A stretch of 64,000 nucleotides of DNA. Source: Escherichia phage vB_EcoM_ESCO25. Below the pieces are notes generated by a model. The model was given only the letters and a program-made list of their open reading frames with translations. It was not told the origin of the DNA and ran no database searches. The DNA lies in sequence record OM386656.1. The stretch is one strand, 5' to 3'. How positions within the stretch are numbered: the stretch's first letter is position 1; the number at the start of each line of letters is the position of its first letter. Positions 1-64,000 of this stretch are shown here, in pieces. A program made the position numbers and the translations under genes.

Positions 1-142
1 TCACTTCTTCGGGGGCCAACCTATTCCTGATCCTCCGGCTAAGTATCGTCCCAACTGGATCATCAATGGTAAAGAACCACGTTTAGCACATTACCCTCTC
101 ACAGATGATGGGTATCCTACGCACGGTGGGTTCAAAGGTAGC

Positions 143-2572
143 ATGATGACTTGGATTAACGGAAGGACTGTTATTCCTAAAGGTGCACCGCATTGGGGGG
201 AATACTTAGATAAAGCTTGGTTTGCTTTCAATGGCAATCTTGGTTGGAACTCCGTTAACGCAACAGTTTATGCAACTAACCCAGATGGTTCAACTAACTG
301 GAAAGAATATGGAGATCAGTGGGACGTTGAATGGATTATAGATCGTCTAGGACGTAAAGTTGATTGGGATGGTAACATTTTATCTACAGGGCACAGCTTC
401 GCAGAATATGGAACAGTGCAACTTAAAAATGCTTCTGTGAACGGTGATTATAAATTCAACTACGCTACATGCAACCCTGTAGAACACGGTGGATATCTGC
501 TTAAGCGTAATGAGATGTGGCATAACCGTCCTGTAAACGTTCCGGTAGAGTTAGGCTATCAAGATAATGCTTCCGATGCTGAAACGTGGTGGTGTGATGC
601 AAACTACTTGATGTATCAGATCACAGGAGAGAGAAAATACTGGCTTTGCTGGCAATCTTCTTTATTGTTGTGTCAAGACTACTCAAACATCGATATGTTT
701 GATAAATTCTTCCGTAGATCTACGACAGCAATAATTCCTTTTACAGATGGTATCTCGTATGATTACTCATACCCATCTACAGCAATACCTAAATATTCTC
801 GTGACGAATTAGGATATACAGTAATTCGCCAAGATGTTTCAGCACAAACAACTCTAGAACAACAGGCAGTTTGGTTCAGAGTGGATCAGAATTCAAAACT
901 GCGTATTGAGTTTCAAGGTGTAGATGATGCAGGGGAAGGTGTTCTTTTCCGTCCAGAGTTAGAATTAAGCAAGACTAAGAGTGAAACAGACACAGTGACA
1001 TATCGTTGTGGCTTACCTCTTGGTGCAGCTAATATGACTAAGATGGATATACCTTTATCTAGTTTTATGCGCACCGAACCTCCTGGAGGTGGTGTATATA
1101 TTATTGCTGAACCTAGAATCATTGTTGACTGGGGAAGCAATACTGTGATACAATATAAATATGCAACTGGTATTGCTGGGACAAATAGTGATCAGATAGT
1201 TTCTGCTAATATGGATTCAGATGGTGGTTTTACTATTGGATTTTGGTTAACACCAACTAAAACAGCCAATTTAAAATCTATTACCTATCGTTCATACGCA
1301 GATGATTTTAACATCACTATTACGGATTCCGCAGGTTGGAGATGGTGGGCCATGTTAGAAAAAACAAATTCTGCATGGGTTACTAAAGCTTTAAGTCCTG
1401 CTGATTTCAAATTAAGTACTTGGCAACCTAATCACAATGACACAGAGACAAAACCTTCGTCAATAAACCTGACTGCTGTTGATCAGATCAACATTGCATT
1501 GGATTCTGAACCTGCAAATGGCTTGACAGGGGCAATCGACTTTTATTGCGTTAACGATATCCCATCTTTGTATTCTTCAGCCGCTGGTGATGATTACACA
1601 ATGTATTTCAGGGTTACAGTTTCATCTGAAAATCCTTATACAGCAAAACTTGGAGATTGTACGATACTGGACTACAAACTTGATAGTTTGAATTATACTC
1701 CAGGAATCATTCCATTTTCCAATATCAGTGATCCTAACACAGCATTATATGATGGTTGGCGTGGTATTCCTTACCCAGGTTATCAATACCCATCCTTATA
1801 TTGTTTTAAAGGGAGAGATATTGATTGGGTTCGTATGAACAACAGTATAGACTTTTTATATGATTCACAAATGTGGTTTTATAATAAGTTTGCCCCTGTG
1901 ATGCCTGGGCCAATGGCACAAGCTTATGTTTGGGATCGTTGGGATGCTCATAAATACGGAAACAAGAATGAGTTCACAATGTATCATTGGAACGATAAAG
2001 CTTGGGATGGTTATGAAGCACGAGCATTCTTCTGTGCGTGTCATACAGTATACGAACTGAAGCAACGAGGAGCAGAAGTTCCTGCAAAACTTTTAACAGT
2101 TTGTAAAAACTGGATCAACTATTTGAAGTGGTTCCAAGATAACAACGAAGGAAGAACACCAACAATCTTTTATCCCAATGGAGAAGTGGCAGCACCTGTA
2201 GATGACTTTACAAGTCACATGTCTGCGCTATTTATGGCAGGATGTGCTATAATGGGAATGGCAGGATACGATACGGAAATTCCTAATATTAAAATAGTTG
2301 CAGACCGCTGTTTTGAACTTATTCAGGAAAACTATATTGTTCTTGGTCCTAATCACGTTATGAATGGTTGTTGGAGTGCTGCTCCTAGACCAGACAGTGA
2401 CAATGGAGTTTTCTTTGGCTTCCACGCCGGAGAGTTGTTACGTGGTTTTGGGTTGTATGCTTTATACAAAAAACTTAATCCCCAAAATGCATTACCTGTT
2501 TTGGATTCAAGCAATATTCCTGCACTTACTGTTTTGACAATGGCAAACATTAGTGTAGACGTTACCGAGTAA
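143..2572 (+). CDS. large virion structural protein (tail/baseplate-associated), 809 aa from first ATG
   Basis: Long ORF heading a co-directional tail-gene block; its frame is open back to window position 2, so the true start may lie upstream of the window; weak AAAGG 6 nt before ATG 143. Confidence 0.6.
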   Translation: MMTWINGRTVIPKGAPHWGEYLDKAWFAFNGNLGWNSVNATVYATNPDGSTNWKEYGDQWDVEWIIDRLGRKVDWDGNILSTGHSFAEYGTVQLKNASVNGDYKFNYATCNPVEHGGYLLKRNEMWHNRPVNVPVELGYQDNASDAETWWCDANYLMYQITGERKYWLCWQSSLLLCQDYSNIDMFDKFFRRSTTAIIPFTDGISYDYSYPSTAIPKYSRDELGYTVIRQDVSAQTTLEQQAVWFRVDQNSKLRIEFQGVDDAGEGVLFRPELELSKTKSETDTVTYRCGLPLGAANMTKMDIPLSSFMRTEPPGGGVYIIAEPRIIVDWGSNTVIQYKYATGIAGTNSDQIVSANMDSDGGFTIGFWLTPTKTANLKSITYRSYADDFNITITDSAGWRWWAMLEKTNSAWVTKALSPADFKLSTWQPNHNDTETKPSSINLTAVDQINIALDSEPANGLTGAIDFYCVNDIPSLYSSAAGDDYTMYFRVTVSSENPYTAKLGDCTILDYKLDSLNYTPGIIPFSNISDPNTALYDGWRGIPYPGYQYPSLYCFKGRDIDWVRMNNSIDFLYDSQMWFYNKFAPVMPGPMAQAYVWDRWDAHKYGNKNEFTMYHWNDKAWDGYEARAFFCACHTVYELKQRGAEVPAKLLTVCKNWINYLKWFQDNNEGRTPTIFYPNGEVAAPVDDFTSHMSALFMAGCAIMGMAGYDTEIPNIKIVADRCFELIQENYIVLGPNHVMNGCWSAAPRPDSDNGVFFGFHAGELLRGFGLYALYKKLNPQNALPVLDSSNIPALTVLTMANISVDVTE

Positions 2573-2580
2573 GGAGTAAA

Positions 2581-4644
2581 ATGAAACAAGCTATATTTAC
2601 TGTCACGCGAGACAAGAGAGTAAATGCGAGTTCATTTAACTACACGACTGTTGATGGAACAGCAGTCGCTGGTAGAGATTATATTGCAAAATCGGGAACA
2701 CTTGTGTTCCCTGATGATGCAGATTCTGCTACCATTGTGGTTGAAGTATTTGAACGACCAAAGAACTCAATAGATCTTAACTTCTCCCTCCAAGTTTCAG
2801 GGATTAGTCAAAATAATATGATGGTTGAAACAACTATCAATTGTATTATAACTACGATCCAAGAAAACACTACTCCAATAACTTGGGCCACAAAAGACGT
2901 TAAAATGTTCTCTCCTATGTATTGGACAATAGATTCTCAAGCAACGGAAAGTTGTTCTATTGTATCTCATGGAGACTCTTTTACTGCAAGATTTGTAAAC
3001 AGAACAGCAGCAGGTTTGGCAGGGGTTATCTGGAGCACAGTGGACAAATATGACCATAAAGGTGTTGGATATTTACCTCACACAGACTTAAGTTCAGAGA
3101 AACTTTGGTTTAAAATGGAAATTAGTCAAAATATGCCAGGTTTTAAAGAAGAACCTTTGGTGCCAACTTTGACTGTAACTCTCTTGGATAAAAGCGTCCA
3201 CTATGTTAGTTTAGGATTTTATGCTTCAGATATTTCAGAAGATGGTAAAACAGCCACAATCAAATTAGATTTTGGTAATATCTTTTCTGGTCCTAATAAC
3301 GATATTCCTTTGGACATGAGTGCTGTAGATAATATTTTCTTCTCTTTGATTACAGCAAGGTATGAAGAAATAGAAGAGATTGTGCCTATTGATAGTCAAG
3401 AGGCTTCGTTTACTTTCACTCTTCTTGAACCTACTTCTGGTTATAGCATGATGAAAGTCAGCAACCTTGTCCAGCCTGAACATGATATTCGTATGTGCAC
3501 ATCTTATGATGATATGTATAACCTGACTCCAGAAAGAGTTATTTATAATACATATGCGCTAGGTTATCGTGGGATGATTAACCATTATAACGGAATGTCC
3601 CATTATTATGAGTTCTCATGGAATGGAACATCTTGGGCTTTAAATAGATCTGTCTTCCTGAATCCTGCTACAGAAGCTTGGCTAAATAGTTTCCATTCTA
3701 TAGCAAACGAGAAGGGCTACACAATAATGAACTCTTTAAGTTTTGAATTGATGAGCACAGTTTGTCCTGTAGAATGGGTCCAGCATGATTGGAACGATGC
3801 TCTTGCAGCAACAGGGTATGAACCTCCTAGTTATGTGTTGTCTCCAACTATTGACGAAGGTATGGAATATTTGCAAAATGTTATTAATAAAATAGCATCT
3901 ATTTCGCAAGCTAATAATATTCCAGTTGTCATTCAAATTGGTGAGCCTTGGTGGTGGTATAATACAGCAAGTAAAATGCCTTGTATATATGATTACACTA
4001 CCAAACTGGCATTCAATACAGAAACAGGCTTATTTGCACAAGATGCAGGAACAATAGATAATTATAAAACAGGAACACCGTTTGACGAATACTATGCATT
4101 TTTGTCTCGTAAACTAGGATTAAGAGTTACAAAGTTTGCAACAGATACTAGAGCAACTTATCCAGGAGCTAAAGTAACATTACTTCCATTCTTACCATCA
4201 ATTATTGGCAACGGTTTGATGGAGAAAGTTAACTTTCCGTCTGATTACTACATTCCTGAAGCTTTTGATTTTTACTGTTCGGAGTGTTACGACTGGCTTC
4301 TGGAAGGTAAAATGATGAAAGCATTTGATGCAATTACCATACCACATGAAAAATTAGGTTTTGAATATTCTGATATTCACTATCTTTCAGGTTTTGTTCC
4401 AGATGCTACTCTTGCACCTTTGTATGGCTTCGATCCTGAATCAAACTACCGAACGTATCTTTGGAAAATGATTATAGGCAATATAGTATTGAACGCCAAC
4501 AAGTTTGACGGGCTTACACAATATATATGGGCCTATCCTCAAATAATGCACGATTCAATCACGGTAGTTAATTCTCAATCCCAAGTGTTCTATATGGGTA
4601 ACGTGCCTTTGAACGTTTATTTACAGGATACAGTATATGCCTAA
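2581..4644 (+). CDS. structural protein with N-terminal Calx-beta-like domain
   Basis: 687-aa ORF, SD GTAAGGAG before ATG; N-terminus YTTVDGTAVAGRDYIAKSGTLVFPDDADSATIVVEV resembles Calx-beta signature. Confidence 0.6.
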   Translation: MKQAIFTVTRDKRVNASSFNYTTVDGTAVAGRDYIAKSGTLVFPDDADSATIVVEVFERPKNSIDLNFSLQVSGISQNNMMVETTINCIITTIQENTTPITWATKDVKMFSPMYWTIDSQATESCSIVSHGDSFTARFVNRTAAGLAGVIWSTVDKYDHKGVGYLPHTDLSSEKLWFKMEISQNMPGFKEEPLVPTLTVTLLDKSVHYVSLGFYASDISEDGKTATIKLDFGNIFSGPNNDIPLDMSAVDNIFFSLITARYEEIEEIVPIDSQEASFTFTLLEPTSGYSMMKVSNLVQPEHDIRMCTSYDDMYNLTPERVIYNTYALGYRGMINHYNGMSHYYEFSWNGTSWALNRSVFLNPATEAWLNSFHSIANEKGYTIMNSLSFELMSTVCPVEWVQHDWNDALAATGYEPPSYVLSPTIDEGMEYLQNVINKIASISQANNIPVVIQIGEPWWWYNTASKMPCIYDYTTKLAFNTETGLFAQDAGTIDNYKTGTPFDEYYAFLSRKLGLRVTKFATDTRATYPGAKVTLLPFLPSIIGNGLMEKVNFPSDYYIPEAFDFYCSECYDWLLEGKMMKAFDAITIPHEKLGFEYSDIHYLSGFVPDATLAPLYGFDPESNYRTYLWKMIIGNIVLNANKFDGLTQYIWAYPQIMHDSITVVNSQSQVFYMGNVPLNVYLQDTVYA

Positions 4645-4897
4645 AGAAAGTGGTTTTAAAAAATTTATTCGCGGAATGTTCTGCACTTACCCTGGCAACG
4701 GGGTAAGCTCTACAAAAGTCTGGAACGCTGTAGGTATGTCTGTTATGACAGGCATGTTTATCTTTTTAGGGATAGAAAAAGAAATTCCTGAATGGATGGG
4801 TTGGGCTTTTGTTTTCATGATAACACCTTCTCGCCTCATGAAAAATCTTATTGATTTACGTTGGGGCAGATCACAATCTACCAAAGAGGACGACTAA
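4637..4897 (+). CDS. small hydrophobic protein (uncertain)
   Basis: 86-aa ORF overlapping upstream stop by 8 nt; hydrophobic stretch; no clear SD. Confidence 0.3.
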   Translation: MPKESGFKKFIRGMFCTYPGNGVSSTKVWNAVGMSVMTGMFIFLGIEKEIPEWMGWAFVFMITPSRLMKNLIDLRWGRSQSTKEDD

Positions 4898-6384
4898 TGG
4901 ATGAATATGGTTTGACAGATGCGGGATTTGTAATCCCTACTTTTGACGATGTTCTAAACAACTATATGACAGCAGTAAAAAATACATTTGGTGCAGATGC
5001 AGCCACTTCGGAAGACACTGTGATCGGGCAACTGTTTAGAATAATTGCATATACAGATTACACATTGTGGGAAGGTATGCAAGGAGTTTATAACACTCAA
5101 ACACTTGATGGTGCAGAAGGTATCTATCTTGACGAAATCTTTTCTAAGCGTGGTTTCTATAGAGCAGGGGCAGCAGCAAGTACAGGTTATGCATATGTTA
5201 AGAGTAATAACAAAGCAGCTTGGACTTATGAGCTAGGCACTGATATTTACTTCAACTCTGACAGTGATATGAACTACTATGTTAGCACACCAACCATGTT
5301 GAATGCTAAGATTGCAGCTTATCAAATATCTCGTGCTAATGCAACTGCTACAGGTGTTCCAAATATTACTTTTTATGCACAAAGTGCGGTAGACGGAGGA
5401 CTAAACAGTAAAACACTTGCCCCTGGTTCTTCTACATTTATAACCGATCTTGAAACTTTTATCAAGGCAAACTTAACAGAAGCTGATCGTAGTCTTGTAT
5501 TTTCTGATTCTGGTAACTTGTCAATTGGTTTTACTTCTTTAACTAGTGAGACTCCAGTTGGACTGGTAACGCCTATCAAATTTTATGCCAGTGTTCCGGT
5601 TGGGACCAAATGGAGTGAGATTCCAGTGGTTGCAGCAGAGAAAGGTTATAATCCGGTGGGTGTAGAGTCCATTACAGGTATCTCATCTACCTTTACAGGT
5701 TATCTGGATAGTGGTAACTTCTATTCGTTTTCTCCTGGTCGAGACGTTGAGACAGACGCAGAATTCCGCTCTCGTTTCAATGACAACGTTGATGAAGCTA
5801 ACGCAGGGACACGAGCAGCTATTGTGAAAGCACTACTGCTTACAGATGGTGTCACTAAGGTGAAGATTTATGATAACCCTACGTTACATGATCAAGAACA
5901 CGCTCCAGCTATGACTTTCCAGACTATAGTTTATGGTGGCAGTGCAGAAGAAATTGCAAATGTTATCTATAAAACCAAACCAATCAACACTTTGACACAC
6001 GGAACAACTAACATAACAGTTACAACAGAAGATGGAGGACAAGAAATTATTCGCTTCTCTCCTGGTGCTTCTGCTATGTATTCCGTAAAACTTGTTTATC
6101 AAACTGTCAACGGAACAACTTTAAGTGGAACAGAAAAACAAAACATCGTAGAAGCTTTACAAAACCTGCAAGCTTACTTTGAGTTAGGTTCTTCAGTAAC
6201 AAACGATCAAATCAAAGGTGTTATTTATGCAGCACTTGCTTTTGGACGCTTGACTTCTCTTCGTGTTTATGTTAAACTTAATACTGAGGATGACAGTAAA
6301 TATACAGAGAATAATATAGTTCCTGCTTATAATGTTGTCCCTTCTTTTGACCTTGATAACATTTCTTACGAGTATGGAGTGTAA
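4897..6384 (+). CDS. baseplate J-like (baseplate wedge) protein
   Basis: 495 aa from ATG 4897 (TAATG overlap with upstream stop, SD AAAGAGGA); N-terminal GLTDAGFVIPTFDDVLNNY resembles baseplate J family (by memory, not searched). Confidence 0.55.
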   Translation: MDEYGLTDAGFVIPTFDDVLNNYMTAVKNTFGADAATSEDTVIGQLFRIIAYTDYTLWEGMQGVYNTQTLDGAEGIYLDEIFSKRGFYRAGAAASTGYAYVKSNNKAAWTYELGTDIYFNSDSDMNYYVSTPTMLNAKIAAYQISRANATATGVPNITFYAQSAVDGGLNSKTLAPGSSTFITDLETFIKANLTEADRSLVFSDSGNLSIGFTSLTSETPVGLVTPIKFYASVPVGTKWSEIPVVAAEKGYNPVGVESITGISSTFTGYLDSGNFYSFSPGRDVETDAEFRSRFNDNVDEANAGTRAAIVKALLLTDGVTKVKIYDNPTLHDQEHAPAMTFQTIVYGGSAEEIANVIYKTKPINTLTHGTTNITVTTEDGGQEIIRFSPGASAMYSVKLVYQTVNGTTLSGTEKQNIVEALQNLQAYFELGSSVTNDQIKGVIYAALAFGRLTSLRVYVKLNTEDDSKYTENNIVPAYNVVPSFDLDNISYEYGV

Positions 6385-6386
6385 AA

Positions 6387-7016
6387 ATGGCAGTGAGTGT
6401 TGACCATGTAACAACTTGGGCCAGTATCAATGAAGACGTTAAAAACCTTCTGATTGAAGATTTTAAATCTTCTCCTAACATTGTCAAGCTCCTCTACATC
6501 GTATCCAGTGAAAAGCAAAAGATAGATCAGGCAATGATCTATCTTGCTAAACACCGCTTGATCTCCACAGCCACAGGCAAATACCTAGATATTCTAGGGG
6601 AAGAAATGGGGATCGAACGTAATGGCTCTGATGATGAAGAGTATAGAACAATATTAAAAATCAGGGCTTACCGCGTAGCCTCATCGGGGACTCGTGGTGA
6701 CATAATTGATATCTTCGCCCGTTTCACAGGAACAGAGCGTGAAACGCTTAATACTTACGTAGGTTTGAATAAAACCTTTGATGTGTTTTTCTACAACCTG
6801 TGTCTTCAATCTGATCAAGCTTTAGAGCAGTTGCTAAGTGTTTTCCCTATTATTAGTAGCTACCGTCTTGGAGCAAAAGCAGGATCAGCTTTTGGTTTTA
6901 GTTCTTATTATGCTACCAAACCGCCTCATGGTATTGGTGGTTTAGGTTCCCTGTACATGGAATCTACTGGGGATGAAACAGGACGCATGTGTACGCTTCT
7001 CAAGCAAATAGATTAA
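6387..7016 (+). CDS. hypothetical baseplate/tail protein
   Basis: 209-aa ORF tightly coupled to baseplate J-like gene. Confidence 0.5.
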   Translation: MAVSVDHVTTWASINEDVKNLLIEDFKSSPNIVKLLYIVSSEKQKIDQAMIYLAKHRLISTATGKYLDILGEEMGIERNGSDDEEYRTILKIRAYRVASSGTRGDIIDIFARFTGTERETLNTYVGLNKTFDVFFYNLCLQSDQALEQLLSVFPIISSYRLGAKAGSAFGFSSYYATKPPHGIGGLGSLYMESTGDETGRMCTLLKQID

Positions 7017-7025
7017 GGAGTTTAA

Positions 7026-8087
7026 ATGGCGAAGCCAATATATTATCCTGACTGGGCTACACAAACTGTAACGCTCCCAGGAACTTTAAACACAAACAAA
7101 ATTAGACCTAAAGAAACCATCCGCACAGTTGGTATGGATTATGGTCAAATCATGACTTGCGAAGAAATGAACTGGATTCTTAATAATATCGGTTTATGGA
7201 TTCGCTATTTGGTGGATGACTTTCTTCCAACTTTACCTAATACCTACTTGCCTTTAGTGGGAACTAAGATTACAATGGCAGGTGATGCTACTGGTGAGGC
7301 TACTTGGAACGGTAACAAAGAAGTTACTTTATCTATCCAGGTTCAAGATAACAGTCATAATCACTTGTCGGCAAACATTACGGATGCCACTAGTTCAACA
7401 GTAACACCAAACGTGTTGGTAAAACGTGATGCGGGTGGTGCTATTTATGGTGGTGATGTTTATGTTAACGGTACTTCCACAACAGATCCTGCAACACTGT
7501 TCTTCAAAAACTTTGCAGGACAAACGAATGGTGAGATTTCTGCCGAGTATCAAAGCGGAGGTCAGCTTTACATCTATCGTAGAAATCCTAGCACAGGTAG
7601 TGTATCGGCAGGTGTTCGTTTATATGATGCAGGTTATGTTCTAATAGATAATCCAAGATCAAACAGTGGACAAGACACTTCTAACGGAAATGCTTTAGTT
7701 CGTTTAGATTATCTGAACTCTCGTTTGACTTCCCTTCAGAATACATTGCAGACGAATATTAACACTGTTCAAAACAACTTGAATAATGTTAACAACAACC
7801 TCTCTTCTCGTATAAACAATGTAGAAAGTAATCATCAAAGTCAGATTACAAATAACTACAACTATGCTAACGGAACCTTTGTAAGAGATATTCGTTATAC
7901 TAGCCAAGGTGTGTATTATCCACCAGGGAACGAGGTTTCTTGGACTTATATCTGTTCTTCTGGTTATGTTCTTTCTGGTATTATCGTACAGGAAACAGGA
8001 CGTAGCTCTGCGGATAACATCGGTGGGGTTTACTTCAAACGCCTCCAGCGCAACGTTAACGGAAACTGGTACGATATTGGAGGCTAA
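7026..8087 (+). CDS. tail fibre/baseplate protein with Asn/Gln/Leu-rich coiled-coil segment
   Basis: 353-aa ORF, SD TAAGGAG; heptad-like NALVRLDYLNSRLTSLQNTLQTNINTVQNNLNNV region. Confidence 0.55.
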   Translation: MAKPIYYPDWATQTVTLPGTLNTNKIRPKETIRTVGMDYGQIMTCEEMNWILNNIGLWIRYLVDDFLPTLPNTYLPLVGTKITMAGDATGEATWNGNKEVTLSIQVQDNSHNHLSANITDATSSTVTPNVLVKRDAGGAIYGGDVYVNGTSTTDPATLFFKNFAGQTNGEISAEYQSGGQLYIYRRNPSTGSVSAGVRLYDAGYVLIDNPRSNSGQDTSNGNALVRLDYLNSRLTSLQNTLQTNINTVQNNLNNVNNNLSSRINNVESNHQSQITNNYNYANGTFVRDIRYTSQGVYYPPGNEVSWTYICSSGYVLSGIIVQETGRSSADNIGGVYFKRLQRNVNGNWYDIGG

Positions 8088-8633
8088 ATGATATTTACAA
8101 ACTTTAAAAAATATATTCCTGAAGACCCTGAACTAAAAGAATTGGTAGAAGCAGAGAACATTCTTTTTCTTCGTTGCGATCAAGGTTACGATTGGTATGA
8201 TTTACGTAGCACAGAATTCAATAACGATAAAATGAAAGTCGTTTTTGATGATCAAAATCGTATTGTGTTTTGGAATACTGATCCTACACTACTTTGCCCT
8301 GAAGATCTTTCTATAGCACAAGTAGACTTTAACATAGATACTTTTGAGGATATTAGGAACAAGGTTCTGGATTTAGAAACCTTAACTCTTAAGAATAAAG
8401 AGTATTCCCGTGAAGAGTTGATGACACAAGCTAGTGCAAAAATTCGCTCTTTACAAGAAACAGCGGTAGCACTTATAACACCTTTACAGTATGCTAAAGA
8501 TTTAGAAATGGCTACTGAAGACGAATTAGCTTATCTTAAAAATCTTCAAGTTTATGTAGTTAAACTAAATCGTGTTCCGCTTCAAAAAGACTATCCTTAC
8601 GCTATAGATTGGCCTACATTACCGACAGAATAA
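8088..8633 (+). CDS. hypothetical structural/assembly protein
   Basis: 181-aa ORF, start abuts upstream stop (TAAATG). Confidence 0.5.
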   Translation: MIFTNFKKYIPEDPELKELVEAENILFLRCDQGYDWYDLRSTEFNNDKMKVVFDDQNRIVFWNTDPTLLCPEDLSIAQVDFNIDTFEDIRNKVLDLETLTLKNKEYSREELMTQASAKIRSLQETAVALITPLQYAKDLEMATEDELAYLKNLQVYVVKLNRVPLQKDYPYAIDWPTLPTE

Positions 8634-8642
8634 GGGATCACT

Positions 8643-8978
8643 ATGGAATTTCAAGAAGCATGGGGACTTGCAAAGGATGCAATAATCCCTTTAATCGGAG
8701 TCATCTGGTTCTTTTTCAAACAAAAAATGGATAAATTCGGCTCTGATCTTGAGGAAATGGAGGAGAAAAGTCGAGAGCTAGAGAAGAAGTTGGTCTTTGT
8801 TGAATCAACTTATGCAACTAAAGCCGAACTTACCCAGATGCTAAATCAAATTAACTCTACATTAATGGCAAATAATAACACTCTTGAGCAAAAAATTGAA
8901 AAGATTATGGACCTCAAGAATGCGACTATCCAAATGATGCTAGATGACATAGTTAAACGTACACAGAATAAGGGGTAA
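8643..8978 (+). CDS. small protein with N-terminal TM helix and coiled coil
   Basis: 111-aa ORF; IIPLIGVIWFFF hydrophobic segment then charged helical region. Confidence 0.5.
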   Translation: MEFQEAWGLAKDAIIPLIGVIWFFFKQKMDKFGSDLEEMEEKSRELEKKLVFVESTYATKAELTQMLNQINSTLMANNNTLEQKIEKIMDLKNATIQMMLDDIVKRTQNKG

Positions 8979-8981
8979 TTA

Positions 8982-11900
8982 ATGGCAACATTCCCAACAT
9001 ATCCAGCAACGTCTCTCGAACAGGGCGTAGACCTGGTTATTTTCTCATCTAACCAACTCCATGATGTTATTAATGGAAGTGCTACAGAGAGTATTGAAAC
9101 AGAATCAGGGTTGATACCAACCCTGAGAAAAGCCCTTGTTGACAACTTTTTCTTTAAAAGCCCATTGGATTGGGCGCAAGGCACAAACGAAACAGTTTTT
9201 AACCAACTTCGTTATTTCCAGAATGGAGTGTTGAGTGGTTATTACTATGCGCCTAATGCTACACTGGTAAACCCAATTCCTATGCAAGGGACTCCAGTAG
9301 GAGATAACAACTGGGTATTGTGGGGACTGAAGACAGAACAACTAGCAACAGAAGTCACCCCTTGGGTATATTCTGGTGCAACTGGTTATGAAACAGTAAT
9401 CAGTCCTCCCTACATCTTTGATAGTGCTATTGTTACAATCAATGGTGTTATTCAGGTTCTGGGAGAAGCTTTCCGCATAGAAGATAGTAAAATCATTTTA
9501 TCTGAACCTTTGGGACATGATCCTGCAACAGGACTGCCAAACAAGCTTTTTGCCTATATTGGTAAAATCGTAGCTTCCGCAGATACAGATCCTAACTTAG
9601 AAAACCGTCTTGTCAGTTTAGAAACAAAAACTGAAGAACTGACAGAAAGCATGGATAAAGTACCTTTACAAACTATTGCTCGTAAATACGGTTTGTTGGA
9701 TGATGAAGTAGCTTACGCAACAGCGGGTCAATCATTAACAGGGATTAAAGCTCTGTATGATCCAGTAGCACAATCTTCCTACACATTGCCTCCTAACATC
9801 ACAGGGACTTTAACATCTTTGTCTGTTTCTGGAGTAATGACTTATTCTGGCGGATCTGTAGATCTTTCTGCATTAGCTGTTGAACGTGGACAGTTTGTTC
9901 ATTTGCCTACAAGCTTTGGTAATAATGTAACTCTGACAGCTAAAAATCAGACGATTGGGCGTGGCGCTGGTCGCTATCGTTGGGCGGGAAGTTTACCAAA
10001 AAGTATTTTAGCTTCGGATACATTGGAAACAAGTGGTGGATTAGGTCCAAATGCATGGGTTCTAACTAATACAGAAGGACTGTTAACCCCTCGTGGTGGA
10101 ACATACAACGATTTATTCGATGTTGTTCACTTGTCAGAATTTGCTAACAATACAACTACCTATACCACACCAGAAGCAGCTTTCCAGGCGGCACTGTTAG
10201 CAGCAAAAGCTTCGAAAAGTAAGATTCTCGACGCTTACGGTTGCGATATGACTTTCACGACAAGCTCTTTTGATATTCAAGATATCACTTTGCGTGGGGG
10301 TGTGTTCCGTGGTCAACGCGACTATCGTGTGCAAAATGCTACAGTAGAAGGCACAACTTTCCGTAACTCTCGTGTTATGTATTGGGGTGGTGCTGTGCGC
10401 ATGTTCGATTGTTTGTGGGACGGTGCTCCTCGCGCAGGTCAAGTTGGTAGCTTGGTATTCCAAGGCAACCCAATATCAGGTACTTTTGAAATTGATAATT
10501 GTACTTTTAAAAATGGGTTATATGGCATCCTTCAACAAGGAACAGGGGAACCAGTAACACGCGGTGTCTTCCGTAACCTTACCTTCATGGATATGCAAGG
10601 TGATGCAATAGAACTGAACGTCATCAATAAACATTACGATGATGGTTGTGTGATTGAGAATATTTACCTGTCTAATATCGATGGGACTAACGCTCCTATT
10701 CCTCTGTCCAACTGGGGTATCGGTATTGGTGTAGCTGGTAAAGGACCATATGGTTACGGAATCCCTGACGATCAATATTGCAAGAATATTACAATTCGTA
10801 ACGTTTTTGCAAAACGTTGTCGTCAGATTGTCCACGTAGAAGTTGGTCGTAATATTTCTATCGAAAACATTCATGGCGATCCAGATCAAACTGTATCTGT
10901 TGGGACAGGTTTGGCAACTGGCGCAGTTGTAATGTATGGAAGTAAAGATTTTACGATTGATGGTGTTTATGGAGAGCCTAAAACAGACGGTAGCACACTT
11001 GCAAGTAATATCCGTATGATTTATTTGGAGTGGGGAACTAACGCAGTTCTGGACGAAGAGGGTAATCCGGTAGTTCCGGCACAGGGCAGACCTTCAAACC
11101 CATGCTTTAACTATTCTGTTCGTAACATTCACACCAAAACTGGGCGTGTTTTTGCAGGAGTTTCCGCTGGGCCAGGTTATGAAAACAGAGTCAGCTTTGA
11201 GAATATCCGTTGTGCTGCGTTGCAGTTGTTCGGTGTAGCTTCTTGGCTTTCAATGTCTAACATCACCTGTAATATCTTTGATTGTGTTGGTCAACCTGAA
11301 TCTGGTCCAGGAACATTTTATGATGGATTCTTCCGTAGAGAAAAATCTGTTCTTGAGATGGTTAACGTAAACTGTTACCCAGATGGCAAGACTATGGTTA
11401 CTGGTCGCCCACAGTGGAGCCGTTGCCGTTACTCTGATATTCATCGTGTCAACTGTAATGTTGAAGCTAATATGTATACCAATATCGCAGGTGGTATTGG
11501 AGCTATTGTAGGGACAACTGGCAAAGTTTATTACTTAGAGCCTAACCCTAGCCGAAACATTGATGGGATGCATTTCCCAACAGGGAAGGAGTTTGACAAA
11601 GGGGATATGATAGTCAAAGCGGATAATACGTTCTTCCTTGTAACAACAAGTGGGGCATACATTCCAGATATCCCAGCTTTCGGTATTCGAGCTACACAAG
11701 CAGGAGATACCTTCCTGACACAGAACTTGACTCCTAATGGGACAGCAACAAACGCTTCTTGGTTGTATCACTATCCTCTGTCAGCAGGAACACGTATCCG
11801 TATTCCTGGTGCTGGTGTAGGTGGAGCAGATTTGGACACAGTTATTACTCGTGCACCTTATCAAGATAATGATACGTGGACTAACCCAGTTAAAATAGAC

Positions 11901-12035
11901 ATTGCAGATCCAATTGTAACGCCTACGAGTGCTGGAGTTAGAATCAAAACCATACCTAACGATTCTAGTAATGTTTCTGTAGGTAATACTGCGGTTATTC
12001 GCCCAACACCAGTGGTAGATGTGCCAACAACCTAA
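8982..12035 (+). CDS. tail spike protein with parallel beta-helix (pectate-lyase-like) repeats
   Basis: 1017-aa ORF; repeated N-I-x-I-x-N rungs (NITIRNVFAKRC, NISIENIHGD); followed by hairpin terminator. Confidence 0.65.
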   Translation: MATFPTYPATSLEQGVDLVIFSSNQLHDVINGSATESIETESGLIPTLRKALVDNFFFKSPLDWAQGTNETVFNQLRYFQNGVLSGYYYAPNATLVNPIPMQGTPVGDNNWVLWGLKTEQLATEVTPWVYSGATGYETVISPPYIFDSAIVTINGVIQVLGEAFRIEDSKIILSEPLGHDPATGLPNKLFAYIGKIVASADTDPNLENRLVSLETKTEELTESMDKVPLQTIARKYGLLDDEVAYATAGQSLTGIKALYDPVAQSSYTLPPNITGTLTSLSVSGVMTYSGGSVDLSALAVERGQFVHLPTSFGNNVTLTAKNQTIGRGAGRYRWAGSLPKSILASDTLETSGGLGPNAWVLTNTEGLLTPRGGTYNDLFDVVHLSEFANNTTTYTTPEAAFQAALLAAKASKSKILDAYGCDMTFTTSSFDIQDITLRGGVFRGQRDYRVQNATVEGTTFRNSRVMYWGGAVRMFDCLWDGAPRAGQVGSLVFQGNPISGTFEIDNCTFKNGLYGILQQGTGEPVTRGVFRNLTFMDMQGDAIELNVINKHYDDGCVIENIYLSNIDGTNAPIPLSNWGIGIGVAGKGPYGYGIPDDQYCKNITIRNVFAKRCRQIVHVEVGRNISIENIHGDPDQTVSVGTGLATGAVVMYGSKDFTIDGVYGEPKTDGSTLASNIRMIYLEWGTNAVLDEEGNPVVPAQGRPSNPCFNYSVRNIHTKTGRVFAGVSAGPGYENRVSFENIRCAALQLFGVASWLSMSNITCNIFDCVGQPESGPGTFYDGFFRREKSVLEMVNVNCYPDGKTMVTGRPQWSRCRYSDIHRVNCNVEANMYTNIAGGIGAIVGTTGKVYYLEPNPSRNIDGMHFPTGKEFDKGDMIVKADNTFFLVTTSGAYIPDIPAFGIRATQAGDTFLTQNLTPNGTATNASWLYHYPLSAGTRIRIPGAGVGGADLDTVITRAPYQDNDTWTNPVKIDIADPIVTPTSAGVRIKTIPNDSSNVSVGNTAVIRPTPVVDVPTT

Positions 12036-12044
12036 TGGAAATAG

Positions 12045-12070
12045 AGAGGGGGAATCCCCCTCTTCTTCCA
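12045..12070 (+). terminator. hairpin terminator after tail spike gene
   Basis: AGAGGGGG-AAT-CCCCCTCT stem-loop followed by TCTTCC. Confidence 0.5.
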
Positions 12071-12099
12071 ATAGAATGGTCTAATAATAGGAGAGATAA

Positions 12100-14124
12100 A
12101 TGAATTTAACAAGACCTAATAGTGCGATAGCCGATCTAGTAGAAGCTACTTATCGAAAACGTCGCAGTTTTGAGGCAGGTTTTACATTACGTAATTCCCG
12201 TGAAGTTTTGCTGTTAGCGGCAGAAGGGAATTATTACCAATGGAAAGGAACTTTTCCTAAAGTAGTTCCAGCAAACTCTACGCCAGCCACCACAGGTGGT
12301 ATTTCTTCCCTTGCATGGCAAAGTGTTGGGACCGCTGATGATATAGCAATTATCAATGCCAAGTTTACGGCAATGCAGCAACAGATTGATGATCTGTCGG
12401 AAACAATACCTGAAGCTGGTAAATCGGCTTATCAGATCGCACTTGATAATGGTTTTGTTGGAACAGAAGCACAATGGCTTGCTTCTTTGAAAGGGGATAC
12501 TGGTGCTCAACTTAATATTAAAGGGTCATTAGCAAGCACTAGTGAACTACCATCTACAGGTAACGTTGCAGGGGATGGTTATATCGTAGGTGATGTAATC
12601 TACGCTTGGGATGGTTCTGTTTGGAAACTTATTTCTTCTCTTGGGCCAGAAGGTAAATCAGCTTACGAGGTATGGTTGGCAGATGGTAATACAGGATCTG
12701 TTTATGATTTTCTTACCTCTATAAAAGGTGATAAAGGCGATGTTGGTCCTACAGGGCCACAGGGAGCACCTGGTGTTAACGCCAACGGTTTTGATTATCG
12801 TGGAGATTTGCCTTCTACAAGTAACTTACCACAACCTAACTCTGAAAACGTAAGCCAAGCTTATTCTATCAATGGTAATCTTTATGTCTCTAATGGGACA
12901 GCTTGGGTCAACATGGGTAATATTGTTGGTCCTCAAGGTCCACAAGGTGAGGCAGGTAAAGACGGTCTAGATGGAACAGATGGAGATGAAGGGAAATCTG
13001 CATATCAAAGTTGGCTGGATGCTGGTAATGAAGGGACAGAAGTAGATTTTATTGCCTCGCTTAAAGGTCCAAAAGGAGACAAGGGTGATCAAGGAGAGCA
13101 AGGTCCACAAGGTGAATTAGGTCCACAAGGACCAGTAGGTGCAACAGGATCAGGCTTAGAGATTATCGGGGTTCTGAACAGCGAAGCTGAACTTCCTCCG
13201 ACTGGAGAAGTAGGTGACGCATATAAAATTAATAATGATTTATATGTTTGGGTCCAAGATGCTACGGAATGGATGAATGTTGGCAGTCTTGGAGGAACAT
13301 CAATTACAGCTAAAGGTCATGTTCCGAACAGTGAAGCTCTCCCTGTTTACAATAACTATGGTGATGCTTACTTAACTGAAGACACTAGTAATCTTTACAT
13401 CTATACCTACGATCAAGGCACCAATTCCGCATCTTTTGTTGACATGGGAAGTATTAAAGGCGACAAAGGTGAAAAAGGGGATAAAGGAGATAAGGGTGAT
13501 CCTGGAACAAACGGAACCAACGGTACTGATGGGACCAACGGTAAGGACGGCGCACAGTGGTTTGTAGCAACAACTAATCCAGTCGCAGGAGACGGTGTTA
13601 TCAATGATTACGCCTTCAATACTACCACTGGAGCAGTGTTTAAGAAAACAGATTCTTCTACGTGGACGCTTATAGGAACTCTTCCTAGTATACCAGAAGC
13701 CCCTCAAGACGGCTTGACGTATGGTAGGTCTGATGGAAACTGGATCGAAATATCAGGATCAGATCCTACGGAAGCTATAATACCAACTAGAGTTACAGCA
13801 GGTTTCATGGAACTTGAAACAACTACTGCCAACTCTGGAGCATCTTGGACTCCTTCTGGAACTTCCAATATGTATGTTGTTACAGTAACTGACGCTCTGA
13901 CAGTTGGAGCATGGCCTGGTGTCACTGGCTCTACAAAACCTAAAGCGTTTTCAGCAATGATTTATTTGATTCAAGATACAACGGGACACACGGTTACACT
14001 AGATGCGTCTTATGGAGCACTAAATGATACAGAAATAGCAACTACTGCTAACGCAGTAACAATTTTGCAATTAACGTATCCTGGTGTGGGTGATATCGTG
14101 GACATGGTTGTTGTAACACGATAA
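12100..14124 (+). CDS. collagen-like tail fibre protein
   Basis: 674-aa ORF, SD TAGGAGAG; several Gly-X-Y tracts (GDKGDQGEQGPQGELGPQGPVGATG) separated by three copies of a GKSAY..WL..G..G...DF..S.KG repeat. Confidence 0.8.
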   Translation: MNLTRPNSAIADLVEATYRKRRSFEAGFTLRNSREVLLLAAEGNYYQWKGTFPKVVPANSTPATTGGISSLAWQSVGTADDIAIINAKFTAMQQQIDDLSETIPEAGKSAYQIALDNGFVGTEAQWLASLKGDTGAQLNIKGSLASTSELPSTGNVAGDGYIVGDVIYAWDGSVWKLISSLGPEGKSAYEVWLADGNTGSVYDFLTSIKGDKGDVGPTGPQGAPGVNANGFDYRGDLPSTSNLPQPNSENVSQAYSINGNLYVSNGTAWVNMGNIVGPQGPQGEAGKDGLDGTDGDEGKSAYQSWLDAGNEGTEVDFIASLKGPKGDKGDQGEQGPQGELGPQGPVGATGSGLEIIGVLNSEAELPPTGEVGDAYKINNDLYVWVQDATEWMNVGSLGGTSITAKGHVPNSEALPVYNNYGDAYLTEDTSNLYIYTYDQGTNSASFVDMGSIKGDKGEKGDKGDKGDPGTNGTNGTDGTNGKDGAQWFVATTNPVAGDGVINDYAFNTTTGAVFKKTDSSTWTLIGTLPSIPEAPQDGLTYGRSDGNWIEISGSDPTEAIIPTRVTAGFMELETTTANSGASWTPSGTSNMYVVTVTDALTVGAWPGVTGSTKPKAFSAMIYLIQDTTGHTVTLDASYGALNDTEIATTANAVTILQLTYPGVGDIVDMVVVTR

Positions 14125-14127
14125 CAG

Positions 14128-14152
14128 AAGCCCCGAAAGGGGCTTTCTTTTT
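14128..14152 (+). terminator. rho-independent terminator after collagen-like fibre gene
   Basis: AGCCCC-GAAA-GGGGCT stem with GNRA loop then TTTCTTTTT. Confidence 0.75.
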
Positions 14153-14165
14153 ATGGAGGGTTTAA

Positions 14166-16841
14166 ATGTTTCCAATTCCAATATTTACTATTATGACCAG
14201 CACTGGTGTCGTTCCTCTGCCAGCAGGTATTGTTAAAAAAGTAATCACTTTAGATTACCCAGATAATGCTGGTAATTCTAATAGCAGTTTAGCAATTTTG
14301 CTTAATGATGGTAGATTGTTTACTCAAGGCGCAAACCTTTTTGGTGAGATTGCAGATGGAACTCGTAGTGCACGATTCAATAATTTCCACTTAGCTTCTA
14401 CTGTAGTAGCGGATGTGTTTACCGCAGATCGTTGTTTTGTTATTAAAACTAACAGTGGAGGATGGCAATATTCAGGATTGACAGCAGGATTGGTAGGATC
14501 TATAGCAGCAGGTGGTACGGACGCATGTGTAACTACTTGGACCAGCTTTCCATCTGTAATAACAGGGACTATCTCTTTAGCTAATCTTAAAGAGGTTAAG
14601 GGAGGATATAACAATACTCTCTGGTTAATGAATAGTGGTGTTCTTTATGGATCAGGTCAAAACACAGTAGGTAGTTTAGGTGCAAGTACTACTAACGAAG
14701 TTTCTACTCCTCGTCAGATAACAAGTGCAGCAGTTGCTTTTGATGCAGGTTACAACCAATGTTCTTATGTCAACAATGTGGGAACCTTGCGTGTTTGTGG
14801 AGCCAGTAAAGGTTTAGCAGGTAATAATAACACAACAACAGCTTTTGTCAATGCCAAGATATCCGCTACTGAAACAGTGTATGTCAAAGATTACATCAAT
14901 ACAGTTTCCCAGACAATAGTTGTAGGAGATACCTCCGGTGGCACGGGTACAGTAAACTACTTATATGTTAGATCTAATACAGAAACAACCTACACTAAAC
15001 TGGATACCTTTGCAGCAGGTTTCTCAATATGGAAGTTTCCACCAAGCCGCCACTCTTTTTTCGTTGGGATCAATAATTCCTTGTGGGCTATTGGTAAGAA
15101 CTACACTGCAAACTTAGGTTTGGGGTATGATTCTGCGAGCGGAGATCCACTCCAAGTGGGAAAACCAGTTAAACCTGAAGGAGTGGGTTCTTGGGATATA
15201 AACAAGCTCACAAGCGTTCATACGCTGAATATGGATGTTACTAACCAATTAGGTTATCAAGGAACCTTTTTCGTTTATAATGGAGATATGTATTATTCCG
15301 GTATTTGGAAAGATGGGAAAGCCTCGTATCTGTTCAATAGTGGTCTAAACTATAATAAATTCACACCAATAGCAAGCTCCGTGATTACGGGCGATATTCT
15401 GGCAACTGGCTTAACTACAGATTCTTTAGGAGTTTGTATTGTAGGTGGAACTAAACAGTTGACACATTCTGTTAGCCCAGAAGGAGGTAAACTTTTCAAT
15501 ATTAAATACACTTCTTCTGCCCCTGCAAACATGACAATATCATCTACTGGTTTAATGACTTTCCATGCAGAAGGTGGTTTTGATGCAGGTATGACAGCCT
15601 TAAACGCTGAAGGAACAACTTTATCAGATACCTCTGGAGGATATGCTTCAACATTGAGCGTTTACACCCCTAGCTTATCTGCGATGGATGTAGGAACAAC
15701 ACAAACAATGGTAGCAGAAATAACGCCAACAGGAGCAGCAAGCTTACCTGGTATGGTTGTTGAGTATTTCTCTAATGACCCTACGGTAGCAACAGTTGAC
15801 CCCGTTACAGGCGTTATTACAGCGGTCGCTGATGGGGATTGTCGTATCGGTTGTAGAGCAACTTATCAAGGTGTGGTAACTGCCGAAGATAGTTCTTATC
15901 TCGCAGTGAATGCTGTGGTGATTGTGATGGACTATGATTTGACGCAAGAAACTATTCCGGCGGATGTAAAGGTCAACAGGAGTAACCGTTATGCCAGGGC
16001 TTCTGGAGATATCCTTGTACCTACAGAGAGTTCTGCTCCCGTAGCACCTTTAGAATATGTTGGTACAACTCCACAAGGTAGACGTGTTGTAGCAGCCAAC
16101 CGTACACATATCTTTATCAACAATAACTTGACAACAGCTTCCCCGTGGTTGAAGACGAACTTGACAGTCACAGCATCAACAATCAACTCTCCGGTTGGAA
16201 CTACGGCTAACACTTACAAGTTAACACCTTCTACAACTTCAGGACAACATATTTTATCAGCAGTGAATACAGCTTCTGATATTACAGCAGGTAAGCACTG
16301 GGCGGCATCCGTATTCTTGAAGCCAGATGGGATCACTAAAGTGAAACTCAAATTGACTTCAGGAGATGAGATTAACGAAGGGACTTATGATCTTGTAGCT
16401 GGAACATTTACAGGTGCAGATGCAAACATAATCGATATGGGGAATGGTTGGTATCGTGTAATTCTACACAAAGTGACAGTTGCCAAACAAGCATCTATAA
16501 CCTATGAGATTATAGCTTTGAATGCAAGTGGATCAGACACTTTCGCAGGAGATGGTACGGCAGGTCTTATTGCTTGGGTTCCACAGCTTGAGATGGGTGA
16601 TATGACAAATCCAGTTTGGGCGGGGACACCATTTGTTTGTTCTTATGCACGAGACACTACCAGTGCTGTTACCTTCACTATTCCTAAGAATGGACATACT
16701 GGCGTGGACATTTACCACACTGATGGTACTGTGCAACGAGAGGTCTTCACTGGTACAGCTACAACTTGGATGTTGACGTTCACCGCCGCAAGTGCGGATT
16801 GGGGATCGAAGTTCATTACAGGTTTGAAATATTACGACTAA
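14166..16841 (+). CDS. tail fibre protein with bacterial Ig-like (Big_2-type) domain
   Basis: 891-aa ORF after terminator and SD GGAGGG; segment ITPTGAASLPGMVVEYFSNDPTVATVDPVTGVITAVADGDCRI resembles Big_2 domain. Confidence 0.6.
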   Translation: MFPIPIFTIMTSTGVVPLPAGIVKKVITLDYPDNAGNSNSSLAILLNDGRLFTQGANLFGEIADGTRSARFNNFHLASTVVADVFTADRCFVIKTNSGGWQYSGLTAGLVGSIAAGGTDACVTTWTSFPSVITGTISLANLKEVKGGYNNTLWLMNSGVLYGSGQNTVGSLGASTTNEVSTPRQITSAAVAFDAGYNQCSYVNNVGTLRVCGASKGLAGNNNTTTAFVNAKISATETVYVKDYINTVSQTIVVGDTSGGTGTVNYLYVRSNTETTYTKLDTFAAGFSIWKFPPSRHSFFVGINNSLWAIGKNYTANLGLGYDSASGDPLQVGKPVKPEGVGSWDINKLTSVHTLNMDVTNQLGYQGTFFVYNGDMYYSGIWKDGKASYLFNSGLNYNKFTPIASSVITGDILATGLTTDSLGVCIVGGTKQLTHSVSPEGGKLFNIKYTSSAPANMTISSTGLMTFHAEGGFDAGMTALNAEGTTLSDTSGGYASTLSVYTPSLSAMDVGTTQTMVAEITPTGAASLPGMVVEYFSNDPTVATVDPVTGVITAVADGDCRIGCRATYQGVVTAEDSSYLAVNAVVIVMDYDLTQETIPADVKVNRSNRYARASGDILVPTESSAPVAPLEYVGTTPQGRRVVAANRTHIFINNNLTTASPWLKTNLTVTASTINSPVGTTANTYKLTPSTTSGQHILSAVNTASDITAGKHWAASVFLKPDGITKVKLKLTSGDEINEGTYDLVAGTFTGADANIIDMGNGWYRVILHKVTVAKQASITYEIIALNASGSDTFAGDGTAGLIAWVPQLEMGDMTNPVWAGTPFVCSYARDTTSAVTFTIPKNGHTGVDIYHTDGTVQREVFTGTATTWMLTFTAASADWGSKFITGLKYYD

Positions 16842-16842
16842 T

Positions 16843-16878
16843 AAAAAAGGGAACCCGTAAAGGTTCCCTTTTCTTTTA
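16843..16878. terminator. bidirectional terminator between convergent tail and replication blocks
   Basis: A6 GGGAACC-CGTAAA-GGTTCCC then TTTTCTTTT; between + gene ending 16841 and - gene ending 16906. Confidence 0.75.
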
Positions 16879-16905
16879 TAAAAAACTCTTTATAAATCAA
16901 TAAGA

Positions 16906-17793
16906 TCAGAATGGAATATCATCGTCGAAGTCCATTGGAGGTTCTTCTTGATTACTTGGAGTTGGTTCTGGTTGTGGTTCAGGCTTTTTAACTTCTTTCT
17001 TCTCTTCTTTCTTAGGTTGTTCTGCGGAACCACGAATGGCAGCAGCAACTTTATCAGACAAAGCTAGAACTTTACGAGCAGAGTCAATCAGATCTTCTAC
17101 AGATACAGTCTTAATGGTATGGTCTTTACAAGCATTGAGAATAGCGTGACCAACAGATGCCCCAAGATCATAATCATTAATATCAACGCCACGAGATTCA
17201 GCAATTTCAGATTTCAGCGTGACAGTTGCAGATTGAACAACCCCAGCGATATCGAAAGCATCGCCTTTAACACCATTACGAATCAGTTCCAGTGCACCAT
17301 TTACTGCGTGACCAGTTTCCAGACCTACAGTATCACGTTTTTTATAGGACTGCTTAGGGGCAGCATCGTTGGAACCTTTATTGCCAGAAGATTTGTTAGA
17401 CTTCTGAACACCATCGGTAGACAATACTGTAATACGAGATTTTTTAGTATTGTAGTAAGTTTTACCGCCTTTATTATCAACGCGATCAATATCAATACTT
17501 ACTTCTACACCTTTTTCAATAGTGATCCAATTATCACCTTCTTTGACTTGCAGGTTTTCATAACCTTCTTTCAGTTCAATGTCACCAAGAGAAATCCAAA
17601 CACCTTTCTCATCTGGTTTAGCACCTTTCTCTTTCAGAACAAGAGAGGCTCGGTGAGTTGAAACAATCGTTTTTCCTTCCCAATGAAAAGTTTTAGGTTC
17701 AGCGAATTTATCCAGTTTGACGTAGTCTACGATACCAGTTGCATAAGTTACGGTTTTGCCTTTACGATCAGTTTCAGTATTAATTACGGACAT
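16906..17793 (-). CDS. ssb: single-stranded DNA-binding protein with host-SSB-like acidic C-terminal tail
   Basis: 295-aa ORF ending EEPPMDFDDDIPF, near-identical to E. coli SSB tail tip; body not canonical OB-fold by eye. Confidence 0.65.
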   Translation of the reverse strand: MSVINTETDRKGKTVTYATGIVDYVKLDKFAEPKTFHWEGKTIVSTHRASLVLKEKGAKPDEKGVWISLGDIELKEGYENLQVKEGDNWITIEKGVEVSIDIDRVDNKGGKTYYNTKKSRITVLSTDGVQKSNKSSGNKGSNDAAPKQSYKKRDTVGLETGHAVNGALELIRNGVKGDAFDIAGVVQSATVTLKSEIAESRGVDINDYDLGASVGHAILNACKDHTIKTVSVEDLIDSARKVLALSDKVAAAIRGSAEQPKKEEKKEVKKPEPQPEPTPSNQEEPPMDFDDDIPF

Positions 17794-17809
17794 TATTATC
17801 TCCTCTACA

Positions 17810-18202
17810 TTACATTAATTTTGCACAGAAAGAGCGGAGTCTTTCCATATCATCTTGCTCTAACAGGTATTTACCTTTACCTATTCCAACTCCAATTTCA
17901 CCATTAGGAAAATGAACTATTTGCACTGGGAAACCTCCGAGTTTAATTGTGGCAGCTTTGCCTTCTTCGTCTATAACGTTTCGGATTGTATCTTGCAGTG
18001 AAATGAATTCTTTGTTTGTAACAGTGGTTTCAATTATTTCAGATGTTTCGACACGAGCAGTTAGCTTCTTGTTTCCACCTTGAATAACCAAAATTTGAAA
18101 ATAAAAAGAGTTGTCAAGACCTACAACATTTTTCTCAACTAGTGTCAAACTGGTATAGTTTCCATAAACAGTTTCAACAGCTATCTTAGAACGTTCAGTC
18201 AT
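17810..18202 (-). CDS. hypothetical protein
   Basis: 130-aa ORF in replication gene block. Confidence 0.5.
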   Translation of the reverse strand: MTERSKIAVETVYGNYTSLTLVEKNVVGLDNSFYFQILVIQGGNKKLTARVETSEIIETTVTNKEFISLQDTIRNVIDEEGKAATIKLGGFPVQIVHFPNGEIGVGIGKGKYLLEQDDMERLRSFCAKLM

Positions 18203-18247
18203 TGAATGCTATCCTATCATAAAATGTTTAATATTGTCAAGCTTTAA

Positions 18248-18841
18248 TTACCAAGGAATATCATCTTCTTCCAATCTGGTATCTACTTGAGGTGGACGTG
18301 GAACCTTAACCTCTTTCACAAAACGAAGATATGGGAAACGTGTAGCAATTTTAATAACATGTTTGGCATCTTCTCTAACATCTTTGTGCAAGAAGCAGAT
18401 CCCTGTTTCCAAGGTTGTTTCAAAATCTTTAGAATAATAACAGTCCTTCCCATCAAATGCAGCCTGGCAGATGGACAGATCGAACTCATTTAGAAAGGTT
18501 GTCATTACGCTTGGTTCCATAATCATAAGGTTGCAAAGCTGACCATCACGTTCAAACTCAAAAACGTGTTTAAGACCAGTAACACCTTCATAATTGTCAG
18601 AAGCCTCTTTGTTTCCTAGTTTACGAATATTGGTTCCCATTAAAGCAGATGCAATTAATCCTTGTATTTGTTCTTCAGTCCGATGTGCAGGAAGGGATGT
18701 ATAGAAATCCAGATCACGTCCAGCAATATCAAGAATACGCCAATCACGAACAGCACCGCCAGCCAAGACAGAATTAGGATCAGCGATCTTTAATACGGTA
18801 AGAATTTCTTTGGCAATATTGATTTGTTTTGATTTAGTCAT
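18248..18841 (-). CDS. hypothetical protein with SSB-tail-like C-terminus (EEDDIPW)
   Basis: 197-aa ORF; C-terminal LEEDDIPW resembles SSB tail motif. Confidence 0.5.
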   Translation of the reverse strand: MTKSKQINIAKEILTVLKIADPNSVLAGGAVRDWRILDIAGRDLDFYTSLPAHRTEEQIQGLIASALMGTNIRKLGNKEASDNYEGVTGLKHVFEFERDGQLCNLMIMEPSVMTTFLNEFDLSICQAAFDGKDCYYSKDFETTLETGICFLHKDVREDAKHVIKIATRFPYLRFVKEVKVPRPPQVDTRLEEDDIPW

Positions 18842-19052
18842 TGATACGCTCCACAGTTACTTTTACAACATCGTCCATATTAATCTCATCCCCCAAGACC
18901 TCAATAACACCTTCCTCATAAAGTCGAGCACATTCTTCCCACACTTCAGCTTCCGTCATTCCACCTGCAATCTTATTTGCAAGACCTTTAATAACATCTT
19001 CATTTTGTTCATCAACAAGAATTGAAACATTAAAGCTCACTAATTTACGCAT
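18834..19052 (-). CDS. hypothetical protein
   Basis: 72-aa ORF, SD GGAGAAAACA before ATG. Confidence 0.5.
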   Translation of the reverse strand: MRKLVSFNVSILVDEQNEDVIKGLANKIAGGMTEAEVWEECARLYEEGVIEVLGDEINMDDVVKVTVERIND

Positions 19053-19062
19053 TGTTTTCTCC

Positions 19063-19215
19063 TTATACTTCTAAACGGAAAGTTTCTTTAGATACAAAAT
19101 CGTATCCACCTTTTTCAAGCCAGTCATTGTAAACCTCATCGGCTTGAGACTCTATCATAAAATACCGAGTGGTAACTTCGTCTCCGACAATACGCACAAT
19201 TTTATAGCAAATCAT
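19063..19215 (-). CDS. small hypothetical protein (50 aa)
   Basis: ORF below track cutoff, fills gap between flanking genes; no strong SD. Confidence 0.3.
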   Translation of the reverse strand: MICYKIVRIVGDEVTTRYFMIESQADEVYNDWLEKGGYDFVSKETFRLEV

Positions 19216-19229
19216 GATACCATTTCCCA

Positions 19230-19421
19230 TTAATCTTCCTCCAGATCAATTTCATTATAACAATGTATGCAGAAACCATCATTGTGCATATGTTGTTCAT
19301 AGGACATATCTTTACCACAAGACCAACAACGGATATCCCCATCGTTCCATTCACGTTCTTCTTCACCTTCAAATTCATCTGGTAGGTAAGGCATACCAAG
19401 ACAATCTAAATCGTAATGCAT
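19230..19421 (-). CDS. small acidic zinc-ribbon protein
   Basis: 63-aa ORF with CWSCG...CIHC pairs; strong SD GGAGGAGG before ATG. Confidence 0.55.
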   Translation of the reverse strand: MHYDLDCLGMPYLPDEFEGEEEREWNDGDIRCWSCGKDMSYEQHMHNDGFCIHCYNEIDLEED

Positions 19422-19434
19422 ACCTCCTCCTATA

Positions 19435-19452
19435 AAGGGGCAGAAGCCCCTT
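19435..19452 (-). promoter_or_regulatory. stable hairpin between DNA polymerase and downstream small genes (attenuator/processing site?)
   Basis: AGGGGC-AGAA-GCCCCT stem-loop; only a short U-run follows on - strand. Confidence 0.35.
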
Positions 19453-19469
19453 ATAAAACAATGAGTTAA

Positions 19470-22067
19470 TTAGTGACATGTGGCCCAGGAATTACCCACA
19501 TCATATCCGGCAGTAAGCTGAACGTTAAGATTGTAAAATTCTCCAGCCTTAGTAACAGCTAAAGCAGCAAGTTCACCTGCCCGACTATAGGCTGTAAACC
19601 ATCCACCTTTAGGAGATTCATGAATGTTAGCCCAAATTTGCCCTGTCTCTTTTTCCTTATTATGCTTCCATTCTTCGACTTTAGCAAGACATTCTTTATC
19701 AATTTTCTTTTGTTCTTCAGGATCGTCTACTTTCTTCCAACCTAATGATTCAGGTGAAAACCATTTAAATTCTACAAGGTTACGAGAAACTTCAAGCTGG
19801 GCTTCATCGTGATATGCAATCATTTGTTGCACGAAGTCTTTATTCTTCCAGTCATCTTTAAAGAAGTCAACACTTAGCCCTTCTTCTTCGATCATGTCGT
19901 CATAAATAACCATTGCACGTTTAGCACAGATAACCCCACCACTTTGGAACAGAGAGTTAAGAATCGCGTGAGCAGAACGAGTAGGAACCTTACGACCGTC
20001 AATACCCAAAACATACTGTTTACCAGTCTTAACCCAGAAATCGTTTAAACGTTCTTTAAGACGCGCCAGTGGGAATGCAGCTTCCCAGAAAGCATCGAAC
20101 ACCAGTTGCCCTGTGTATTTATCGCTACCAATTGTTTTAGCAACCTTGTCTGCTTGTGCACCATAAGTGATCCCGTATTTAACAGATTTCGCCGGACTAC
20201 GTTCAAATTTACGCCCAATAGTATCTGTAATACGTTTTGCCATCATGGTATGAACATCGTTAGGTTTCTCTAACAACAGAGCGTTACAATATTCGTGTGG
20301 CTCCGGCTCGTACCGCCAACAGTAGTGTGATTCAATTTTTGCTTCCAAAGAGTCGAAGTCGTAGCCGATCTGGAAGTATTTAGGAACTTCTACACCAAAC
20401 AAGTTACGCATCTCCCATCCAAACAAAGATGTGACACGAGGAATATTAGCTACAGATCTATGCTTCATACGAGAGGTTGCAGCATCACATGTAGCGGCTG
20501 GTGTAGGAATACGCCCATCCGCCCTTACTGCGGCTAAGAAACCTTTATCATATTCTTGATCTTCCTCATCTTCTTCCCAATCAGCACCGCCACCTAAAAT
20601 AGAGTTCCTACGGTGTTTATACGTTAAGTATTCTACAATCTGTGTAGCATAAGGAAATTTCTCACCCAAAGCTTGCAGGTTAGGACAAATCTCTTTTTCC
20701 TGACCTTTGGTAAAACATGGGTTAGTCAATACTTTAAGACCGCGACCTTTACCTTTTGCTATACGCTCTTGAATCTTCCTTTCCAAGGTTTCCGGTGTGC
20801 ACTCCAGATGATCACAACGATCCTGACAAAAATTAGAAGATAGAGTTTGCTCAACGTAAGCTCGAATACCTTTCTGAAGTTCTTCCTCGCTCTTTTTAAT
20901 CTTGGTGCCAGATTTAAGAGTTAAGTCTTTATCTTTATATTCAGACGGTACCCAACCTAATCCTACAAGCCAGTTTTTAATATGGGTTGTATCGTTCAAT
21001 GTTGCAGGGATGTTAGGATCACATAGAGGTTCATCTGCTGCAACTGGCAGTTTCCACTCTTTCCCCAACATAACTAACCACCAATCGCCATCCCTCTCTT
21101 CCAAATGACCATCATGTTTCTTAGCAAAATTGATCATATGGTTAGTTGGCTCTAAGTTCTTTTTAATTTGCAACTTAGGTGGAATAAAAGCCTTAAGATA
21201 GCCTTTTGTTGCTGGTTTAGGTGGCAAAATAGGCTCAACGAGTAAACGAAGACGCTCCATTTCTGCATCCAAAAAAGCAAGGTTCTCTTCTGCTTGCTTC
21301 ATGTTAAAAGCAAACCCACGGTGTTCCTGGCGTGTGATAATGTCTGCTACACGTTGTTCAAGTTCAAATGGACCTTCCCATTTATCATAATCACCCCATT
21401 CTTCCATGAGGTAATTATATACACTTGTGTTGGCTTTGTTATCATAGATACAGTAATAAAGCATATCCGCAGCAAAAGTCTTAAATCGATCTTCTTCTGG
21501 AATCTCTTTACGGAAATCTATTTTTACATCCCCGCCTGCCTTTCGAGAAAGTGCTGCCAAGCTATGTCCTGATTTGCCCTCAATCTTTCGATCTGGGTTT
21601 AACACTTTACTCAAAATTAAGGAGTCAATAAGTTTTACCTTGCTTTTACCCCACGTGTTATATTTAACACTGTAATCTAATCCATAAAACAGTTTTGTAG
21701 CCAACCAGTCATAGTTGATACCGTTGTGTGCCACAGCCATTTCAACCAAATATTCAGGCTTGTCTTTAAAATAACCTTCATGATTAATAAAATCTGGGAA
21801 ATCTTTTAGTTGAAAATGTGTGTAATCTTGCGCCACATATTCTTTAAGAACATATGTATATTTATCATCTGACTCTTCATAAGGACGACCATCAAAAATG
21901 TATTTAGGGCCATCGTGGAAAGCTACTATTTCTCCTGTTTCATGGTTCTCTAAGACAATACAGTGCATTTGAAATGTGTCTTTGAGACGATAAGGACTAG
22001 CTAAATAATCAATAGTATCATTATTCAACAATCCATTTGCTTCAATATCCCATGTAAACTTACTCAC
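19470..22067 (-). CDS. DNA polymerase, family A (T7 gp5-like) with 3'-5' exonuclease domain
   Basis: 865-aa ORF; N-terminal WDIEANGL exo motif; DGRKVPTRSAHAILNSLFQSGG and C-terminal ...NSWATCH parallel T7 DNAP (DGRKVHVRSPHAALNTLLQSAG, ...NWAICH). Confidence 0.9.
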   Translation of the reverse strand: MSKFTWDIEANGLLNNDTIDYLASPYRLKDTFQMHCIVLENHETGEIVAFHDGPKYIFDGRPYEESDDKYTYVLKEYVAQDYTHFQLKDFPDFINHEGYFKDKPEYLVEMAVAHNGINYDWLATKLFYGLDYSVKYNTWGKSKVKLIDSLILSKVLNPDRKIEGKSGHSLAALSRKAGGDVKIDFRKEIPEEDRFKTFAADMLYYCIYDNKANTSVYNYLMEEWGDYDKWEGPFELEQRVADIITRQEHRGFAFNMKQAEENLAFLDAEMERLRLLVEPILPPKPATKGYLKAFIPPKLQIKKNLEPTNHMINFAKKHDGHLEERDGDWWLVMLGKEWKLPVAADEPLCDPNIPATLNDTTHIKNWLVGLGWVPSEYKDKDLTLKSGTKIKKSEEELQKGIRAYVEQTLSSNFCQDRCDHLECTPETLERKIQERIAKGKGRGLKVLTNPCFTKGQEKEICPNLQALGEKFPYATQIVEYLTYKHRRNSILGGGADWEEDEEDQEYDKGFLAAVRADGRIPTPAATCDAATSRMKHRSVANIPRVTSLFGWEMRNLFGVEVPKYFQIGYDFDSLEAKIESHYCWRYEPEPHEYCNALLLEKPNDVHTMMAKRITDTIGRKFERSPAKSVKYGITYGAQADKVAKTIGSDKYTGQLVFDAFWEAAFPLARLKERLNDFWVKTGKQYVLGIDGRKVPTRSAHAILNSLFQSGGVICAKRAMVIYDDMIEEEGLSVDFFKDDWKNKDFVQQMIAYHDEAQLEVSRNLVEFKWFSPESLGWKKVDDPEEQKKIDKECLAKVEEWKHNKEKETGQIWANIHESPKGGWFTAYSRAGELAALAVTKAGEFYNLNVQLTAGYDVGNSWATCH

Positions 22068-22861
22068 TATTCCTCCTTTCTAATGTTCTCCAGAACCCAC
22101 TGAAGTTCTTTTAAACTTAAACTTCTTACTCCCGCAGTTTTACTAGCTTCAGTTTTAAGTAACGGGTAAGCCTCAATGATACGTGTTTTAAGATCAGAAG
22201 TCAAGGCTTTTAAAAAATAGGTAGATGCTTCAGATAAAGAATCTTCTTCTGTTAGCACTTTACCTGCGCTTGCTCCGGCTCTCCTAACAGCTATGTCGTA
22301 GTCTTTGCTGTTACCTAATACGAACAGTCGATTCTCTCCTAAAACAACGGGAGAACGCTTCTGGCTGCGTTTAATCCATATTTGGAATACACAAGGAACA
22401 TCCCAAGGTTCTCCATGAAGAATAAAAGATCCTTTGGGACACTCTTCTTCGTGAAGAAGATGCATATAAGGATTTAGTTTGTGTGCAAAAAAGATTTTTT
22501 GAAATGTGCGAGGTAAGATAAAACAAATACCACCTTCGTTATCCAGCATTTCAGCACAATGGTTAAAGAACTTAATGGCAAGACTAGCGTTTTTTCCGAA
22601 TGGAGGATTACCAACAAAAGCCGTTACACTACCAACAGACTCAACAGATTGAGCTAAAAAATCTGCCTCAATACAATCTTCAAACTTAGGGTCAATATCA
22701 AAAGAAGTTATGTTTTTAAAACAAGAAGAGAAAGCTCCTTCTCCCGCAGATGGTTCTACGTAGTTAGCTTCCTCTCCAAAAATTTCTTTGATCTTATCAC
22801 ATAAGAACCCCGCATAAGCGGGGTTAGTGTAATATTGATCAAGTGTGTTCAACTTGCTCAA
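22067..22861 (-). CDS. SAM-dependent methyltransferase, probably DNA N6-adenine/N4-cytosine class
   Basis: 264-aa ORF; motif I VEPSAGEGAF and catalytic NPPFG. Confidence 0.6.
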   Translation of the reverse strand: MSKLNTLDQYYTNPAYAGFLCDKIKEIFGEEANYVEPSAGEGAFSSCFKNITSFDIDPKFEDCIEADFLAQSVESVGSVTAFVGNPPFGKNASLAIKFFNHCAEMLDNEGGICFILPRTFQKIFFAHKLNPYMHLLHEEECPKGSFILHGEPWDVPCVFQIWIKRSQKRSPVVLGENRLFVLGNSKDYDIAVRRAGASAGKVLTEEDSLSEASTYFLKALTSDLKTRIIEAYPLLKTEASKTAGVRSLSLKELQWVLENIRKEE

Positions 22862-22870
22862 TAGTCCTCC

Positions 22871-23302
22871 TTAGTTGTTAGCGAACTCAATAGTGAGGTC
22901 AACTTTACCATCATCAGAAATAACCATGTTTTTGGTATTTTTAAAGATGATATCTACTTTACCTTCACTTACACGACAGAATGCAACACCATCTGCAACT
23001 TTATCGATATAATATTTGTAAGAAAGAATACCCACTTTACTACGACCAGCACCTTTTGTGAAAGAAGGGCTTACATCGAAACGAAAACCTTTAGAAGAAA
23101 CAACACGGTAAGAACGTCCAGTTGGAAGATGTTCAATAACAGAGACATTGTTCTCAACAACTTTTACAGCAAACTCTTCAGGATGATCCTCAACAATCAT
23201 GTGTGGGATGGCAAATGCCAACGCTTGTTTGTGTTTAATAACACCAGCACCCAGAGCACCAGCAGCTTTAACTTTTGCATTCAGATCGATTGTCATACGC
23301 AT
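22871..23302 (-). CDS. hypothetical protein
   Basis: 143-aa ORF with own promoter (TTGACA-17-TATACT) and SD AGAGGAG. Confidence 0.55.
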   Translation of the reverse strand: MRMTIDLNAKVKAAGALGAGVIKHKQALAFAIPHMIVEDHPEEFAVKVVENNVSVIEHLPTGRSYRVVSSKGFRFDVSPSFTKGAGRSKVGILSYKYYIDKVADGVAFCRVSEGKVDIIFKNTKNMVISDDGKVDLTIEFANN

Positions 23303-23335
23303 TTTTACTTCTCCTCTTGTTTGGTTGATGAGACA

Positions 23336-23364
23336 AGTATAAGTCCCTTCCGCAAAGTTGTCAA
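23336..23364 (-). promoter_or_regulatory. sigma70-type promoter for gene 22871..23302
   Basis: On - strand TTGACA, 17-nt spacer, TATACT. Confidence 0.5.
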
Positions 23365-23374
23365 CAGGTATTTT

Positions 23375-23396
23375 TAATAAAAGGGCCGAAGCCCTT
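23375..23396 (-). terminator. rho-independent terminator after primase-helicase
   Basis: On - strand AAGGGC-UUCG-GCCCUU then UUUUAUU. Confidence 0.65.
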
Positions 23397-25173
23397 AGTA
23401 GTTGCTATCCGTAGGTAAGTTAGCAGGGTTGTTAAAATACTGCTCTTTGTCGTGAAGAGTTGCAGTTCTAATGTCATAGTAAAACTGCCCTGCTGGACCA
23501 GTCTCCGAGAACTCACGGTTTTTTAGGATAAAGCAATGAGTTGTATTACGTTCTACAGGATCTTCAGCAGCCTTATCTCGTTCCAAAGCCAAGGTAATAC
23601 CAGCACCTTTAGCCAAGAAACTACTACCCATTGCATCGTCCTCTGTTAAGTGCTCATTGCCACCATTAGCTGACTTCTTAACGTGTGAGATGACGATAAT
23701 AGTTATAGCATACTCTTTCATGATTCGCTTCAACCATGTTGCTAACTCTTCCTGGGCTTGAACATCCATACCAGAAAGCAAATCAGAATAAGGGTCGATA
23801 ACAAGAATTGTTACTCCAAAATAGATGATCATCTCCAAAACTTTTTCTTTGATAGACTCCACATCTGCTCCACGATCATCACACACGTAAAAACGTGGTG
23901 ATCCATCTTCTCTTTCGTAAAAATCTAGGATTTTTTCTTTATTCTCTTCCAAGATTTGAAATTTCTCTTCCGGTGTTTTCCTGTGTAGAGGAATGTGTAG
24001 GAAAGAGGATAACAGGTTACGAGAATACTTTTTATAAGTCGCTTCCAAGGACAGAATACCTAGGGTATGTTCTGGGTGTGCAACAATAATATGTTTGGTG
24101 ATCTCGTTCACCATCAAAGTTTTACCGATACTGGTCTTTGCCAGGATGACTGTAATCTCTTCCTCTACTAAACCACCACCCAACATGTTTGCAGCAACAC
24201 GCATAAAAGGAGGCAAGGTAATCATCTTGGATTCCAAGCATTCCAATGCAGCTTCATACAAGACATTAGAAGCATAAACACCTGCTGGGGTGTATAGACG
24301 AGCACTCCAAAAAGCTTTTACGAAATCTTTTGCACGGCCTTCTTCCAGATACTGATTGGCATCCTTAAGATCCATCTGCATACGGTAGACTTTGTTACGA
24401 GGCAGCACCTTAACAATATTTTCAAATGCCTCGTTACCTGCTTTGTCGTTATCCATGCAAACAATAATCTTCTTAAATTTTTCAAAGAAAGGATATTGTG
24501 CCTGAACTTGTTTATACATACTGGTTTCACCAGTTGTGCCACTTACTACGGCTGGAAGCTCATATTTACTGTCCAAGTTTTCAGATAGCATTTGATAAGC
24601 TGCCAGAGCATCGTGTTCACCACCTGTAATTACAACAGTATGAGAACGATCTGCAAAACGAATTTGTCCAAAAAGATCTACATCTTTACCTACTTGACCA
24701 ATAGGTTTACTGAAATCTTTAGGATGAATACGACGCTTAAAACCAACCAATTCTTTACCGATGGTAGTTGGATATAAACAACTTTCTACTACCATCTGAT
24801 CCCCTTCCTGACGGTATTCATAACGAACACCATAGAAAGATGAAACTTTTTCTTTAATGCCTCGATAACCACGTGGGTTGGTTGATGTTTCTTGAACAAT
24901 TTTACGATGAATCTGTTTATTAAATTCCGAACCCACAATCTCCTCCTCTTCTTCTAAAACTTCACCATTTTCTCGTAACCATTCTACGCTAGGAATAGTG
25001 TATTCACACGCAAAGCACTTAGCACCTTTATGCTCTCCATTAGAATCTAATCCATAAACCATCAGGTTATTACGAGAGCGATCCTTGCCATTTTTCATGC
25101 AGCGCGGACAACCTGTATGTCCTTCCTTGCTAAGATCAACATCAAATCCATATTTAGTTATAATGTGCGACAC
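23395..25173 (-). CDS. primase-helicase (T7 gp4-like: zinc ribbon, TOPRIM primase, DnaB-like helicase)
   Basis: 592-aa ORF; N-terminal CPRC...CFAC zinc ribbon; TOPRIM-like IIVCMDNDKAGNEAF; Walker A AKTSIGKT. Confidence 0.85.
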   Translation of the reverse strand: MSHIITKYGFDVDLSKEGHTGCPRCMKNGKDRSRNNLMVYGLDSNGEHKGAKCFACEYTIPSVEWLRENGEVLEEEEEIVGSEFNKQIHRKIVQETSTNPRGYRGIKEKVSSFYGVRYEYRQEGDQMVVESCLYPTTIGKELVGFKRRIHPKDFSKPIGQVGKDVDLFGQIRFADRSHTVVITGGEHDALAAYQMLSENLDSKYELPAVVSGTTGETSMYKQVQAQYPFFEKFKKIIVCMDNDKAGNEAFENIVKVLPRNKVYRMQMDLKDANQYLEEGRAKDFVKAFWSARLYTPAGVYASNVLYEAALECLESKMITLPPFMRVAANMLGGGLVEEEITVILAKTSIGKTLMVNEITKHIIVAHPEHTLGILSLEATYKKYSRNLLSSFLHIPLHRKTPEEKFQILEENKEKILDFYEREDGSPRFYVCDDRGADVESIKEKVLEMIIYFGVTILVIDPYSDLLSGMDVQAQEELATWLKRIMKEYAITIIVISHVKKSANGGNEHLTEDDAMGSSFLAKGAGITLALERDKAAEDPVERNTTHCFILKNREFSETGPAGQFYYDIRTATLHDKEQYFNNPANLPTDSNY

Positions 25174-25185
25174 TTTGTTCTCCTG

Positions 25186-25464
25186 TTAAAATGGTTCGTT
25201 AGTCTCCATCATATATTCTGCTTCTAGTTCTTCCATGTGCTTTCTAAATTGGAAAGCAATTTCTGCTACAGTTACATTTAAATCTTTTTCAAAAACTTCT
25301 GTAGATCCTTCATAAAAACGAATACCGTCAATTAAAAGCCCTCCGTGGTAATCCCAATCGCTTTCACGAGAAAGTGGATTAGGTTCTTCATAATAGTAAT
25401 CCACCTCCACGACCAAGGCTTTCCCGTTACGAGTGGTGTATTCAAAATCAAAAGTGTTAATCAT
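25186..25464 (-). CDS. hypothetical protein
   Basis: 92-aa ORF between primase-helicase and glycosyltransferase genes. Confidence 0.5.
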   Translation of the reverse strand: MINTFDFEYTTRNGKALVVEVDYYYEEPNPLSRESDWDYHGGLLIDGIRFYEGSTEVFEKDLNVTVAEIAFQFRKHMEELEAEYMMETNEPF

Positions 25465-26408
25465 TATAGCTCCTCAAATAAAAGTCTACGACGCTCATTC
25501 AACACATCAATGTGATAATGAGTCCTGACATACTTAGCTAATGCTAATCCTTTCTCCATGCAAACATCGGGAGCACTTAATAAGTATTCCGTAATATCTT
25601 TCCACTCGGAAGGTGTTTCAGCAAAGAATAACAAATCTTTAAACTCTTGTGTATGATAATTCTCACGAGGAGAGCAGATTAAAGGTAAACCCTTAGCACC
25701 TGCCTCAAGAATTTTAAGATTGCTTTTTGCATTATTAAACACGTTATCGATCAATGGTGCAAGACTGATTTGATGACCATCGTAAGATTCCATGTAGTTG
25801 GCATATGGTCTTACACCTTCATAAACACAAGTTGGTGCTACATTTTCCCTGATTAAAGACCATTCACGACTACTTAAAACTTCAGAATCCCTACGAAAAC
25901 CACATATTGTAAGATCTTTACCAAAATCGGGCAAGATAGCCAAATCTTGTTTATGTGTTTCACTTCCAGCCCAGACTAATGGAGTTTTGGAGTAGCGATC
26001 ACGGGTCAACACAAATTGACCTTCATCGTAAGGAAGTCCATTAGGGATTATGTGCACATTATCATTGTATTGTGAAAGTTCAACTTGCAAGGCAGGTGTC
26101 GTAGTTGTAACAAGATCACTGTGCTCTAAAAACCATTTTAAATGTTCACGAATACCTGATTCAAAAATACCTTCTAACATGTGTCCTTTTGGAATAACTA
26201 AAGAGTCATCCAAATCCATAACCATTTTAAAGCCCAGGTTTTTAAGGGCTAAAAAGCCCTCTTTACCTTTTGTTGGCACTCCGTTAAAAACGAAAACGTT
26301 GTGTTTAGGTTGTGAAGAGAACTGCCTTGAGTAAGGCAGCACTACCCTATGGAAATCGCAGACACTATAATTGATTCCGTTACGATTGTCAAGAATTATT
26401 TGTCCCAT
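25464..26408 (-). CDS. glycosyltransferase (intact copy of tandem paralog pair)
   Basis: 314-aa ORF; C-terminal KSNLKILEAGAKGLPLICSP... resembles GT-B group-1 glycosyltransferase core; paralog immediately upstream. Confidence 0.6.
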   Translation of the reverse strand: MGQIILDNRNGINYSVCDFHRVVLPYSRQFSSQPKHNVFVFNGVPTKGKEGFLALKNLGFKMVMDLDDSLVIPKGHMLEGIFESGIREHLKWFLEHSDLVTTTTPALQVELSQYNDNVHIIPNGLPYDEGQFVLTRDRYSKTPLVWAGSETHKQDLAILPDFGKDLTICGFRRDSEVLSSREWSLIRENVAPTCVYEGVRPYANYMESYDGHQISLAPLIDNVFNNAKSNLKILEAGAKGLPLICSPRENYHTQEFKDLLFFAETPSEWKDITEYLLSAPDVCMEKGLALAKYVRTHYHIDVLNERRRLLFEEL

Positions 26409-26415
26409 ACTTCAC

Positions 26416-27364
26416 CTACAAACTTTCAATAACCTGGCGTCGCAATTCGTTTGCATCTGCCAGATTATAATGTGTTCGAACATGTTCCGCTAAGAACAAG
26501 CCGCGATCTTCCCGATAGTTCGGATTTCGAAGAAGCTTAACAATTTCGTAATGCCATTCTGCTTTATTCTCTGCATAAGCAACAGCGCGAGCATCTACAG
26601 GGTTAAAATAAGGTAATACCTTAGAACAAACAATCGGAATACCTTTTGCCCCCAGCTTCAAGGATTTTGAGATTACTTTTACAATTATTAAAATCATTAT
26701 CTACCAAAGGAGCTATAGCAATAGCATGACTTTCGTAAACACTCATGTAATTATCTAAATCTTTTACAGCAGCTTTATATTTGGCATTTGGTAAATTTCT
26801 ACGGATCTTAATCCACTCTTGCCCTGTGATACTCTGCGATGCTTCATATCCTGCAATAGTAAGAAGTTCATCATCGAAAGTATTAGAGACTAGTCGTAAA
26901 TCGGGTTCGTGACTAGCACCGCCAGCCCATACAACAGGGGTACCGGATGAACGATCATTTGACAAAGTGAATTGTCCGCTATCAAAAGGAAGTGCATTTC
27001 GGATCACAACAACATTCCTATTTAAGTGACGGATCTTATATGCCAAATATTCCGTAGTCACAATGACCACATCGGCAAGCTTAACCATAGCTACAATAGC
27101 ATGAGTGTTTGACTCATATAAACTTGCTAAATAATGTTCTGGATTAAGTTGGTAGAAATCATCTAAATCTACAACAATCTTAACACCTTGACGTTTCAGG
27201 GACAGAACATATTCTGCCCCTTTAGAATGAATACGGTTAAACACGACAACATCTTTCTTAGGCTGAAAATTATTGTTGTTAAATGGTATAACAATACGAT
27301 GATAATCACAACCACTGTGAGGTTTTGCATCAATTTTCAGTTTAGTCCATTTTTTATTTGACAT
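26416..27364 (-). pseudogene. glycosyltransferase paralog interrupted by a +1 frameshift in a G5/C5 homopolymer (or sequencing error / programmed shift)
   Basis: ORFs 26621..27403 and 26416..26697 together align to the intact paralog; frames switch at C5 run 26649-26653 (G5 on coding strand); four Gs would restore ...EAGAKGIPIVCSK... Confidence 0.6.
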
Positions 27365-28037
27365 GTGCCAGTGCCTCCTCATAAGAAATTCGGATTTTCC
27401 CATTTTTAATATCTTCTAAAGACGCTTTATATTCTTCCCAGTTAATGCCAATAGCAGCTTCTTTCTCTTCTTTTGTCAGATTAGCAAAAGGCATAGGATT
27501 GTTTCCAAAAACATCGTCTGGGTGGATATAAGCCATGATACGAAGTGGACAAGGTATTGCCTGAATGCCCTGATTCAAACCAGCAGCTTTCAAACGGTGT
27601 ACCCATTCAGCATCTTCAAAACCATAGCCGTGAGTGTAAGGGCGGAAATAACCCATCTTCTCAACAACGGCACGAGAATACATTGCAAATTGACACATTG
27701 CAAGTTCCCAGAGAATAACTTCTCCTTTACTCCCAACAACTTTATCTTTGAAATACTCCGGCATACCAAAGAAATCCCATCCTCCAGAGACAGCTTGATC
27801 TACAAAATATGTTTCCCATCCCTCCATGATTGGGTAGCAATCGTCGTCAAAAATAAACCAATAATCATAACCTTCTTCATAAAACTGGTGCATAAGTTCA
27901 TTCCTGGCGTAAGCTACACCTTTACGATCTGGATCGTTGAATACTCGAAAATCTGCATGTGGATCTGTTACAAGATAGTCTTTAAGTGGACGGACACCTA
28001 CAGTGATAACACCCACTCCGATTTTAATATTTTCCAT
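27354..28037 (-). CDS. putative glycosyltransferase, GT-A-like with DDD motif
   Basis: 227-aa ORF; WFIFDDDCYP acidic motif; adjacent to other glycosyltransferase genes. Confidence 0.5.
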   Translation of the reverse strand: MENIKIGVGVITVGVRPLKDYLVTDPHADFRVFNDPDRKGVAYARNELMHQFYEEGYDYWFIFDDDCYPIMEGWETYFVDQAVSGGWDFFGMPEYFKDKVVGSKGEVILWELAMCQFAMYSRAVVEKMGYFRPYTHGYGFEDAEWVHRLKAAGLNQGIQAIPCPLRIMAYIHPDDVFGNNPMPFANLTKEEKEAAIGINWEEYKASLEDIKNGKIRISYEEALAHVK

Positions 28038-28045
28038 TTTCTCTC

Positions 28046-28609
28046 CTAGATAGTTTTACTGTGATCGTGACAGTGTAATAAATGATGTATAGACCGTTGA
28101 GGATTTGTTTGACCTAATCTGTAAATGTGAAACAGATACATTCCCCGCATCAATCCTAACCTTTTTCCTTTTTCATGTAAAGTGCGAGAGAAAATTAGGT
28201 CGAATTGGATAGATTTTTCTTCGAAAGGAATTTCATTCCACAATGATTTTCTAAAAAGCAAAAAGAAACCTGCCAGAGGTGTTCCGAAAGGAACTTCTTC
28301 AACACTCACTTTATGATATTCTCTTGCAATCTTAGCATATTCTATATGGTTTAGAATATTTGGATCATCGTTAATTTGGTTAGAGAAAAGCTGATAACCA
28401 CTACCTAACCTGTTACAAGTTGCACCTATTACATCAAAAGGCGGGTTTGACATAATAAGCTCTTCAAGCATAGATGGTTGATCAGGCAGGAGGAACATTG
28501 TATCGGTATCTCTTAAGCACACCCAACTATCATCTGGAAGAACGGCAATAGCTTCATTGATAGCCTTGCCGATATTTCCTGTCAGATAGGGAGTAATATA
28601 ATAAATCAT
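28046..28609 (-). CDS. putative glycosyltransferase-like protein (DxD motif)
   Basis: 187-aa ORF; CLRDTDTMFL motif; context only. Confidence 0.4.
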   Translation of the reverse strand: MIYYITPYLTGNIGKAINEAIAVLPDDSWVCLRDTDTMFLLPDQPSMLEELIMSNPPFDVIGATCNRLGSGYQLFSNQINDDPNILNHIEYAKIAREYHKVSVEEVPFGTPLAGFFLLFRKSLWNEIPFEEKSIQFDLIFSRTLHEKGKRLGLMRGMYLFHIYRLGQTNPQRSIHHLLHCHDHSKTI

Positions 28610-28625
28610 TCTCCCCTCCGTTATA

Positions 28626-28817
28626 TTAACTGTCAGCTACAATCCCACGTTTAATCATTTCTTGTTGGATTTGGATGACACGATCTCGTGCTTCCATATA
28701 TTCTTTAAAAGATTCTTGGAGATGGTCACGAGCTACATCCCGTAGTTTAATCAGCTTGTCGTTTGTCACTTCTTGAAGAGAGATCTCGCCAGTTTCATTG
28801 GTCCCAAGCGTTTTCAT
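28626..28817 (-). CDS. hypothetical small protein
   Basis: 63-aa ORF. Confidence 0.45.
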   Translation of the reverse strand: MKTLGTNETGEISLQEVTNDKLIKLRDVARDHLQESFKEYMEARDRVIQIQQEMIKRGIVADS

Positions 28818-29025
28818 TTACAACCTCCTTAATAGCTACTGCACAGTTCTTACAAATACATTGACCTTTGTTCTTAGAAATTTCAATGTAAGGTTCATTT
28901 TCGTTTTCTCCGCGTCGTGAATCGTATATTACAGTATTGAAGCAGACAACGCAAATGTTTTTAATAACAACATATTTTTGCACTTTTTGTTTAGTGCGAA
29001 AATTTACTTCAATGACTTCTCCCAT
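28795..29025 (-). CDS. small zinc-ribbon protein
   Basis: Start moved to internal ATG 29025 (SD AGGGGAG); CVVC...CICKNC pairs. Confidence 0.5.
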   Translation of the reverse strand: MGEVIEVNFRTKQKVQKYVVIKNICVVCFNTVIYDSRRGENENEPYIEISKNKGQCICKNCAVAIKEVVNENAWDQ

Positions 29026-29309
29026 CAGTGAATCTCCCCTAAAATGTTGTTTTGAGACATTACTGCGGAGCATTCTACAGCATCATGAGTCCTTGCAAAA
29101 CGCTCCCACAGCACAGCATCTACTTTAAGAACCATACAAGGATAAATACTGTCGTTGATCATATCAATGCTATATTTATCTACATCCTTTTCATCTTCCA
29201 TAAACAAAGTAGCGTATGCTTCCAAATGTTTACGGGTGTAGTATACGTCCTCTTCGGTAAGACCGACAACCAGGTAACTTGCTACAACAACAGTATTATC
29301 TTCTTGCAT
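29025..29309 (-). CDS. hypothetical protein
   Basis: Start moved to ATG 29309 (SD AAGGGGAG); 94 aa. Confidence 0.45.
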   Translation of the reverse strand: MQEDNTVVVASYLVVGLTEEDVYYTRKHLEAYATLFMEDEKDVDKYSIDMINDSIYPCMVLKVDAVLWERFARTHDAVECSAVMSQNNILGEIH

Positions 29310-29310
29310 T

Positions 29311-29832
29311 TTAACTCCCCTTTGGTAGATAGAAACCATGCACTTTATCTCGATAAACAAGACGCATATCACGCTCCCAGTGTGTCCTTATATTCCGTTT
29401 CTTGAAGTATAGAGCACCTTTAGTAACATCTAAAACAGACCGCAATTCAGGAAAATGTTTCTCTAAATAAAGTAAACGCTCCGCTATTGCTTTTGCTTCC
29501 TGCCACTTATCTTTCTCTGTCACGTTAAAAGTTTTCGCATATGAGAATTGCCCTTTCTGGAACAAGACTCCCTTGACTGTGTTAGGGAAGTAGGCATCAT
29601 TTCTTCTGTTGATTACCACATTCCCAACGGCATTCATTCCTTTTTTACCCAGACCGCGACCTTCTGCGTAAATTGCACAAGCTAATAGAATTTTATCATT
29701 ATATTGCTTTGTACATTTGTGAACTACTTTAGCGGTTTTTACGTTTGCAGCTTCGGCTTTCGCCACAACAGGTGTAAATGTAAAAGCAGTTAAGGATAGT
29801 AACGCAACTGTTACAAAGTTTTTTATCAGCAA
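29311..29832 (-). CDS. secreted cell-wall hydrolase, SleB/CwlJ-like (candidate endolysin)
   Basis: 173-aa ORF with TTG start after SD AAGGAGG; N-terminal signal-like LLSLTAFTFTPVVAKA; CAIYAEGRG...AVGNVVINRR motif. Confidence 0.6.
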   Translation of the reverse strand: MLIKNFVTVALLSLTAFTFTPVVAKAEAANVKTAKVVHKCTKQYNDKILLACAIYAEGRGLGKKGMNAVGNVVINRRNDAYFPNTVKGVLFQKGQFSYAKTFNVTEKDKWQEAKAIAERLLYLEKHFPELRSVLDVTKGALYFKKRNIRTHWERDMRLVYRDKVHGFYLPKGS

Positions 29833-29893
29833 ATTTTGCCTCCTTTTTAAGTTAACGAACTTCTAGTATAACACGATAGAGGCTTTATTGCAA

Positions 29894-29914
29894 GAGGGGG
29901 ACTTCTCCCCCCTC
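29894..29914 (-). promoter_or_regulatory. G/C hairpin downstream of terD (weak terminator?)
   Basis: GAGGGGG-ACTTCT-CCCCCCTC inverted repeat; no strong U-run. Confidence 0.35.
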
Positions 29915-29932
29915 AAAATCATTTGTTAATTA

Positions 29933-30535
29933 TTATGGACATTCATACCATTCTTTTTTACCACCGAAGGCCATCACCACATCGCAAATATCCAGACCAG
30001 CTTTACCTACACCATATGCTTTCAGCTTCCATTCTCCATCTTCACGAACCAGGGAAGCCACGTGGCAGATTGTGTTGCCAGCTACTTCAGGAGCCAGGAA
30101 GTCAAAATCCAGAATTTCCACATTGCGCTCGGAGTCGAAGATTTTAAGCATACCTTCAGAAGCATGACCAAAACGTTTCAGACCTGTATCATCATCAATG
30201 GTCAGAACAAAGGCAATCTCTTGTGCATCAGGAGAGATTTTAGCCAGAGTAATATCAATCTGCTCCATGCTGCCAGTTCCATCACGAACATCGTCACCAG
30301 CGAAGGTAGAACGTTCAGGATCAAACTTGTTAGCATAGCAAACCAGATGACGTGCAGACAGCATTTCAGGATTGCCAGCGGCATTGTGACGACAAACCAG
30401 TGCACTTACATCCAGATCCAGTTTAGAATCAGATTTCCAAGAGAATTCCAGACGCAGTTCTTTCAGAGCCGGAGCAACTTTCTTCAGGGAAATTTTTTCG
30501 CTAGAACCTTTTTTCAGGGAAATTTTATCAGTCAT
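29933..30535 (-). CDS. terD: TerD-family protein
   Basis: 200-aa ORF; GDDVRDGTGSMEQIDITL matches TerD acidic signature. Confidence 0.8.
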   Translation of the reverse strand: MTDKISLKKGSSEKISLKKVAPALKELRLEFSWKSDSKLDLDVSALVCRHNAAGNPEMLSARHLVCYANKFDPERSTFAGDDVRDGTGSMEQIDITLAKISPDAQEIAFVLTIDDDTGLKRFGHASEGMLKIFDSERNVEILDFDFLAPEVAGNTICHVASLVREDGEWKLKAYGVGKAGLDICDVVMAFGGKKEWYECP

Positions 30536-30550
30536 CTTTTGTCTCCTCTA

Positions 30551-30820
30551 TTATTTAAGTGTAATACCAGTTACAGTCAATTCTACTTCCAAAAGCTTAG
30601 ATGTGTTTTGGATTGATACTAATTGTGCATGATGGTTTAGTTCTACAGCAGAATAATCATTTTCCCCATCATCTACTTTTAAATAAACAATGATTTCACT
30701 AAGGTCTAAACCATTTTCGTCAAATGCATTTTCATAGACGAAAGTATCTCCTACATCCAAATCTTTAATGGTAAGGCATCGTTTATTTACTTTTTGCTCA
30801 TCAATTTCGAAGTTTAACAC
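30551..30820 (-). CDS. small hypothetical protein, paralog of 31842..32138
   Basis: 89-aa ORF; shares layout and C-terminal ...VTGITLK / ...VTNITLKK with neighbour paralog. Confidence 0.5.
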   Translation of the reverse strand: MLNFEIDEQKVNKRCLTIKDLDVGDTFVYENAFDENGLDLSEIIVYLKVDDGENDYSAVELNHHAQLVSIQNTSKLLEVELTVTGITLK

Positions 30821-31049
30821 TTCTTCCTCCTAATGTTATCTCCGGTTTGTATATACGAAGAATTATAGCATTTTCATTTTCTTTGTCAACCCATTCTTCA
30901 TAATCAGGCCATACATGAATCTCTACTCTACTTACAATATCTTCCATTCGCACAGTCCCAATGAAATACTCTTTGAGACTGCGCATAATGAAAGCTTCTC
31001 TCTCGCGCCAATAATTTTCTATGACTTGAGAGGCAAGCTCGTCGATCAT
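30801..31049 (-). CDS. hypothetical protein
   Basis: 82-aa ORF coupled to flanking genes. Confidence 0.45.
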   Translation of the reverse strand: MIDELASQVIENYWREREAFIMRSLKEYFIGTVRMEDIVSRVEIHVWPDYEEWVDKENENAIILRIYKPEITLGGRSVKLRN

Positions 31050-31840
31050 TTTTTAGCACCTACTTTAACAACCCACTCTCCGAACTCTTCAGATAAGAGT
31101 TTGTCATAAAGCTCTGAATCTGTCAAGTCTAAATCTTTAATGCCAATAAAACCAACATTATCATAAGCATTTGCCAGTTCTTTCAGGAAGCCAAACTTCT
31201 CATTACCAACGCCAACCATGAACCAATAAATAGGTTTATTCTTATTCTCTTCAATAAGACGACGAACAGCACTAGGATCACCATTCTCACCATCCGTCTG
31301 GAAGAATACAACACCAGGGGTAACGTCAGCACCTGGTTCAGACACAGCTACAACCTTTTCACGCTCTACAGATACTGTTTCAGTTTTACCAAGCAGACGA
31401 TTAAAGAAGCCTTTCTTTGGAGCCTCCTCTTGTACCACTTGTTTAGTGGTAATATATTTGGTAACAGTGCCAAAATACTCATCGTAGATATCTGCCATTA
31501 CAGGGGCGTAATTTGTTCCACCTCCGATACGAACATTGCGCATACATTTACCAACATAGTCATCGTAAACGTCTGCTGTTGCTGGAGTAAGCTCTTGGGA
31601 ACTCGTATTGAAGGCCCACATATCAATTTGTTGATTATCGTCGAACAGCATACCAAAAGGAAGCAGTTTACCTACAAAATCACTCACTACCCCACTAGAA
31701 TATAGACCATGCATACTACCAGAAATATCTAGAGCACATGCTACACGAAGAACAATCTTACCTTCATTCAGGTTCTTATTCTTTTTCAGAGAGAAAGCAA
31801 GGTTTTCTTGACGTTTTTTCAGGCTGATTTTCTCGGACAT
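31046..31840 (-). CDS. von Willebrand factor A (vWA) domain protein, Ter-associated
   Basis: 264-aa ORF; MIDAS motif ALDISGSM; N-terminal EKISLKK like TerD N-terminus. Confidence 0.7.
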   Translation of the reverse strand: MSEKISLKKRQENLAFSLKKNKNLNEGKIVLRVACALDISGSMHGLYSSGVVSDFVGKLLPFGMLFDDNQQIDMWAFNTSSQELTPATADVYDDYVGKCMRNVRIGGGTNYAPVMADIYDEYFGTVTKYITTKQVVQEEAPKKGFFNRLLGKTETVSVEREKVVAVSEPGADVTPGVVFFQTDGENGDPSAVRRLIEENKNKPIYWFMVGVGNEKFGFLKELANAYDNVGFIGIKDLDLTDSELYDKLLSEEFGEWVVKVGAKK

Positions 31841-31841
31841 A

Positions 31842-32138
31842 TTATTTCTCCTTCTTAAGTGTAATATTGGTAACTTCTAAATCTACTTCCACCATATTTG
31901 TATCTGGCGGGATGCAATGAGTATAGCCTCGTTGTGCTAGTGATCCATTAATACAGATCGCACTGTTTGTGGAATTTTTAATGAACACCAAGTTACGGTA
32001 GGTATCCAACCCTGCGTCTTCATAGGCATCATAATACATGAATGTGGCCCCTATGCCAAGATCTTCGAAAGCAATAGGTAAATCCTGACACTTTTCTTCT
32101 TGAATATTGAATCTAAACACGCATACCTCCTCTACCAA
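31842..32138 (-). CDS. small hypothetical protein, paralog of 30551..30820
   Basis: 98-aa ORF. Confidence 0.5.
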   Translation of the reverse strand: MVEEVCVFRFNIQEEKCQDLPIAFEDLGIGATFMYYDAYEDAGLDTYRNLVFIKNSTNSAICINGSLAQRGYTHCIPPDTNMVEVDLEVTNITLKKEK

Positions 32139-32676
32139 TTTTGAAGCCCAAATCGTAAGCTTCTTTAGTGATCTTTTGCAACTCGCTTATAGGAAGTGTT
32201 ACAAGAGGATCATCTTCTTCAATTTCCATCTTGTCATCTTCTGTTTCAATGAGAGTATTATGCACTTTATGATAAGGGTTGTCAACACGTTTAAACTTAT
32301 TCTTTTCTGTGCTGAAGAAACAATCTGGATCTTCTTCACCATCACCCCAACCTTGATTAGGATCTCTGTCAGATTGTTCTGTAGGGATCTCACCTGTAAA
32401 GTACTCTTCCAGCACCATAGCGATGCCGTCCCTTGGATTTGAGGAATGCATCAAATCACAAACCTTACTCCAATCCATAGCCCAGTCGAACCGTTCACGA
32501 ACGCCATTTTCATCCTCTTTTCCAGAGAAAACACAACCATAACTATCATAGTTGCCATACATCTCTTCAATAACAACACCGTCCTTCAAAAGAAAGAGGT
32601 AGCAAGGTGATCCGTCGAAAGAAGTAGAAAGGGCAGCTTTGCCCGATTCTTTGCACAAAAAGCTAAAACAACCCAT
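32113..32676 (-). CDS. hypothetical acidic protein
   Basis: 187-aa ORF. Confidence 0.45.
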   Translation of the reverse strand: MGCFSFLCKESGKAALSTSFDGSPCYLFLLKDGVVIEEMYGNYDSYGCVFSGKEDENGVRERFDWAMDWSKVCDLMHSSNPRDGIAMVLEEYFTGEIPTEQSDRDPNQGWGDGEEDPDCFFSTEKNKFKRVDNPYHKVHNTLIETEDDKMEIEEDDPLVTLPISELQKITKEAYDLGFKIGRGGMRV

Positions 32677-32879
32677 TACAAACCCTCCTTCAGATTATCA
32701 AGAGCTACAGTGGTTTCACAAAATTCTCCATAAGCTTTATGATGTTCCAGAAAAGCTTCGGGTCCACCCCAATCATTGTCTTGTGTATTCCAGCCATCAA
32801 TAAAAGCATCTTCAATGATTGTGATCAGTTCTTGTCGGGTTAACTGGATAATATTAGGGTCGTTATCGTAGTTAAACAT
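32676..32879 (-). CDS. hypothetical protein
   Basis: 67-aa ORF. Confidence 0.45.
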   Translation of the reverse strand: MFNYDNDPNIIQLTRQELITIIEDAFIDGWNTQDNDWGGPEAFLEHHKAYGEFCETTVALDNLKEGL

Positions 32880-33045
32880 CCTCTTCCTCCTCTAAAATAT
32901 GGAACCCGTAATTACAATAGTCCTGAAAGGTTTCGTGTGCAAGATCTTCTATATCCTCTTGAGACATATCATCTTCAATTTCGATATCCACAACCTCATT
33001 GCATCCACACCAAGCAGTTTCAATATTCACTCGTAATATTTTCAT
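32872..33045 (-). CDS. small acidic hypothetical protein (57 aa)
   Basis: ORF below track cutoff filling the gap; stop overlaps next start. Confidence 0.35.
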   Translation of the reverse strand: MKILRVNIETAWCGCNEVVDIEIEDDMSQEDIEDLAHETFQDYCNYGFHILEEEEDV

Positions 33046-33242
33046 TACTCCTCCTCCTCATTGAAGTCAATATCTGCAAGGAGTTCGAATTTACGGAAGT
33101 TACGACAACCTTCATAAATATAACAATCACGACAAACTGCTAGAACACTTGGGGGATATATGCCTCCCATCGGCGCGAATCGTTTTTCGTCATCATAACG
33201 GACACCAATGTCCTCATCAATTATATAGATACGGATTCTCAT
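33045..33242 (-). CDS. hypothetical protein
   Basis: 65-aa ORF with Cys pair. Confidence 0.45.
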   Translation of the reverse strand: MRIRIYIIDEDIGVRYDDEKRFAPMGGIYPPSVLAVCRDCYIYEGCRNFRKFELLADIDFNEEEE

Positions 33243-34351
33243 TTACCAAGCCCTCGTTTCACAGCAGCTACCATCCCGTCTTCCAAAGATTGAACTTCAT
33301 TAATATAATCAACACGAGCAGCACGGGCTTCCGTATTGATGCGGTTAGTTTCTTCCAACATCTTAACCAAGTTTTCCTGATCGTGACGCAGAGTTTCAAT
33401 ATCCAACACTTGACGGTTAGCCAGTGCTGCTGCTTCGATCTGATTCTGTGTGGCAAGATCGCTACCCAGTTTAATTGCCAGGTTAAATTCATCAAGAACG
33501 TTATTCTGCGTCTCTGCTGCTTTCATTTGACGTAAGCTCTCGATATACATTGAGAAGTTAGCAGAGTAAGCAGGAATAACATTATTTACTATGTTACGCG
33601 CAGATCGCATTAAGCTTGCAGAAACTTTTTGCATACCTTGTACACGCGGTCCCATTTGGACACACAGTAGGCGCAATGCTTTTAAATCTGCAATACGAAT
33701 CTCCAGAAGATCCAAAGTATCTCGGATCACTTGTCGCTGTTCTACTGCATCTTCTGGAAGAGCAGCCAAAGCTTGTTCTTCTTTTTCATAGGTTGCTGTT
33801 AGAAGCTGCATATCTCGGTTCAAACTTGCAGCATATTGTCCAATAGCTTGATGTAGCTTTTCAAGATATACCAAGGAATCTTCTTCTTTGCGAATATCCA
33901 TTTGAAGGTTTTTTACCAACTCTTCAATACGGTTATTAACATTATCAAACTCCCCAAACAGATCTTCTTTCATACCCATAACTTTTTTAATGAGTTTAGT
34001 AATACCCTTGCTTTGTTTAATAGAGTTTGGATCAAGTTGTTTTGCCTGTTTAATCAAAGCTGTGAGTCGTTCACTCATCTGATCGCCTTGATTACTACGT
34101 TGATGTTTTAATACCTCGGCATTCAAGGAACGCAAGGTTGTTCCTGCCTCTGCCCCAATCTCTTCGATCTCCTGTCGGGTCATAGAAGGCAAAACTGGAA
34201 CTTCTTGCGGTGCCGCTGGTGCATAAACAGGACTGGCATCTAACACGCTTGGAGCGAATACAGATTTACTTGCATCTGTTGTTGCAGCAAATACGCTCAT
34301 TTCAGGTTTCTTCTGACAGCCAGTAGCTGCTTTTAAAAATGGACTTGTCAT
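33239..34351 (-). CDS. telA: TelA-like (toxic anion resistance) protein
   Basis: 370-aa helical/coiled-coil ORF; family assignment by resemblance and Ter-cluster context. Confidence 0.55.
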   Translation of the reverse strand: MTSPFLKAATGCQKKPEMSVFAATTDASKSVFAPSVLDASPVYAPAAPQEVPVLPSMTRQEIEEIGAEAGTTLRSLNAEVLKHQRSNQGDQMSERLTALIKQAKQLDPNSIKQSKGITKLIKKVMGMKEDLFGEFDNVNNRIEELVKNLQMDIRKEEDSLVYLEKLHQAIGQYAASLNRDMQLLTATYEKEEQALAALPEDAVEQRQVIRDTLDLLEIRIADLKALRLLCVQMGPRVQGMQKVSASLMRSARNIVNNVIPAYSANFSMYIESLRQMKAAETQNNVLDEFNLAIKLGSDLATQNQIEAAALANRQVLDIETLRHDQENLVKMLEETNRINTEARAARVDYINEVQSLEDGMVAAVKRGLGK

Positions 34352-34938
34352 TCTTCATTCTCCTCTTCTGCATCTCTTATATATGGTGAAACACCGTACT
34401 CTTTAGCTACTTTAACCCAATCGTCCCATTTATACAACCATAATTTTCCTTCGGTCCCTTCTTTATCTGATTTCAACCACATATTAGGTTGCTTACCTGG
34501 GTACATGCGATTAGGTTTACGATTATAACCTCTAACACATCTTGTCGCAAACCTATCTACCAGAACAAGAACATATTTATATTCGTGGTTCAACGGCTCT
34601 TTGGAAGTGGCTTTAGGATTAGCCCCTAACTCTGCTGCCAGTTTTTGCCAATGAGCACCGTGTCTACTAAACTTACCCATACAACCATCAATAGCATGAG
34701 CAATTTCGTGCTTCATTGTATCCACGATCATATCTCTTGTAGAGTTCTTATGCAAGTGCCAATTTACAACAACAATTTTATCTCGGTAGTTGCACCAACC
34801 GAAAGAGTTATTCACTTTGTTTCTAACACAAGCTTTATATCCTGCTTCACGTAACATGTTGTAGTAAACAGGAAAATCTTCTTTTATTTCCTGCATCACT
34901 TCCCACCACAAGAGTTGCAAGTCTCTCTCGGTATACAT
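34348..34938 (-). CDS. SprT-like zinc metallopeptidase
   Basis: 196-aa ORF with HEIAHAIDG HExxH motif and downstream HGAHW. Confidence 0.55.
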   Translation of the reverse strand: MYTERDLQLLWWEVMQEIKEDFPVYYNMLREAGYKACVRNKVNNSFGWCNYRDKIVVVNWHLHKNSTRDMIVDTMKHEIAHAIDGCMGKFSRHGAHWQKLAAELGANPKATSKEPLNHEYKYVLVLVDRFATRCVRGYNRKPNRMYPGKQPNMWLKSDKEGTEGKLWLYKWDDWVKVAKEYGVSPYIRDAEEENEE

Positions 34939-34941
34939 AAC

Positions 34942-35535
34942 TTACACCTTAAAAGTGAAATGCGTGGTCGTGGTTTCAAAATCAGGACCAGATAAACGTG
35001 CACTGAAATCTGAAATATTTGTAATTAAAAAGCTTTTATGCATACCTAACACAGCTACGCTTTCAATATCTTCTACTAACATTTCAATCATGTTAGAAAC
35101 ATGGCTGAACGTAGAGTTTTGTTTTTTGATGGTGTAGAAAGAAAGATTCCCACCTGCTGTATAAGATACCTCTTCAAAATCTTTAATGGTATATTGTGTG
35201 CCATCAGTAAAGAAAATGGTAGCTTTATTAGTAGCACGTTTCTTGTTTTTTGGTCCTTTTTTACGTTTACTGCGAGTAGGCAAACCGTTTGGGAACACCA
35301 TAGCTACAAATTCTTCAGCAGAAACCTCCTTACCGAAATCATAACCATAAGAAACAGCGTCTATAAACTCGTCATCTTCATTTTTAAAATAATGGAAATA
35401 GGGCCAATTTGAAAGATTATCAAGCATCTTATGCTCGTCCACAGCAGAGAATGTATCCCTCAAAGCGCGTGTGATTTGCAAAGCATTAGGCAACCTTTTA
35501 ACACCTACGATGGAAGTACGAATAGAAATTGTCAT
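34942..35535 (-). CDS. hypothetical protein
   Basis: 197-aa ORF. Confidence 0.5.
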   Translation of the reverse strand: MTISIRTSIVGVKRLPNALQITRALRDTFSAVDEHKMLDNLSNWPYFHYFKNEDDEFIDAVSYGYDFGKEVSAEEFVAMVFPNGLPTRSKRKKGPKNKKRATNKATIFFTDGTQYTIKDFEEVSYTAGGNLSFYTIKKQNSTFSHVSNMIEMLVEDIESVAVLGMHKSFLITNISDFSARLSGPDFETTTTHFTFKV

Positions 35536-35549
35536 TGTTTTTCTCCTTA

Positions 35550-35987
35550 TTAACGTCGCTTGCTACGAGATGAACTCTTTTTACTTAAAGGGCTATTGTA
35601 AGATTTACGAGTTGTATAGCTACTATTTGTTTTAAAAGTTTGTCTCGGCTTTTCATAAGTTTTTATCTCTTGTTTAGGCTTACTATAAAAATTAGTTTTC
35701 GGTTTAGGTGTATTATAATGCTTATTAATAATCGTTCTGTTATCGTTATAATCCCCACTGCTACGATTACTACCGCCACTCATCATATGCCCTAACAACA
35801 TACCTGTAGCAAACTCACCAACACCGCTACTACTAGAACCGCCACCATTGTTGATAATAGTTGTATCTCCGTCAGATCCTTGTTGAGCGTATTGTTGAGG
35901 AGGTTGTTGGTATTGTGCAGGATTTGTCTCATCCTCGCAAGCTGTTAAAAAGATACAACCAATTAAAATCAGGGCTAGTTTTTTCAT
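35550..35987 (-). CDS. lipoprotein (lipobox LTAC), Gln/Gly/Ser-rich with basic C-terminus
   Basis: Start moved to ATG 35987 (SD GAGGA); MKKLALILIGCIFLTAC signal peptide. Confidence 0.6.
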   Translation of the reverse strand: MKKLALILIGCIFLTACEDETNPAQYQQPPQQYAQQGSDGDTTIINNGGGSSSSGVGEFATGMLLGHMMSGGSNRSSGDYNDNRTIINKHYNTPKPKTNFYSKPKQEIKTYEKPRQTFKTNSSYTTRKSYNSPLSKKSSSRSKRR

Positions 35988-36174
35988 ATTTGCTTTCCTC
36001 GTTTTGGCTATTAATACATCTGTGTTTGAAATCTCCAGAGAAGCAATAAAGTTGCTCTCCATCTCGGTATAAACTCACTTTACTGCCGTTGATTACGCTT
36101 GTCAATACAAAAATTACAACAAACAACCCTATTGCAAAACAAATATTTTCAAACACAACCAACAAGTATTTCAT
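35929..36174 (-). CDS. small membrane protein (uncertain)
   Basis: 81-aa ORF with hydrophobic N-terminus; overlaps lipoprotein start by about 59 nt. Confidence 0.35.
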   Translation of the reverse strand: MKYLLVVFENICFAIGLFVVIFVLTSVINGSKVSLYRDGEQLYCFSGDFKHRCINSQNEESKYEKTSPDFNWLYLFNSLRG

Positions 36175-36521
36175 TTTAAAAATACCTCATCATCAGTTTC
36201 ATTATCCCAGAAGAACAAGTCCCAACCATTCGGATCATTCCATTTAGCTGCTGGAGAAGTCCATATTTGCTCGATATCAATATTCAAAACTTCACCGTTT
36301 CGTTTTGAAACAGCTTTAGTTAATTCCCAACGGGATACAGGCTCCACTTCCCCTGAACCACTCCCACAACAAGCTACCACATTAGGAGGCAAATTAATTG
36401 GATCTTTGGTCACGATCATAACGCTTACCCCAGGGTAAACTTTTGAAAGATAATCTAAAACGTAATCCACATCACCAGATAAATCCCAAACAAGTTCTTG
36501 AATTTCATCAAAATTACTCAT
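36171..36521 (-). CDS. hypothetical protein
   Basis: 116-aa ORF after terminator hairpin, SD TAGGAGAG. Confidence 0.5.
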   Translation of the reverse strand: MSNFDEIQELVWDLSGDVDYVLDYLSKVYPGVSVMIVTKDPINLPPNVVACCGSGSGEVEPVSRWELTKAVSKRNGEVLNIDIEQIWTSPAAKWNDPNGWDLFFWDNETDDEVFLK

Positions 36522-36532
36522 AAGTCTCTCCT

Positions 36533-36558
36533 ATAAAATAGCCTCCCGAAGGAGGCTC
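36533..36558 (-). terminator. rho-independent terminator after terC
   Basis: On - strand AGCCUCC-UUCG-GGAGGCU then AUUUUAUAG. Confidence 0.6.
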
Positions 36559-36563
36559 ATTTA

Positions 36564-37538
36564 TTAAACAGTAGCTTCTTCTTTTTCAGGGAAGATAAAG
36601 CTTGCAATAACACCAAGAGATAATGTGCCTAGAACAATCATCAGACTTACGTTAGGGGAAATATCATGCGGGAGGAATGACCACTTGGCATGAAGTGTTT
36701 CACCGAACGGGTGATACATAAGTTTAGCACCAACAAACACCAGAACCACAGCAACAGCTTTCTCTAAGTGAACCAGATATTTCACAGCTACACTTAACAC
36801 AAAGAAAAGTGCACGTAAACCAAGAACAGCCATCAGCATTGCAGAATAAACTAGCAGAGGTTCTTGTGTCACACCGATCACAGCCGGAACTGAATCAAAA
36901 GAGAAGACAATATCTGTAAGCTCAATAACAAACACACAAAGAAGAGCAGGAGTTGCATATTTAATACCATTCTTAATGGTGATGAACTTTTCACCATCCA
37001 GTGCATTGTGCACAGGCAGAACTTTACCTACTAAACGAACAGCCCAATGTTTAGAGTAATCAATATCCTCTTCTTTGTCACCACCTTTGATGATAGCCAC
37101 GGCAGACCAAGCTACAATCAAACCGAACAACACTTGGACCGACCAATGAAGGTTAAACAAAGCGGTCCCTGCTGCAACAAAAATACCTCGGAAGACAATG
37201 GCTCCTGCAATCCCCCAAAGTAGAATCTTATGTTGGAGATGTGTGCTCTTAATTCCAAAGCTTGCAAAAATTGCCATGAACACCATTAGGTTATCTACAG
37301 AAAGACTCTTTTCCAACACATAGCCACTTAGGAAAAGCGCGGCAAACTCTTTACCATGTTCTACCCAAATGAATGCGTAATACCCTAAAGCTAAAGCAAT
37401 CCAAAAAACAGACCAAAGCAAAGCAGATTTAATTCCAATTTCTTTATTCTCTTTATGACCAAAGAAATCGATACCAATAGACAATGCTAAAATACCAACT
37501 AAAACAACTACATCAATAATTGGGAAACCGAGTTGCAT
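36564..37538 (-). CDS. terC: TerC-family integral membrane protein
   Basis: 324-aa polytopic ORF with LEKSLSVDNLMVF motif; own promoter-hairpin unit upstream. Confidence 0.8.
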   Translation of the reverse strand: MQLGFPIIDVVVLVGILALSIGIDFFGHKENKEIGIKSALLWSVFWIALALGYYAFIWVEHGKEFAALFLSGYVLEKSLSVDNLMVFMAIFASFGIKSTHLQHKILLWGIAGAIVFRGIFVAAGTALFNLHWSVQVLFGLIVAWSAVAIIKGGDKEEDIDYSKHWAVRLVGKVLPVHNALDGEKFITIKNGIKYATPALLCVFVIELTDIVFSFDSVPAVIGVTQEPLLVYSAMLMAVLGLRALFFVLSVAVKYLVHLEKAVAVVLVFVGAKLMYHPFGETLHAKWSFLPHDISPNVSLMIVLGTLSLGVIASFIFPEKEEATV

Positions 37539-37555
37539 TCTTTTCTCCTCTCTTT

Positions 37556-37614
37556 GCGGGGAACTATTCCCCGCTTCATGTGATATATCTTACTCTTTTT
37601 AAGAACTATGTCAA
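37556..37614 (-). promoter_or_regulatory. promoter plus 5' stem-loop unit driving terC (same family as right-end array)
   Basis: On - strand TTGACA, 16-nt spacer, TAAGAT, 12 nt, then GCGGGGAA-TAG-TTCCCCGC, then SD AGAGAGGAG and terC ATG. Confidence 0.6.
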
Positions 37615-37617
37615 CAC

Positions 37618-37839
37618 TTATTTTGTTGAATGAGAGGAAAAGATTCCTCGTAATACCGCCAAAATAAACGAAACACAAACCACGGTCCAGAAGGTTACTG
37701 GGACAGTGATATCTGCATGACCCATAACTTCAGCAACATAGTTGTAAGCCAGCAACAGTAACCAAGCTGGAATCAAACTAAGCATAAAAGCAATAACAAA
37801 AAAGCTTACCACTGCAACAATACCTGCAAAAACACCCAT
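37618..37839 (-). CDS. small membrane protein (two TM helices)
   Basis: 73-aa hydrophobic ORF, SD AAGAGGAG. Confidence 0.5.
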   Translation of the reverse strand: MGVFAGIVAVVSFFVIAFMLSLIPAWLLLLAYNYVAEVMGHADITVPVTFWTVVCVSFILAVLRGIFSSHSTK

Positions 37840-37851
37840 ACTAATCTCCTC

Positions 37852-38325
37852 TTAAAGTTTATAAATAGTCACATCGTGACCTGTTTTTACTAAAGTTTCT
37901 TCAATCATCACTTGGATGATAGCCCAATTACCTCCGGCATGTCCCGCTCCAATCATAGGTAAACCGATCTTACATTTTTGGTCACGGAGAAGCAAATCAT
38001 TAGCCATAGCTATTAGTGCATCGTAAAGTGCATCATAGTCCAACTGACGACCTTTAGCATTGTATCCGTAACGGTATTGCCCGTATAGATTATATACCAA
38101 AGGGTCTGATTGTTCGTCTGGCACCCCTAAACTAAAAGAACCTAACTTACTTTGATCACCAGCCATTGTGTCTAAATCTGCCGCATATGCATAAGGGAAT
38201 GCTCGTTTAATTTGCGGAGCAATTCCTGCTCCCATATTACACATACAATTGCAACAATGAGCAATAACAGTTACTTCACCTGCTTTAGCGGCATCAATAA
38301 GATTACCTGTTTTCATTTTAAGCAT
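37852..38325 (-). CDS. macro-domain protein (ADP-ribose binding/hydrolase-like)
   Basis: Start moved to ATG 38325 (SD AAGGAG); TGNLIDAAKAGEVTVIAHCCNCMCNMGAGIA and IGLPMIGAGHAGG parallel macro-domain motifs. Confidence 0.6.
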   Translation of the reverse strand: MLKMKTGNLIDAAKAGEVTVIAHCCNCMCNMGAGIAPQIKRAFPYAYAADLDTMAGDQSKLGSFSLGVPDEQSDPLVYNLYGQYRYGYNAKGRQLDYDALYDALIAMANDLLLRDQKCKIGLPMIGAGHAGGNWAIIQVMIEETLVKTGHDVTIYKL

Positions 38326-38338
38326 TTTTAGCTCCTTA

Positions 38339-39166
38339 TTACAGAATGTGTTGTTTTGTGTAACGATCCAAGAATTCAAAGTTTTCAGCATACTTTGAAA
38401 TTCGGTTGTAACCTTCTCCCAAACATCCGAAGAAAAGTTGCTCTACATAGTAGTGTGGCAATTGGCTAAGAATGATTTTGAAGTCTTCGTGATTTTGGCC
38501 CATAAGATACTTAATAGGACGAACAAGACACTGTGCATCACGTTCTTCATTAATCATTTTAACAAACGCTTCTGGTGTATTGATGTAGTTAAAATTCAGT
38601 TTAGCTTCAGTATCTGCTTGATTACCTTCATATTTTGCAAAATACAAGAAGTAAACATCATTTTTAACTTGATTTTCATCAAGAATCTCAATCAGTTTGT
38701 CTTCATGAGTTCCGGTGATATTTACATCATCAATGAACACAAGCTTCTTATCACCCCAGAATTCTTTGTTGCAGTAGAATGTATCCCCATCAATAAGTTT
38801 CTTACGACTAGCTTTATCCAAGAAACCATAATCGTTGATATAGCTAACTTTACGATGAATAATATCCAGTTCTGCTGAACGACCTTGATCATATTGTGCT
38901 TGCAACATATTAAAGTAATTAATAAAATGATCTGTCATCATTGTTGCAGCATTGTGCACATGGTTATAAGGAGAAGGGATGATAACAAATTGTTCCCCAA
39001 TATGTTTCATTGCCACTTGAGCAAAAAACTGAAGTACCAATTCTTTACCCATACGACGCGCAGCTTGGTTACTACCAAATTTCAATTTTGAATAGTCTTT
39101 GATATCAAAAGTAGCAGTTTCCAGGTCATCAAATTTATTTGCAAAAATTTGAGTTTGATTACGCAT
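38339..39166 (-). CDS. phosphoribosyltransferase-like protein (Ter-associated PRTase)
   Basis: 275-aa ORF; KLVFIDDVNITGTH resembles PRPP-binding motif. Confidence 0.5.
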   Translation of the reverse strand: MRNQTQIFANKFDDLETATFDIKDYSKLKFGSNQAARRMGKELVLQFFAQVAMKHIGEQFVIIPSPYNHVHNAATMMTDHFINYFNMLQAQYDQGRSAELDIIHRKVSYINDYGFLDKASRKKLIDGDTFYCNKEFWGDKKLVFIDDVNITGTHEDKLIEILDENQVKNDVYFLYFAKYEGNQADTEAKLNFNYINTPEAFVKMINEERDAQCLVRPIKYLMGQNHEDFKIILSQLPHYYVEQLFFGCLGEGYNRISKYAENFEFLDRYTKQHIL

Positions 39167-39815
39167 TTACAATTTCTCCTCTTTTAAGTTTCTCTAGTAA
39201 GTCGTTAGGGTTCTTAATATGACAGAAGTTAATCCCTATGTCAACACATTTACCATCAAATTCTTCGCTGTCCCCAACATGTAAAATCTCTTCAGCCTTC
39301 AAAGGAATGCTTGAATATGTGGCGGTCCTAACAAAGAATCTAGGATCTGGTTTACATAACAGATGTTCGTCTGAAAAATGCATAAATTCAAAACAATTCC
39401 AACTGTCGAACATACAAGCACGACGCAAAATATCCCCAGATATAAAATTAGTATTGCTTTTAATACTAAGATCATATTTACCAGACAAGTATAGCAAACA
39501 AACTGGCAAATCTAAAGCGATATGTGGAGGAAATTTAAGAAACCATTGCTCACACTCAAAACGCATTTGTGCAGATTCTACAGGGGTTAAACCTATCTTT
39601 CTTCCCAACATATTCCATGCATATGCTACACCTTCTGCACACCCATTTAGTGCAGCATTATCCATAATTTCTTTGGCATCTTTATATGCTTCTTTTGCCG
39701 CACGTTCAGACATTCTACCATATGTAGCAATAGTGTGCGTACGTGCATCTGCATAGTTTTGATTGGCAGAAATAAGAGTATTCCATACATCAAAAGAAAT
39801 ATGTTTTATTGTCAT
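39159..39815 (-). CDS. HAD-superfamily-like hydrolase (atypical motif I)
   Basis: Start moved to ATG 39815; HISFDVWNTL is non-canonical motif I; C-terminal VGDSEEFDG like HAD motif IV. Confidence 0.4.
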   Translation of the reverse strand: MTIKHISFDVWNTLISANQNYADARTHTIATYGRMSERAAKEAYKDAKEIMDNAALNGCAEGVAYAWNMLGRKIGLTPVESAQMRFECEQWFLKFPPHIALDLPVCLLYLSGKYDLSIKSNTNFISGDILRRACMFDSWNCFEFMHFSDEHLLCKPDPRFFVRTATYSSIPLKAEEILHVGDSEEFDGKCVDIGINFCHIKNPNDLLEKLKRGEIVNA

Positions 39816-39816
39816 A

Positions 39817-40422
39817 CTAGGCCCACCACGCATCAAGATTTAAGTTACTGTCTACCACAACTTGTTCTATGTGGTAGCCTTTTATCTGTATCCCACTGTT
39901 CAAGAGCATATCATATGCTTCATTGAAACGCAACTTATCTTCTGCGGAATATAAGCGAGCATTGTAAAATCGGTAATCAAGTTCTTCAGCATTAGAAGAA
40001 ATACGGAAGAAGTTTGTTTCTACTTCAGGATCACTTGCTGAAGTTTTAATGTGAACTTCTCCGTAATTTTCTTTGCTTAGATCCATGAAAAGAACACAGG
40101 CAACATGTTTAAACATTCGTTCCAGTTTGTAACGAACAACATTGAAACCTGCGTTCTCAAGTTTTTCTACACATTGCAACATTAACGTAGTGTCGAGATC
40201 GCTTTGATACTTTGTTAACATACGATCACGTTGAGACTTTGTATCCCGATGTAAATCAATTGTTGTGCATTTGGCACCAATGATCTTAGCTGCTTTCATC
40301 AACTCTTCAGAACTAACGTTAGATAAAGTAAGATGAAAATGGGCTTTCCACACTTTTTTAGCAGGGACACCAAAAGATTTATCCCCACTATTCGGCATGT
40401 TGACTACTACACTATGTTGCAT
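39817..40422 (-). CDS. hypothetical protein
   Basis: 201-aa ORF. Confidence 0.5.
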   Translation of the reverse strand: MQHSVVVNMPNSGDKSFGVPAKKVWKAHFHLTLSNVSSEELMKAAKIIGAKCTTIDLHRDTKSQRDRMLTKYQSDLDTTLMLQCVEKLENAGFNVVRYKLERMFKHVACVLFMDLSKENYGEVHIKTSASDPEVETNFFRISSNAEELDYRFYNARLYSAEDKLRFNEAYDMLLNSGIQIKGYHIEQVVVDSNLNLDAWWA

Positions 40423-40437
40423 TACTTATCTCCTCAC

Positions 40438-40662
40438 TTAAAATGGAAGTCTTTGAAGTTCATCTCCTCCGATATCAAGTAATTTAGCAACATCTCGATC
40501 AGAAAGCAACTCTTTTCTTTGTAAAATATCCACAAGGGTTGCAAGAATGTCCTTAACGTCCCGATCATTGTTCTTCAAAAGTTCTCCTGCCGTCCCTACC
40601 CTATCTCCTACAGCAAAATATGTAACCATAAAACCTCCTACGCTAATCTGATTGCCAACCAC
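40438..40662 (-). CDS. small hypothetical protein (uncertain)
   Basis: 74-aa ORF overlapping nrdG end by 20 nt. Confidence 0.3.
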   Translation of the reverse strand: MVGNQISVGGFMVTYFAVGDRVGTAGELLKNNDRDVKDILATLVDILQRKELLSDRDVAKLLDIGGDELQRLPF

Positions 40663-41113
40663 TCGCCGTTTTGGTCCATAATCTTTGATTATCTGACCCT
40701 CTGAAAGGTTTTGTGGTTGGATTGTTTATTTCATACTTTCCGTCTACAATAATGTCAACAAGATTTTTAATATACAAAGGCACTTCCTCAAAAGTATATC
40801 CTGTATACACCATTATATCTTTGCTTGACCCATAAACGTCTCTAACCTTTTCTATAAGGTTTTTAACATTGTAAATATTCTGCGGATCTAATGGTTCTCC
40901 TCCTAAAATTGTTAAACCTTTTACAAACGGTCTTGACAAATCTTTTAAAACTTGCTCTACATTTTCGTTAGTGAACGGTTTCCCATAAGAATAAGACCAG
41001 GCTTTCTGGTTAAAACAGCCACGACAACCGTGGCTACAACCACTAACCCAGAGGGAGCACCTAACTCCCTCACCATTAATAAGATCTACAGGTTCATATC
41101 CTGCAAAATTCAA
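40643..41113 (-). CDS. nrdG: anaerobic ribonucleotide reductase activating protein (radical SAM)
   Basis: 156-aa ORF; CSLWVSGCSHGCRGCFN cysteine cluster; directly downstream of nrdD. Confidence 0.85.
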   Translation of the reverse strand: MNFAGYEPVDLINGEGVRCSLWVSGCSHGCRGCFNQKAWSYSYGKPFTNENVEQVLKDLSRPFVKGLTILGGEPLDPQNIYNVKNLIEKVRDVYGSSKDIMVYTGYTFEEVPLYIKNLVDIIVDGKYEINNPTTKPFRGSDNQRLWTKTASGWQSD

Positions 41114-42924
41114 AGATGTTTCTCCCTTTGCAAAACTTCCTGCATTTTACCTTTGTTATAAGGCCGTGAATTAGGGGCAGAAAGATACCCTGATACACGT
41201 CTAACTACAGAAATAGTTTCTTCTTCATGGTTGCCACAATTAGGACACTCAAACCCTTTAGCCGTTGCCTTAAATTCTCCATGAAAACCACACTTAAAGC
41301 ATTGATCCACGGGCTGATTAATACCAAAATAGTGAATATGTTCATAAGCGTAGTCTACTAAAGTCTCCAAAGCTTCTAAGTTATTCTTTAAGTTTGGTGT
41401 TTCGACATAACTTATGTTACCACCATTGCTAATCTGTGCAAAACCTGCTTCATAATCCCATTTTTCAAAAGGATTTGTTACCAACCATACAGGTTGATGA
41501 AAAGAATTAGTAAGATAGTCTCTTTCTACCAGACCTGGATATTTTTCATTTAAAGCTGTTGCAAATTTATAGCACAAGGATTCTGCTGGAGTTCCATAAA
41601 GACTAAATGCCAACTTAGATCGTTCTTTAAACACAGCACACACATCTTTCATATGTTGCAGAATGTTTTTACCTAGTTCCTTTTTATCTTTTTCCTCTGG
41701 ATAAAGGATTTCCAAAGCTTCGGCAAGACCTACATAACCAATACTAATAGAAGCATAACCACCTTCAAACAAAGCACCAATTTCATCGTTGGCATTTAAA
41801 CGCGCTAAAGCCCCTTCCATGAAAAGAATAGGGTTTTCAGATGCTTTGGTATGTCTGATACGGTTTACACGTAGCATGTGAGCATCGTAGGCTATCTCCA
41901 TATGTTTATTAAGAAGATCGGTGAAAGATTCTCCTTTACTTCTCGCTTCCGCAGCAATCAGAGGCAAGTTGATAGAAACTACTCCAAGGTTGAATCGTCC
42001 ATCATATTTTTCTCCTTGTTCGGTGGCATAGTACGACAAAAAGGAACGACAACCCATACTCGTAACGGTACCATCTGCTGATCCCGTAACTTCTTTGTTC
42101 AAAGGAACAGAAATAAAATCTGGATAAATACGATCAGCACAACATGCCAAAGCTTGTTGCTTAAGGTCGTAGTTAGGATCACTAGGTTTCATGTTAACAC
42201 CTTCTTGTAAAAAGAAAATAACTTTAGGGAATACAGGCGTTACATGATCTTTACCTAGACCGTTACTATGCACTTTAAGATAGTTAGCTGTGATCATTCT
42301 GCCAAAAACAGAGGTATCCAGACCCATACTGATTGTAATAAAAGGAGATTGTCCATTAACACTCATTAAAGTGTTAACCTGATACAAAAGAGTTTGCATA
42401 GCGTCATATACATCTTGTTCGGTCATTTCTAGGGCTTCTTTCCTTGCATAACAACCGTAGCGACGTTTGGTTATCTCCATGTTTTTAAGGAAACTGGCTT
42501 CAACATAAGGACTAAGACCTTTATCAATGTGCGCACACGTCTGACCTCCATACTGACTGGAGGCAACAGCTTGGATGATTTGAGTTAGCACTGTAGTAGC
42601 TACTCCAATAGATTTTGGTTTTTCTATCTGTGCAGCACCGATCTTAAAACCATTCTCTAACATATCTTGATAATTAACAAGACAACAGTTTGTAAGAGGA
42701 GAGAGCAGATAATCCAAGTCGTGAATATGTCCAAAACCTTCTGTATGCCATTCTGACAAGTTTTTTGGCAGTATCTGTGTCATTGCCATATGTTTGCTTA
42801 AAATCCCCGCCAAGAGATCCCTGTGCGTGTTAACAAGGTGGGAAGGTTTGTTTGCATTCTCTCTAGTGTATGTTTCTGAAGTGCGATCTAAAAAAGAAAA
42901 AACATCTTGGTACAAATCTTTCAT
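41110..42924 (-). CDS. nrdD: anaerobic ribonucleoside-triphosphate reductase (class III)
   Basis: 604-aa ORF; C-terminal CxxC...CxxC then glycyl-radical motif RRVSGYL. Confidence 0.85.
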   Translation of the reverse strand: MKDLYQDVFSFLDRTSETYTRENANKPSHLVNTHRDLLAGILSKHMAMTQILPKNLSEWHTEGFGHIHDLDYLLSPLTNCCLVNYQDMLENGFKIGAAQIEKPKSIGVATTVLTQIIQAVASSQYGGQTCAHIDKGLSPYVEASFLKNMEITKRRYGCYARKEALEMTEQDVYDAMQTLLYQVNTLMSVNGQSPFITISMGLDTSVFGRMITANYLKVHSNGLGKDHVTPVFPKVIFFLQEGVNMKPSDPNYDLKQQALACCADRIYPDFISVPLNKEVTGSADGTVTSMGCRSFLSYYATEQGEKYDGRFNLGVVSINLPLIAAEARSKGESFTDLLNKHMEIAYDAHMLRVNRIRHTKASENPILFMEGALARLNANDEIGALFEGGYASISIGYVGLAEALEILYPEEKDKKELGKNILQHMKDVCAVFKERSKLAFSLYGTPAESLCYKFATALNEKYPGLVERDYLTNSFHQPVWLVTNPFEKWDYEAGFAQISNGGNISYVETPNLKNNLEALETLVDYAYEHIHYFGINQPVDQCFKCGFHGEFKATAKGFECPNCGNHEEETISVVRRVSGYLSAPNSRPYNKGKMQEVLQREKHL

Positions 42925-42994
42925 TATTAATCCTTATTTTGTGAGTAGAACTATTATTCTACCTCTTTCAACCGAAAAAAGCTTTGAGGGAAAT

Positions 42995-43024
42995 CAAAAA
43001 AGGCGCAAAGTGCGCCTTTAAGTT
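42995..43024 (-). terminator. rho-independent terminator (usable in both directions)
   Basis: AGGCGCA-AAG-TGCGCCT stem; on - strand followed by UUUUUU; A-run on the other side. Confidence 0.7.
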
Positions 43025-43027
43025 TTA

Positions 43028-44413
43028 TCATTTGGAGAGGAATTGTCTTCCCATGATCTTACCGTTCTTCACAGCGGTCCCATCGTGTCCATTGTAATCC
43101 CAGGTTCCATCGATATTACGCAAGAAGCTATCACGAACAGTATAGGCTTTACCGTTCTCTACTTTACTTTCTTCCACAATGATTGCCATAACAAGCTTAT
43201 TTTCAATTTCGGTAGTAACCGATTCTTTGATACCCTCTGTAACTTCACGATCATATTGGATATAAACTCGCTCCTCGGTTACTTGCACGTCTACCACATT
43301 TTTAAATGTGTAGGTCTGTTGCGTAGTGTAGAGGACACGAACGACACTCTTCTTACCTACCGGAGGCTTCTTACGAGGCTTACGGTAACGTGGTTTAGGG
43401 TTGTTAGTTGGAAGCCAACCAACAATATCCCGATCATATCCAACATGACCCCAAGTGAAATGCGTAGCCGATCCACTATCCGTAGTTCCGTCACGAAAGA
43501 GAACTTCTACGTGACCACCACAAGGGCGGTGTCCACCATTATTATAGTTGTATTTTGCCGTGCGCGGGAGAATGAAGTATTCTTTAATCGCCCACTCTTC
43601 CAGATTGTCGATATTCCAAGTGAATACTGTTCCCTTAGCAACATCTGTTTGACCATTGTTGAAGCGAACCTGCACGAAATCTTCCGAAGGCATAACACCT
43701 GTGTTCGGCAGATATTCAAATGCAGTATCTTCCGCTACAAACTGTTCTTCCTCTTGCTCCTCAATACTTGGCACAGGCGCAGCTTCATCGTATTTCGCAG
43801 CAAACATATTTTTAAATTCTTGAGCCGTGACTTCTACAAGGCCGCGATCACCAGTAGCAGCAGAGTGTGGGCGTGGTAAATCCCCAACTTCAATATGCAT
43901 TGCATCTAAGCCTGCTTGACGATCAAAGAAGATAACCTTGCGGAATTGTTTATCTTTATATTGTGGCAGTTCATACATACTTGGATCGATTGTCTTCAAA
44001 CGTTCAGCATCTTCTGGCTTCCAGAAGCTTTTACCTGTTGCAAATCTAAAGTCTACCAGTAGTTTAACAACATCTCCTAATGATAAACTATCTGCATCTA
44101 CGAAAACGTCTTCGATTCCCAATAACCCTGATTTCTTAAGAATCAAATCTAACATGTAACCTCCTGTGGTTTGTTCTGCGTCTGGATAACGATCAACACT
44201 GGTGCTGGTTACACCGTTTATTTCACCAGTGGAGGCATTGTAGGAAATATATGGGAAGGTCATATCGTTCATTGCAAAATCACCTGAACAGGTTGGATCA
44301 TCTTCTCCCTCCCAGCCATACACCTTCACAATACCTTCACACAATTTGTCATACACACCAGCGCGACGTGCTGCTTCAGCAACTTCCTGTTTACGGGCAA
44401 ATTTATTAATCAT
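43028..44413 (-). CDS. hypothetical protein
   Basis: Start moved to ATG 44413 (SD AGGAGG); strong terminator downstream. Confidence 0.5.
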   Translation of the reverse strand: MINKFARKQEVAEAARRAGVYDKLCEGIVKVYGWEGEDDPTCSGDFAMNDMTFPYISYNASTGEINGVTSTSVDRYPDAEQTTGGYMLDLILKKSGLLGIEDVFVDADSLSLGDVVKLLVDFRFATGKSFWKPEDAERLKTIDPSMYELPQYKDKQFRKVIFFDRQAGLDAMHIEVGDLPRPHSAATGDRGLVEVTAQEFKNMFAAKYDEAAPVPSIEEQEEEQFVAEDTAFEYLPNTGVMPSEDFVQVRFNNGQTDVAKGTVFTWNIDNLEEWAIKEYFILPRTAKYNYNNGGHRPCGGHVEVLFRDGTTDSGSATHFTWGHVGYDRDIVGWLPTNNPKPRYRKPRKKPPVGKKSVVRVLYTTQQTYTFKNVVDVQVTEERVYIQYDREVTEGIKESVTTEIENKLVMAIIVEESKVENGKAYTVRDSFLRNIDGTWDYNGHDGTAVKNGKIMGRQFLSK

Positions 44414-44963
44414 GATTCCTCCTGTTAATTGCCATAGATGCACGAGGTTCGGCTATGGCTGTTGCATAAATATATGGATGACCTTGTGGGGACAATCTTG
44501 TTCCGAATGACCCTAATTCTAAACCATTCATGTCTTCCACGTCAAGCCCTATTTCTGTTTCTACAATTCTTGTTTGGACTTTGTAGTAGGTCCAGAAGAA
44601 GTATCGCATTTCTTCGGCATACTCTTTCACTTCACCAAAGCTGGGATAGAACTCAATCAACTCCAGCTTCAAGAAGATGTTGAAGTGAGAATCATCCAAC
44701 ACTTCCTCTGTGCGGTAACATGGTGTCAGGGCCATGTAGGGATGACCAGCGATAAACTCGTAGCCATCCTTTTCCATTTGCAAGAATGATTGCTCGGCAC
44801 TGGCAACATAAAACTTCCCATTAGGATGCCCCAAAGGAGCATCTTCTTTGCCAGGTGGCAGTGTGAATGCCAAAATATCTGCATCCACTAAATAAGGAAC
44901 ATCTAACATTTCAGCAAAGCGTCCATAACTCTGGATGGCTTCGGCAATCACACCTGTGTTCAT
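44406..44963 (-). CDS. hypothetical protein
   Basis: 185-aa ORF coupled to MazG-like gene. Confidence 0.5.
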   Translation of the reverse strand: MNTGVIAEAIQSYGRFAEMLDVPYLVDADILAFTLPPGKEDAPLGHPNGKFYVASAEQSFLQMEKDGYEFIAGHPYMALTPCYRTEEVLDDSHFNIFLKLELIEFYPSFGEVKEYAEEMRYFFWTYYKVQTRIVETEIGLDVEDMNGLELGSFGTRLSPQGHPYIYATAIAEPRASMAINRRNHD

Positions 44964-45211
44964 GACCTTCCTCCTGTGCTGAAAGCGCGTTTAGTAATGT
45001 TGGACATAATGATTAAATCTTGTAAAGTCATATCTGGGAACTGTTGTTCTAAAACTCCCTCGACAGCCCCTATAATATCTGACAATTCAACAAGTTGCAT
45101 TATTTTGCAATCCTGCTCAACAGCATCAAAAAGTTCTTCTACTTCCTCTTTAATCTTTTCTATGCTGCCATAAGGTTGTTTCTTAATGTCTGTTATGTGA
45201 TACCCTGCCAT
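44960..45211 (-). CDS. MazG-like nucleotide pyrophosphohydrolase (small all-alpha)
   Basis: 83-aa ORF; EKIKEEVEELFDAVEQ resembles MazG EExxE metal-binding helix. Confidence 0.45.
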   Translation of the reverse strand: MAGYHITDIKKQPYGSIEKIKEEVEELFDAVEQDCKIMQLVELSDIIGAVEGVLEQQFPDMTLQDLIIMSNITKRAFSTGGRS

Positions 45212-46804
45212 TTAACGATCCTCTCTGATTTGATTAATCTTACGAGCAAGGGCAGCTATAAGCTTATCTTCTTCAGATACAGGAGCCGTGCTCTTACCTA
45301 AACGATGCATGTCTAAAATCTCTTGAACAGTTCGGTTCCATTGCAGACATTTAATACAACGTGTATGTGCAACATACAGAAGATTTCGTTCTGATTCTTC
45401 AAGACCTACCCACTCACCCTTCTTATCGTAATTAGAAGGGAAGTCATTTGCAACAATAACCTGATCCCATTCCAAACCTTTTGATTTGTGGGCTGTAGTT
45501 AAAGTAACTTTAGCCGTTGGAGAGTTACGGTGCATACGTAAAGTGTATGCAATATTATTAGCTTTACCAGAAACAACAATGTTTAAAAGTCGTTTTGCAT
45601 CAGGATCTGATTCTGCACACTCTACAAATTCTTCCCAAGAAGTGTAAGGTAGAACTGTCTCATGCTTAACTTTGTCCAAATCACCTCTACGTAAAGCATT
45701 AACACTATCAACCATAGAAATGAAATCTTTGGTATCTACGTTAATAATAATCTCTTCTCCGTTAGCGATTCGGTCCATAGCTTCGAGCAACAGGGTCAAA
45801 TTCTTACGGAAAATAATGGTGTAAGGTTTACTATAATCTACCACATCAGAATGAAAACTTCCAGTGACAGTATCATAACCTTTCCCTACCAGCGGATGCT
45901 TCAGAGGTGAGCGATCAGAAAGGATCGCATTAGCAATGTCCGCAACTTTAGGACCAAAGCGAAAACAAGCTGTCAGAGGCAACTCAACCCCATATGTAGC
46001 CGTTTGCTTCATCATGTTCTGGCTTCCACGGAACTGATAAATACTCTGAAACTCATCACCCACAACAACAATACGTTTAGCCGATTTAGCATTGCGAAGG
46101 ATAGACAGGAATGCAGGGTTAACATCCTGGAATTCATCTCCAAAAATAATATCGTATCCTAAATCTTCTTTACTCAATTCAAAGAGTTTCACATAGGTGT
46201 CATGAGTCATAATGGTTTCTGATTTAGGATCAATACGCTCACGCCAAAGTTGCTTCGCATATTTAACAACTTCGTTAATAAGTTTTTGTTCGTTGATGTT
46301 CTTACGTTTAAGATCTGACATATGCACTTTAGGAAAATGTTTATGTCCAATATGTTCATCGTCAGAAAACTCGTATTTAGCTAAAGTTTGTTTTACCATT
46401 AACCCGATCATTGCACGAGTCAGTAGCACTTTACCATTCTTATCAATCAAGTTCTGAATCTTGAATTTTTTGGCAATCTCACTACCAGTTCCAGCTACGT
46501 TAACATATTGACCTTCTGGACGAGACAATTTGTGTCGAAGGTTTTGTGGAAGACGCTGGTAACAGATTGAATGTAGCGTTCGGCACATAACATTAGGCGG
46601 CATTTTACGTCGAGCTTCCTCTGCCATACTTTTGTTAAACGCCAAGTATAGAATACTATCATTTGTGCCATTAGCCAACATATACAGCGTTGACGTTTTA
46701 CCTGATCCAGATTTAGCTTGAATTGTAACGAAACGATTTTCTTGATACCCACTTTCAATAGCGTATTGTTCGTCGGTAGGTGTAAAACTCAATTGTGTAG
46801 ACAC
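45212..46804 (-). CDS. UvrD/Rep-like superfamily 1 DNA helicase
   Basis: 530-aa ORF; Walker A AKSGSGKTS; motif CRTLHSICYQ; Walker B-like IIFGDEFQD. Confidence 0.75.
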   Translation of the reverse strand: MSTQLSFTPTDEQYAIESGYQENRFVTIQAKSGSGKTSTLYMLANGTNDSILYLAFNKSMAEEARRKMPPNVMCRTLHSICYQRLPQNLRHKLSRPEGQYVNVAGTGSEIAKKFKIQNLIDKNGKVLLTRAMIGLMVKQTLAKYEFSDDEHIGHKHFPKVHMSDLKRKNINEQKLINEVVKYAKQLWRERIDPKSETIMTHDTYVKLFELSKEDLGYDIIFGDEFQDVNPAFLSILRNAKSAKRIVVVGDEFQSIYQFRGSQNMMKQTATYGVELPLTACFRFGPKVADIANAILSDRSPLKHPLVGKGYDTVTGSFHSDVVDYSKPYTIIFRKNLTLLLEAMDRIANGEEIIINVDTKDFISMVDSVNALRRGDLDKVKHETVLPYTSWEEFVECAESDPDAKRLLNIVVSGKANNIAYTLRMHRNSPTAKVTLTTAHKSKGLEWDQVIVANDFPSNYDKKGEWVGLEESERNLLYVAHTRCIKCLQWNRTVQEILDMHRLGKSTAPVSEEDKLIAALARKINQIREDR

Positions 46805-46818
46805 GTGTTTCTCCTCTC

Positions 46819-47328
46819 TTAATAAAAACTCTTGACAATCCTCATCATTTCCTTAGCTCTGCTGGCATAAGGTTCTTTTAGATTAGGTGGCAAATGTGCA
46901 TTAATGTATCCCATTTGTTTTTCCCATGTCCACTTATCTTTAAATCTTGGCATGGTATCTCCTGCTAAACTGTTTTCTTTTCGTGTTTGAATAATCCAAT
47001 TACATGGAAAATGCACACCACCTTTACGGAAGGGAATATAATGTCCCAATGTGAATGCCTTATTGTTCTTTAAACGTCCAGCTAAATTAAGATTAACAAT
47101 AAGACTACGAAACACATAGTATTGATAAAGATTGTCAACAGTATATACAGAGTAGTATGCTCTAAGTGCATTATCTCTACTAAGATTACCAACATCCAAA
47201 CTGCACCAGTTTAAATTACTTGGATCATAGTTGTGATTATCAATCCATTCTTCTCTTTCCTCAAATTCTGCATTAACAGCAGATTGCCCTGCTGTAGATA
47301 CAAAAAGAGAATTTGCATCAAAGAACAT
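46819..47328 (-). CDS. hypothetical protein
   Basis: 169-aa ORF. Confidence 0.5.
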   Translation of the reverse strand: MFFDANSLFVSTAGQSAVNAEFEEREEWIDNHNYDPSNLNWCSLDVGNLSRDNALRAYYSVYTVDNLYQYYVFRSLIVNLNLAGRLKNNKAFTLGHYIPFRKGGVHFPCNWIIQTRKENSLAGDTMPRFKDKWTWEKQMGYINAHLPPNLKEPYASRAKEMMRIVKSFY

Positions 47329-47338
47329 ACTCCCTCCT

Positions 47339-47749
47339 TTAGTTTACATCGTTTAGAGCATTACCAATCTTTAAGATAATAACATCGTTAAGGGCTTCTT
47401 CTCCATTAAGGCCAGAGAAAGCAGGAGTAACGAAAGTTACCATATAATAATGGTCTTCTTGTAGGATTGCGATAACGCCGTCTAGTTTAACATCTCCTGT
47501 GAAACGAAAAACTTTCAACTTTTGTTCTAAAGGAAGATCTCCTTCAACATTTAAAACCATATCTCCAACACCAAACTTTTCTGCCCCGATGTAGATGTAA
47601 GCTTGGTCCTCTTTTTTATGATAATACAGTGTTGCTTGTTTGTCTTGTAGTGTTGTGATACCAAACACATCTACATCAATAATATTTTTCAAAAATTCTC
47701 CTCCCAAATCCAATAATTGTCTACATAAGTAGGATGCCTTTTGTCCCAC
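47339..47749 (-). CDS. hypothetical protein (start uncertain)
   Basis: 136-aa ORF; 5' end overlaps upstream ORF by about 60 nt. Confidence 0.4.
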   Translation of the reverse strand: MGQKASYLCRQLLDLGGEFLKNIIDVDVFGITTLQDKQATLYYHKKEDQAYIYIGAEKFGVGDMVLNVEGDLPLEQKLKVFRFTGDVKLDGVIAILQEDHYYMVTFVTPAFSGLNGEEALNDVIILKIGNALNDVN

Positions 47750-48057
47750 TCTTTTCTAGCCCAAGCCACGGCTGCTATCAATACATCTCCATGACAAGGT
47801 TGAGGGGAGCAGAAGCAAACTAAATCTTTCCCTTCTAGCTCTAATAAATCTTCAAGAGTGATCTTACCACAACGAATTTGCTCCCACAACCACTCTTTAT
47901 ACCTTTGTATAGTTGATCCTCGTGGTTCATCATCTTTTAACTTAAAAGGGTTTGCAAACTTGGAGGCTTTTAGTCCCATGTGTGGCATTGCTCTACCAAT
48001 ATAAACAGCACCTTCTGGGATTGTTTTGCCTAAATGGTAAAAGTTTAATACCTTCAT
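47689..48057 (-). CDS. conserved hypothetical protein (C-F-C-S-P-x-P-C-H-G-D motif, DUF4326-like)
   Basis: 122-aa ORF with GKDLVCFCSPQPCHGDVL motif; family name recalled from memory. Confidence 0.5.
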   Translation of the reverse strand: MKVLNFYHLGKTIPEGAVYIGRAMPHMGLKASKFANPFKLKDDEPRGSTIQRYKEWLWEQIRCGKITLEDLLELEGKDLVCFCSPQPCHGDVLIAAVAWARKEWDKRHPTYVDNYWIWEENF

Positions 48058-48058
48058 A

Positions 48059-48421
48059 TTAACCTAAACACATACGTGCGATCAGACCTTGAATTAGTTT
48101 ATCTGCTTCTTCTCGATCATAGTCGGTATCTTCTATACCACCATCTTCGTCACGATAAACTTTACCTTCCAGGTACCCAGCATCGATCAAACCAATAATC
48201 AAATCGAACTGCCAACAAGAATTACCGAAAGGACGTTTTCCACTGAAACTGTCTTCTTCTTCCCAAAGTGTAGAGAGCAGTCGTCTGAAATATTCACGCA
48301 CAGTAACAGTGCCAAGATCATCGTCTTCAAAAACAACATCTAAAGCATCTGGTTCAGCTTTATCTACAACAGGCACATAACGTTGACCATTAATAACAAC
48401 ATCTACAATCGTTTCTCTCAT
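48059..48421 (-). CDS. hypothetical acidic protein
   Basis: 120-aa ORF. Confidence 0.5.
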   Translation of the reverse strand: MRETIVDVVINGQRYVPVVDKAEPDALDVVFEDDDLGTVTVREYFRRLLSTLWEEEDSFSGKRPFGNSCWQFDLIIGLIDAGYLEGKVYRDEDGGIEDTDYDREEADKLIQGLIARMCLG

Positions 48422-48780
48422 TTTTCCTCCTTCTTGTATTCTAAGAACATGTCAACTTCATAAGCTGCCCGTTCATTAAATTTACTAGGATCTACTAAAA
48501 TAAAAAGTTGTTTATTTATATCTTGAAACTCTTTTACTACAATGTAAAGGTGTTTCTTACAAGAGAAGCCTGTTGCTTGATAAGCATCGCCCCAATCATC
48601 CACACCTTTTAATGTTTCTACATACTTACATTTTATTTTATCTTTACCGTCTTGGTAAAGTGCTTCACCTCCGAACCATGTGAAGAATTTAGTGCGATCT
48701 GCCCCAACCTTAAAGCCGTCACGAGCAAAAACACCAGTAGAGGCTAATAACAGCAAGGCAAACAGCACTTTTCTCATCAC
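48418..48780 (-). CDS. secreted hypothetical protein (signal peptide)
   Basis: 120-aa ORF; N-terminal MMRKVLFALLLLASTGVFA. Confidence 0.5.
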   Translation of the reverse strand: MMRKVLFALLLLASTGVFARDGFKVGADRTKFFTWFGGEALYQDGKDKIKCKYVETLKGVDDWGDAYQATGFSCKKHLYIVVKEFQDINKQLFILVDPSKFNERAAYEVDMFLEYKKEEK

Positions 48781-49088
48781 ATCTCCTCGTCGGACTTCAA
48801 GGCTTTAGAGAATACTACATTAAACATTTCACCGCAACCATTATTAACATAATACATGATGTAATTATCATCTTCGTCTACAGGCGCACGATACTCCAAT
48901 TCATAACTATACAGATTAGAATTACTTGTGCAACCTTGTGGATACCAAAAGTAAAGTTCACCACAAGATTCTACCCATTTAAGACCAGTCCGATCTTCAA
49001 ACACCAATGTAGAAGGGTTTTCTGAATCTTTCACAGCTTCTTCATACTGTTGATGTACCATAACTGCTAATGATAATGTACTCATCAC
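48777..49088 (-). CDS. hypothetical protein
   Basis: 103-aa ORF; GTG 49088 or ATG 49085 start. Confidence 0.5.
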   Translation of the reverse strand: MMSTLSLAVMVHQQYEEAVKDSENPSTLVFEDRTGLKWVESCGELYFWYPQGCTSNSNLYSYELEYRAPVDEDDNYIMYYVNNGCGEMFNVVFSKALKSDEEM

Positions 49089-49258
49089 GCCTCCAAATAG
49101 TGTTTACAAATGACAAAACGCCATGTTTGTTTATAATAGTCTCTTTTTTCAAGAGCCTCTTTGTAAGAGGGTATACGTTGCGACAGAAGCATCCATTCAC
49201 AATCTGCACCCATTCTTCCATAAAGCGCGTAACGGATGTTACTTTGTTTATCTCCCAT
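49085..49258 (-). CDS. small hypothetical protein (57 aa)
   Basis: ORF below track cutoff with strong SD AAGGAGG 5 nt before ATG; the track's + strand ORF 49070..49297 is antisense to it. Confidence 0.4.
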   Translation of the reverse strand: MGDKQSNIRYALYGRMGADCEWMLLSQRIPSYKEALEKRDYYKQTWRFVICKHYLEA

Positions 49259-49301
49259 AAATGCCTCCTTAATCTTGTTTACAAGTATACCCTCTAATTA
49301 G

Positions 49302-49499
49302 TTACACTTTTTCCCAAGTACCAAAAGCACAGGAAGGGTAGATTCCAACTTGAGGGTTTCCGTTATCATCTTTGAAAGTAAAACTGTTGTTGTCTTTATC
49401 AAGAACTGTAGAATAAATCTTACCAACAGTAACGCAGTTGGAAGCTTGACCCAGTTCAGTAAGAGTAAGACATTTCATTTTCTGTTTCTTTGTAGCCAT
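49302..49499 (-). CDS. hypothetical small protein
   Basis: 65-aa ORF, SD TAAGGAGAC; own palindrome-flanked promoter upstream. Confidence 0.5.
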   Translation of the reverse strand: MATKKQKMKCLTLTELGQASNCVTVGKIYSTVLDKDNNSFTFKDDNGNPQVGIYPSCAFGTWEKV

Positions 49500-49529
49500 T
49501 TATAAAGTCTCCTTAGTAAGTGAATCTTT

Positions 49530-49572
49530 ATTCTACACAAAGAGCTTTGCACATGTCAAGTAACTCTTTGTG
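49530..49572 (-). promoter_or_regulatory. sigma70-type promoter bracketed by a perfect 9-bp inverted repeat (candidate operator)
   Basis: On - strand TTGACA (49554-49559), 18-nt spacer, TAGAAT; arms CACAAAGAG / CTCTTTGTG (49536-49544, 49564-49572) flank the -35. Confidence 0.45.
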
Positions 49573-49581
49573 AGATTAATC

Positions 49582-49848
49582 TTAATGATTGATGTTGATG
49601 ACGATCTTAGTTTCAACCTTAGCCCAACAGGAATCTGCTTCATTAAAACGACTATTTGCAATGTATTCTCCTGCACGAGAACCTGTTAAGCAAACTGCAC
49701 CTGTATCTGTAGCTAAGTAGTAGTCCCGTTCTTGTTCATTTACTTCTGAGTTGTAGTAATAGAAAACAGACATAGGTTCAATTTCAGATAAACGGTATAA
49801 CTTTGGAACAGGGGATTTCTCGATAAACTCAACAGAAGTTTTACTCAT
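49582..49848 (-). CDS. hypothetical protein
   Basis: 88-aa ORF. Confidence 0.5.
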   Translation of the reverse strand: MSKTSVEFIEKSPVPKLYRLSEIEPMSVFYYYNSEVNEQERDYYLATDTGAVCLTGSRAGEYIANSRFNEADSCWAKVETKIVININH

Positions 49849-50081
49849 TTGTTTTCTCCTAGATCTAAACTAATTAAGAAGTCACGAAGGATGATCATTT
49901 GTTCTGTAGACAATGATAATACACCTTCTCCATAAATATCACCAGACCATTCAGCAGTTAGATCTAGTGTACCAGTACCAGGAAACCAATCAATAGTGAT
50001 CTGATTACCATTAGAGTCAGGTAGTATTTCACTGACTAACATAACACACTCTCCTATTATTGTTCTTGATCTTACGATCAT
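49845..50081 (-). CDS. hypothetical protein
   Basis: 78-aa ORF, SD TAGGAGAG. Confidence 0.5.
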   Translation of the reverse strand: MIVRSRTIIGECVMLVSEILPDSNGNQITIDWFPGTGTLDLTAEWSGDIYGEGVLSLSTEQMIILRDFLISLDLGENK

Positions 50082-50211
50082 CTACCGATAAGAACAAGTA
50101 CTTAAATCTCTGTTCTTCGAACATCTAACGATAGAGATTAATCTATTACATAATCTATACTCGCTATCGCTCGACCCTTCGGGGTTAGGGTAGCATATTT
50201 TTTGAAAAAAG
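50082..50211. promoter_or_regulatory. 130-bp intergenic region with nested dyad symmetries and a tetraloop hairpin
   Basis: Dyads CGATAG/CTATCG and GAAGAACA/TGTTCTT; hairpin ACCC-TTCG-GGGT; TTGACT overlapping upstream stop but no well-spaced -10. Confidence 0.4.
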
Positions 50212-50535
50212 TCAACACTTATTTTTGGTAAGTAGATAAATCAATTGTTCACCTGCTTCTGGTGCATATAGTGCTTTAGTATCGAAGTCAAAGAAGTGAG
50301 TGACTCCTGTTACTTTGGATGCCTGAATAGATAATCGTGCAAGCTTAAGCAGATTATCCATTTCTGCAATCTTTGCACGAAACACTGCACGTGTAGCGTC
50401 AAAAGCTGCATGTGGCATGTATTTACGATTTAGACTACTACGTTTAAATTTACGATAATCTGCAATGATCTTGTTACGTTCTTTGTTCAAGTGCTTTACC
50501 AGTGCAGTGTATACATGTGGTTCTTTGTTAGCCAT
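50212..50535 (-). CDS. hypothetical basic protein
   Basis: Start moved to ATG 50535 (SD GAGGAG); 107 aa. Confidence 0.5.
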   Translation of the reverse strand: MANKEPHVYTALVKHLNKERNKIIADYRKFKRSSLNRKYMPHAAFDATRAVFRAKIAEMDNLLKLARLSIQASKVTGVTHFFDFDTKALYAPEAGEQLIYLLTKNKC

Positions 50536-50740
50536 TGTTAATCTCCTCTTCATATGTTGGTAGTGCATGGTATGCGATCACAGGTGCCAAGTCAAAATAA
50601 AAATGACCATTGATAACAGCTATCGTGCCATTGCGTGTTTTGTTAACTTCACAGAATCCCTTCTTGCCGTTTGCCATGATTACAAGCCACTCTCCGATAG
50701 GAACATCCTCGGTACCAGATACTTTAATCCATCCACTCAC
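50528..50740 (-). CDS. hypothetical protein
   Basis: 70-aa ORF. Confidence 0.45.
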   Translation of the reverse strand: MSGWIKVSGTEDVPIGEWLVIMANGKKGFCEVNKTRNGTIAVINGHFYFDLAPVIAYHALPTYEEEINNG

Positions 50741-50994
50741 TTTACTTCCCCTTTGTAATCGGACACTATACCAGGTCTTACTTTTGCCTTAAGATGTTTC
50801 AACTCTACCATAGGAGTTGCCACTTGTATAGGGCTAACTTCAACCTTGTAGATAGTATATTCATAAGTCGCATATTTACCGATGGAATGCAAATACTTAA
50901 TTGCGTGTTCAGGGGAATCTGCTTCAACATACCCTAAATCTTTCGTAGTACGACCTTCGGTATCGCCTTCAGTGGTTACGTGATAAAGTGTCAT
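50737..50994 (-). CDS. hypothetical protein
   Basis: 85-aa ORF. Confidence 0.45.
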   Translation of the reverse strand: MTLYHVTTEGDTEGRTTKDLGYVEADSPEHAIKYLHSIGKYATYEYTIYKVEVSPIQVATPMVELKHLKAKVRPGIVSDYKGEVK

Positions 50995-51314
50995 AAAACC
51001 TCCTTCTGGTTGGCTGCTTCAATCATAACGTTAAGAGTCTCCATACCGCTTTCAACTGCTTGAGCAATCTCTTGGAACACTGTTTTCTTAAAGATGTATA
51101 AAGATCCTGCCTGTAAGCGTTGCACACAGCATAAGAGGGTTTGGTGATCCATAACAAAGTCTCCATAAGCACAATCAATTTTCCCTGTGATTGGGTTGTC
51201 TCGTGAGCGAGGATCGTATTCTAATGTGATATGCGTTACACCAGGTAAAGTAACAAACTGACAACGGATGTTGACACGTGGTGCAATTGACACGCTAAAC
51301 AAACTGTTTGACAT
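50991..51314 (-). CDS. hypothetical protein
   Basis: 107-aa ORF. Confidence 0.45.
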   Translation of the reverse strand: MSNSLFSVSIAPRVNIRCQFVTLPGVTHITLEYDPRSRDNPITGKIDCAYGDFVMDHQTLLCCVQRLQAGSLYIFKKTVFQEIAQAVESGMETLNVMIEAANQKEVL

Positions 51315-51461
51315 TTAAACCTCCTCGTAGTAAGGCAAAGCTTTGATCAGCTGTTCTGAAGTGCCATTCTCTGTCCATGTAACCCCGTTGTCAAGAGAAA
51401 CATACCCTTTCTTATCGATAAATTTACGGAGACAACCAGTGAACTTGTTTTTGTAGATCAT
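51315..51461 (-). CDS. small hypothetical protein (48 aa)
   Basis: ORF below track cutoff exactly filling the gap; ATGA overlap upstream, TAAATG junction downstream. Confidence 0.4.
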   Translation of the reverse strand: MIYKNKFTGCLRKFIDKKGYVSLDNGVTWTENGTSEQLIKALPYYEEV

Positions 51462-51892
51462 TTCTTCTTTCCTTTCTTTAATTTGTTGTGACCTTTACCC
51501 TTATAAAGCTTGTGATTACGAGCAGATGGGTTATTTTGGTTCTCCAGTCGGCTAACAGGTGTATTCCAAAGATTTCCTGCTACAAAAGATGCTGCCACAA
51601 GTTCTTCCAGGTATACAAAATCCAAAGCAGGTATCTTTGTTTCCCTCATCTTGCGTTCTACATTAGACAACACGCCTTCTTCCTTACTGTCTTCTTTTTC
51701 AATTACAGACCAACCCTCTTCCTGCCAAGCTTCCCCTCTGAACCAAGTTTCCATGTTATAACCTTGTTCGTCGAGAATAACACCATCTCGCATCTCAAAC
51801 CATTCACCACCGCAAAAATAACTGTGCTCAACACGTCTACCTTCCTTCATTGCTTCTTTAGCTTCGGTCCAAGTCAGTTTGATGTTTTGCAT
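51458..51892 (-). CDS. hypothetical protein with Lys-rich C-terminus
   Basis: 144-aa ORF, first gene after divergent promoter region (TTGACA-16-TAAGAT). Confidence 0.5.
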   Translation of the reverse strand: MQNIKLTWTEAKEAMKEGRRVEHSYFCGGEWFEMRDGVILDEQGYNMETWFRGEAWQEEGWSVIEKEDSKEEGVLSNVERKMRETKIPALDFVYLEELVAASFVAGNLWNTPVSRLENQNNPSARNHKLYKGKGHNKLKKGKKK

Positions 51893-51922
51893 TTGTTTTC
51901 TCCTCTTGTTTTGTATGAGTTG

Positions 51923-51981
51923 ATCTTAACAGGACTAAAAAGCATGTCAATACTTGATCTGAAATTATTTTCAGGTATCAT
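51923..51981. promoter_or_regulatory. divergent promoter region between - and + strand gene blocks
   Basis: - strand TTGACA (51945-51950) 16 nt TAAGAT (51923-51928); + strand TTGATC (51954-51959) 16 nt TATCAT (51976-51981). Confidence 0.45.
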
Positions 51982-52006
51982 ATATGAACATTAACAAGAG
52001 AGGTAG

Positions 52007-52300
52007 ATGATGAACATTACTTTAGCAACTAAGAATATTTCTGAGACAATTAACGGTTTTGGTGTCATTGTAGCCTTACACGGTAACAACGAGAAATGGT
52101 TGGCTTCTTTTGAAGAGGATCGTCAGCACAACATTATTTTAGATGCTCCTATAAAAGTTATGCATATCGTTGGTGAAAGCAAAGTGCTCACTTCCTCCCG
52201 TTCAAAAGAACAAATTACAAATGAATTAGTAAAACTGCTTGACAATGTTCTTAACATGTTTGATAATGCACCCATCGATACAAAACGTGTCTTAATGTGA
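52007..52300 (+). CDS. hypothetical protein
   Basis: 97-aa ORF, first gene of + strand island, SD AGAGAGG. Confidence 0.5.
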   Translation: MMNITLATKNISETINGFGVIVALHGNNEKWLASFEEDRQHNIILDAPIKVMHIVGESKVLTSSRSKEQITNELVKLLDNVLNMFDNAPIDTKRVLM

Positions 52301-52312
52301 GAGGAGAACCAA

Positions 52313-52600
52313 ATGTATTATTCACAAAATGAAGTAGCAAACATTAAACTGGCAGTTGGCGATCTTATTGTGTCACCTAACTACCATTGGGATAACACAG
52401 ACTTGGTTGAAGTAGTAACTCATGTTGGGTTTGAGGGTGTTGTGCTCTACACCCTGGGTGGAGGTGTTGTTGGGGAAATGGAACGTTATACAACGACCAA
52501 GAAACTGGTAAGTTCTTATCGTATGTTCTTGCATCAAGGCTCAGAAGAGTATGCAACCTTCTTGTTGAAATTGGACGCAGATCGGGAGAAGGCACGATGA
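52313..52600 (+). CDS. hypothetical protein
   Basis: 95-aa ORF, SD GAGGAGAA. Confidence 0.5.
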   Translation: MYYSQNEVANIKLAVGDLIVSPNYHWDNTDLVEVVTHVGFEGVVLYTLGGGVVGEMERYTTTKKLVSSYRMFLHQGSEEYATFLLKLDADREKAR

Positions 52601-52953
52601 AAATTGTACACGATGAAATTCAAATAGAAGAAAGTGACCTGATGGATTTGGATGCAGCTTTGGGGAAGGTAATCTATGCAGGAATTAAAGCCTTCCGTGA
52701 GAAGGCAAACAATAGCACGTTTGTCATGATCCCCACTAAACTGATGCGTGTTTTGTATCCAAATAGAAGTGCGCCGTATACAGATGAAGAAGAGGAGACA
52801 GGTAGAAGAGAGTGGTTAAATATTTTAGAAAAGATGGAGAATGCTTTTATTGATAGTGGTAATCCAGAAATCGTGTATGCTGAAGATCAAAGGAAGGCAC
52901 GGTTAGAGGGCCGTCTTTTATTCGCTAGTTATTTTGATAATCTTTGGAGCTAA
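52597..52953 (+). CDS. hypothetical protein
   Basis: 118-aa ORF with ATGA coupling. Confidence 0.5.
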   Translation: MKIVHDEIQIEESDLMDLDAALGKVIYAGIKAFREKANNSTFVMIPTKLMRVLYPNRSAPYTDEEEETGRREWLNILEKMENAFIDSGNPEIVYAEDQRKARLEGRLLFASYFDNLWS

Positions 52954-52955
52954 AT

Positions 52956-53132
52956 ATGTCTGAATTCTTCACAATGGCTTTCTTAGGGATCTATCTGATT
53001 ATTAGTGCTGTTGGCTTAATCATGTCTCTAATAGAGGAAATGGGAATTAAGTGGAATTGTGCATTCGGTATAGCTCTTATGCTCACTCCGGTTTGGATCT
53101 ACATCTGCAAAGCAGTTGAACTCATTGGTTAA
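52956..53132 (+). CDS. small membrane protein
   Basis: Start at ATG 52956 (SD GGAG); hydrophobic 58-aa product. Confidence 0.5.
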   Translation: MSEFFTMAFLGIYLIISAVGLIMSLIEEMGIKWNCAFGIALMLTPVWIYICKAVELIG

Positions 53133-53142
53133 TGGAGGTAAT

Positions 53143-53481
53143 ATGTTTAGTAAAGAAATGAGAGAGGTGATCGCTACTCTGGTAGTAGATCATGGTGTTG
53201 AAGTTGAGCGTCACGTTTGGAAAGATGAGCCTCCTTTCTTTGATTTGGCATCACGGGCTAAAAGTCACATGTATCTCCTTGAAGATGATAAGGATTTTAT
53301 TCTGCGTATGCGTTATGATCGAGAGTTTAGAATTCCTCTTGACACAGATCCTGGTGATGTAGTATTGTGGTTGGCAGAGCATTTCGCATTTAACGCTCTA
53401 CATGGAAGAAGTTTTGGTAATGAACGTTGGGATACCATTTGTCGTAAACATAATATTGAACCAGAATACGGGAGTATGTAA
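53143..53481 (+). CDS. hypothetical protein
   Basis: Start at ATG 53143 (SD GGAGG). Confidence 0.5.
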   Translation: MFSKEMREVIATLVVDHGVEVERHVWKDEPPFFDLASRAKSHMYLLEDDKDFILRMRYDREFRIPLDTDPGDVVLWLAEHFAFNALHGRSFGNERWDTICRKHNIEPEYGSM

Positions 53482-53732
53482 TGTTAAGTATCAAACCTAA
53501 AATGATTACTGAAGATCAAAAAGATTACATTTATAAATGTGGTCGGGTGTGGAAAGAATACACTAAAGGTAATGAAGTTATTGTAGTTACGGAACATGCT
53601 ATTTCTTTATCAGATCTTTTTGGTGATTATTTGCAAGTCATTAAAATTGGTATTGACAGAGGTTTGGTGCAGGTGTTAACATTATCCCAAGTTGAAGCAG
53701 AACACTTAGACAAAATCATTGTCGAGTTCTAA
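53481..53732 (+). CDS. hypothetical protein
   Basis: 83-aa ORF, overlapping-stop start. Confidence 0.5.
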   Translation: MLSIKPKMITEDQKDYIYKCGRVWKEYTKGNEVIVVTEHAISLSDLFGDYLQVIKIGIDRGLVQVLTLSQVEAEHLDKIIVEF

Positions 53733-53745
53733 GAGGAGAAAGAAT

Positions 53746-53910
53746 ATGATCTCTTTAGAATCAATAGCTTTTAAGAAGGGGTATACCGCAGGGTTCAAGT
53801 TTGGTATGTTTAATAAAGTAAATCCATATTGTCCAATGACACACAAAAAGGAATTCGAAGAATGGGAAGATGGATTTTCTAAAGGCTATCAGGCAAAAGG
53901 TTGGTTGTAA
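53746..53910 (+). CDS. small hypothetical protein
   Basis: Start at ATG 53746 (SD GAGGAG); 54 aa. Confidence 0.45.
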   Translation: MISLESIAFKKGYTAGFKFGMFNKVNPYCPMTHKKEFEEWEDGFSKGYQAKGWL

Positions 53911-53919
53911 GGAGAGAAT

Positions 53920-54084
53920 ATGATTTTAAACTTCATCATCAACTTGTGTTTGACATTGGGGTTACTCTGTGCAATAGTATCCCCTTTGGTTGGTGAATAT
54001 TGTTCTGAACTGGCGATGTTTATAGTTCTTGGTGCGGCTATTGCTAATATGTTTGTCGCTGCGATTTGTATGTTGTGGGAATAG
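53920..54084 (+). CDS. small membrane protein (54 aa)
   Basis: ORF below track cutoff, SD AAGGAGAG; two hydrophobic segments. Confidence 0.4.
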   Translation: MILNFIINLCLTLGLLCAIVSPLVGEYCSELAMFIVLGAAIANMFVAAICMLWE

Positions 54085-54095
54085 GAGGGAAGTTT

Positions 54096-54452
54096 ATGAA
54101 AAAACTAATCTTAGCCACATTGCTGGCTACCGTAAGCTTCACCACTTACGCTCAAAAATTTGTAGCAGTTAAAACAGATATTGGTAAAGATGTTGTGATC
54201 ACAGGCAACAAGTTTTACTATACACCTGGGAATGGTGTTCTAGAAGAGTGTAAAGATGTTGAGGCATATACGGGAAAAGAAGATAACACGGAACGTCCTT
54301 TTTATTCGATTATAGCTACTTGCAAAAATGAAATAGTAGCTATTAAACAATACAAAGATGCCCCTGGAGGAGAATACTTATTAGTCAAGAATATTAAGAG
54401 TGAAAAAACTGCAAAGTTTACAGTAATTATTTTAAAAGGAGAAACGTTCTAA
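54096..54452 (+). CDS. secreted protein (signal peptide)
   Basis: Start at ATG 54096 (SD GGAGGG); MKKLILATLLATVSFTTYAQ signal peptide. Confidence 0.55.
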   Translation: MKKLILATLLATVSFTTYAQKFVAVKTDIGKDVVITGNKFYYTPGNGVLEECKDVEAYTGKEDNTERPFYSIIATCKNEIVAIKQYKDAPGGEYLLVKNIKSEKTAKFTVIILKGETF

Positions 54453-55591
54453 TGAAATACACTATTTTTGGAGATGTAGCTGTTGTAAATAAGGAATATG
54501 GCGTTGAAGCTAATAAACTTCCTGCTGGAGTTTGGGTTGTCAACTGCGATCCGCACGGTAACTACTCTTTAGTGCGTGGTGAAAGTTTCTCTCTTCCGAA
54601 CACTCTTTATGGGGAAACTAAAGATCGCGCCGCACATGTTATTAAAACATTTGCTCGTCGTAGTAAAGAAGGTAAAAATACTGGGGTGTTACTGACAGGG
54701 ACAAAAGGCAGTGGTAAGACGATGTTAGCTAAACTAATTAGCATGTCTCTAATGTCCACAGAAGGTTTAGGTATTCCAACCATTTTGGTTACACAGCCTT
54801 ACACAGATGCTGGCTTCTTAGAATTTATGAGTAAAATTACAGATCGGGCTGTTGTTTTATTTGACGAATTTGATAAAGTGTACGCTAAGAAAGAAGATCA
54901 GGAAGCACTGTTGACCTTGTTGGATGGAACAGGAAGTGGGAATAAACTTTACATCCTCACTAAAAATAGTGGTTATATCTCGGAATATTTTGTAAACCGT
55001 CCTAGTCGTATCTACTACAGTTTCAATTACGATAAACTGTCTAGTGAAACTATGTTAGATTACTTGGATAAGAACTTGGTAAATAAAAAGCACGTAGATA
55101 ACTTCCAACGTTTATGGGATGTTAGCACAGAGTTGTCTTTCGATGTTATTCAAGGCATTGTAGAAGAATTGAATTTCTATCCAAAAATGACTTTTAAAGA
55201 ATGTCTTGAAATGATGGGTATTTCTTTAGGGAACGATGCTAAATGGAATGTGGCTTCTATCGTAGCTAATGGCAAAACCTTGAAGGTGAATTGGATCAAT
55301 AACTGGCACGACTTCACCCCTACTAAGTTTTTGTCGGGTGCTTGTTCCCTGAACATCTATCTACAAAGTTTGAAAGATGATGAAGTGGAAGCAATGGAAA
55401 CCAACAGTTATGTTATCCTGGATGAAGATGGTGATCCACATATTGATCTATGTGCAACGGCTGATGGTCTAACTTGTGATCTGATTGAAGGTGGTAAGAT
55501 TCTGGTTATGAGCACTACACCAGGAAACACTTTGCGAGTGGTGCTGGAGCCTGTAACACAACGTTCCACTACACTTGGTAGCGTGTTCTAA
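54452..55591 (+). CDS. AAA+ family ATPase
   Basis: 379-aa ORF; Walker A GTKGSGKT, Walker B VVLFDEFD; strong terminator downstream. Confidence 0.7.
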   Translation: MKYTIFGDVAVVNKEYGVEANKLPAGVWVVNCDPHGNYSLVRGESFSLPNTLYGETKDRAAHVIKTFARRSKEGKNTGVLLTGTKGSGKTMLAKLISMSLMSTEGLGIPTILVTQPYTDAGFLEFMSKITDRAVVLFDEFDKVYAKKEDQEALLTLLDGTGSGNKLYILTKNSGYISEYFVNRPSRIYYSFNYDKLSSETMLDYLDKNLVNKKHVDNFQRLWDVSTELSFDVIQGIVEELNFYPKMTFKECLEMMGISLGNDAKWNVASIVANGKTLKVNWINNWHDFTPTKFLSGACSLNIYLQSLKDDEVEAMETNSYVILDEDGDPHIDLCATADGLTCDLIEGGKILVMSTTPGNTLRVVLEPVTQRSTTLGSVF

Positions 55592-55596
55592 TAAAG

Positions 55597-55619
55597 ATGC
55601 CCCGCAAGGGGCATTTGTT
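55597..55619 (+). terminator. rho-independent terminator after AAA+ ATPase gene
   Basis: GATGCCCC-GCAA-GGGGCAT then TTGTT. Confidence 0.7.
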
Positions 55620-55679
55620 ATGGAGGGATTTTAGTTATTCTTTTGTTGTAGGCTCGCACTAATAGCTAAAGGGGGAGGT

Positions 55680-57140
55680 GTGCCAAAAATAGTCACTTGG
55701 GAACAATATAAAACAGATATAAAACAAGCTTATCAAGGTAAGTCTTGGACTGTTGTAGATTATATTGAGCCGTGGAACGGCAATAAAACTAAACTTAGAT
55801 GCATCTGTGCTCTGCATGGAGAATGGAAAACAACAAGCATAAATACCGCTAAACTAGGGAGGGGTTGTCCAGAATGCGGTAGGGAGATTATAAGTAAAGC
55901 AGTATCTATAAACAAATCAAAAACCTGGGAGCAATATAAAGAAGAAGTGCAAACCACTTACAATCAGGCAGGTAAGTTTTGGACTGTTACAGGATGGCAC
56001 GGAGAATGGAAAGGATGGAATACTAAACTGGTTTGTTGTTGTGCTTTACATGGGGAGTGGAGGTCTACTTCTATATCTTCTGCGAAAAACGGGAGTGGAT
56101 GCAGGAAGTGTATGGGAGAAGCAAACAGAGAAAGAACATCGATTGCATGGGAGAAACATAAAGAAGAAGTAGAAGAAGCTTATAAAGAAAAACCCTGGAT
56201 TGTTAGAGGCTATGTGGAACCGTGGAACGGTTCCCGCACTAAGTTGATTTGTGAGTGTAAGGTTCATGGTCAATGGTGCACTACCACTGTAAACAGTGCT
56301 AAACAAGGGACTGGATGCTACAGTTGTCAAAGAGAAATGACGAAACAAAGGAATACAATGGAGGATAAACAACATGTTGAAGATTTTATAAAAGCTTGTC
56401 CTGATAATGTAGAGCGTAAATATTATCGTAGCGATAGAGTAGATAGATTAGGTCGTCAGGTTTACTGGATTGTAGAATGTCCTATATGTGCAGAGGATGA
56501 TTATTGTAAAGAAGGCTTATGCGATAATAAATTTGAGATGAAGATGAGTCATTTGAAAAGGGGTGGCCTTCCTTGCCGTTGTTCTAAATATTATCATTAC
56601 ACTCCTGAACAATGGGCCTACCGTATGACCAAAGCTTGCCAGGAACGAGGGGATCAATTTATAGGATTCATTGATAAGGTAAGCAATAACAGCAAGTTTA
56701 AATATCTATGTAGGGAGCATGGAGAGCAAACGATCACACCTACCGATTATCTCAATGGGAAAGGTTGTCCAGGCTGTAAGAACAGAAATATGCAAGAATT
56801 TTACATCAATATTATTCTTGATGAGTACGGAGAAGACACGGGAGCTTACAAGTTGGGGATTGCAAAGGACAGTGATATCAGGATCAAAGGGCAGAATGCA
56901 AACAACAATTACTCTATGCGCCGTATAGCATTGTTCGATCTGCCGTCCTACCAAGCTTGCAGGGCGTTAGAGAGTAAGCTAAAGTCTAAGACTGATCAGA
57001 TTCTACCGTCTATTGGCTGTGTAGAACGCTTGCACATGAAAGATGGTCATAGTGAAACCTTCCTGCGCGAGGATTTGGCTATCGTCTTAAGTGCTATCAA
57101 CCAAGCAGGTGGAATAATGAGAGAGGAGGAAACATGTTAG
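55680..57140 (+). CDS. protein with three tandem Cys-rich zinc-ribbon-like repeats and a C-terminal T5orf172 (GIY-YIG-like) domain; putative nuclease/DNA-binding
   Basis: 486-aa ORF with GTG start; three copies of W..Y...W.V..Y.EPWNG..TKL.C.C..HGEW..TS...AK.G.GC..C; C-terminal GAYKLGIAKDSDIR...GHSETF. Confidence 0.45.
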   Translation: MPKIVTWEQYKTDIKQAYQGKSWTVVDYIEPWNGNKTKLRCICALHGEWKTTSINTAKLGRGCPECGREIISKAVSINKSKTWEQYKEEVQTTYNQAGKFWTVTGWHGEWKGWNTKLVCCCALHGEWRSTSISSAKNGSGCRKCMGEANRERTSIAWEKHKEEVEEAYKEKPWIVRGYVEPWNGSRTKLICECKVHGQWCTTTVNSAKQGTGCYSCQREMTKQRNTMEDKQHVEDFIKACPDNVERKYYRSDRVDRLGRQVYWIVECPICAEDDYCKEGLCDNKFEMKMSHLKRGGLPCRCSKYYHYTPEQWAYRMTKACQERGDQFIGFIDKVSNNSKFKYLCREHGEQTITPTDYLNGKGCPGCKNRNMQEFYINIILDEYGEDTGAYKLGIAKDSDIRIKGQNANNNYSMRRIALFDLPSYQACRALESKLKSKTDQILPSIGCVERLHMKDGHSETFLREDLAIVLSAINQAGGIMREEETC

Positions 57141-57499
57141 TTGACGTTCAAATTATGCGCAACGAAAGAATGGACTTCTTTGAAGCAGTAGAGAAACATC
57201 TGATCAGATGGGACTATGAATTTGTTCCTGCTGGATGTGGACCAGTAGAGCATTTAGCGGAAGACGACGATGTATACATGATCATTCGTCAAGTGTACCA
57301 GACAGACCAGTGTGAAGAAACTCCCGAACTGATTTTGTTTGAGTGTAAAGATCTTGCAAAATATTTTGACTATGGCGGAAAAGAGGGTCATAATCTCTCC
57401 AGATACAATAAACGTCTACTTATCTTAGACTACATGCGGAACAACAAACACAAACTCATCGACGCAGACGCAGTTTATGGCTACTGGTGGATGGACTAA
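57134..57499 (+). CDS. hypothetical acidic protein
   Basis: 121-aa ORF, SD GAGGAGGA. Confidence 0.5.
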   Translation: MLVDVQIMRNERMDFFEAVEKHLIRWDYEFVPAGCGPVEHLAEDDDVYMIIRQVYQTDQCEETPELILFECKDLAKYFDYGGKEGHNLSRYNKRLLILDYMRNNKHKLIDADAVYGYWWMD

Positions 57500-57512
57500 C
57501 AAAGGAGAAACT

Positions 57513-57692
57513 ATGGCACGTTTAGCAGATCATGAAATCTTTAAACCTATTCTGAACCACTATGATGAACTTAAAGCAGTGTTGGATTGTTATAGAGAGG
57601 ATGAAGAACGTTTGGAAGTCAATCTTAAGATAGTTCTGATGAAAGCTTTTCAAGACGGGCAAGCTAAAGTTTTAGAAGGCATGAAAAAATGA
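57513..57692 (+). CDS. small hypothetical protein
   Basis: Start at ATG 57513 (SD AAGGAG); 59 aa. Confidence 0.45.
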   Translation: MARLADHEIFKPILNHYDELKAVLDCYREDEERLEVNLKIVLMKAFQDGQAKVLEGMKK

Positions 57693-58231
57693 GAATAACT
57701 GATGAATATGTATTCTTCTTTTCACATAAAGATGTGTTTAGTAATTGGTATATTGCACCCTTTACAGAAACTGAACCAGGTTACAATGAGACTTTCTGTT
57801 GTGTTGAGCAATATATGATGTGGCGTAAGGCTTTGCTGTTCAAGGATCATGCGATTGCAGCAGCTATCCTTGATCACTCAACTATACGTGACAACGAGAG
57901 GAAACAAGCATACTACAAACGTATGGGTCGAGCGGTATCTGGTTTTAATAATGATATGTGGGAAGAGAACCGTGAGCGTATTGTTATGCGAGGCTTATGC
58001 TTGAAATATGTACAGAATCCAGATTTGTATGCAGACTTACACCTTTACCAATACAAAACGTTTGTTGAAGCAAGTCCTTACGATAAGGTTTACGGTATTG
58101 GAATGGGAATGTATGAACCAGGGGTGCTAAACCCTGCTACCTGGAAAGGGCAGAATCTTTTAGGAAAATATCATAATAAACTGATCGAAATACTTTTCCC
58201 AGACAAAATACCGCAAAGACGATATTTGTGA
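57689..58231 (+). CDS. NADAR-domain (YbiA-like) protein
   Basis: 180-aa ORF; FFFSHKDVFSNWY, CVEQYMMWRKALLF and EASPYDKVYGIGMG match NADAR conserved blocks. Confidence 0.75.
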   Translation: MRITDEYVFFFSHKDVFSNWYIAPFTETEPGYNETFCCVEQYMMWRKALLFKDHAIAAAILDHSTIRDNERKQAYYKRMGRAVSGFNNDMWEENRERIVMRGLCLKYVQNPDLYADLHLYQYKTFVEASPYDKVYGIGMGMYEPGVLNPATWKGQNLLGKYHNKLIEILFPDKIPQRRYL

Positions 58232-58287
58232 TATTTTAACTTTTTTCATTTTTAGAACAAAGGTGTCACTTTGTAGCACAGAAATAA

Positions 58288-58322
58288 GGCTCCTACAGCA
58301 CCGTAGAGAGCCTGTTATTTTG
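58288..58322 (+). terminator. putative terminator after NADAR gene
   Basis: GGCTCCTAC-AGCACC-GTAGAGAGCC imperfect stem then TGTTATTTTG. Confidence 0.45.
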
Positions 58323-58456
58323 TCCTATACAAACCCTTGTCTTTTTCAGTTTGCATCACTAGGATTCGATCTGAGTGGGTTCCTGAAGGTTTACCAATAA
58401 GATTAAAGGTTATATCAAATTCCCACTATCTTTTATCTCAAAAATCCCTCAAATTA

Positions 58457-58521
58457 TTTAAACTTTTTAAGAATTTACAAAAGTGAAAGTTGAAAACCAA
58501 AATTTAAAGTTTAGGAAAATT
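58457..58521. repeat. AT-rich direct repeat, copy 1 (65 bp)
   Basis: About 85 percent identical by manual alignment to copy at 58595..58659; shared core TTTACAAAA.TGAAAGT..AAAA.CAAAATTTAAAGTTTA. Confidence 0.7.
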
Positions 58522-58594
58522 ATCTTAAAATATTAGATACAAAACAAAACTCAAAAGTCAAGGAAAATTTTAAAAATTTTGCGCGCCCACAGTA

Positions 58595-58659
58595 TTTAAA
58601 GTTTTTTTGCTTTTACAAAAATGAAAGTACAAAAGCAAAATTTAAAGTTTACAAAAATT
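58595..58659. repeat. AT-rich direct repeat, copy 2 (65 bp)
   Basis: Second copy; 10 mismatches in 65 positions versus copy 1. Confidence 0.7.
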
Positions 58660-58671
58660 TTTATGCAGGTG

Positions 58672-58790
58672 AAAATGAGAAGAGTTCTCATATGGAAATG
58701 CAAATGATAATGATTCGCATTTAAGTTTATAAATGAGATTGATTCTTATTTAATAAGGTAAATGACAATCATTCTCATTTAGAGAATGAC
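58672..58790. repeat. cluster of AAATGA / TCATTT dyad elements (iteron/operator-like)
   Basis: ATGAGAA-GAG-TTCTCAT perfect palindrome (58675-58691); AAATGC..GCATTT (58696-58722); AAATGAGA..TCTCATTT and TAAATGA..TCATTTA further right. Confidence 0.6.
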
Positions 58791-59009
58791 GCGCAGGGGC
58801 GGTGTTTGTCTCGCGCTCCCGTGTCCCCTCGCCATGTAATAAGAATAACAGATCCAGCCAGGAAAGCAAGCGATTATTTTATCTTTACATTTCTTTACAA
58901 ATATATAGCACCCAGCCTACCGGCGATCAACCTTCCAACCAGTGCCCCCTGGTATGTTAGCCCCGCCTTTACGCCGTGGGGTGGCGCTTCCTCTTCTGTA
59001 TGTAAAACA

Positions 59010-59036
59010 GTATAAGCCCGATCCCTGGGCTTGTCA
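59010..59036 (-). terminator. hairpin downstream of - strand gene 59040..59306
   Basis: AAGCCC-(7 nt)-GGGCTT inverted repeat; T-rich flank on both strands. Confidence 0.4.
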
Positions 59037-59039
59037 AGA

Positions 59040-59306
59040 TTATTTTTTGTTTTCTTGCCAGGATAGGACACCTAACCAAAAATACATATCGCCCCGCGCC
59101 CCTGGTGGTATCTTGCTTTCCCCGCCGCCACTGCAAGCCCATAGATAACCATTTGCGAACGTATCAAAATGATCTATCTCTTCCACCTTATGATCGCCCA
59201 GGTTGAGAACGGTTTCAACCTTTAAGCCCGTTGCGCTTGCTACCTGGTGCACCGTGCCGCCTTGCCAGCCCAATGAGTGCATAAGGTGTAATGTAGTATT
59301 TGTCAT
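59040..59306 (-). CDS. hypothetical protein in GC-richer right segment
   Basis: 88-aa ORF with GC-rich codon choice; own promoter plus 5' hairpin; SD AAGGG. Confidence 0.5.
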   Translation of the reverse strand: MTNTTLHLMHSLGWQGGTVHQVASATGLKVETVLNLGDHKVEEIDHFDTFANGYLWACSGGGESKIPPGARGDMYFWLGVLSWQENKK

Positions 59307-59328
59307 GATATCGCCCTTTCTTTGTTGT

Positions 59329-59382
59329 GCGCCCTGGTTGGCGCGGTAGAAAGATAATAGCCCTTTTCTTTATATATAGCAA
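59329..59382 (-). promoter_or_regulatory. promoter plus 5' stem-loop for - strand gene 59040..59306
   Basis: On - strand TTGCTA, 17-nt spacer, TATTAT, about 9 nt, then GCGCC-AACCAG-GGCGC hairpin, then SD. Confidence 0.5.
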
Positions 59383-59414
59383 GCAAAAAGAAAATAAAAA
59401 AGATTGAAAAATGG

Positions 59415-59473
59415 TTGACGTTAACCAGGCGGCGGCGTAGTATTCATCTTGTAGGGCGGCAATGGTGCCGCTC
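59415..59473 (+). promoter_or_regulatory. promoter-hairpin unit 1 (hairpin type A)
   Basis: TTGACG 59415-59420, 17-nt spacer, TAGTAT 59438-59443, 10 nt, GGGCGGC-AATGGT-GCCGCTC 59454-59473. Confidence 0.6.
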
Positions 59474-59492
59474 ACTATTTGGAGTTAAGATC

Positions 59493-59690
59493 ATGGCAAC
59501 ATTGCACATTGTGGCGAAAGCTGGACAAATCAACGTAGTGGTAAACGGTTTTACTGAGTTCAGTCACCCCCAGGATGATCATGAAACGGTTTTATCTTTC
59601 ATTGATTCCCTGTTAGAAATGGGAGTCATTACAGAAGACCAGCACGCTACAAAATGCAAGCGCGTTAATCAAATCGCAGGAATAGAATAA
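59493..59690 (+). CDS. small early-region protein
   Basis: ATG 59493 after promoter-hairpin unit and SD GGAG; upstream extension of track ORF lacks SD. Confidence 0.5.
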   Translation: MATLHIVAKAGQINVVVNGFTEFSHPQDDHETVLSFIDSLLEMGVITEDQHATKCKRVNQIAGIE

Positions 59691-59697
59691 AAACTAT

Positions 59698-59756
59698 TGA
59701 CAACAAACAACAACCTGATAAGATGTATCACATAGGGCGGGAAGTGGTTTCCCGCT
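59698..59756 (+). promoter_or_regulatory. promoter-hairpin unit 2 (hairpin type B)
   Basis: TTGACA 59698-59703, 16-nt spacer, TAAGAT 59720-59725, linker GTATCACATAGG, GCGGGAA-GTGGT-TTCCCGC 59738-59756. Confidence 0.6.
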
Positions 59757-59780
59757 CGTAACAGAAGAGAGATTATCATC

Positions 59781-60053
59781 ATGGCATCATATAGCGCAAC
59801 AATGATCGTAGCTGGCACAACTGGTAAACCTATGAGCGGTGGCGGATCTTTCGCTAATATCAATATTGACGGGCGTTTATCCCTGGACGCAGCGATCGCT
59901 ATTGCACGGGAAACATTTAAGAAAGAATGTAATTTCAACAAGCAAGATTATCTCGGTTTCGCTATTGAAAAAACCGCGCGCTTTGTTGATTATAAAAGCC
60001 CGAAAATGGTTGATACTACACTAAAAGCGCAAGATGTAGCGTTTTTGCTTTAA
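59781..60053 (+). CDS. small early-region protein
   Basis: 90-aa ORF after promoter-hairpin unit, SD AGAAGAGAG. Confidence 0.5.
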   Translation: MASYSATMIVAGTTGKPMSGGGSFANINIDGRLSLDAAIAIARETFKKECNFNKQDYLGFAIEKTARFVDYKSPKMVDTTLKAQDVAFLL

Positions 60054-60056
60054 GGC

Positions 60057-60111
60057 TTGACATTAACGAATAATTTGTTAATATGTTACATAAAGCGGGA
60101 ATAGTTCCCGC
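60057..60111 (+). promoter_or_regulatory. promoter-hairpin unit 3 (hairpin type B)
   Basis: TTGACA 60057-60062, 16-nt spacer, TAATAT 60079-60084, then GCGGGAA-TAG-TTCCCGC 60095-60111. Confidence 0.6.
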
Positions 60112-60129
60112 TATTTGTAAGGTGGTAGA

Positions 60130-60387
60130 ATGTTTTACATCAAATTAAAAGGTCACGTGATCGCGTTCAAAGATAACGCTTTTTACAGATTAGCAAAATA
60201 TGCGTTAATACATCCCCACTATGTTTATATAAGGAGGCGTGATGAAATAAATATCTTTGATCAAACAACATGCGAGAACATCGAGATCCGCAAGGTTGGC
60301 GTACGTGATTATCGTACATCTTTCTACCCTTGCAAGGATTCAGCAAGTCTTTTTAAAGTATGCCAATTGTTGAAAAAAGGTGGTTAA
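60130..60387 (+). CDS. small early-region protein
   Basis: 85-aa ORF after promoter-hairpin unit, SD AAGGTGG. Confidence 0.5.
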   Translation: MFYIKLKGHVIAFKDNAFYRLAKYALIHPHYVYIRRRDEINIFDQTTCENIEIRKVGVRDYRTSFYPCKDSASLFKVCQLLKKGG

Positions 60388-60388
60388 T

Positions 60389-60946
60389 ATGGGCCGCGAA
60401 TATGTGATCCAGTCTTGGGTAAAACATGAAGCAGATGATCCGCGCATCATTCCCGATCATCTTATCGATGAATCCACGGGATATAGCGGTGAGCAAATAG
60501 GTAACAGATTAGCACGTAGTAACGGCAACGTAAAAGCGCGTTATGTGCGCCCTGGTTGGCTGGCAAATGGTAACGCTGATTTATCCAGTGCGGAAGATGC
60601 GAGCGACGGCGCGAAAGATAATCCTTTGTACAAAGTTGATCCGGCTTTTCGTGTCCTGGATGAATACCCCAGCAAGATAGCGGCGCTCGATCAGGCCCTG
60701 GAAAGTAAGCGCATCACCTGGACCGCTTACAACATGGCAAAAAACGTACTTGATGGTAAATTGATTCAAGCTGAAAGAAAATTAGCCAAAATTGCAGCCA
60801 TAGCCCAGGAGGAAGACGAGGAGACAACGGAAGAGGAAGAGTACGAAGAGATCCCGCCGTTGTTGTGTGTTGATGCTTTTCCTGATTATCAGCCGACAGA
60901 GGAAGAAAAAAGGATCGCACTAGAAAACTTTGAAAATAGTCTTTGA
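60389..60946 (+). CDS. hypothetical protein with highly acidic C-terminal region
   Basis: ATG 60389; C-terminal EEDEETTEEEEYEEIPP tract. Confidence 0.5.
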   Translation: MGREYVIQSWVKHEADDPRIIPDHLIDESTGYSGEQIGNRLARSNGNVKARYVRPGWLANGNADLSSAEDASDGAKDNPLYKVDPAFRVLDEYPSKIAALDQALESKRITWTAYNMAKNVLDGKLIQAERKLAKIAAIAQEEDEETTEEEEYEEIPPLLCVDAFPDYQPTEEEKRIALENFENSL

Positions 60947-61001
60947 CATATCGCCGCCACTGGCATAATATTTACCACGTAGGGCGGCAATGGTGCCGCT
61001 C
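60943..61001 (+). promoter_or_regulatory. promoter-hairpin unit 4 (hairpin type A)
   Basis: TTGACA 60943-60948, 17-nt spacer, TAATAT 60966-60971, 10 nt, GGGCGGC-AATGGT-GCCGCTC 60982-61001. Confidence 0.6.
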
Positions 61002-61028
61002 ATAGTGAAATTATGCAAGAGGCTTACA

Positions 61029-61124
61029 ATGATTAATAAAGAAAATAGCTTGACGGTTGGAACGATTAACGCTATCATTCTAGCCGTTCCATTTTGGATT
61101 GTAGTAGCGGCTATTATTTTCTAA
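61029..61124 (+). CDS. hydrophobic micro-protein (31 aa)
   Basis: Promoter-hairpin unit then SD AAGAGG then ATG; single TM-like segment; below track cutoff. Confidence 0.4.
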   Translation: MINKENSLTVGTINAIILAVPFWIVVAAIIF

Positions 61125-61132
61125 AAATATTC

Positions 61133-61193
61133 TTGACAACGTTTTTTAATCTGATAAGATGTATCACATAGGGCGGCGGAATACTTCCCCGCC
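61133..61193 (+). promoter_or_regulatory. promoter-hairpin unit 5 (hairpin type C, bulged)
   Basis: TTGACA 61133-61138, 16-nt spacer, TAAGAT 61155-61160, linker GTATCACATA, GGCGGCGGAA-TAC-TTCCCCGCC 61172-61193. Confidence 0.6.
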
Positions 61194-61214
61194 AAAACAA
61201 AAAAGGGTAACACA

Positions 61215-61577
61215 ATGAGCAAGCAAATCAATACTATCATGTTAAACCTGGTATCCTTCCGCGATGATATGAAAAATTTACCACGTGAAACGGTTGATAT
61301 TCATGTTTCAGCTTATCGCGCCCTTATTGACATGTTACCGCTAAAACGTGATCAACATGCCGCTAACATGATGCTTAATGCTATGCTTAAAAAGATGATT
61401 CAAACGGATCTCATCCTGGCGTATGAGTATCAAGGGCGCTTATATGCTACTTACAACAAGGCGGTACCTGGTCTGGGAAGTACCGAAGAGTTGCACGGCT
61501 TAAACCTGGATCAGAACACTTGGGATAGTATGCGCCGCGTTATGGTATGGGCCGAAAGCGGTAAAATTTACGAATAA
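61215..61577 (+). CDS. small early-region protein
   Basis: 120-aa ORF after promoter-hairpin unit, SD AAAGGG. Confidence 0.5.
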   Translation: MSKQINTIMLNLVSFRDDMKNLPRETVDIHVSAYRALIDMLPLKRDQHAANMMLNAMLKKMIQTDLILAYEYQGRLYATYNKAVPGLGSTEELHGLNLDQNTWDSMRRVMVWAESGKIYE

Positions 61578-61582
61578 AACGG

Positions 61583-61639
61583 TTGACACTGTTTAAAATT
61601 CTGGTATAGTTTATCACGTAGGGCGGCAATGGTGCCGCC
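61583..61639 (+). promoter_or_regulatory. promoter-hairpin unit 6 (hairpin type A)
   Basis: TTGACA 61583-61588, 16-nt spacer, TATAGT 61605-61610, 10 nt, GGGCGGC-AATGGT-GCCGCC 61621-61639. Confidence 0.6.
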
Positions 61640-61659
61640 AACAATAAAAGGTTAACATC

Positions 61660-61839
61660 ATGACTATCATTGCAAAAACTGAGATTATAGGTTTAGATTC
61701 GATCCTCCTGGCTTATGAGGAAACTTTAAAAATGTATGTAGTGACCTATGGTGATTATGTGCGTGAATACGAATACATTGATCTTGCTTTCGAATGTTAC
61801 ATTCGCCAGGTCAATAAAGCCTATAACGATTATCGTTAA
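61660..61839 (+). CDS. small early-region protein (59 aa)
   Basis: Promoter-hairpin unit then SD AAAAGG then ATG; below track cutoff. Confidence 0.45.
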   Translation: MTIIAKTEIIGLDSILLAYEETLKMYVVTYGDYVREYEYIDLAFECYIRQVNKAYNDYR

Positions 61840-61858
61840 AAGTTTTAGTCTTATACTA

Positions 61859-61910
61859 TTGACAATGAGTGATAGTATAAGCATAATAACTTTTATCGGG
61901 AATACTTCCC
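61859..61910 (+). promoter_or_regulatory. promoter-hairpin unit 7 (degenerate hairpin)
   Basis: TTGACA 61859-61864, 17-nt spacer, CATAAT 61882-61887, then weak GGGAA-TAC-TTCCC 61898-61910. Confidence 0.5.
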
Positions 61911-61936
61911 ACTAACCAAAAAAAGAGAGTAATATC

Positions 61937-62302
61937 ATGGCTATTAATATCAATGTTTCCTCTTATGCTACCCTGGCTGACACGGCTAAAATTGAATTAT
62001 CCAGCATTGAGGCGGTGCATATTAGCGCCCGTCGTTGGTTTCAACAGTCCTACGGTAACACATATTTTTCTTTAATGGTTGACGTTGAGATCGGCGGTAA
62101 ACTGATCGAGGTGGTTAACGTTCCGTTTCAATATGGTTATGGTGATCATTTTGATACCGTCGCCCTGGAAGAATTTAGCAAGGTTATTAATATGGAAGGT
62201 AAAGAGTTTTCACGCGGCGCGTATCTTTCCCGTTTTTGCCGTGACAATGGGATCACTGTATACAGTCATGCAAGCGATGTTAAACGTAAAAAAGATTTAT
62301 AA
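61937..62302 (+). CDS. small early-region protein
   Basis: 121-aa ORF after promoter-hairpin unit, SD AAGAGAG. Confidence 0.5.
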   Translation: MAININVSSYATLADTAKIELSSIEAVHISARRWFQQSYGNTYFSLMVDVEIGGKLIEVVNVPFQYGYGDHFDTVALEEFSKVINMEGKEFSRGAYLSRFCRDNGITVYSHASDVKRKKDL

Positions 62303-62308
62303 AAAGCA

Positions 62309-62371
62309 TTGACAGCACGAATAAAAAGAGTAAACTGTATTACATCAAGGCGGCGGAATGGTCCACCGCCT
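62309..62371 (+). promoter_or_regulatory. promoter-hairpin unit 8 (hairpin type C)
   Basis: TTGACA 62309-62314, 16-nt spacer, TAAACT 62331-62336, linker GTATTACATCA, AGGCGGCGG-AATGGT-CCACCGCCT 62348-62371. Confidence 0.6.
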
Positions 62372-62394
62372 AACAAAGAGAAGAGGAAAACATC

Positions 62395-62562
62395 ATGATC
62401 ACTTTCGCTACCCGTGAAGCCGCTCGCAACGTTGCCCGTAAAGTTAACGCCGCCAACCTGGGCGCTACGCTTAAAGCCCCTGTAAAAGATGAATCAGGAA
62501 AATGGATCTTCCCTGGTCTGCGTCATGCTGACAAGTTAGGTACTTTAAGCCTTAAAAAATAA
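62395..62562 (+). CDS. small basic early-region protein (55 aa)
   Basis: Promoter-hairpin unit then SD GAGAAGAGGAAAA then ATG; shares first 21 nt with 62637 ORF. Confidence 0.45.
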   Translation: MITFATREAARNVARKVNAANLGATLKAPVKDESGKWIFPGLRHADKLGTLSLKK

Positions 62563-62565
62563 TCG

Positions 62566-62603
62566 TTGACTTTTCGTTATAGCGCCTTATAATGGGCGCT
62601 ATA
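62566..62603 (+). promoter_or_regulatory. promoter unit 9 with inverted repeat enclosing the -10 box
   Basis: TTGACT 62566-62571, 16-nt spacer, consensus TATAAT 62588-62593; 9-bp arms TATAGCGCC (62578-62586) and GGCGCTATA (62595-62603) flank the -10. Confidence 0.6.
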
Positions 62604-62636
62604 GAGAAGAGAAACCACTACTAACAAGGAAACATC

Positions 62637-62858
62637 ATGATCACTTTCGCTATTGTCGCCGTTGTCGCTGGTCAGGTTTACATAAACGATACATTCACCA
62701 CAGAAGACAAGGCCGCAGGAGACATAACCGCCGTTTACAATGAGTGCAAGGCAGTAGAAAGGATGTTAGCGCCTTGTATGCTAATGAGTGAACGCCAGGA
62801 CGGGATAACAGTATTTACTAACATTGAAACAGGGTACCAAATGGTAGTAACAAAATAA
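62637..62858 (+). CDS. small early-region protein with hydrophobic N-terminus
   Basis: 73-aa ORF after promoter with palindrome around -10. Confidence 0.5.
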   Translation: MITFAIVAVVAGQVYINDTFTTEDKAAGDITAVYNECKAVERMLAPCMLMSERQDGITVFTNIETGYQMVVTK

Positions 62859-62861
62859 AGC

Positions 62862-62918
62862 TTGACACGGATTTAATTTTTAGTAAACTGTTACACGTAG
62901 GGCGGGAATAGTTCCCGC
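62862..62918 (+). promoter_or_regulatory. promoter-hairpin unit 10 (hairpin type B)
   Basis: TTGACA 62862-62867, 16-nt spacer, TAAACT 62884-62889, linker GTTACACGTAGG, GCGGGAA-TAG-TTCCCGC 62902-62918. Confidence 0.6.
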
Positions 62919-62937
62919 TCAAAAAGAGAGAAAGACC

Positions 62938-63291
62938 ATGAAAGCACAAAATGCAATTAAAGAGTACATCCTTGCCGCTATCGATTTTAATGATTACGGT
63001 ATTACAACCGAAAAAGAGAAGATCGCGGAATTGATGCGCCGTTTTAATTCCGAGTACTGGTACCCTGATAACCAATCACGTTTTAATTATAGTATTGTTA
63101 AAGCACTTGCATCATGGTTACAAGGCTTGCCATCAGATATCAATATCGCTTTCGAATATTGGGAAATTGATCGCCTGTTAACATCCTGGGGATACATTAA
63201 AGAGAATAGCAGCGATGATAAAATCCAACGAGAAAGGGAAAATTATTGGCTTTATATTGCAGGCGTGATCCTTGCTTGCTCTTATGAATGA
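62938..63291 (+). CDS. small early-region protein
   Basis: 117-aa ORF after promoter-hairpin unit, SD AGAGAGAAAGA. Confidence 0.5.
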   Translation: MKAQNAIKEYILAAIDFNDYGITTEKEKIAELMRRFNSEYWYPDNQSRFNYSIVKALASWLQGLPSDINIAFEYWEIDRLLTSWGYIKENSSDDKIQRERENYWLYIAGVILACSYE

Positions 63292-63297
63292 TAAACC

Positions 63298-63351
63298 TTG
63301 ACAATTTTACAAAACAGTTTAAATTAACAATATAGCGGCAATGGTGCCGCT
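63298..63351 (+). promoter_or_regulatory. promoter-hairpin unit 11 (hairpin type A variant)
   Basis: TTGACA 63298-63303, about 16-nt spacer, TAAATT-like -10, then AGCGGC-AATGGT-GCCGCT 63334-63351. Confidence 0.55.
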
Positions 63352-63370
63352 CATATGAAGAGGAAACAAA

Positions 63371-63517
63371 ATGAATACATCTAATCGCGCAGAAAAAATT
63401 CAATCTTCCAAGATCCGCAAGGCCTGGAACGAGGAAGTGATCCGCAAAGGCGACAAGCGCAATAAAACAAAGCGTGGGAAGAGTGACAAATATAATTGGA
63501 TGGATTTAGAGGATTAA
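63371..63517 (+). CDS. highly basic micro-protein (48 aa)
   Basis: Promoter-hairpin unit then SD AAGAGGAAA then ATG; Lys/Arg-rich; terminator directly downstream. Confidence 0.45.
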   Translation: MNTSNRAEKIQSSKIRKAWNEEVIRKGDKRNKTKRGKSDKYNWMDLED

Positions 63518-63525
63518 CATAACAA

Positions 63526-63552
63526 GGGGCGCACCAAGCGCCCTTTCTTTTT
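63526..63552 (+). terminator. rho-independent terminator after 48-aa basic ORF
   Basis: GGGGCGC-ACCAA-GCGCCC then TTTCTTTTT. Confidence 0.7.
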
Positions 63553-63573
63553 ACATGTAGAGGATAAACAAAG

Positions 63574-63759
63574 ATGACTTTAAGCGAGCTTAAAACAGCC
63601 TACAACGCAACGTTAAAAATAGCCGTGCGTTACCGTGACGAATACGGTTTTATTGCGCAGGGCGTGATCCTGGGCTTTTCTGACGATGGTTTGATCTATG
63701 TTGATGCACATCACAATAAGGTTAAACCTGAAAACGTCATTAGCATAAAATATCTTTAA
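63574..63759 (+). CDS. small early-region protein
   Basis: 61-aa ORF, SD GAGGAT. Confidence 0.45.
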   Translation: MTLSELKTAYNATLKIAVRYRDEYGFIAQGVILGFSDDGLIYVDAHHNKVKPENVISIKYL

Positions 63760-63765
63760 AAGTGG

Positions 63766-63824
63766 TTGACACCATAACCGGACCTGTTAAACTGTATTAC
63801 ATCAGGCGGGGAATAGTTCCCACC
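63766..63824 (+). promoter_or_regulatory. promoter-hairpin unit 12 (hairpin type B variant)
   Basis: TTGACA 63766-63771, 16-nt spacer, TAAACT 63788-63793, linker GTATTACATCA, GGCGGGGAA-TAG-TTCCCACC 63805-63824. Confidence 0.55.
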
Positions 63825-63843
63825 ATACAAAAAGGTAAATATT

Positions 63844-64000
63844 ATGATCACCGCAAAACAAGAAAAAATCATTATCGACGTTGCAGCCGTTGCTGCTATT
63901 GCTATTATTGGATCTTATTATGACACCGCGCGTCCTTCCTCCTTGCATGAGGTCGCCGCCGTTGCATCAGTTGGCGTACTGTTTTACGTTGGTAAACGCT
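63844..64000 (+). CDS. early-region protein, 3' end beyond window
   Basis: ATG 63844 after promoter-hairpin unit (SD AAAGG); hydrophobic N-terminus; runs off window end. Confidence 0.45.
   Translation, partial: MITAKQEKIIIDVAAVAAIAIIGSYYDTARPSSLHEVAAVASVGVLFYVGKR

Follow-up and report, generated by a model that had tools for sequence, protein, structure and literature searches.

What does a small macrodomain protein do for a phage of Escherichia coli, and does it work together with a NADAR protein encoded elsewhere in the same genome? An earlier note on this DNA had claimed a macro-domain ORF at 37852-38325 and a NADAR-domain ORF at 57689..58231, had joined the two into a toolkit for reversing ADP-ribosylation, and had suggested counter-defence against host toxins of the DarT type. 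The window, i.e. the whole stretch of 64 kb that was analysed, comes from a Phapecoctavirus (phAPEC8 group) and shares 99.9% identity with E. coli phages already published; scans of it for tRNA genes and Rfam families found nothing. Both ORFs are real genes, and the product of the first is a 157-aa macrodomain of the ALC1/TARG1/DarG class. From its homology to tested proteins and the lack of detectable NARP genes we infer, at roughly even chances, an AdfM-like role as an 'orphan antitoxin' against DarT2, with regard to both its substrate and the defence system that it would counter.

The macrodomain gene and its neighbours

The longest mechanical ORF at the macro locus spans 37852..38391 on the minus strand. 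We nevertheless regard the ATG at 38325 as the credible start, because it is suitably spaced from an AAGGAG motif, because it leaves a 13-nt gap from the stop of the upstream PRTase_3 gene where a start at 38391 would create a 53-nt overlap, and because the identical 474-nt CDS is annotated in GenBank and RefSeq records of near-identical phages (labelled there as 'macro domain-containing protein' or 'phosphatase'). The gene is probably part of a unit that reads nrdD-nrdG-...-HAD-PRTase_3-macro-TM-terC and lies between two terminator-like hairpins (Table 1). Promoter-scan counts do not exceed the shuffled expectation, and we therefore draw no conclusions about promoters. The 73-aa hydrophobic protein stays beside the macro gene in Stephanstirmvirinae loci.

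Table 1. Features of the macrodomain and NADAR loci (window coordinates)
Feature	Position	Strand	Remarks
Terminator-like hairpin	36540..36557	-	7 bp, 5 GC; immediately follows terC; probably bounds the unit downstream; consensus scan only
TerC-family membrane protein	36564..37538	-	last gene of the unit
73-aa hydrophobic protein, predicted membrane	37618..37839	-	GAGGAG and ATG closely after the macro stop
Macrodomain gene	37852..38325	-	157 aa + stop; ALC1/TARG1-class fold, SCO6735/Tk.4-type active site
Shine-Dalgarno AAGGAG	38332..38337	-	6 nt 5' of the ATG at 38325; supports the short start
PRTase_3 (ComF-like type I phosphoribosyltransferase)	38339..39166	-	directly upstream of macro; PRPP motif DDVxITGTHE invariant
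HAD-family phosphatase	39159..39836	-	conserved PRTase_3 partner; public records start at 39815
Terminator-like hairpin	42999..43019	-	9 bp, 5 GC; 5' of nrdD; probably bounds the unit upstream; consensus scan only
NADAR gene, YbiA subfamily	57689..58231	+	180 aa; Glu40 and Lys47 in EQYxxxxK, Glu127 in last-strand 'VEAS'

Fold and active site of the macro protein

The Pfam model PF01661 matches the macro protein marginally, yet above its curated threshold (23.0 bits against a cut-off of 22, E 7.9e-5). A phmmer search of the PDB gave SCO6735 (5e3b) as the best match at 1.1e-12, with BT1257 (1.7e-8), DarG (5m31, 9e-7) and TARG1 (3.5e-6) further down, and the protein matches PHROG 335 at 1e-55, a family spread over about 2,900 phage genomes. 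Its AlphaFold model (pLDDT 93.1, pTM 0.90) predicts a three-layer alpha/beta/alpha fold with two glycine-rich ADPR-binding loops, the conserved MGAGIA (31-36) and PMIGAGHAGG (123-132). The best Foldseek matches of this model are TARG1, BT1257, DarG, Poa1p and SCO6735 (E 3e-12 to 1e-8), with a probability of 1.00 and TM of 0.75-0.87 to TARG1, DarG and Poa1p. The strong ribosome-binding site, PHROG 335 and the phmmer, AlphaFold and Foldseek results thus bear out the macro-domain ORF first proposed from the letters of the sequence.

The active-site set comprises His23, Asn26, Gly32-x-Gly34, Gln83 and Pro123-x-x-Gly126-x-Gly128. The catalytic pair of TARG1 is absent from it: Gln83 stands where TARG1 has Lys84 and DarG has Lys80, and Asp125 of TARG1 corresponds to Ala130. 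Asn26 and Gln83 align with Asn27 and Gln85 of SCO6735; they are invariant in 41 homologues of the macro protein and are found in 53/53 and 51/53 family representatives, respectively. SCO6735 is a thymidine-ADP-ribose DNA hydrolase which cleaves the thymidine-ADPr made by DarT, and whose activity is wholly lost in Q85A and nearly wholly lost in N27S (PMC9411070). Since this Asn/Gln pair is itself catalytic (PMC9411070), the macro enzyme is predicted to be competent but of another mechanistic type than TARG1 and DarG. The earlier note had let its proposal stand or fall with the catalytic residues, and here the outcome is divided, with the Lys/Asp of the TARG1/DarG type gone and the Asn/Gln of the SCO6735 type present.

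The likeness to SCO6735 includes a flexible basic loop after the glutamine (residues 84-96 here, pLDDT 77-84, basic residues present). On the other hand, SCO6735 is a cellular actinobacterial protein (Streptomyces coelicolor) with ~28% identity over the Foldseek alignment, and its Val25, the proposed backbone holder of the catalytic water, is Cys24 in the macro protein. DarG belongs to the same macrodomain class (Foldseek E about 1e-10) and shares with PhiKZ gp104 the reaction predicted here, the removal of thymidine-linked ADPr, but both have Lys (FPTK) at the catalytic position taken by Gln83. DarG also has a second, DarT-binding domain which the single-domain macro protein lacks, and the NCBIfam DarG model NF048014 scored 36 bits against a cut-off of 250, with the macro part alone matching; similarity to gp104 was barely detectable by pairwise BLAST (E 0.012). 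At pI 5.9 the macro protein is slightly acidic, and its charge reveals no obvious surface for DNA binding. We rejected pI as a discriminator between DNA and metabolite substrates, given that T4 Tk.4 has an equal pI and that NARP-linked family members range from 4.5 to 9.0.

The NADAR gene and the proposed toolkit

The second ORF of the earlier note held up equally well. Its product matches Pfam PF08719 (122 bits, E 3.4e-35) and NCBIfam TIGR02464, the YbiA/riboflavin-intermediate N-glycosidase type (114.9 bits, cut-off 73.7), and its best PDB match is the Phytophthora NADAR 8bau (1.2e-12). The catalytic Glu40, Lys47 and Glu127 align with residues of 8bau (for their roles, see PMC11543638 and PMC11257639); together with the profile matches, they place the protein in the YbiA subfamily. 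Its closest relatives are found in rV5-like phages, large Gram-positive myophages and jumbo phages, and one NADAR from a jumbo-phage NAD island is 33% identical to it.

The natural comparison is with phage T4, where two proteins of these folds act against the two types of DarTG. The T4 macrodomain Tk.4 (AdfM) neutralises DarTG2, and a clean tk.4 knockout sensitises T4 (bioRxiv 10.1101/2025.11.20.689424), while the T4 NADAR gp30.3 (AdfN) neutralises DarTG1 (PMC11257639); E. coli strains carry DarTG1 and DarTG2 (PMC11543638, PMC11257639). Our NADAR protein shares with gp30.3 the fold and a Glu and Lys seven residues apart (E36/K43 in AdfN). However, BLASTP detected no pairwise similarity between the two (E = 4), and the last-strand residue is Glu in the window protein, as in the YbiA type, where it is His in the gp30.3 type and Asp in the DarT1-linked type (PMC11125620, PMC11543638); the absence of pairwise similarity and this Glu in place of His show that it is not an AdfN orthologue. 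It would most likely perform an analogous N-glycosidic cleavage on ADP-ribose linked to guanine (DarT1- or ScARP-type). In vitro, hydrolysis of guanine-ADPr has been seen with each of the four NADAR subtypes tested, yet not all NADARs active in this way rescue cells from DarT1; E. coli YbiA itself hydrolyses G-ADPr in vitro without rescuing cells (PMC11125620).

We also asked whether gene position ties the two proteins together, using 80 viral loci for locus counts and 36 macro clusters at 70% identity for cluster counts. In this genome, 19.4 kb separate the macro from the NADAR gene, and the two differ in strand and in gene block. Their homologues are adjacent in 16/80 loci, always within 1.3 kb, but this adjacency collapses to a single cluster out of 36; it thus characterises the lineage of one jumbo-phage NAD island and is not a general rule. 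Being unlinked here and adjacent in just that one cluster, the two genes cannot be paired by position. The idea of a joint toolkit thus retains its precedent in the T4 macrodomain and NADAR pair, whereas nothing in this genome links the two genes and the NADAR is not AdfN-like.

Candidate functions of the macro protein

Phages have recently been shown to strip or process the ADP-ribose that bacterial defence systems produce, with enzymes of the macrodomain and NADAR families, and this genome, with both enzymes intact, adds one more case of a known trick. Two relatives of the macro protein have established roles. Tk.4 is, like our protein, a stand-alone phage macrodomain of ~155 aa with the motifs AH.CNC / MG.G / NLY.Q / P.IG.G in common; it carries the RefSeq label 'phosphatase' as well, and T4 is likewise an E. 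coli myophage without NARP genes. The identity is 37% over 124 residues (E 2e-21, local) or 33% globally. Adpp of Vibrio phage Gary is an ADPR-1''-phosphate phosphatase needed against aRES, where it works with the NAD+-rebuilding NARP1 enzymes Adps and Namat, all three genes being required (bioRxiv 10.64898/2026.01.28.702374). Our protein is 40% identical (E 1e-25) to the near-identical protein of Vibrio phage AG74 and 45% identical to the NARP1-associated macro of PaoP5. Given identities of 33-37% (Tk.4) and 40% (Adpp), the two roles cannot be told apart by sequence. The earlier suggestion of counter-defence against DarT-type toxins was right in direction, considering the T4 AdfM/AdfN pair and the homology to Tk.4, but the likeness to Adpp leaves the substrate unsettled at the level of sequence.

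We favour an AdfM-like role because NARP genes were not found in the phage: a tblastn search of the whole Phapecoctavirus genome at E <= 0.01 detected no NAMPT/Namat, no Prs/Adps and no NMNAT. The macro protein would be made alongside replication and nucleotide-metabolism genes, and its gene indeed shares a block on the minus strand with those for DNA polymerase, primase/helicase and NrdD/G, which fits an action on replicating DNA. It would then strip the ADP-ribose added by DarT2 from thymidines in single-stranded phage DNA, such that replication could proceed. Chemically, the enzyme would remove a group on C1'' of the distal ribose to yield free ADP-ribose, presumably with Asn26 and Gln83 positioning the substrate as in SCO6735 rather than with the Lys/Asp of TARG1. 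The more distant phage macrodomain gp104 of PhiKZ strips DarT2 modifications from DNA in vitro (PMC13309987), while DNA de-ADP-ribosylation by Tk.4 is an inference from genetics and not from biochemistry (bioRxiv 10.1101/2025.11.20.689424). As only 8/36 macro clusters adjoin NARP genes, a role independent of NARP must be common in the family.

Some observations sit less comfortably with an AdfM-like role. By sequence, the window protein is slightly closer to NARP1-associated macros than to Tk.4. Neighbour-joining, without support values, places Tk.4 at the base of the tree as the most divergent branch of the family, puts the window protein into a bush which also holds Adpp, and scatters the NARP-linked members. 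The loop after the glutamine is shorter in Tk.4 and has no basic residues, the neighbourhood of the tk.4 gene (the tk-vs region) differs from our locus, and the genetic evidence belongs to Tk.4 only. As for the tree, given its scatter and the lack of support values, we did not assign the protein to an AdfM or an Adpp branch.

The strongest competing explanation, which we nonetheless hold to be unlikely, is that the protein is an Adpp-type phosphatase converting ADPR-1''-phosphate from RES-domain NADases to ADPR, thereby feeding the rebuilding of NAD+ or clearing a toxic metabolite; aRES is known in E. coli, Klebsiella and Enterobacter. The macro of Gary is a proven ADPR-1P phosphatase, the Adps-macro-Namat operon of AG74 shares 95.6% DNA identity with the Gary operon, and our protein has all active-site motifs in common with the AG74 protein. 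Like Adpp, it would act in counter-defence through freed ADPR. His23 moreover aligns with His23 of Poa1p, which was probed by mutation in PDB 6lfs. The gene context is also suggestive at the level of the family, with NAMPT within 10 kb of the macro gene in 31/80 viral loci and Prs in 30/80 (7-8/36 clusters at 70% identity), and with a macro and NAMPT/Prs arrangement in PaoP5. Yet the Adpp gene lies between those of Adps and Namat, on both of which its product depends, and the window phage has neither; the neighbours of its macro gene are PRTase_3, HAD and TerC instead of a NARP1 operon. In Gary, loss of any one of the three genes abolished counter-defence, and a phosphatase alone is therefore insufficient (bioRxiv 10.64898/2026.01.28.702374). 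T4, likewise without NARP1, turns its homologue against DarTG2 (bioRxiv 10.1101/2025.11.20.689424).

These two roles have implications for annotation. PHROG 335, labelled 'phosphatase', holds two experimentally distinct counter-defence roles with the same active-site motifs, and function can therefore not be transferred within it by homology alone; a usable discriminator is gene context, namely the presence or absence of NARP1. If the AdfM-like role is correct, the 'orphan antitoxin' idea, by which phages take along the half of a toxin-antitoxin pair that erases ADP-ribosylation, would apply to the phAPEC8 group, used in phage-therapy collections, as well as to T4-like and nucleus-forming phages, and phAPEC8-group phages would be predicted to resist DarTG2 and perhaps guanine-modifying ARTs. 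In the literature we found no direct tests of phAPEC8-like phages on DarTG hosts.

A housekeeping function for the phage's own NAD+ consumers is more doubtful. The protein would then act on O-acetyl-ADPR, on targets ADP-ribosylated by the phage sirtuin, or on ADPR-1''-P / Appr>p from RNA repair. Genes for an RNA ligase and for a SIR2 homologue (33% identical to the SIR2 of the jumbo island, E 3e-29) are indeed present in the genome. Among the viral loci, the macro gene has SIR2 at a distance of 2-3.4 kb in 21/80 and an RNA ligase within 10 kb in 13/80, and the ALC1 class offers precedents in Poa1p, which functions in tRNA splicing (bioRxiv 10.64898/2026.01.28.702374), and in SCO6735, with its activity on protein and DNA (PMC9411070). 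In this genome, however, the macro gene is some 100 kb from SIR2 and some 67 kb from the RNA ligase, the SIR2 linkage is confined to 2/36 clusters after clustering, and there is no Tpt1/KptA among the annotated genes.

It is improbable that the macro protein works on proteins, undoing the mono-ADP-ribosylation that host toxins or defence ARTs install, in the way TARG1 or SCO6735 act on Glu/Asp-linked ADPr. These closest solved relatives, which resemble the macro protein in structure, do act on proteins as well as DNA (PMC9411070), but the Lys84/Asp125 pair with which TARG1 carries out its ester-linked mechanism is absent, and phage members of the family have so far been without any link to a protein substrate.

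A comparably small probability goes to the idea of a non-homologous pathway, made up of PRTase_3, HAD and macro, which rebuilds or diverts an ADP-ribose-derived or NAD-related nucleotide, or, in a milder version, of one enzyme doing both the AdfM and the Adpp jobs. In the subfamily of phAPEC8 and Justusliebigvirus, the macro gene stands as an insertion in a HAD-PRTase_3-TerC operon. The macrodomain's part in such a pathway would be to provide free ADPR or to remove the protection from a 1''-substituted ribose; the outcome would be one more 'NARP-like' route, or else a nucleoside signal made by the phage and tied to the enigmatic Ter proteins, whereas in the milder version one macro enzyme would counter two unrelated defence systems. 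In at least seven other phage lineages, members of the macro family stand beside NAMPT/Namat, a phosphoribosyltransferase of a different fold, and a Prs-like kinase. PRTase_3 is not a disguised Adps (no BLASTP similarity), and the 205-aa protein and HAD_SAK_2 of the jumbo island are not homologous to the 201-aa protein and HAD of the window.

Least probable is that the macro protein serves in the neighbouring HAD-PRTase_3/Ter module, processing a ribosylated intermediate in its predicted 'nucleoside-like metabolite' pathway: although the HAD, PRTase_3, macro, 73-aa TM and TerC genes are packed on one strand with gaps of at most about 13 nt between two hairpins, in an order that recurs in the sister genus Justusliebigvirus (with a macro of just 49% identity) and in 5 IMG/VR loci, 3/3 distant large-phage loci have the HAD-PRTase_3 pair but no macro gene, and we rejected this as the main reading on that ground. 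PRTase_3 is, furthermore, near the widespread macro family in 3/36 clusters only, and HAD, PRTase_3 and the 201-aa protein match only high-numbered PHROGs (13415, 14393, 22504). The HAD-PRTase_3/Ter genes are a module separate from the macro function, and in 2/3 of the distant loci the pair is embedded in the order TelA - vWA/TerF - TerC - HAD - PRTase_3 - TerD. PRTase_3 has no solved relative by sequence; its model bears a loose likeness to HGPRT/ComF-type type I PRTases (TM 0.3-0.4).

Gene calls and genomic setting

Over the 6 kb surrounding the macro-domain gene, identity to Escherichia phages of the genus Phapecoctavirus (the phAPEC8/ESCO13 group, genomes of ~150 kb, subfamily Stephanstirmvirinae) is 99.9%, so that the public annotations of those phages can be read directly for the window. 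An earlier note had proposed, from sequence alone, that a macro-domain ORF and a NADAR-domain ORF form a toolkit for reversing ADP-ribosylation, possibly in counter-defence; both ORFs are real. Mechanically, the macro ORF extends to 38391, but the ATG start at 38325 is borne out by an AAGGAG at 38337-38332 (minus strand) 6 nt 5' of it, by the gap to the upstream gene (13 nt behind its stop, as against a 53-nt overlap with a start at 38391) and by public records, in which the identical 474-nt CDS is annotated.

Features of the window discussed in the text
Feature	Position	Strand	Remark
Glycosyltransferase genes	25464-28609		four consecutive (RefSeq)
TerD	29933-30535	minus	
TelA	33239-34351	minus	
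SprT-like metalloprotease	34348-34938	minus	
Hairpin bounding the gene run	36557-36540		strong
TerC	36564-37538	minus	
Macro protein	37852-38325	minus	157 aa
PRTase_3	38339-39166	minus	
HAD	39159-39836	minus	partner of PRTase_3
Hairpin bounding the gene run	43019-42999		strong
CapR-homology protein	55680-57140	plus	486 aa
NADAR protein	57689-58231	plus	180 aa
Repeat region	58232-59040		AT-rich direct repeats

Predicted active sites of the two domains

The macro assignment is firm by phmmer against PDB sequences (SCO6735, 1.1e-12; also BT1257, DarG and TARG1), by a match to PHROG 335 at 1e-55 and by an AlphaFold model with 41 homologues as input (pLDDT 93.1), whose best structural matches are TARG1, BT1257, DarG, Poa1p and SCO6735; by Pfam it is marginal (23.0 bits against a cut-off of 22). 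The earlier note had named missing catalytic residues as grounds for refuting its proposal. Measured against TARG1 and DarG they are missing, with Gln83 in place of the catalytic Lys (TARG1 K84, DarG K80) and Ala130 in place of TARG1 Asp125; the Asn/Gln pair of SCO6735 is present. SCO6735, the closest solved relative, likewise has neither Lys nor Asp, yet it strips DarT-made ADP-ribose from DNA thymidine better than DarG or TARG1, and it loses all activity in the Q85A mutant and nearly all in N27S (PMC9411070). Asn26 and Gln83 occupy the N27/Q85 positions and are invariant among the 41 homologues, down to 46% identity; in a wider family sample they are found in 53/53 and 51/53 representatives respectively, together with His23, Gly32/34, Pro123 and Gly126. 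Because of this placement and conservation, the enzyme looks catalytically competent, of an Asn/Gln type.

The NADAR assignment is backed by Pfam (122 bits), NCBIfam TIGR02464 (114.9 bits against a cut-off of 73.7) and PDB 8bau (1.2e-12). The protein is of the YbiA type, with no pairwise similarity to T4 gp30.3/AdfN, the NADAR that counters DarTG1; its relatives occur in rV5-like, Staphylococcus, Listeria, Bacillus and jumbo phages (718 records). Glu40 and Lys47 have the same spacing as AdfN E36/K43, which are needed for AdfN function (PMC11257639), and Glu127, in the last strand, is the counterpart of E125 in the Phytophthora enzyme, a residue in contact with the distal ribose (PMC11543638). 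Each of the four NADAR subtypes assayed in vitro can hydrolyse guanine-ADPr, though protection of cells against DarT1 is limited to some of them (PMC11125620); catalytic competence of the window NADAR is therefore supported.

Candidate roles of the macro protein

A 2022 survey found Macro and NADAR domains to be frequent in large myophages, to co-occur above chance, and NADARs to lie near NAD+ salvage genes (PMC9503650); since then, experiments in T4, PhiKZ and Gary have tied the domains to specific roles in counter-defence. The window gene is a further, uncharacterised representative of this known family, and our literature search found no published test of it in the phAPEC8 group. What is added here is an active site of the Asn/Gln type in place of a Lys-based one, and a phage in which no genes of NARP, the NAD+-rebuilding pathway, were found.

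By tblastn, the family occurs in 2,929 of 50,697 phage records (T4-like, FelixO1-like, rV5-like, Pakpunavirus, T5-like Vibrio and jumbo phages), with tested functions for two members, T4 Tk.4 and Gary Adpp. Tk.4 was the sole T4 gene that a transposon screen picked out as a specific requirement on a DarTG2 host; T4 becomes sensitive to DarTG2 when the gene, since named adfM, is cleanly knocked out (bioRxiv 10.1101/2025.11.20.689424). Tk.4 and the window protein share 37% identity (E 2e-21). PhiKZ gp104, a Lys-type macrodomain that clears DarT2 modifications in vitro and shields chimalliviruses (PMC13309987), is more distant, with barely detectable similarity. The Gary protein, encoded between Adps and Namat of NARP1, is an ADPR-1''-phosphate phosphatase that enables NARP1 to overcome aRES, a RES-domain NADase of E. 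coli, Klebsiella and Enterobacter, with all three genes required (bioRxiv 10.64898/2026.01.28.702374). The AG74 operon is 95.6% identical to that of Gary, and its macro protein 40% identical to ours.

We rank an AdfM-like, anti-DarTG2 role first, giving it about an even chance, ahead of an Adpp-like phosphatase role, which we consider unlikely, because Adpp by itself is insufficient in Gary and T4, without NARP, deploys its homologue against DarTG2. The two chemistries are related, each freeing ADPR from a C1''-substituted ribose. Tk.4, the Adpp-type protein, the PaoP5 protein and the window protein have the same motifs, and in a neighbour-joining tree NARP-linked members are scattered, with Tk.4 basal. 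Sequence therefore does not tell the substrate of this protein; with two tested functions inside one homology family, annotation by homology alone is unsafe.

Gene content was searched in a close relative's complete genome plus the window, where NAMPT/Namat, Prs/Adps and NMNAT gave no match at E <= 0.01. A SIR2-family protein (DE16 record 20116-20805, locus L101; 33% identity to a jumbo NAD-island sirtuin, E 3e-29) and an RNA ligase (DE16 record 51110-52027, L102 1110-2027; 40% identity to Vibrio phage Rnl) lie outside the window, far from the macro gene. The four NAD/ADPR-related genes (macro, NADAR, SIR2, RNA ligase) are thus dispersed, with no NAD+ synthesis genes found.

Across 80 IMG/VR loci with a macro homologue (10 kb each side, tblastn with reference proteins; 36 clusters at 70% macro identity), neighbours within 10 kb were NAMPT (31 loci, 7 clusters), Prs (30, 8), SIR2 (21, 2), Nudix-NMNAT (19, 1), RNA ligase (13, 7) and PRTase_3 (5, 3); NADAR was found at 16 loci in one cluster, always within 1.3 kb. 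By cluster counts, linkage to NAD+-rebuilding genes is therefore a recurrent but minority pattern, and macro-NADAR linkage is real and confined to one jumbo-phage lineage. This lineage has the order NAMPT - NADAR - x - macro - HAD_SAK_2 ... SIR2 ... Prs and homologues of both window proteins (macro 47-51% identity; NADAR 33%, E 3e-29).

The conserved NAD island (L002-L005, L032-L050 and related loci, contigs up to 368 kb) reads AAA - Nudix/NMNAT - Glu_synthase - NAMPT - NADAR - (205 aa) - macro - HAD_SAK_2 - ... - SIR2 - DUF3127 - ... - Prs - PhyH - Thg1, joining NARP2-type synthesis genes and three ADPR-processing enzymes in a single block.

Neighbouring genes and regions

The macro gene belongs to a closely spaced minus-strand run (nrdD, nrdG, 63-aa ORF, 201-aa ORF, HAD, PRTase_3, macro, 73-aa membrane protein, terC), with TelA, an SprT-like protease and TerD further downstream. 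PRTase_3 has an invariant PRPP motif, DDVxITGTHE, and, by sequence, no relative of known structure; the AlphaFold model (pLDDT 92.9) shows a type I PRTase core, loosely HGPRT/ComF-like (TM 0.3-0.4), and an extra C-terminal helical domain. PRTase_3 and HAD (38339-39836) would together yield a nucleoside, from an unspecified base. A dual AdfM/Adpp enzyme, or a pathway of PRTase_3, HAD and macro handling an ADPR-derived nucleotide, seems to us improbable even taken jointly.

The sister genus, with a macro only 49% identical, preserves the order HAD - PRTase_3 - macro - TerC. This conservation raised the idea of macro in a Ter-associated 'nucleoside-like metabolite' pathway; this is unlikely, since three distant large-phage loci have HAD-PRTase_3 without macro (two as TelA - vWA/TerF - TerC - HAD - PRTase_3 - TerD), the PHROG matches of HAD, PRTase_3 and the 201-aa protein are all to high-numbered families whereas macro belongs to a widespread one, and nothing links PRTase_3 to ADPR. 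We regard the macro gene as a lineage-specific insertion into the Ter/HAD-PRTase_3 operon.

The tellurite-resistance-type set as a whole (TerD, TelA, SprT-like, TerC, HAD-PRTase_3 pair) covers 29933-40422 on the minus strand; the macro-less order recurs in unrelated, jumbo-phage-looking contigs of 200-350 kb (L096, L100). The glycosyltransferase genes adjoin primase/helicase and DNA polymerase genes, and a complete dTDP-rhamnose pathway (RfbA/B/C/D-like) lies outside the window (DE16 record 33007-36285). Together they could serve to decorate DNA, or a surface structure, with sugars; if phage DNA is modified, this would bear on DarT sensitivity.

GC skew switches sign at ~16.8 kb and ~52 kb, where gene orientation also flips: plus-strand tail genes to 16841, minus-strand replication and metabolism genes to ~51.9 kb, then small plus-strand genes, with opposed promoter-like sites in the divergent region at 51.9-52.0 kb. 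Two small genes 5' of the NADAR gene, the CapR-homology protein ('endonuclease' in RefSeq) carries five Cys-rich repeats (PF21817, E 1.4e-28). The approximately 0.8 kb 3' of the NADAR gene hold no convincing ORF and no tRNA or Rfam match; this stretch may have a regulatory or origin-like function where it borders a series of small early genes, each spaced individually. Within it are AT-rich direct repeats (72-nt copies at 58450 and 58588 that are 82% identical, and shorter sub-repeats of 29 nt) and, at 58730-58781, an inverted repeat of 23 nt.

Follow-up and report, generated by a model that had tools for sequence, protein, structure and literature searches.

Genomic context and anatomy of the locus

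The DNA analysed in our study is a stretch of 64,000 nucleotides from Escherichia phage vB_EcoM_ESCO25 (OM386656.1), called the window hereafter, and positions refer to it unless another genome is named. The source genome belongs to Phapecoctavirus (subfamily Stephanstirmvirinae; ~150-kb myoviruses, phAPEC8-like) and is kin to ESCO13, and the 2-kb stretch around the repeat described here was found to share 99.8% identity with Escherichia phage ESCO13 and its close kin. A leftward block of small genes occupies the minus strand between a divergent promoter region near 51.9 kb and a DNA helicase gene. The repeat is located inside this early, ORFan-rich block, where all the genes around the site are annotated as 'hypothetical', in an 82-bp gap (49500-49581) between a gene of 88 codons and a gene of 65 codons (Table 1). 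Sequence searches against Pfam, PHROGs, NCBIfam and the PDB gave no functional assignment for the flanking small proteins. The homologue of the 88-residue protein in phage EF1-1 (L003 1785-2054) is labelled 'ImcB' in one GenBank record, a name for which no source was found in the literature. Further downstream, a 122-residue protein (47689-48057, minus strand) carries a DUF4326 domain (E = 1e-21); it is named 'NrdA-like ribonucleotide reductase' in some phage records, a label to which the domain match lends no support.

The gap contains a perfect 9-bp inverted repeat, which was recovered both by reading the sequence and by a repeat finder: CACAAAGAG at 49536-49544 pairs at every position with CTCTTTGTG at 49564-49572 (100% complementarity), and 19 nt separate the two arms. 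As the initial annotation had stated, the arms bracket the -35 hexamer, since on the minus strand TTGACA (49559-49554) is enclosed by both of them. No exact copy of the 9-mer other than these two arms was found in the window. In the direction of transcription, the far arm (49572-49564) starts 9 nt past the TAA of the 88-residue gene and is followed by the 4 nt TTAC, the -35 hexamer, 9 further nt and the near arm, which directly abuts TAGAAT; the arms thereby enclose the -35 hexamer and half of the 18-nt spacer, and their centres are 28 bp, or about 2.7 helical turns, apart. After the -10 hexamer come ~15 nt, then AAGGAG and the ATG. An Rfam search at a permissive threshold gave no match at the site. 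The -10 region (49527-49537, TGTAGAATAAA on the minus strand) also has a perfect 11-nt complement at 49407-49417, within the 65-residue ORF and 109 nt downstream, and this 11-nt pairing would be possible only in read-through RNA.

Table 1. Features of the locus in the order of transcription, with positions in the window
Feature	Position	Strand	Description
Upstream gene	49582..49848	-	88 aa; ESCO13_00243, phrog_24836; no assigned function
Stop codon of the 88-aa gene	49584-49582	-	TAA, within ATCATTAAGATTAATCT
Extended predicted RNA hairpin of read-through transcripts	49532..49575	-	TCT + CACAAAGAG(UU) ... (AG)CUCUUUGUG + bulged U + AGA
5' arm	49564..49572	-	Read as CACAAAGAG on the coding strand; about -49 to -41 from the predicted start site
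-35 hexamer	49554..49559	-	TTGACA; in the hairpin loop
3' arm	49536..49544	-	Read as CTCTTTGTG on the minus strand; last 9 nt of the promoter spacer, adjoining the -10 hexamer
-10 hexamer	49530..49535	-	TAGAAT; 18-nt spacer, without an extended -10 TG
Predicted transcription start region	49521..49525	-	Within ATTCAC, 5-9 nt past the -10 hexamer; predicted from the sequence and from comparison with cassettes
Shine-Dalgarno of the 65-aa ORF	49509..49514	-	AAGGAG; from sequence; ribosome binding site annotated at the equivalent place in ESCO13
ATG of the 65-aa ORF	49499-49497	-	
Downstream gene	49302..49499	-	65 aa; ESCO13_00242, phrog_27862; no assigned function
Swapped module	49515..49844	-	blastn boundaries 49514 and 49845

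The region has been exchanged as a block among relatives. Between 49515 and 49844 no nucleotide homology with phiWec179/188 was detectable, while the flanks are 71-79% identical. The 330-bp block that is replaced consists of the 88-residue gene and the promoter/hairpin region, and phiWec179/188 have in its place 599 bp with a 178-residue gene and a different promoter/hairpin. The replacement has an imperfect repeat of its own over the -10 hexamer, TTGTATTCT-gat-AGAATGCAA (-12 kcal/mol, z -1.8).

The probable promoter in front of the 65-residue gene

The promoter that had been assigned to ORF 49302..49499 is well supported by its sequence, with 11 of the 12 sigma-70 consensus positions matched. 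Matches of at least 11/12 were found 13 times in the window as against 3.2 +/- 1.3 expected (about four-fold), and 6 of the 13 fall in the 6.8% of the DNA that is non-coding; as a class, sigma-70 matches of this quality show a ~30-fold enrichment in non-coding DNA. The divergent B-type intergenic sequence of the phiWec179/188/PsgM04F lineage carries TTGATC-N17-TAGAAT at the same place. Past the -10 hexamer, the ATTCAC resembles the ATCAC start region common to the repeated promoter cassettes of this phage, and the AAGGAG Shine-Dalgarno with its ATG lies downstream of the promoter. For Phapecoctavirus and Stephanstirmvirinae, literature searches returned neither mapped transcript starts nor RNA-seq data. 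The host sigma-70-type promoter TTGACA-N18-TAGAAT is, in our assessment, very likely to be real, and its activity and start site are predicted here from these sequence features.

Predicted folding of the repeat and its variation among relatives

On the sense strand the repeat was predicted to fold as RNA with -12.6 kcal/mol (37 nt, z -2.85), and with its flanks included the energy reaches -16.3 kcal/mol (55 nt, z -3.5), a value equalled by none of 200 shuffled sequences. The 9-bp stem becomes 11-14 pairs as RNA and is weaker than most hairpins of its class.

Twenty relatives with the A-type intergenic sequence were compared. All 20 of them agree throughout the near arm and both hexamers and over most of the loop. 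The outermost base of the far arm (49572) is C in the ESCO13 clade only and G in 17/20 relatives, so that the usual repeat has 8 bp; with this common G allele the stem is kept in the sense RNA through a G.U pair. In phage nepoznato a C within the far arm has also become T (C-to-U in RNA, giving G.U) and an adjacent T has become C, which turns U.G into C-G; both changes preserve the pairing of the sense strand. The sense energies of the variants are -16.3 kcal/mol in the window, -13.8 for the common G allele, -14.3 for nepoznato, -13.9 for ZCKP1 and -10.9 kcal/mol for UP17, and for each of the six sequence variants the predicted fold of the sense strand is more stable than that of the antisense strand. 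This pattern favours a stem formed by the sense-strand RNA, in a manner that is suggestive only, as the substitutions are few and the conservation is not above that of the flanking genes. For the A-type relatives, differences in the region are confined to 1-3 positions, and the B-type sequence is without the repeat, both of which were counted against the cassette reading that is proposed below. An exact 27-mer search of IMG/VR gave no match, and protein-anchored searches of IMG/VR and metagenomes returned the same two intergenic types only and no new ones; the support from covariation is consequently limited to the two sister elements described in the next section.

Promoters and hairpins elsewhere in the phage

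A census of promoters was made in DIJ07P1, a complete 143-kb relative (97.5% identical), with 22 intergenic, co-oriented sigma-70-like sites and, as controls, 82 promoter-like sites inside genes. A hairpin of -10 kcal/mol or better within 45 nt accompanies 17 of the 22 intergenic promoters as compared to 21 of the 82 coding-located controls (Mann-Whitney p = 3e-6). These hairpins take three positions, namely a GC-rich terminator immediately before the -35 hexamer, a stem over the promoter boxes and a stem after the start, the commonest being a GC-rich stem a few nt past the start site. With no other hairpin in the 49500-49581 gap, the repeat occupies the place that a hairpin has in most such gaps.

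Two further promoters in the window are straddled by a perfect repeat. At 61850-61881 (plus strand), CTTATACTAT and ATAGTATAAG form a 10-bp repeat which encloses the -35 hexamer TTGACA and abuts the -10 hexamer CATAAT. Its counterpart in Justusliebigvirus alia and inny, CTTGTGCTAT/ATAGTACAAG, differs by an A-T to G-C double change and a G.T wobble; all six substitutions in the 64-nt alignment are inside the hairpin, and the hexamers and flanks are unchanged. At 62578-62603 (plus strand), TATAGCGCC and GGCGCTATA form a 9-bp repeat enclosing the -10 hexamer TATAAT, and in PsgM04F a compensatory T-A to A-T change was found, with the hairpin kept and the promoter hexamers absent. The substitutions in these alignments indicate that both hairpins are under structural selection.

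A repeated early-promoter cassette was also observed at 37539-37617 on the minus strand and at 59691-59780, 60054-60129, 61079-61214, 61578-61659, 62303-62394, 62859-62937 and 63292-63370 on the plus strand. Its layout is TTGACA, 16-17 nt, TAAGAT/TAAACT/TATAGT, (gt)ATCACATAG, a hairpin and a Shine-Dalgarno, where the hairpin is GC-rich (GGGCGGGAA..TTCCCGCCC) and lies a few nt past the predicted start. These cassettes are mutually similar and lie between small ORFans, and by sequence they are the best repeat family in the genome resembling the promoter-early stem-loops (PeSLs) that are discussed in the last section. Approximately 600 nt upstream of the repeat, the 130-nt gap at 50082-50211 (minus strand) has TTGACT-N17-TACCCT followed by the hairpin AACCCCGAAGGGT, and this gap possibly represents the promoter-plus-5'-hairpin design in a weak form.

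The repeat in relation to chance

With arms of at least 9 and loops of 3-30 as the counting criteria, the window holds 18 nine-mer matches that make up 12 distinct inverted repeats, as against 11 +/- 4 in simulated sequence; taken window-wide and by itself, the repeat is not more than chance would provide. Of the 12 distinct repeats, 6 are in non-coding DNA, which accounts for ~7% of the window. In the census, a perfect repeat of at least 8 bp over the core promoter was found at 3 of the 22 intergenic sites and at 1 of the 82 controls (Fisher p = 0.03). After shuffling of the non-hexamer bases, 0.47 promoters were expected with at least 8 bp (three or more: P about 0.02) and 0.13 with at least 9 bp. 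The repeat is thus, in its promoter context, moderately beyond chance. By the same shuffling, finding one or more repeats of at least 8 bp among the 22 promoters has a chance probability of P = 0.38, because of which this single repeat could still be a product of chance, and the repeat at 49536-49572 is the weakest among the three that straddle promoters.

An explanation by chance, or as a mutational by-product, would take the promoter as real and the repeat as having no function of its own. The 8-bp complementarity would have arisen in the AT-rich spacer and the region upstream, and one G-to-C change in the ESCO13 clade would have added the ninth base pair, perhaps by template switching at a quasi-palindrome. 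The ordinary number of such repeats across the window and the P value of 0.38 agree with this, but, as a class, repeats over promoters and hairpins beside promoters show clear enrichment, and two sister elements are under structural selection. The complementarity is of 8 bp only in 17/20 relatives, is absent from the B-type sequence and lies in intergenic DNA conserved no more highly than the flanking genes, yet a sense-strand stem of -10.9 to -16.3 kcal/mol is kept in all the variants. Similarly, the hairpin stands at the weak end of its class, but it is the only one in a gap of the kind that has a hairpin in 17 of 22 cases. On balance, a by-product of this sort is plausible, though less probable than the cassette reading proposed below.

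Operator and DNA-level explanations

The initial annotation had proposed that the repeat has the geometry of an operator for a dimeric DNA-binding protein and is a regulated switch point in the minus-strand gene block. A dimeric protein of the phage or the host would, in that case, bind the 9-bp half-sites at about -45 and -17 and occlude RNA polymerase; in a variant of the idea, the regulator would be the adjacent 88-residue ORFan, moving with its site as one module. The symmetry is perfect, flanks the -35 hexamer and abuts the -10 hexamer, the arms are placed where a bound protein would be expected to block RNA polymerase, and the upstream gene and the site are replaced together. However, the operator did not find support in our study, as the dyad is unique, its symmetry is lost in relatives and no DNA-binding domain was recognised nearby. 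The regulated switch found no support either, and two other promoters are straddled with this geometry by unrelated arms that covary in the manner of RNA.

The uniqueness of the dyad was established with searches allowing a spacing of 10-30 nt and up to three mismatches. In the window the search returned the site itself only, and in the 143-kb DIJ07P1 genome it gave a single three-mismatch match, in line with the 1.7 expected under the null, so no copy beyond chance was found; the lack of further copies is among the outcomes that the initial annotation had listed as counting against it. Half-sites with one mismatch in other intergenic regions turned out to be purine-rich AAAGAG Shine-Dalgarno stretches, and a shared operator motif was rejected, the half-site matches elsewhere being Shine-Dalgarno-like purine runs. 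The 28-bp spacing from centre to centre is also atypical, if conceivable, for a simple dimer, where the half-site centres usually lie about one to two helical turns apart. In most relatives the symmetry is broken by changes in the far arm while the RNA pairing of the sense strand is kept, and the identical geometry at the two other promoters is built from unrelated sequences.

As for a regulator, no match in Pfam, NCBIfam, the PDB or the PHROG functions pointed to DNA binding in the neighbours, and among 10 neighbouring small proteins no DNA-binding domain was found with Pfam, NCBIfam and annotated PHROGs. Single-sequence AlphaFold models of the 88-residue and 65-residue proteins (pLDDT 45 and 54, too poor for fold searches) are mostly beta-strand and not helix-turn-helix, which is weak evidence at this low confidence. 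Inspection by eye showed no consensus-spaced match to host CRP or IHF sites. In comparison with the classical dyad operators (lac O1, lambda OR/OL and BirA bioO), the likeness consists of an inverted repeat that overlaps the core promoter, whereas here 28 bp separate the centres of the half-sites, the dyad is present only once, no cognate regulator was identified and the symmetry is not conserved in relatives. An operator with widely spaced arms does exist in BirA bioO. Taken together, an operator at 49536-49572 appears quite improbable.

A much stronger candidate for an operator, an iteron or an origin than this repeat was observed in another part of the window. The non-coding, AT-rich gap of 319 bp at 58487-58805 (plus strand) contains at 58674-58779 four copies of the 19-bp dyad AATGAGAATnATTCTCATT, which start at 58674, 58703, 58732 and 58761 with a spacing of exactly 29 bp and have 1-3 mismatches each (0.11 expected by chance). 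The 7-1-7 core of this dyad resembles a Fur box. AAATTTAAAGTTT occurs three times as a direct repeat in the same gap, which also contains TTTTGCTTTT/AAAAGCAAAA as an inverted repeat (58605-58640).

At the level of DNA, a cruciform or single-strand hairpin that tunes the promoter with supercoiling, or a preferred crossover point for module exchange, is very improbable, for although a module boundary lies within the 49500-49581 gap and recombination within PeSL stem-loops has been reported for RB49 (PMC2839356), homology with phiWec188 breaks off at 49514, close to the Shine-Dalgarno and outside the repeat, no repeated homologous copy is present elsewhere to recombine with, and the DNA fold has only -6 to -7 kcal/mol (z-scores -1.5 to -2.1), an energy which together with the 19-nt loop and the AT-rich 9-bp stem makes cruciform extrusion unfavourable. 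The cruciform was rejected on this low folding energy and long loop.

Proposed role in read-through transcripts

The reading that we favour, with a rough probability of 0.45, is that the repeat specifies an RNA hairpin of read-through transcripts, which belongs to a promoter-plus-stem-loop cassette and is swapped together with the upstream ORFan gene. It builds on the anatomy of the sequence, the statistics, the association of promoters with hairpins across the class, the covariation in the two sister elements and the module swap. According to this model, the promoter at 49530-49559 would re-initiate early transcription for the 65-residue gene and the genes after it. Because both arms are upstream of the predicted start site, the hairpin would be contained only in RNA that reads through from promoters further upstream, where it would sit 9 nt past the stop codon of the 88-residue gene. 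If it forms in vivo, it may slow or partly stop the read-through as an attenuator and/or block 3' exonucleases, thereby delimiting the upstream unit, and the embedded promoter would then begin the next transcription unit.

Any effect of the hairpin on read-through is probably modest. Strong termination is unlikely, since the stem is AT-rich, lacks a U-tract and was not called by the terminator scan, in which the stem at 49530-49572 gave no hit. An intrinsic terminator was rejected for either strand, as a T-run is missing and the hairpin is weak: it has 3 G-C pairs in its 9-bp stem, a 19-nt loop and UAGAAUAAAGAUU after the stem.

More broadly, and tentatively, it can be speculated that Stephanstirmvirinae (phAPEC8- and alia-like) have a promoter-plus-stem-loop system of their own, analogous to the T4-type PeSLs, in which straddling hairpins would insulate the early units in read-through RNA and the cassettes would move with the upstream ORFan; 49515-49844 would then be one such module and the repeat an RNA element, not an operator. 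If this is true, the promoter-plus-hairpin design is not peculiar to T4-type phages and has arisen convergently in another lineage of large coliphages, one that is widely used in phage-therapy cocktails. It would also mean that early transcription is partitioned into units, and that ORFan genes can be swapped with their own regulatory signals. For annotation, the implication is that inverted repeats over phage promoters should not be taken as operators by default. For this site itself the practical consequence is small, namely a probable internal early promoter for small genes of unassigned function, and 49530-49572 looks like one of many promoter-plus-hairpin cassettes of this phage and is in that respect fairly ordinary.

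Comparison with known systems

Two other known arrangements share features with the locus. The combination of a Rho-independent terminator and a promoter is common in the same phage (window 23303-23394; DIJ07P1 107229-107257), and like the locus it has a hairpin between the end of a gene and the start site of the next unit. Those hairpins, however, are GC-rich and short-looped, have a T-run behind them and precede the -35 hexamer, whereas the repeat described here has none of these features and encloses it. The stem-loops at the internal-protein (IP) loci of T-even phages, which were called PeSL analogues (PMC2839356), are similar in having weaker, AT-rich stems of variable size, and they are found beside early promoters, flanking small variable genes (PMC2839356). 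They differ in that T4-type early promoters of T-even phages are involved, and they have no sequence relationship to 49530-49572.

The closest comparison is with the PeSL (promoter-early stem-loop) of the T4-type phages RB49/phi1, PST/T4 and nt-1/KVP40 (Arbiol et al. 2010, PMC2839356; Comeau et al. 2014, PMC4122927). A PeSL is an intergenic cassette with a sigma-70-like promoter which lies beside ORFans and is implicated in module exchange; its stem-loop can precede the -35/-10 boxes, lie between them, overlap them or follow shortly after them (PMC2839356, PMC4122927). G-T pairs are allowed in the stem-loops, which are found next to ORFans and indels (PMC2839356). The locus resembles this description in several respects. 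It is intergenic and AT-rich, starting at the stop codon upstream and ending with a Shine-Dalgarno and ATG; its promoter is, judged by sequence alone, near the sigma-70 consensus (11/12); a stem-loop of -12.6 to -16.3 kcal/mol (z -2.9 to -3.5) is predicted over the boxes; and small ORFans of unassigned function lie on both sides, with replacement between relatives.

It departs from the PeSLs in that this copy, although the architecture recurs in the genome, is not part of a set of similar repeats: its arms are unique, the ~100-bp similarity to other cassettes is absent, and the GGGCGG...CCGCCC hairpin of the repeated cassettes is missing from 49530-49572. The stem is also AT-rich with a long loop, whereas the RB49/phi1 stems have the form G(n)...C(n), and the phage that carries it is a Stephanstirmvirinae myovirus and not T4-like. 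Since this copy has no similar counterparts, the activities are predicted and the subfamily is a different one, we have placed the locus as PeSL-like and not within the sequence families of the T4-type PeSLs. From the comparison as a whole, the promoter and hairpin at 49530-49572 are a probable new member of the PeSL kind, and would be expected to work like one.

Follow-up and report, generated by a model that had tools for sequence, protein, structure and literature searches.

The ops, nut and put sites modify RNA polymerase at the head of long operons. The nut sites of lambdoid phages and the put sites of HK022 follow early promoters closely and number two or three per genome; they combine a short conserved sequence with a small hairpin and act in cis, and the polymerase then reads through terminators. 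The ops element, GGCGGTAGnnTG, is read by RfaH in the leaders of long enterobacterial operons, and the G5A substitution abolishes RfaH recruitment (PMC5995543). T4-like phages carry numerous PeSL cassettes (promoter-early stem-loops), in which a strong sigma-70-like promoter is joined to a stem-loop terminator (PMC2839356, PMC4122927). Finally, mini-hairpin DNA, with two G:C pairs closed by a sheared G.A pair, any N tolerated and loops of three or four bases, has been reported at the priming sites of G4, St-1, alpha3 and RSF1010 ssiA and at the early promoters of N4 (PMC13037366). The locus compared here with these systems is an intergenic gap of Escherichia phage vB_EcoM_ESCO25 (OM386656.1), of which a stretch of 64,000 nucleotides, the window, was analyzed. 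We propose that the gap holds a promoter, a 5′ leader and a signal box, and we put the probability of this explanation as a whole at roughly 0.6.

By its sequence, the window belongs to Phapecoctavirus (Stephanstirmvirinae; phAPEC8/ESCO13-like myoviruses of ~150 kb). The 2.5 kb around the gap are 99.9% identical in Escherichia phage ESCO13 and 97–99.8% identical in about 50 other Phapecoctavirus members, and the window runs parallel to phAPEC8_ev052 (LR597654.1) from about base 85575 of that genome. Every gene between 16.9 and 51.9 kb lies on the minus strand, in a 35-kb cluster that includes SSB, a polymerase-type exonuclease, a primase/helicase, an anaerobic ribonucleotide reductase, a UvrD-type helicase and many small genes; since all genes surrounding the gap share this orientation, the gap is to be read on the minus strand. 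An earlier note on this DNA had described it as a 130-bp gap, unusually long for the genome. It is long, being second in the minus-strand cluster to a gap of 183 nt (35988–36170), but its true length is 169 nt (50043–50211), as the downstream gene begins at ATG 50042, which follows AGGAG by seven bases and is the annotated start in every related record, while ATG 50081 lacks a ribosome-binding site. A non-coding stretch of 1.26 kb is found elsewhere in the window (58233–59495), and the region 58420–58790 looks far more origin-like than the gap. A search of the window for tRNA and tmRNA genes returned none.

Annotation lookup gave no function for either flanking protein. Homologs of the 107-aa upstream protein, with 35–44% identity, are encoded immediately upstream of the element in four phages (phiWec181, Nernie, Citrobacter phage Tr1 and L021 of IMG/VR), so that the position of this gene beside the element is kept across the subfamily; the first downstream gene is swapped for another in the same four phages. 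A search of IMG/VR with the upstream protein gave no match, and the related loci were instead recovered by DNA pattern scans. Beyond the 65-aa downstream gene lie more small genes and then the replication and nucleotide-metabolism cluster. Other gaps of the cluster hold ordinary TTGACA-N16–18-TAnnnT promoters, often right after a hairpin-plus-T-run terminator, which indicates that promoters habitually sit in such gaps of this genome. Elsewhere, early promoters of the form TTGACA-16-TAAGAT/TAAACT carry a conserved hairpin, GCGG..AAT(A/G)GT..CCGC, at about +5; 13 promoters with the GCGG...CCGC hairpin are found in the window and at least 14 in the genome. Those at 59.7–63.8 kb are closer to PeSLs than is the element described below. 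The rV5 paper reported only consensus promoters and tied changes of skew to the direction of transcription. In the present DNA, GC skew turns only where the direction of transcription switches. Our literature searches on the transcription of Stephanstirmvirinae-type phages gave nothing relevant and no transcriptome.

The gap is under constraint. In an alignment of five relatives that differ from the window at 35–75 positions over 2.5 kb, 2 of its 169 columns (1.2%) vary, against 5.4–6.3% in the flanking genes. The dyads listed in the earlier note are present, with CGATAG at 50129–50134 and CTATCG at 50164–50169, and with AAGAACA at 50090–50096 and TGTTCTT at 50061–50067 and 50111–50117 (all on the plus strand). 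Such dyads exceed chance: inverted 6-mers number six in 50082–50211 against 1.7 in dinucleotide shuffles (P ~0.03) and nine in the full gap against 2.0 (P = 0.004), a modest enrichment. A folding check gave z-scores of −2.0 for the sense strand and −2.4 for the plus strand. TTGACT does overlap the upstream stop (50215–50210 on the minus strand, with TGA at 50214–50212). The tetraloop hairpin ACCC-TTCG-GGGT is also there, at 50174–50185, but as the genes are on the minus strand its UUCG loop is antisense and the loop on the sense strand is CGAA.

Read on the sense strand, the region runs AAAAATAAGTG TTGACT TTTTTCAAAAAATA TGC TACCCT AACCCC G AAGGGT CGAGCGATAGCGAG TATAG ... AGGAG ... ATG, and its features are collected in Table 1. 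We are rather confident, from this arrangement and its conservation, that the gap comprises a sigma-70-type promoter and the 5′ untranslated leader of the downstream minus-strand operon. The geometry is that of a sigma-70 extended −10 promoter, with TTGACT, a 17-nt spacer, TGC, TACCCT and a G at position 7 after the hexamer. Among 18 variants of the element (see below), a −35 of the form TTGAC(T/A) or TTTACT lies 17–18 nt before TACCCT in all 18, (A/G)TG(C/G) directly before TACCCT-A is invariant, and the spacer has its T-run followed by an A-run in most. In 16 of the 18, position 6 after TACCCT is a pyrimidine and position 7 a purine, and this step makes G 50180 the likely start. On the other side, TACCCT places three G:C pairs where the DNA must melt, which counts against a promoter. 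It agrees with TATAAT at three of six bases, the T, A and T of TAnnnT (positions 1, 2 and 6), which accounts for its not being called in a scan for consensus promoters.

Table 1. Predicted and observed features of the intergenic gap and of the three copies of its conserved core.
Feature	Position	Strand	Remarks
Upstream gene, 107 aa, phrog_14778	50212..50535	−	TGA stop (50214–50212) overlaps the −35 hexamer
A-rich tract AAAAATAA	50227–50220	−	just upstream of the −35
−35 hexamer TTGACT	50210..50215	−	overlaps the upstream TGA stop
Spacer TTTTTCAAAAAATATGC, 17 nt	50193..50209	−	T-tract/A-tract dyad; ends in the extended −10 TGC (50195–50193)
−10 hexamer TACCCT	50187..50192	−	invariant, 18/18 family members
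Start-site dyad ACCC-CGAA-GGGT	50174..50185	−	small; centered on the predicted start G 50180; from sequence
Box CGAGCGATAGCGAG	50160..50173	−	~+8 to +21; conserved in the family profile
Box core GCGATAGC	50170–50163	−	~+11 to +18; flanks CGA and GAG; fits the mini-hairpin motif
Predicted 5′ leader, 138 nt	50043..50180	−	predicted start to ATG 50042
Direct repeat CGATCATCTACCGATA / CGAACATCTAACGATA	50075–50090, 50118–50133	+	16 nt, 14/16 bases, 43 nt apart
AAGAACA, TGTTCTT, AAGAACA	50117–50111, 50096–50090, 50067–50061	−	triple, in the leader
Shine-Dalgarno AGGAG	50055–50051	−	before ATG 50042
Downstream gene, 65 aa, phrog_25113	49845..50042	−	first gene that the predicted promoter would serve; ORF list, related records
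Copy A	the gap in the window	−	heads the replication/nucleotide-metabolism cluster
Copy B	~62.2 kb of phAPEC8_ev052	+	480-nt divergent gap, ahead of two small genes and the tRNA cluster; outside the window
Copy C	~22.6 kb of phAPEC8_ev052	−	antisense within the plus-strand early-gene cluster; outside the window

The promoter is one of a small family. The gap sequence matched a second place in most related genomes, and the IMG/VR pattern scans then turned up several copies of the core on a contig. With a profile made from 18 variants, the window yields one copy (E = 1e-17) and phAPEC8_ev052 three, the next best match having E > 5, and two other full-length contigs have three copies each. The order of parts is conserved: the −35, a spacer of 17–18 nt, (A/G)TG(C/G), TACCCT-A, a variable segment of 11–17 nt, CGAGCG, one to three bases and GCGAG. 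Judging from these sequences, the core is far better conserved than the neighboring proteins, whose identity is 35–44%. A looser pattern, lacking the −35, gave mostly chance matches in GC-rich contigs, which were filtered afterwards. The second occurrence of TATGCTACCCT in the window, at 61964, is likewise a chance match, located inside a gene and without a −35. The three sites differ from the ~14 ordinary early promoters in their invariant TACCCT and their invariant transcribed box. The tRNA cluster that follows copy B lies on the plus strand according to ARAGORN, against the minus strand in the record annotation. Copy C could give a short or antisense RNA. In the literature searched and in Rfam, this promoter-plus-hairpin element is apparently undescribed.

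The most constrained part of the transcribed region is the box, in which CGAGCG and GCGAG are invariant over the 18 variants and the one to three loop bases between them are the sole variation. Seven forms of the core are found, all flanked by CGA and GAG: GCGATAGC, GCGGGAGC, GCGAAGC, GCGCAGC, GCGTAAGC, GCGAAAGC and GCGAATGC. Six of them, in 17 of the 18 variants, match GCG(N1–2)AGC, that is, GCGNNAGC or GCGNAGC, the lone exception to the mini-hairpin motif being GCGAATGC in Tr1; as the variants are related, counts such as 17/18 overstate the independent support. Variation limited to the free loop positions and to loop length is the pattern that selection for a hairpin would be expected to leave. 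The complement, GCT..CGC, fails the motif, so the feature would be strand-specific and act on the sense strand, as non-template DNA or as RNA. The flanks 5′-CGA and GAG-3′ could presumably extend it by one C:G and one tandem G.A pair. Folding energies speak less clearly. Among the four C-type copies RNAalifold finds the box hairpin as the sole consensus structure, at about −2 kcal/mol, and nearest-neighbor folding of the core is no better than that of shuffles in most variants (z mostly −2.5 to +1.5, both strands). Nearest-neighbor models have no parameters for this motif, which explains why energies do not single the hairpin out, and the case for it rests on agreement with the motif and on where the variants differ. 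The CGATAG half of the dyad seen earlier is the loop region of the box, and a search of the phage genome for a further copy of the box or its complement (≤2 mismatches) found none.

Between the −10 and the box, the segment of 11–17 nt varies in sequence and contains a dyad in most phage variants, in forms of unrelated sequence: ACCC/GGGT, CAC/GTG, ACCT/AGGT, AACC/GGTT, GTAT/ATAC and AAACAT/ATGTTT. The best stems of this segment sum to 39, against 26.7 ± 2.1 in shuffles, a comparison in which the relatedness of the variants overstates independence. The predicted start lies at the center of the dyad, so that an RNA begun at G 50180 would hold just the 3′ half, and a dyad cannot form in a transcript that starts in its loop. 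The claim of a regulatory hub survives in a modest sense only: TTGACT is the predicted −35 of a conserved promoter, and the hairpin and the CGATAG half-dyad fall in its start-site region and box. The AAGAACA/TGTTCTT dyads fall in the leader, where the central TGTTCTT is able to pair with AAGAACA on either side, and RNAalifold found no conserved fold among five A-type leaders (−2.2 kcal/mol). The 3′ half of the leader is 90% identical in phiWec181-type phages despite the different gene behind it. A coding reading of the gap (a 31-aa ORF at 50029–50124, or the in-frame ATG 50081) was rejected: there is no ribosome-binding site, and single-base indels in phiWec181 break both. No terminator-like site was called on the sense strand of the gap. 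In Rfam 15, neither the window nor the related loci, copy C and the islands among them, had a match at gathering score, and permissive thresholds gave only chance-level sub-threshold hits.

A scan of 185,579 species genomes for the core gave 25 hits, about the chance expectation, seven of which have a correct −35. Two of these seven are contaminating copies of the phage; the other five are in Citrobacter sp. OP27 (a complete chromosome), two Buttiauxella MAGs, a Scandinavium MAG and an uncultured bacterium. In all of these five loci except that of the uncultured bacterium, and in an IMG/VR contig (L149), promoter and box are followed by ~230 nt of conserved non-coding sequence with two hairpins that carry compensatory changes: TATCCC-GAA-GGGATA, TTCTCC-TGAA-AGGAGA or CTCTC-GAA-GAGAG for the first, and TTTCATG-TTAGT-CATGAAA or TTCCATG-ACAGT-CATGGAA for the second, which is recognizable in the C-type phage copies too. 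At two loci (L149 and L165), the element lies directly 3′ of a tyrosine integrase gene and an ORF-free stretch of ~900 nt comes next; in L149 this stretch is followed by a perfect consensus promoter, by three small genes, of which one is endonuclease VII-like, and finally by a DUF5906 protein. Compared with the phage collection, the island sequence matches over the 41-nt core only, the phage has no homologs of the island proteins, and 5,426 complete E. coli genomes contain no such island sequence. The core profile and island proteins show no similarity to P4, and an immunity leader of the P4 type (PLE / CI RNA) was discarded, there being no likeness in sequence to the P4 leader or proteins. 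An integrative element with the regulatory core of a lytic phage resembles, we infer, a satellite listening for its helper.

The mechanism that we propose is the following. Host RNA polymerase with sigma-70 would bind TTGACT - 17 nt - TGC-TACCCT, where a near-consensus −35 and an extended −10 stand at optimal spacing, and would begin transcription at G 50180. The first 21 transcribed bases would carry CGA-GCGATAGC-GAG, whose sense strand may fold into a very compact hairpin of two G:C pairs, in which a sheared G.A closes the loop and which is flanked by a tandem G.A. The transcript would then cross the 138-nt leader to AGGAG/ATG (50055–50040) and continue into the small genes and the replication and nucleotide-metabolism cluster. 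The box would act as ops, nut or put sites do and modify the polymerase, beyond mere 5′ stabilization. By analogy with those sites, we tentatively suggest that it serves as a signal close to the promoter, read either on the transcription complex or on the nascent RNA. This role is favored by the small number of copies, the fixed position after the start, the terminator-bearing cluster that copy A heads (~33 kb, with at least five clear hairpin-plus-T-run intrinsic terminators) and the hairpin of the RfaH/ops type. The explanation as a whole also draws on the recurrence of promoter and box behind an integrase gene in Citrobacter, Buttiauxella and Scandinavium islands. The analysis yielded no candidate for a protein that reads the box.

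A DNA operator or a 5′ stabilizer could account for the conserved sequence of the box as well. The operator is possible; the stabilizer, in which the promoter is as proposed and a plain 5′ hairpin, read by no factor, shields the end of the transcript from decay, we consider rather unlikely. Stem-loops at the 5′ end do protect many phage and bacterial mRNAs, the box is at most 8 nt from the predicted 5′ end, and the conserved hairpin at about +5 of the other early promoters makes a promoter-proximal hairpin the local norm. However, a stabilizer needs structure and not an invariant 11-base sequence kept across genera whose neighboring proteins are 35–44% identical, and the hairpin is tiny and, at a predicted −2 kcal/mol or so, unstable as RNA. 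Its loops, GAUA, GAA and GCA, suit the DNA mini-hairpin rule better than RNA GNRA loops, and the presence of both an invariant TACCCT and the box at just three promoters would be left unaccounted for.

In a third reading, which we find improbable, the element is an R-loop replication origin, at which the transcript stays hybridized and primes DNA synthesis while the non-template mini-hairpin stabilizes the displaced strand. Promoter transcripts do prime replication at T4 oriF and oriG and at the primary origin of T7. The three copies occur regardless of the orientation of neighboring genes, copy C even in antisense, mini-hairpin motifs are reported at the phage priming sites of G4, St-1, alpha3 and RSF1010 ssiA, and behind copy B stand five GTACT repeats and two tracts that reach 100% AT, as at no other copy. 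The window copy, however, has no AT-rich unwinding tract downstream (66–76% AT, with 30-nt bins of 43–76%, against 61% in the genome) and leads straight into a translated gene, so the secondary origin suggested for it finds no backing there. GC skew turns only where transcription turns, the islands that share the element carry a replication-type protein of their own (DUF5906) without phage homolog, and the region 58420–58790 resembles an origin far more than the gap does.

The idea that the gap encodes a stand-alone small RNA, with the conserved 5′ box as a seed for pairing with targets, draws on the other copies: copy C and its homologs meet the 3′ end of a convergent gene after ~120–130 ORF-free nt, the island copies have their ~230 nt of conserved non-coding sequence with compensatory hairpins and a separate perfect consensus promoter for the genes, and a conserved 5′ end is typical of seed regions. 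For the window copy, this suggestion of the earlier note found no support, since there is no sense-strand terminator, a co-oriented gene preceded by a good ribosome-binding site begins at +139, 138 nt past the predicted start, and no Rfam family matches. No complement of the box occurs elsewhere in the phage genome (≤2 mismatches), nor is a fold conserved past the box in A-type or C-type copies, and we regard a small RNA as very improbable. The origin and the stand-alone small RNA are the weakest readings for the window copy. That the gap is an ordinary spacer or what is left of a deleted gene, its dyads due to chance, is hardly credible: the downstream gene differs between relatives at a locus that has seen replacements, folding z-scores are just about −2 and the leader fold is not conserved, but the gap is some five times less variable than the flanking genes, its dyads exceed shuffles, and both the 1.2% of variable columns and a core kept across the subfamily in three copies per genome contradict it.

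The promoter with its leader and signal box, as proposed, would matter in several ways. It would supply three precise sites per genome, distinct from the ordinary early promoters, and a 14-base box, the variation of which suggests a defined hairpin specific to one strand. Phages of the phAPEC8/phi92 group are widely isolated for therapy. By analogy with the known sites it is conceivable, though doubtful, that TACCCT promoter and box form a group-specific signal for a polymerase-modifying or activating factor of Stephanstirmvirinae, and that the islands carry this signal as infection-sensing satellites. If true, this would be a functional analog of ops, nut and Q sites in large lytic myoviruses, whose sites would switch on or extend the replication cluster (A), the tRNA and late region (B) and antisense transcription into early genes (C). 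The Citrobacter, Buttiauxella and Scandinavium islands would then carry the signal right after int, ahead of a conserved non-coding RNA, and would be satellites eavesdropping on the regulatory code of a helper. To our knowledge, satellites of large lytic phages are known for very few phage groups, and the core in chromosomal islands of other enterobacteria marks possible ones there. The interest is greater if a phage factor reads the box, which would be a new route for a lytic phage to reprogram the host polymerase by way of a control element that is compact and portable, or if the islands turn out to be satellites. Should the box merely be a stabilizing hairpin, a clean annotation of promoter and leader would still be gained where current records are blank.

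When set beside the systems introduced at the outset, the element shares features with PeSLs, ops, nut/put and mini-hairpin sites and fails a defining feature of each. It has in common with PeSLs a composite intergenic make-up, a sigma-70-like promoter with an AT-rich upstream tract, an adjacent stem-loop and repetition in the genome, and it too adjoins small genes of unassigned function that are swapped between relatives. PeSL hairpins, however, are terminators with a G-run and a C-run, whereas those of the element lie at or after the start; neither is followed by a T-run, and the gap has no sense-strand terminator. PeSLs are also numerous, against three copies of the element, whose −10 and 14-nt transcribed box are invariant across genera. 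Few copies, a promoter-proximal position and a short conserved sequence with a small hairpin are shared with nut and put, whose parts differ in order and size. A lambdoid nut site was rejected by reading both strands of 50043–50215, which lack both a boxA of the CGCTCTTA type and any boxB hairpin with a GNRA-like pentaloop, and we know of no N-like protein in this phage group. The likeness to ops is closer: both are promoter-proximal, on the non-template strand and at the head of a long operon (here the ~33-kb cluster), with a mini-hairpin of the form GC-G-NN-A-GC, and the ops core GCGGTAGC and the box core GCGATAGC are one base apart. Still, the box, GAGCGATAGCGAG, has an A at the G5 position and A-G in place of the T11-G12 pause dinucleotide, and its loop varies among members in sequence and length (GAA, GCA, GATA, GGGA, GTAA, GAAA), and on these three counts we discarded it as an RfaH ops site. 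With mini-hairpin DNA, the box core is an exact fit to the motif and the variation of the 18 members obeys its rules; the known cases act on single-stranded templates, for primase or the N4 virion polymerase, whereas the box lies in duplex DNA, 8–21 nt downstream of a predicted sigma-70-type start. What is apparently new is a phage promoter cassette with a putative promoter-proximal hairpin signal, a variant on the promoter–hairpin cassettes already described.

Among the three copies of the element (copy A, in the minus-strand gap 50043-50211, and its paralogues B and C, located outside the window in phAPEC8_ev052), copy B is the most origin-like. Downstream of it, 35 nt contain GTACT five times, and there are two stretches, each about 45 nt long, that consist entirely of A and T; beyond these lie a small gene and then a tRNA cluster. 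Since ARAGORN places all ten tRNA genes on the plus strand, they are co-oriented with copy B. Ahead of copy C stand two direct repeats, ATTGATAGG, which are conserved in a phiWec181-like contig. The predicted transcript of copy C would extend for about 125 nt before entering the adjacent gene at its 3′ end.

The window also holds a 1.26-kb stretch without annotated gene (58233-59495). Part of it, 58420-58790, is strongly AT-rich and dense in repeats, and another part is GC-rich (see the table). This stretch looks like an origin or operator array far more than the gap at 50043-50211 does.

Positions of the repeats, promoters, genes and terminators discussed in the text
Feature	Position	Strand	Remarks
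Terminators, clear hairpin plus T-run	window ~42990, 36545, 23380, 19450, 16870	minus	in minus-strand gaps
Copy B and downstream	LR597654.1 62190-62500 (L038 17190-17500)		phAPEC8_ev052
Ten tRNA genes	LR597654.1 63478-65493 (L038 18478-20493)	plus by ARAGORN (10/10)	minus in the LR597654.1 annotation
Copy C	L037 22470-22700 (stretch of LR597654.1)	antisense	360-nt gap in plus-strand early cluster
Direct repeat, 72 nt	window 58450 and 58588		82% identical to each other
Four palindromic sites, AAATGAGA..TCTCATTT	window 58673, 58702, 58731, 58759		spacing 29 nt
Promoter TTGACA-17-TATACT	window 59037	minus	GC hairpin inside spacer; GC-rich part of 58233-59495
88-aa ORF	window 59040-59306	minus	GC-rich part of 58233-59495; unannotated in LR597654.1

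The same promoter and box found in the gap are located directly 3′ of int in integrase-bearing islands, namely those of Citrobacter sp. OP27 (CP191518.1, L165) and the IMG/VR contig L149, for which this adjacency is described, and the further loci L163, L175 and L177. A conserved non-coding region of about 230 nt, whose hairpins show compensatory changes, follows them there; L149 continues with a promoter that matches the consensus perfectly, then three small genes, one of them endonuclease VII-like, and a DUF5906 protein. We did not find the islands in complete E. coli genomes, and they may be satellites. Two genome contigs filed as bacterial, L160 and L171, carry sequence identical to that of the phage gap. 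They comprise a contig from a Proteobacteria MAG and a 453-bp contig assigned to Lysobacteraceae, and both are most likely phage contamination.

Elsewhere in the window, pairs of a terminator followed by a promoter divide the replication cluster (16845-43027, minus-strand gaps) into units, with a TTGACA-type promoter no more than 60 nt after most of the five terminators. At the early promoters, an A-rich tract leads into TTGACA-16-18-TAAGAT/TAAACT and a conserved hairpin, GCGG(G/C)..AAT(A/G)GT..CCGC, at about +5. Thirteen near-identical cassettes of this kind, each with a small gene downstream, are present at 59697-63766 (plus strand) and 37614 (minus strand), and the whole genome holds at least 14. 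When the early region at about 61000-63500 is compared with phAPEC8_ev052 (L004 11000-13500), jumps in the offset reveal that about 950 nt and another 300 nt of the latter are absent from the window, a pattern that fits the gain and loss of cassettes between repeated promoters. These early promoter cassettes resemble the PeSL (promoter-early stem-loop) cassettes of T4-like phages.
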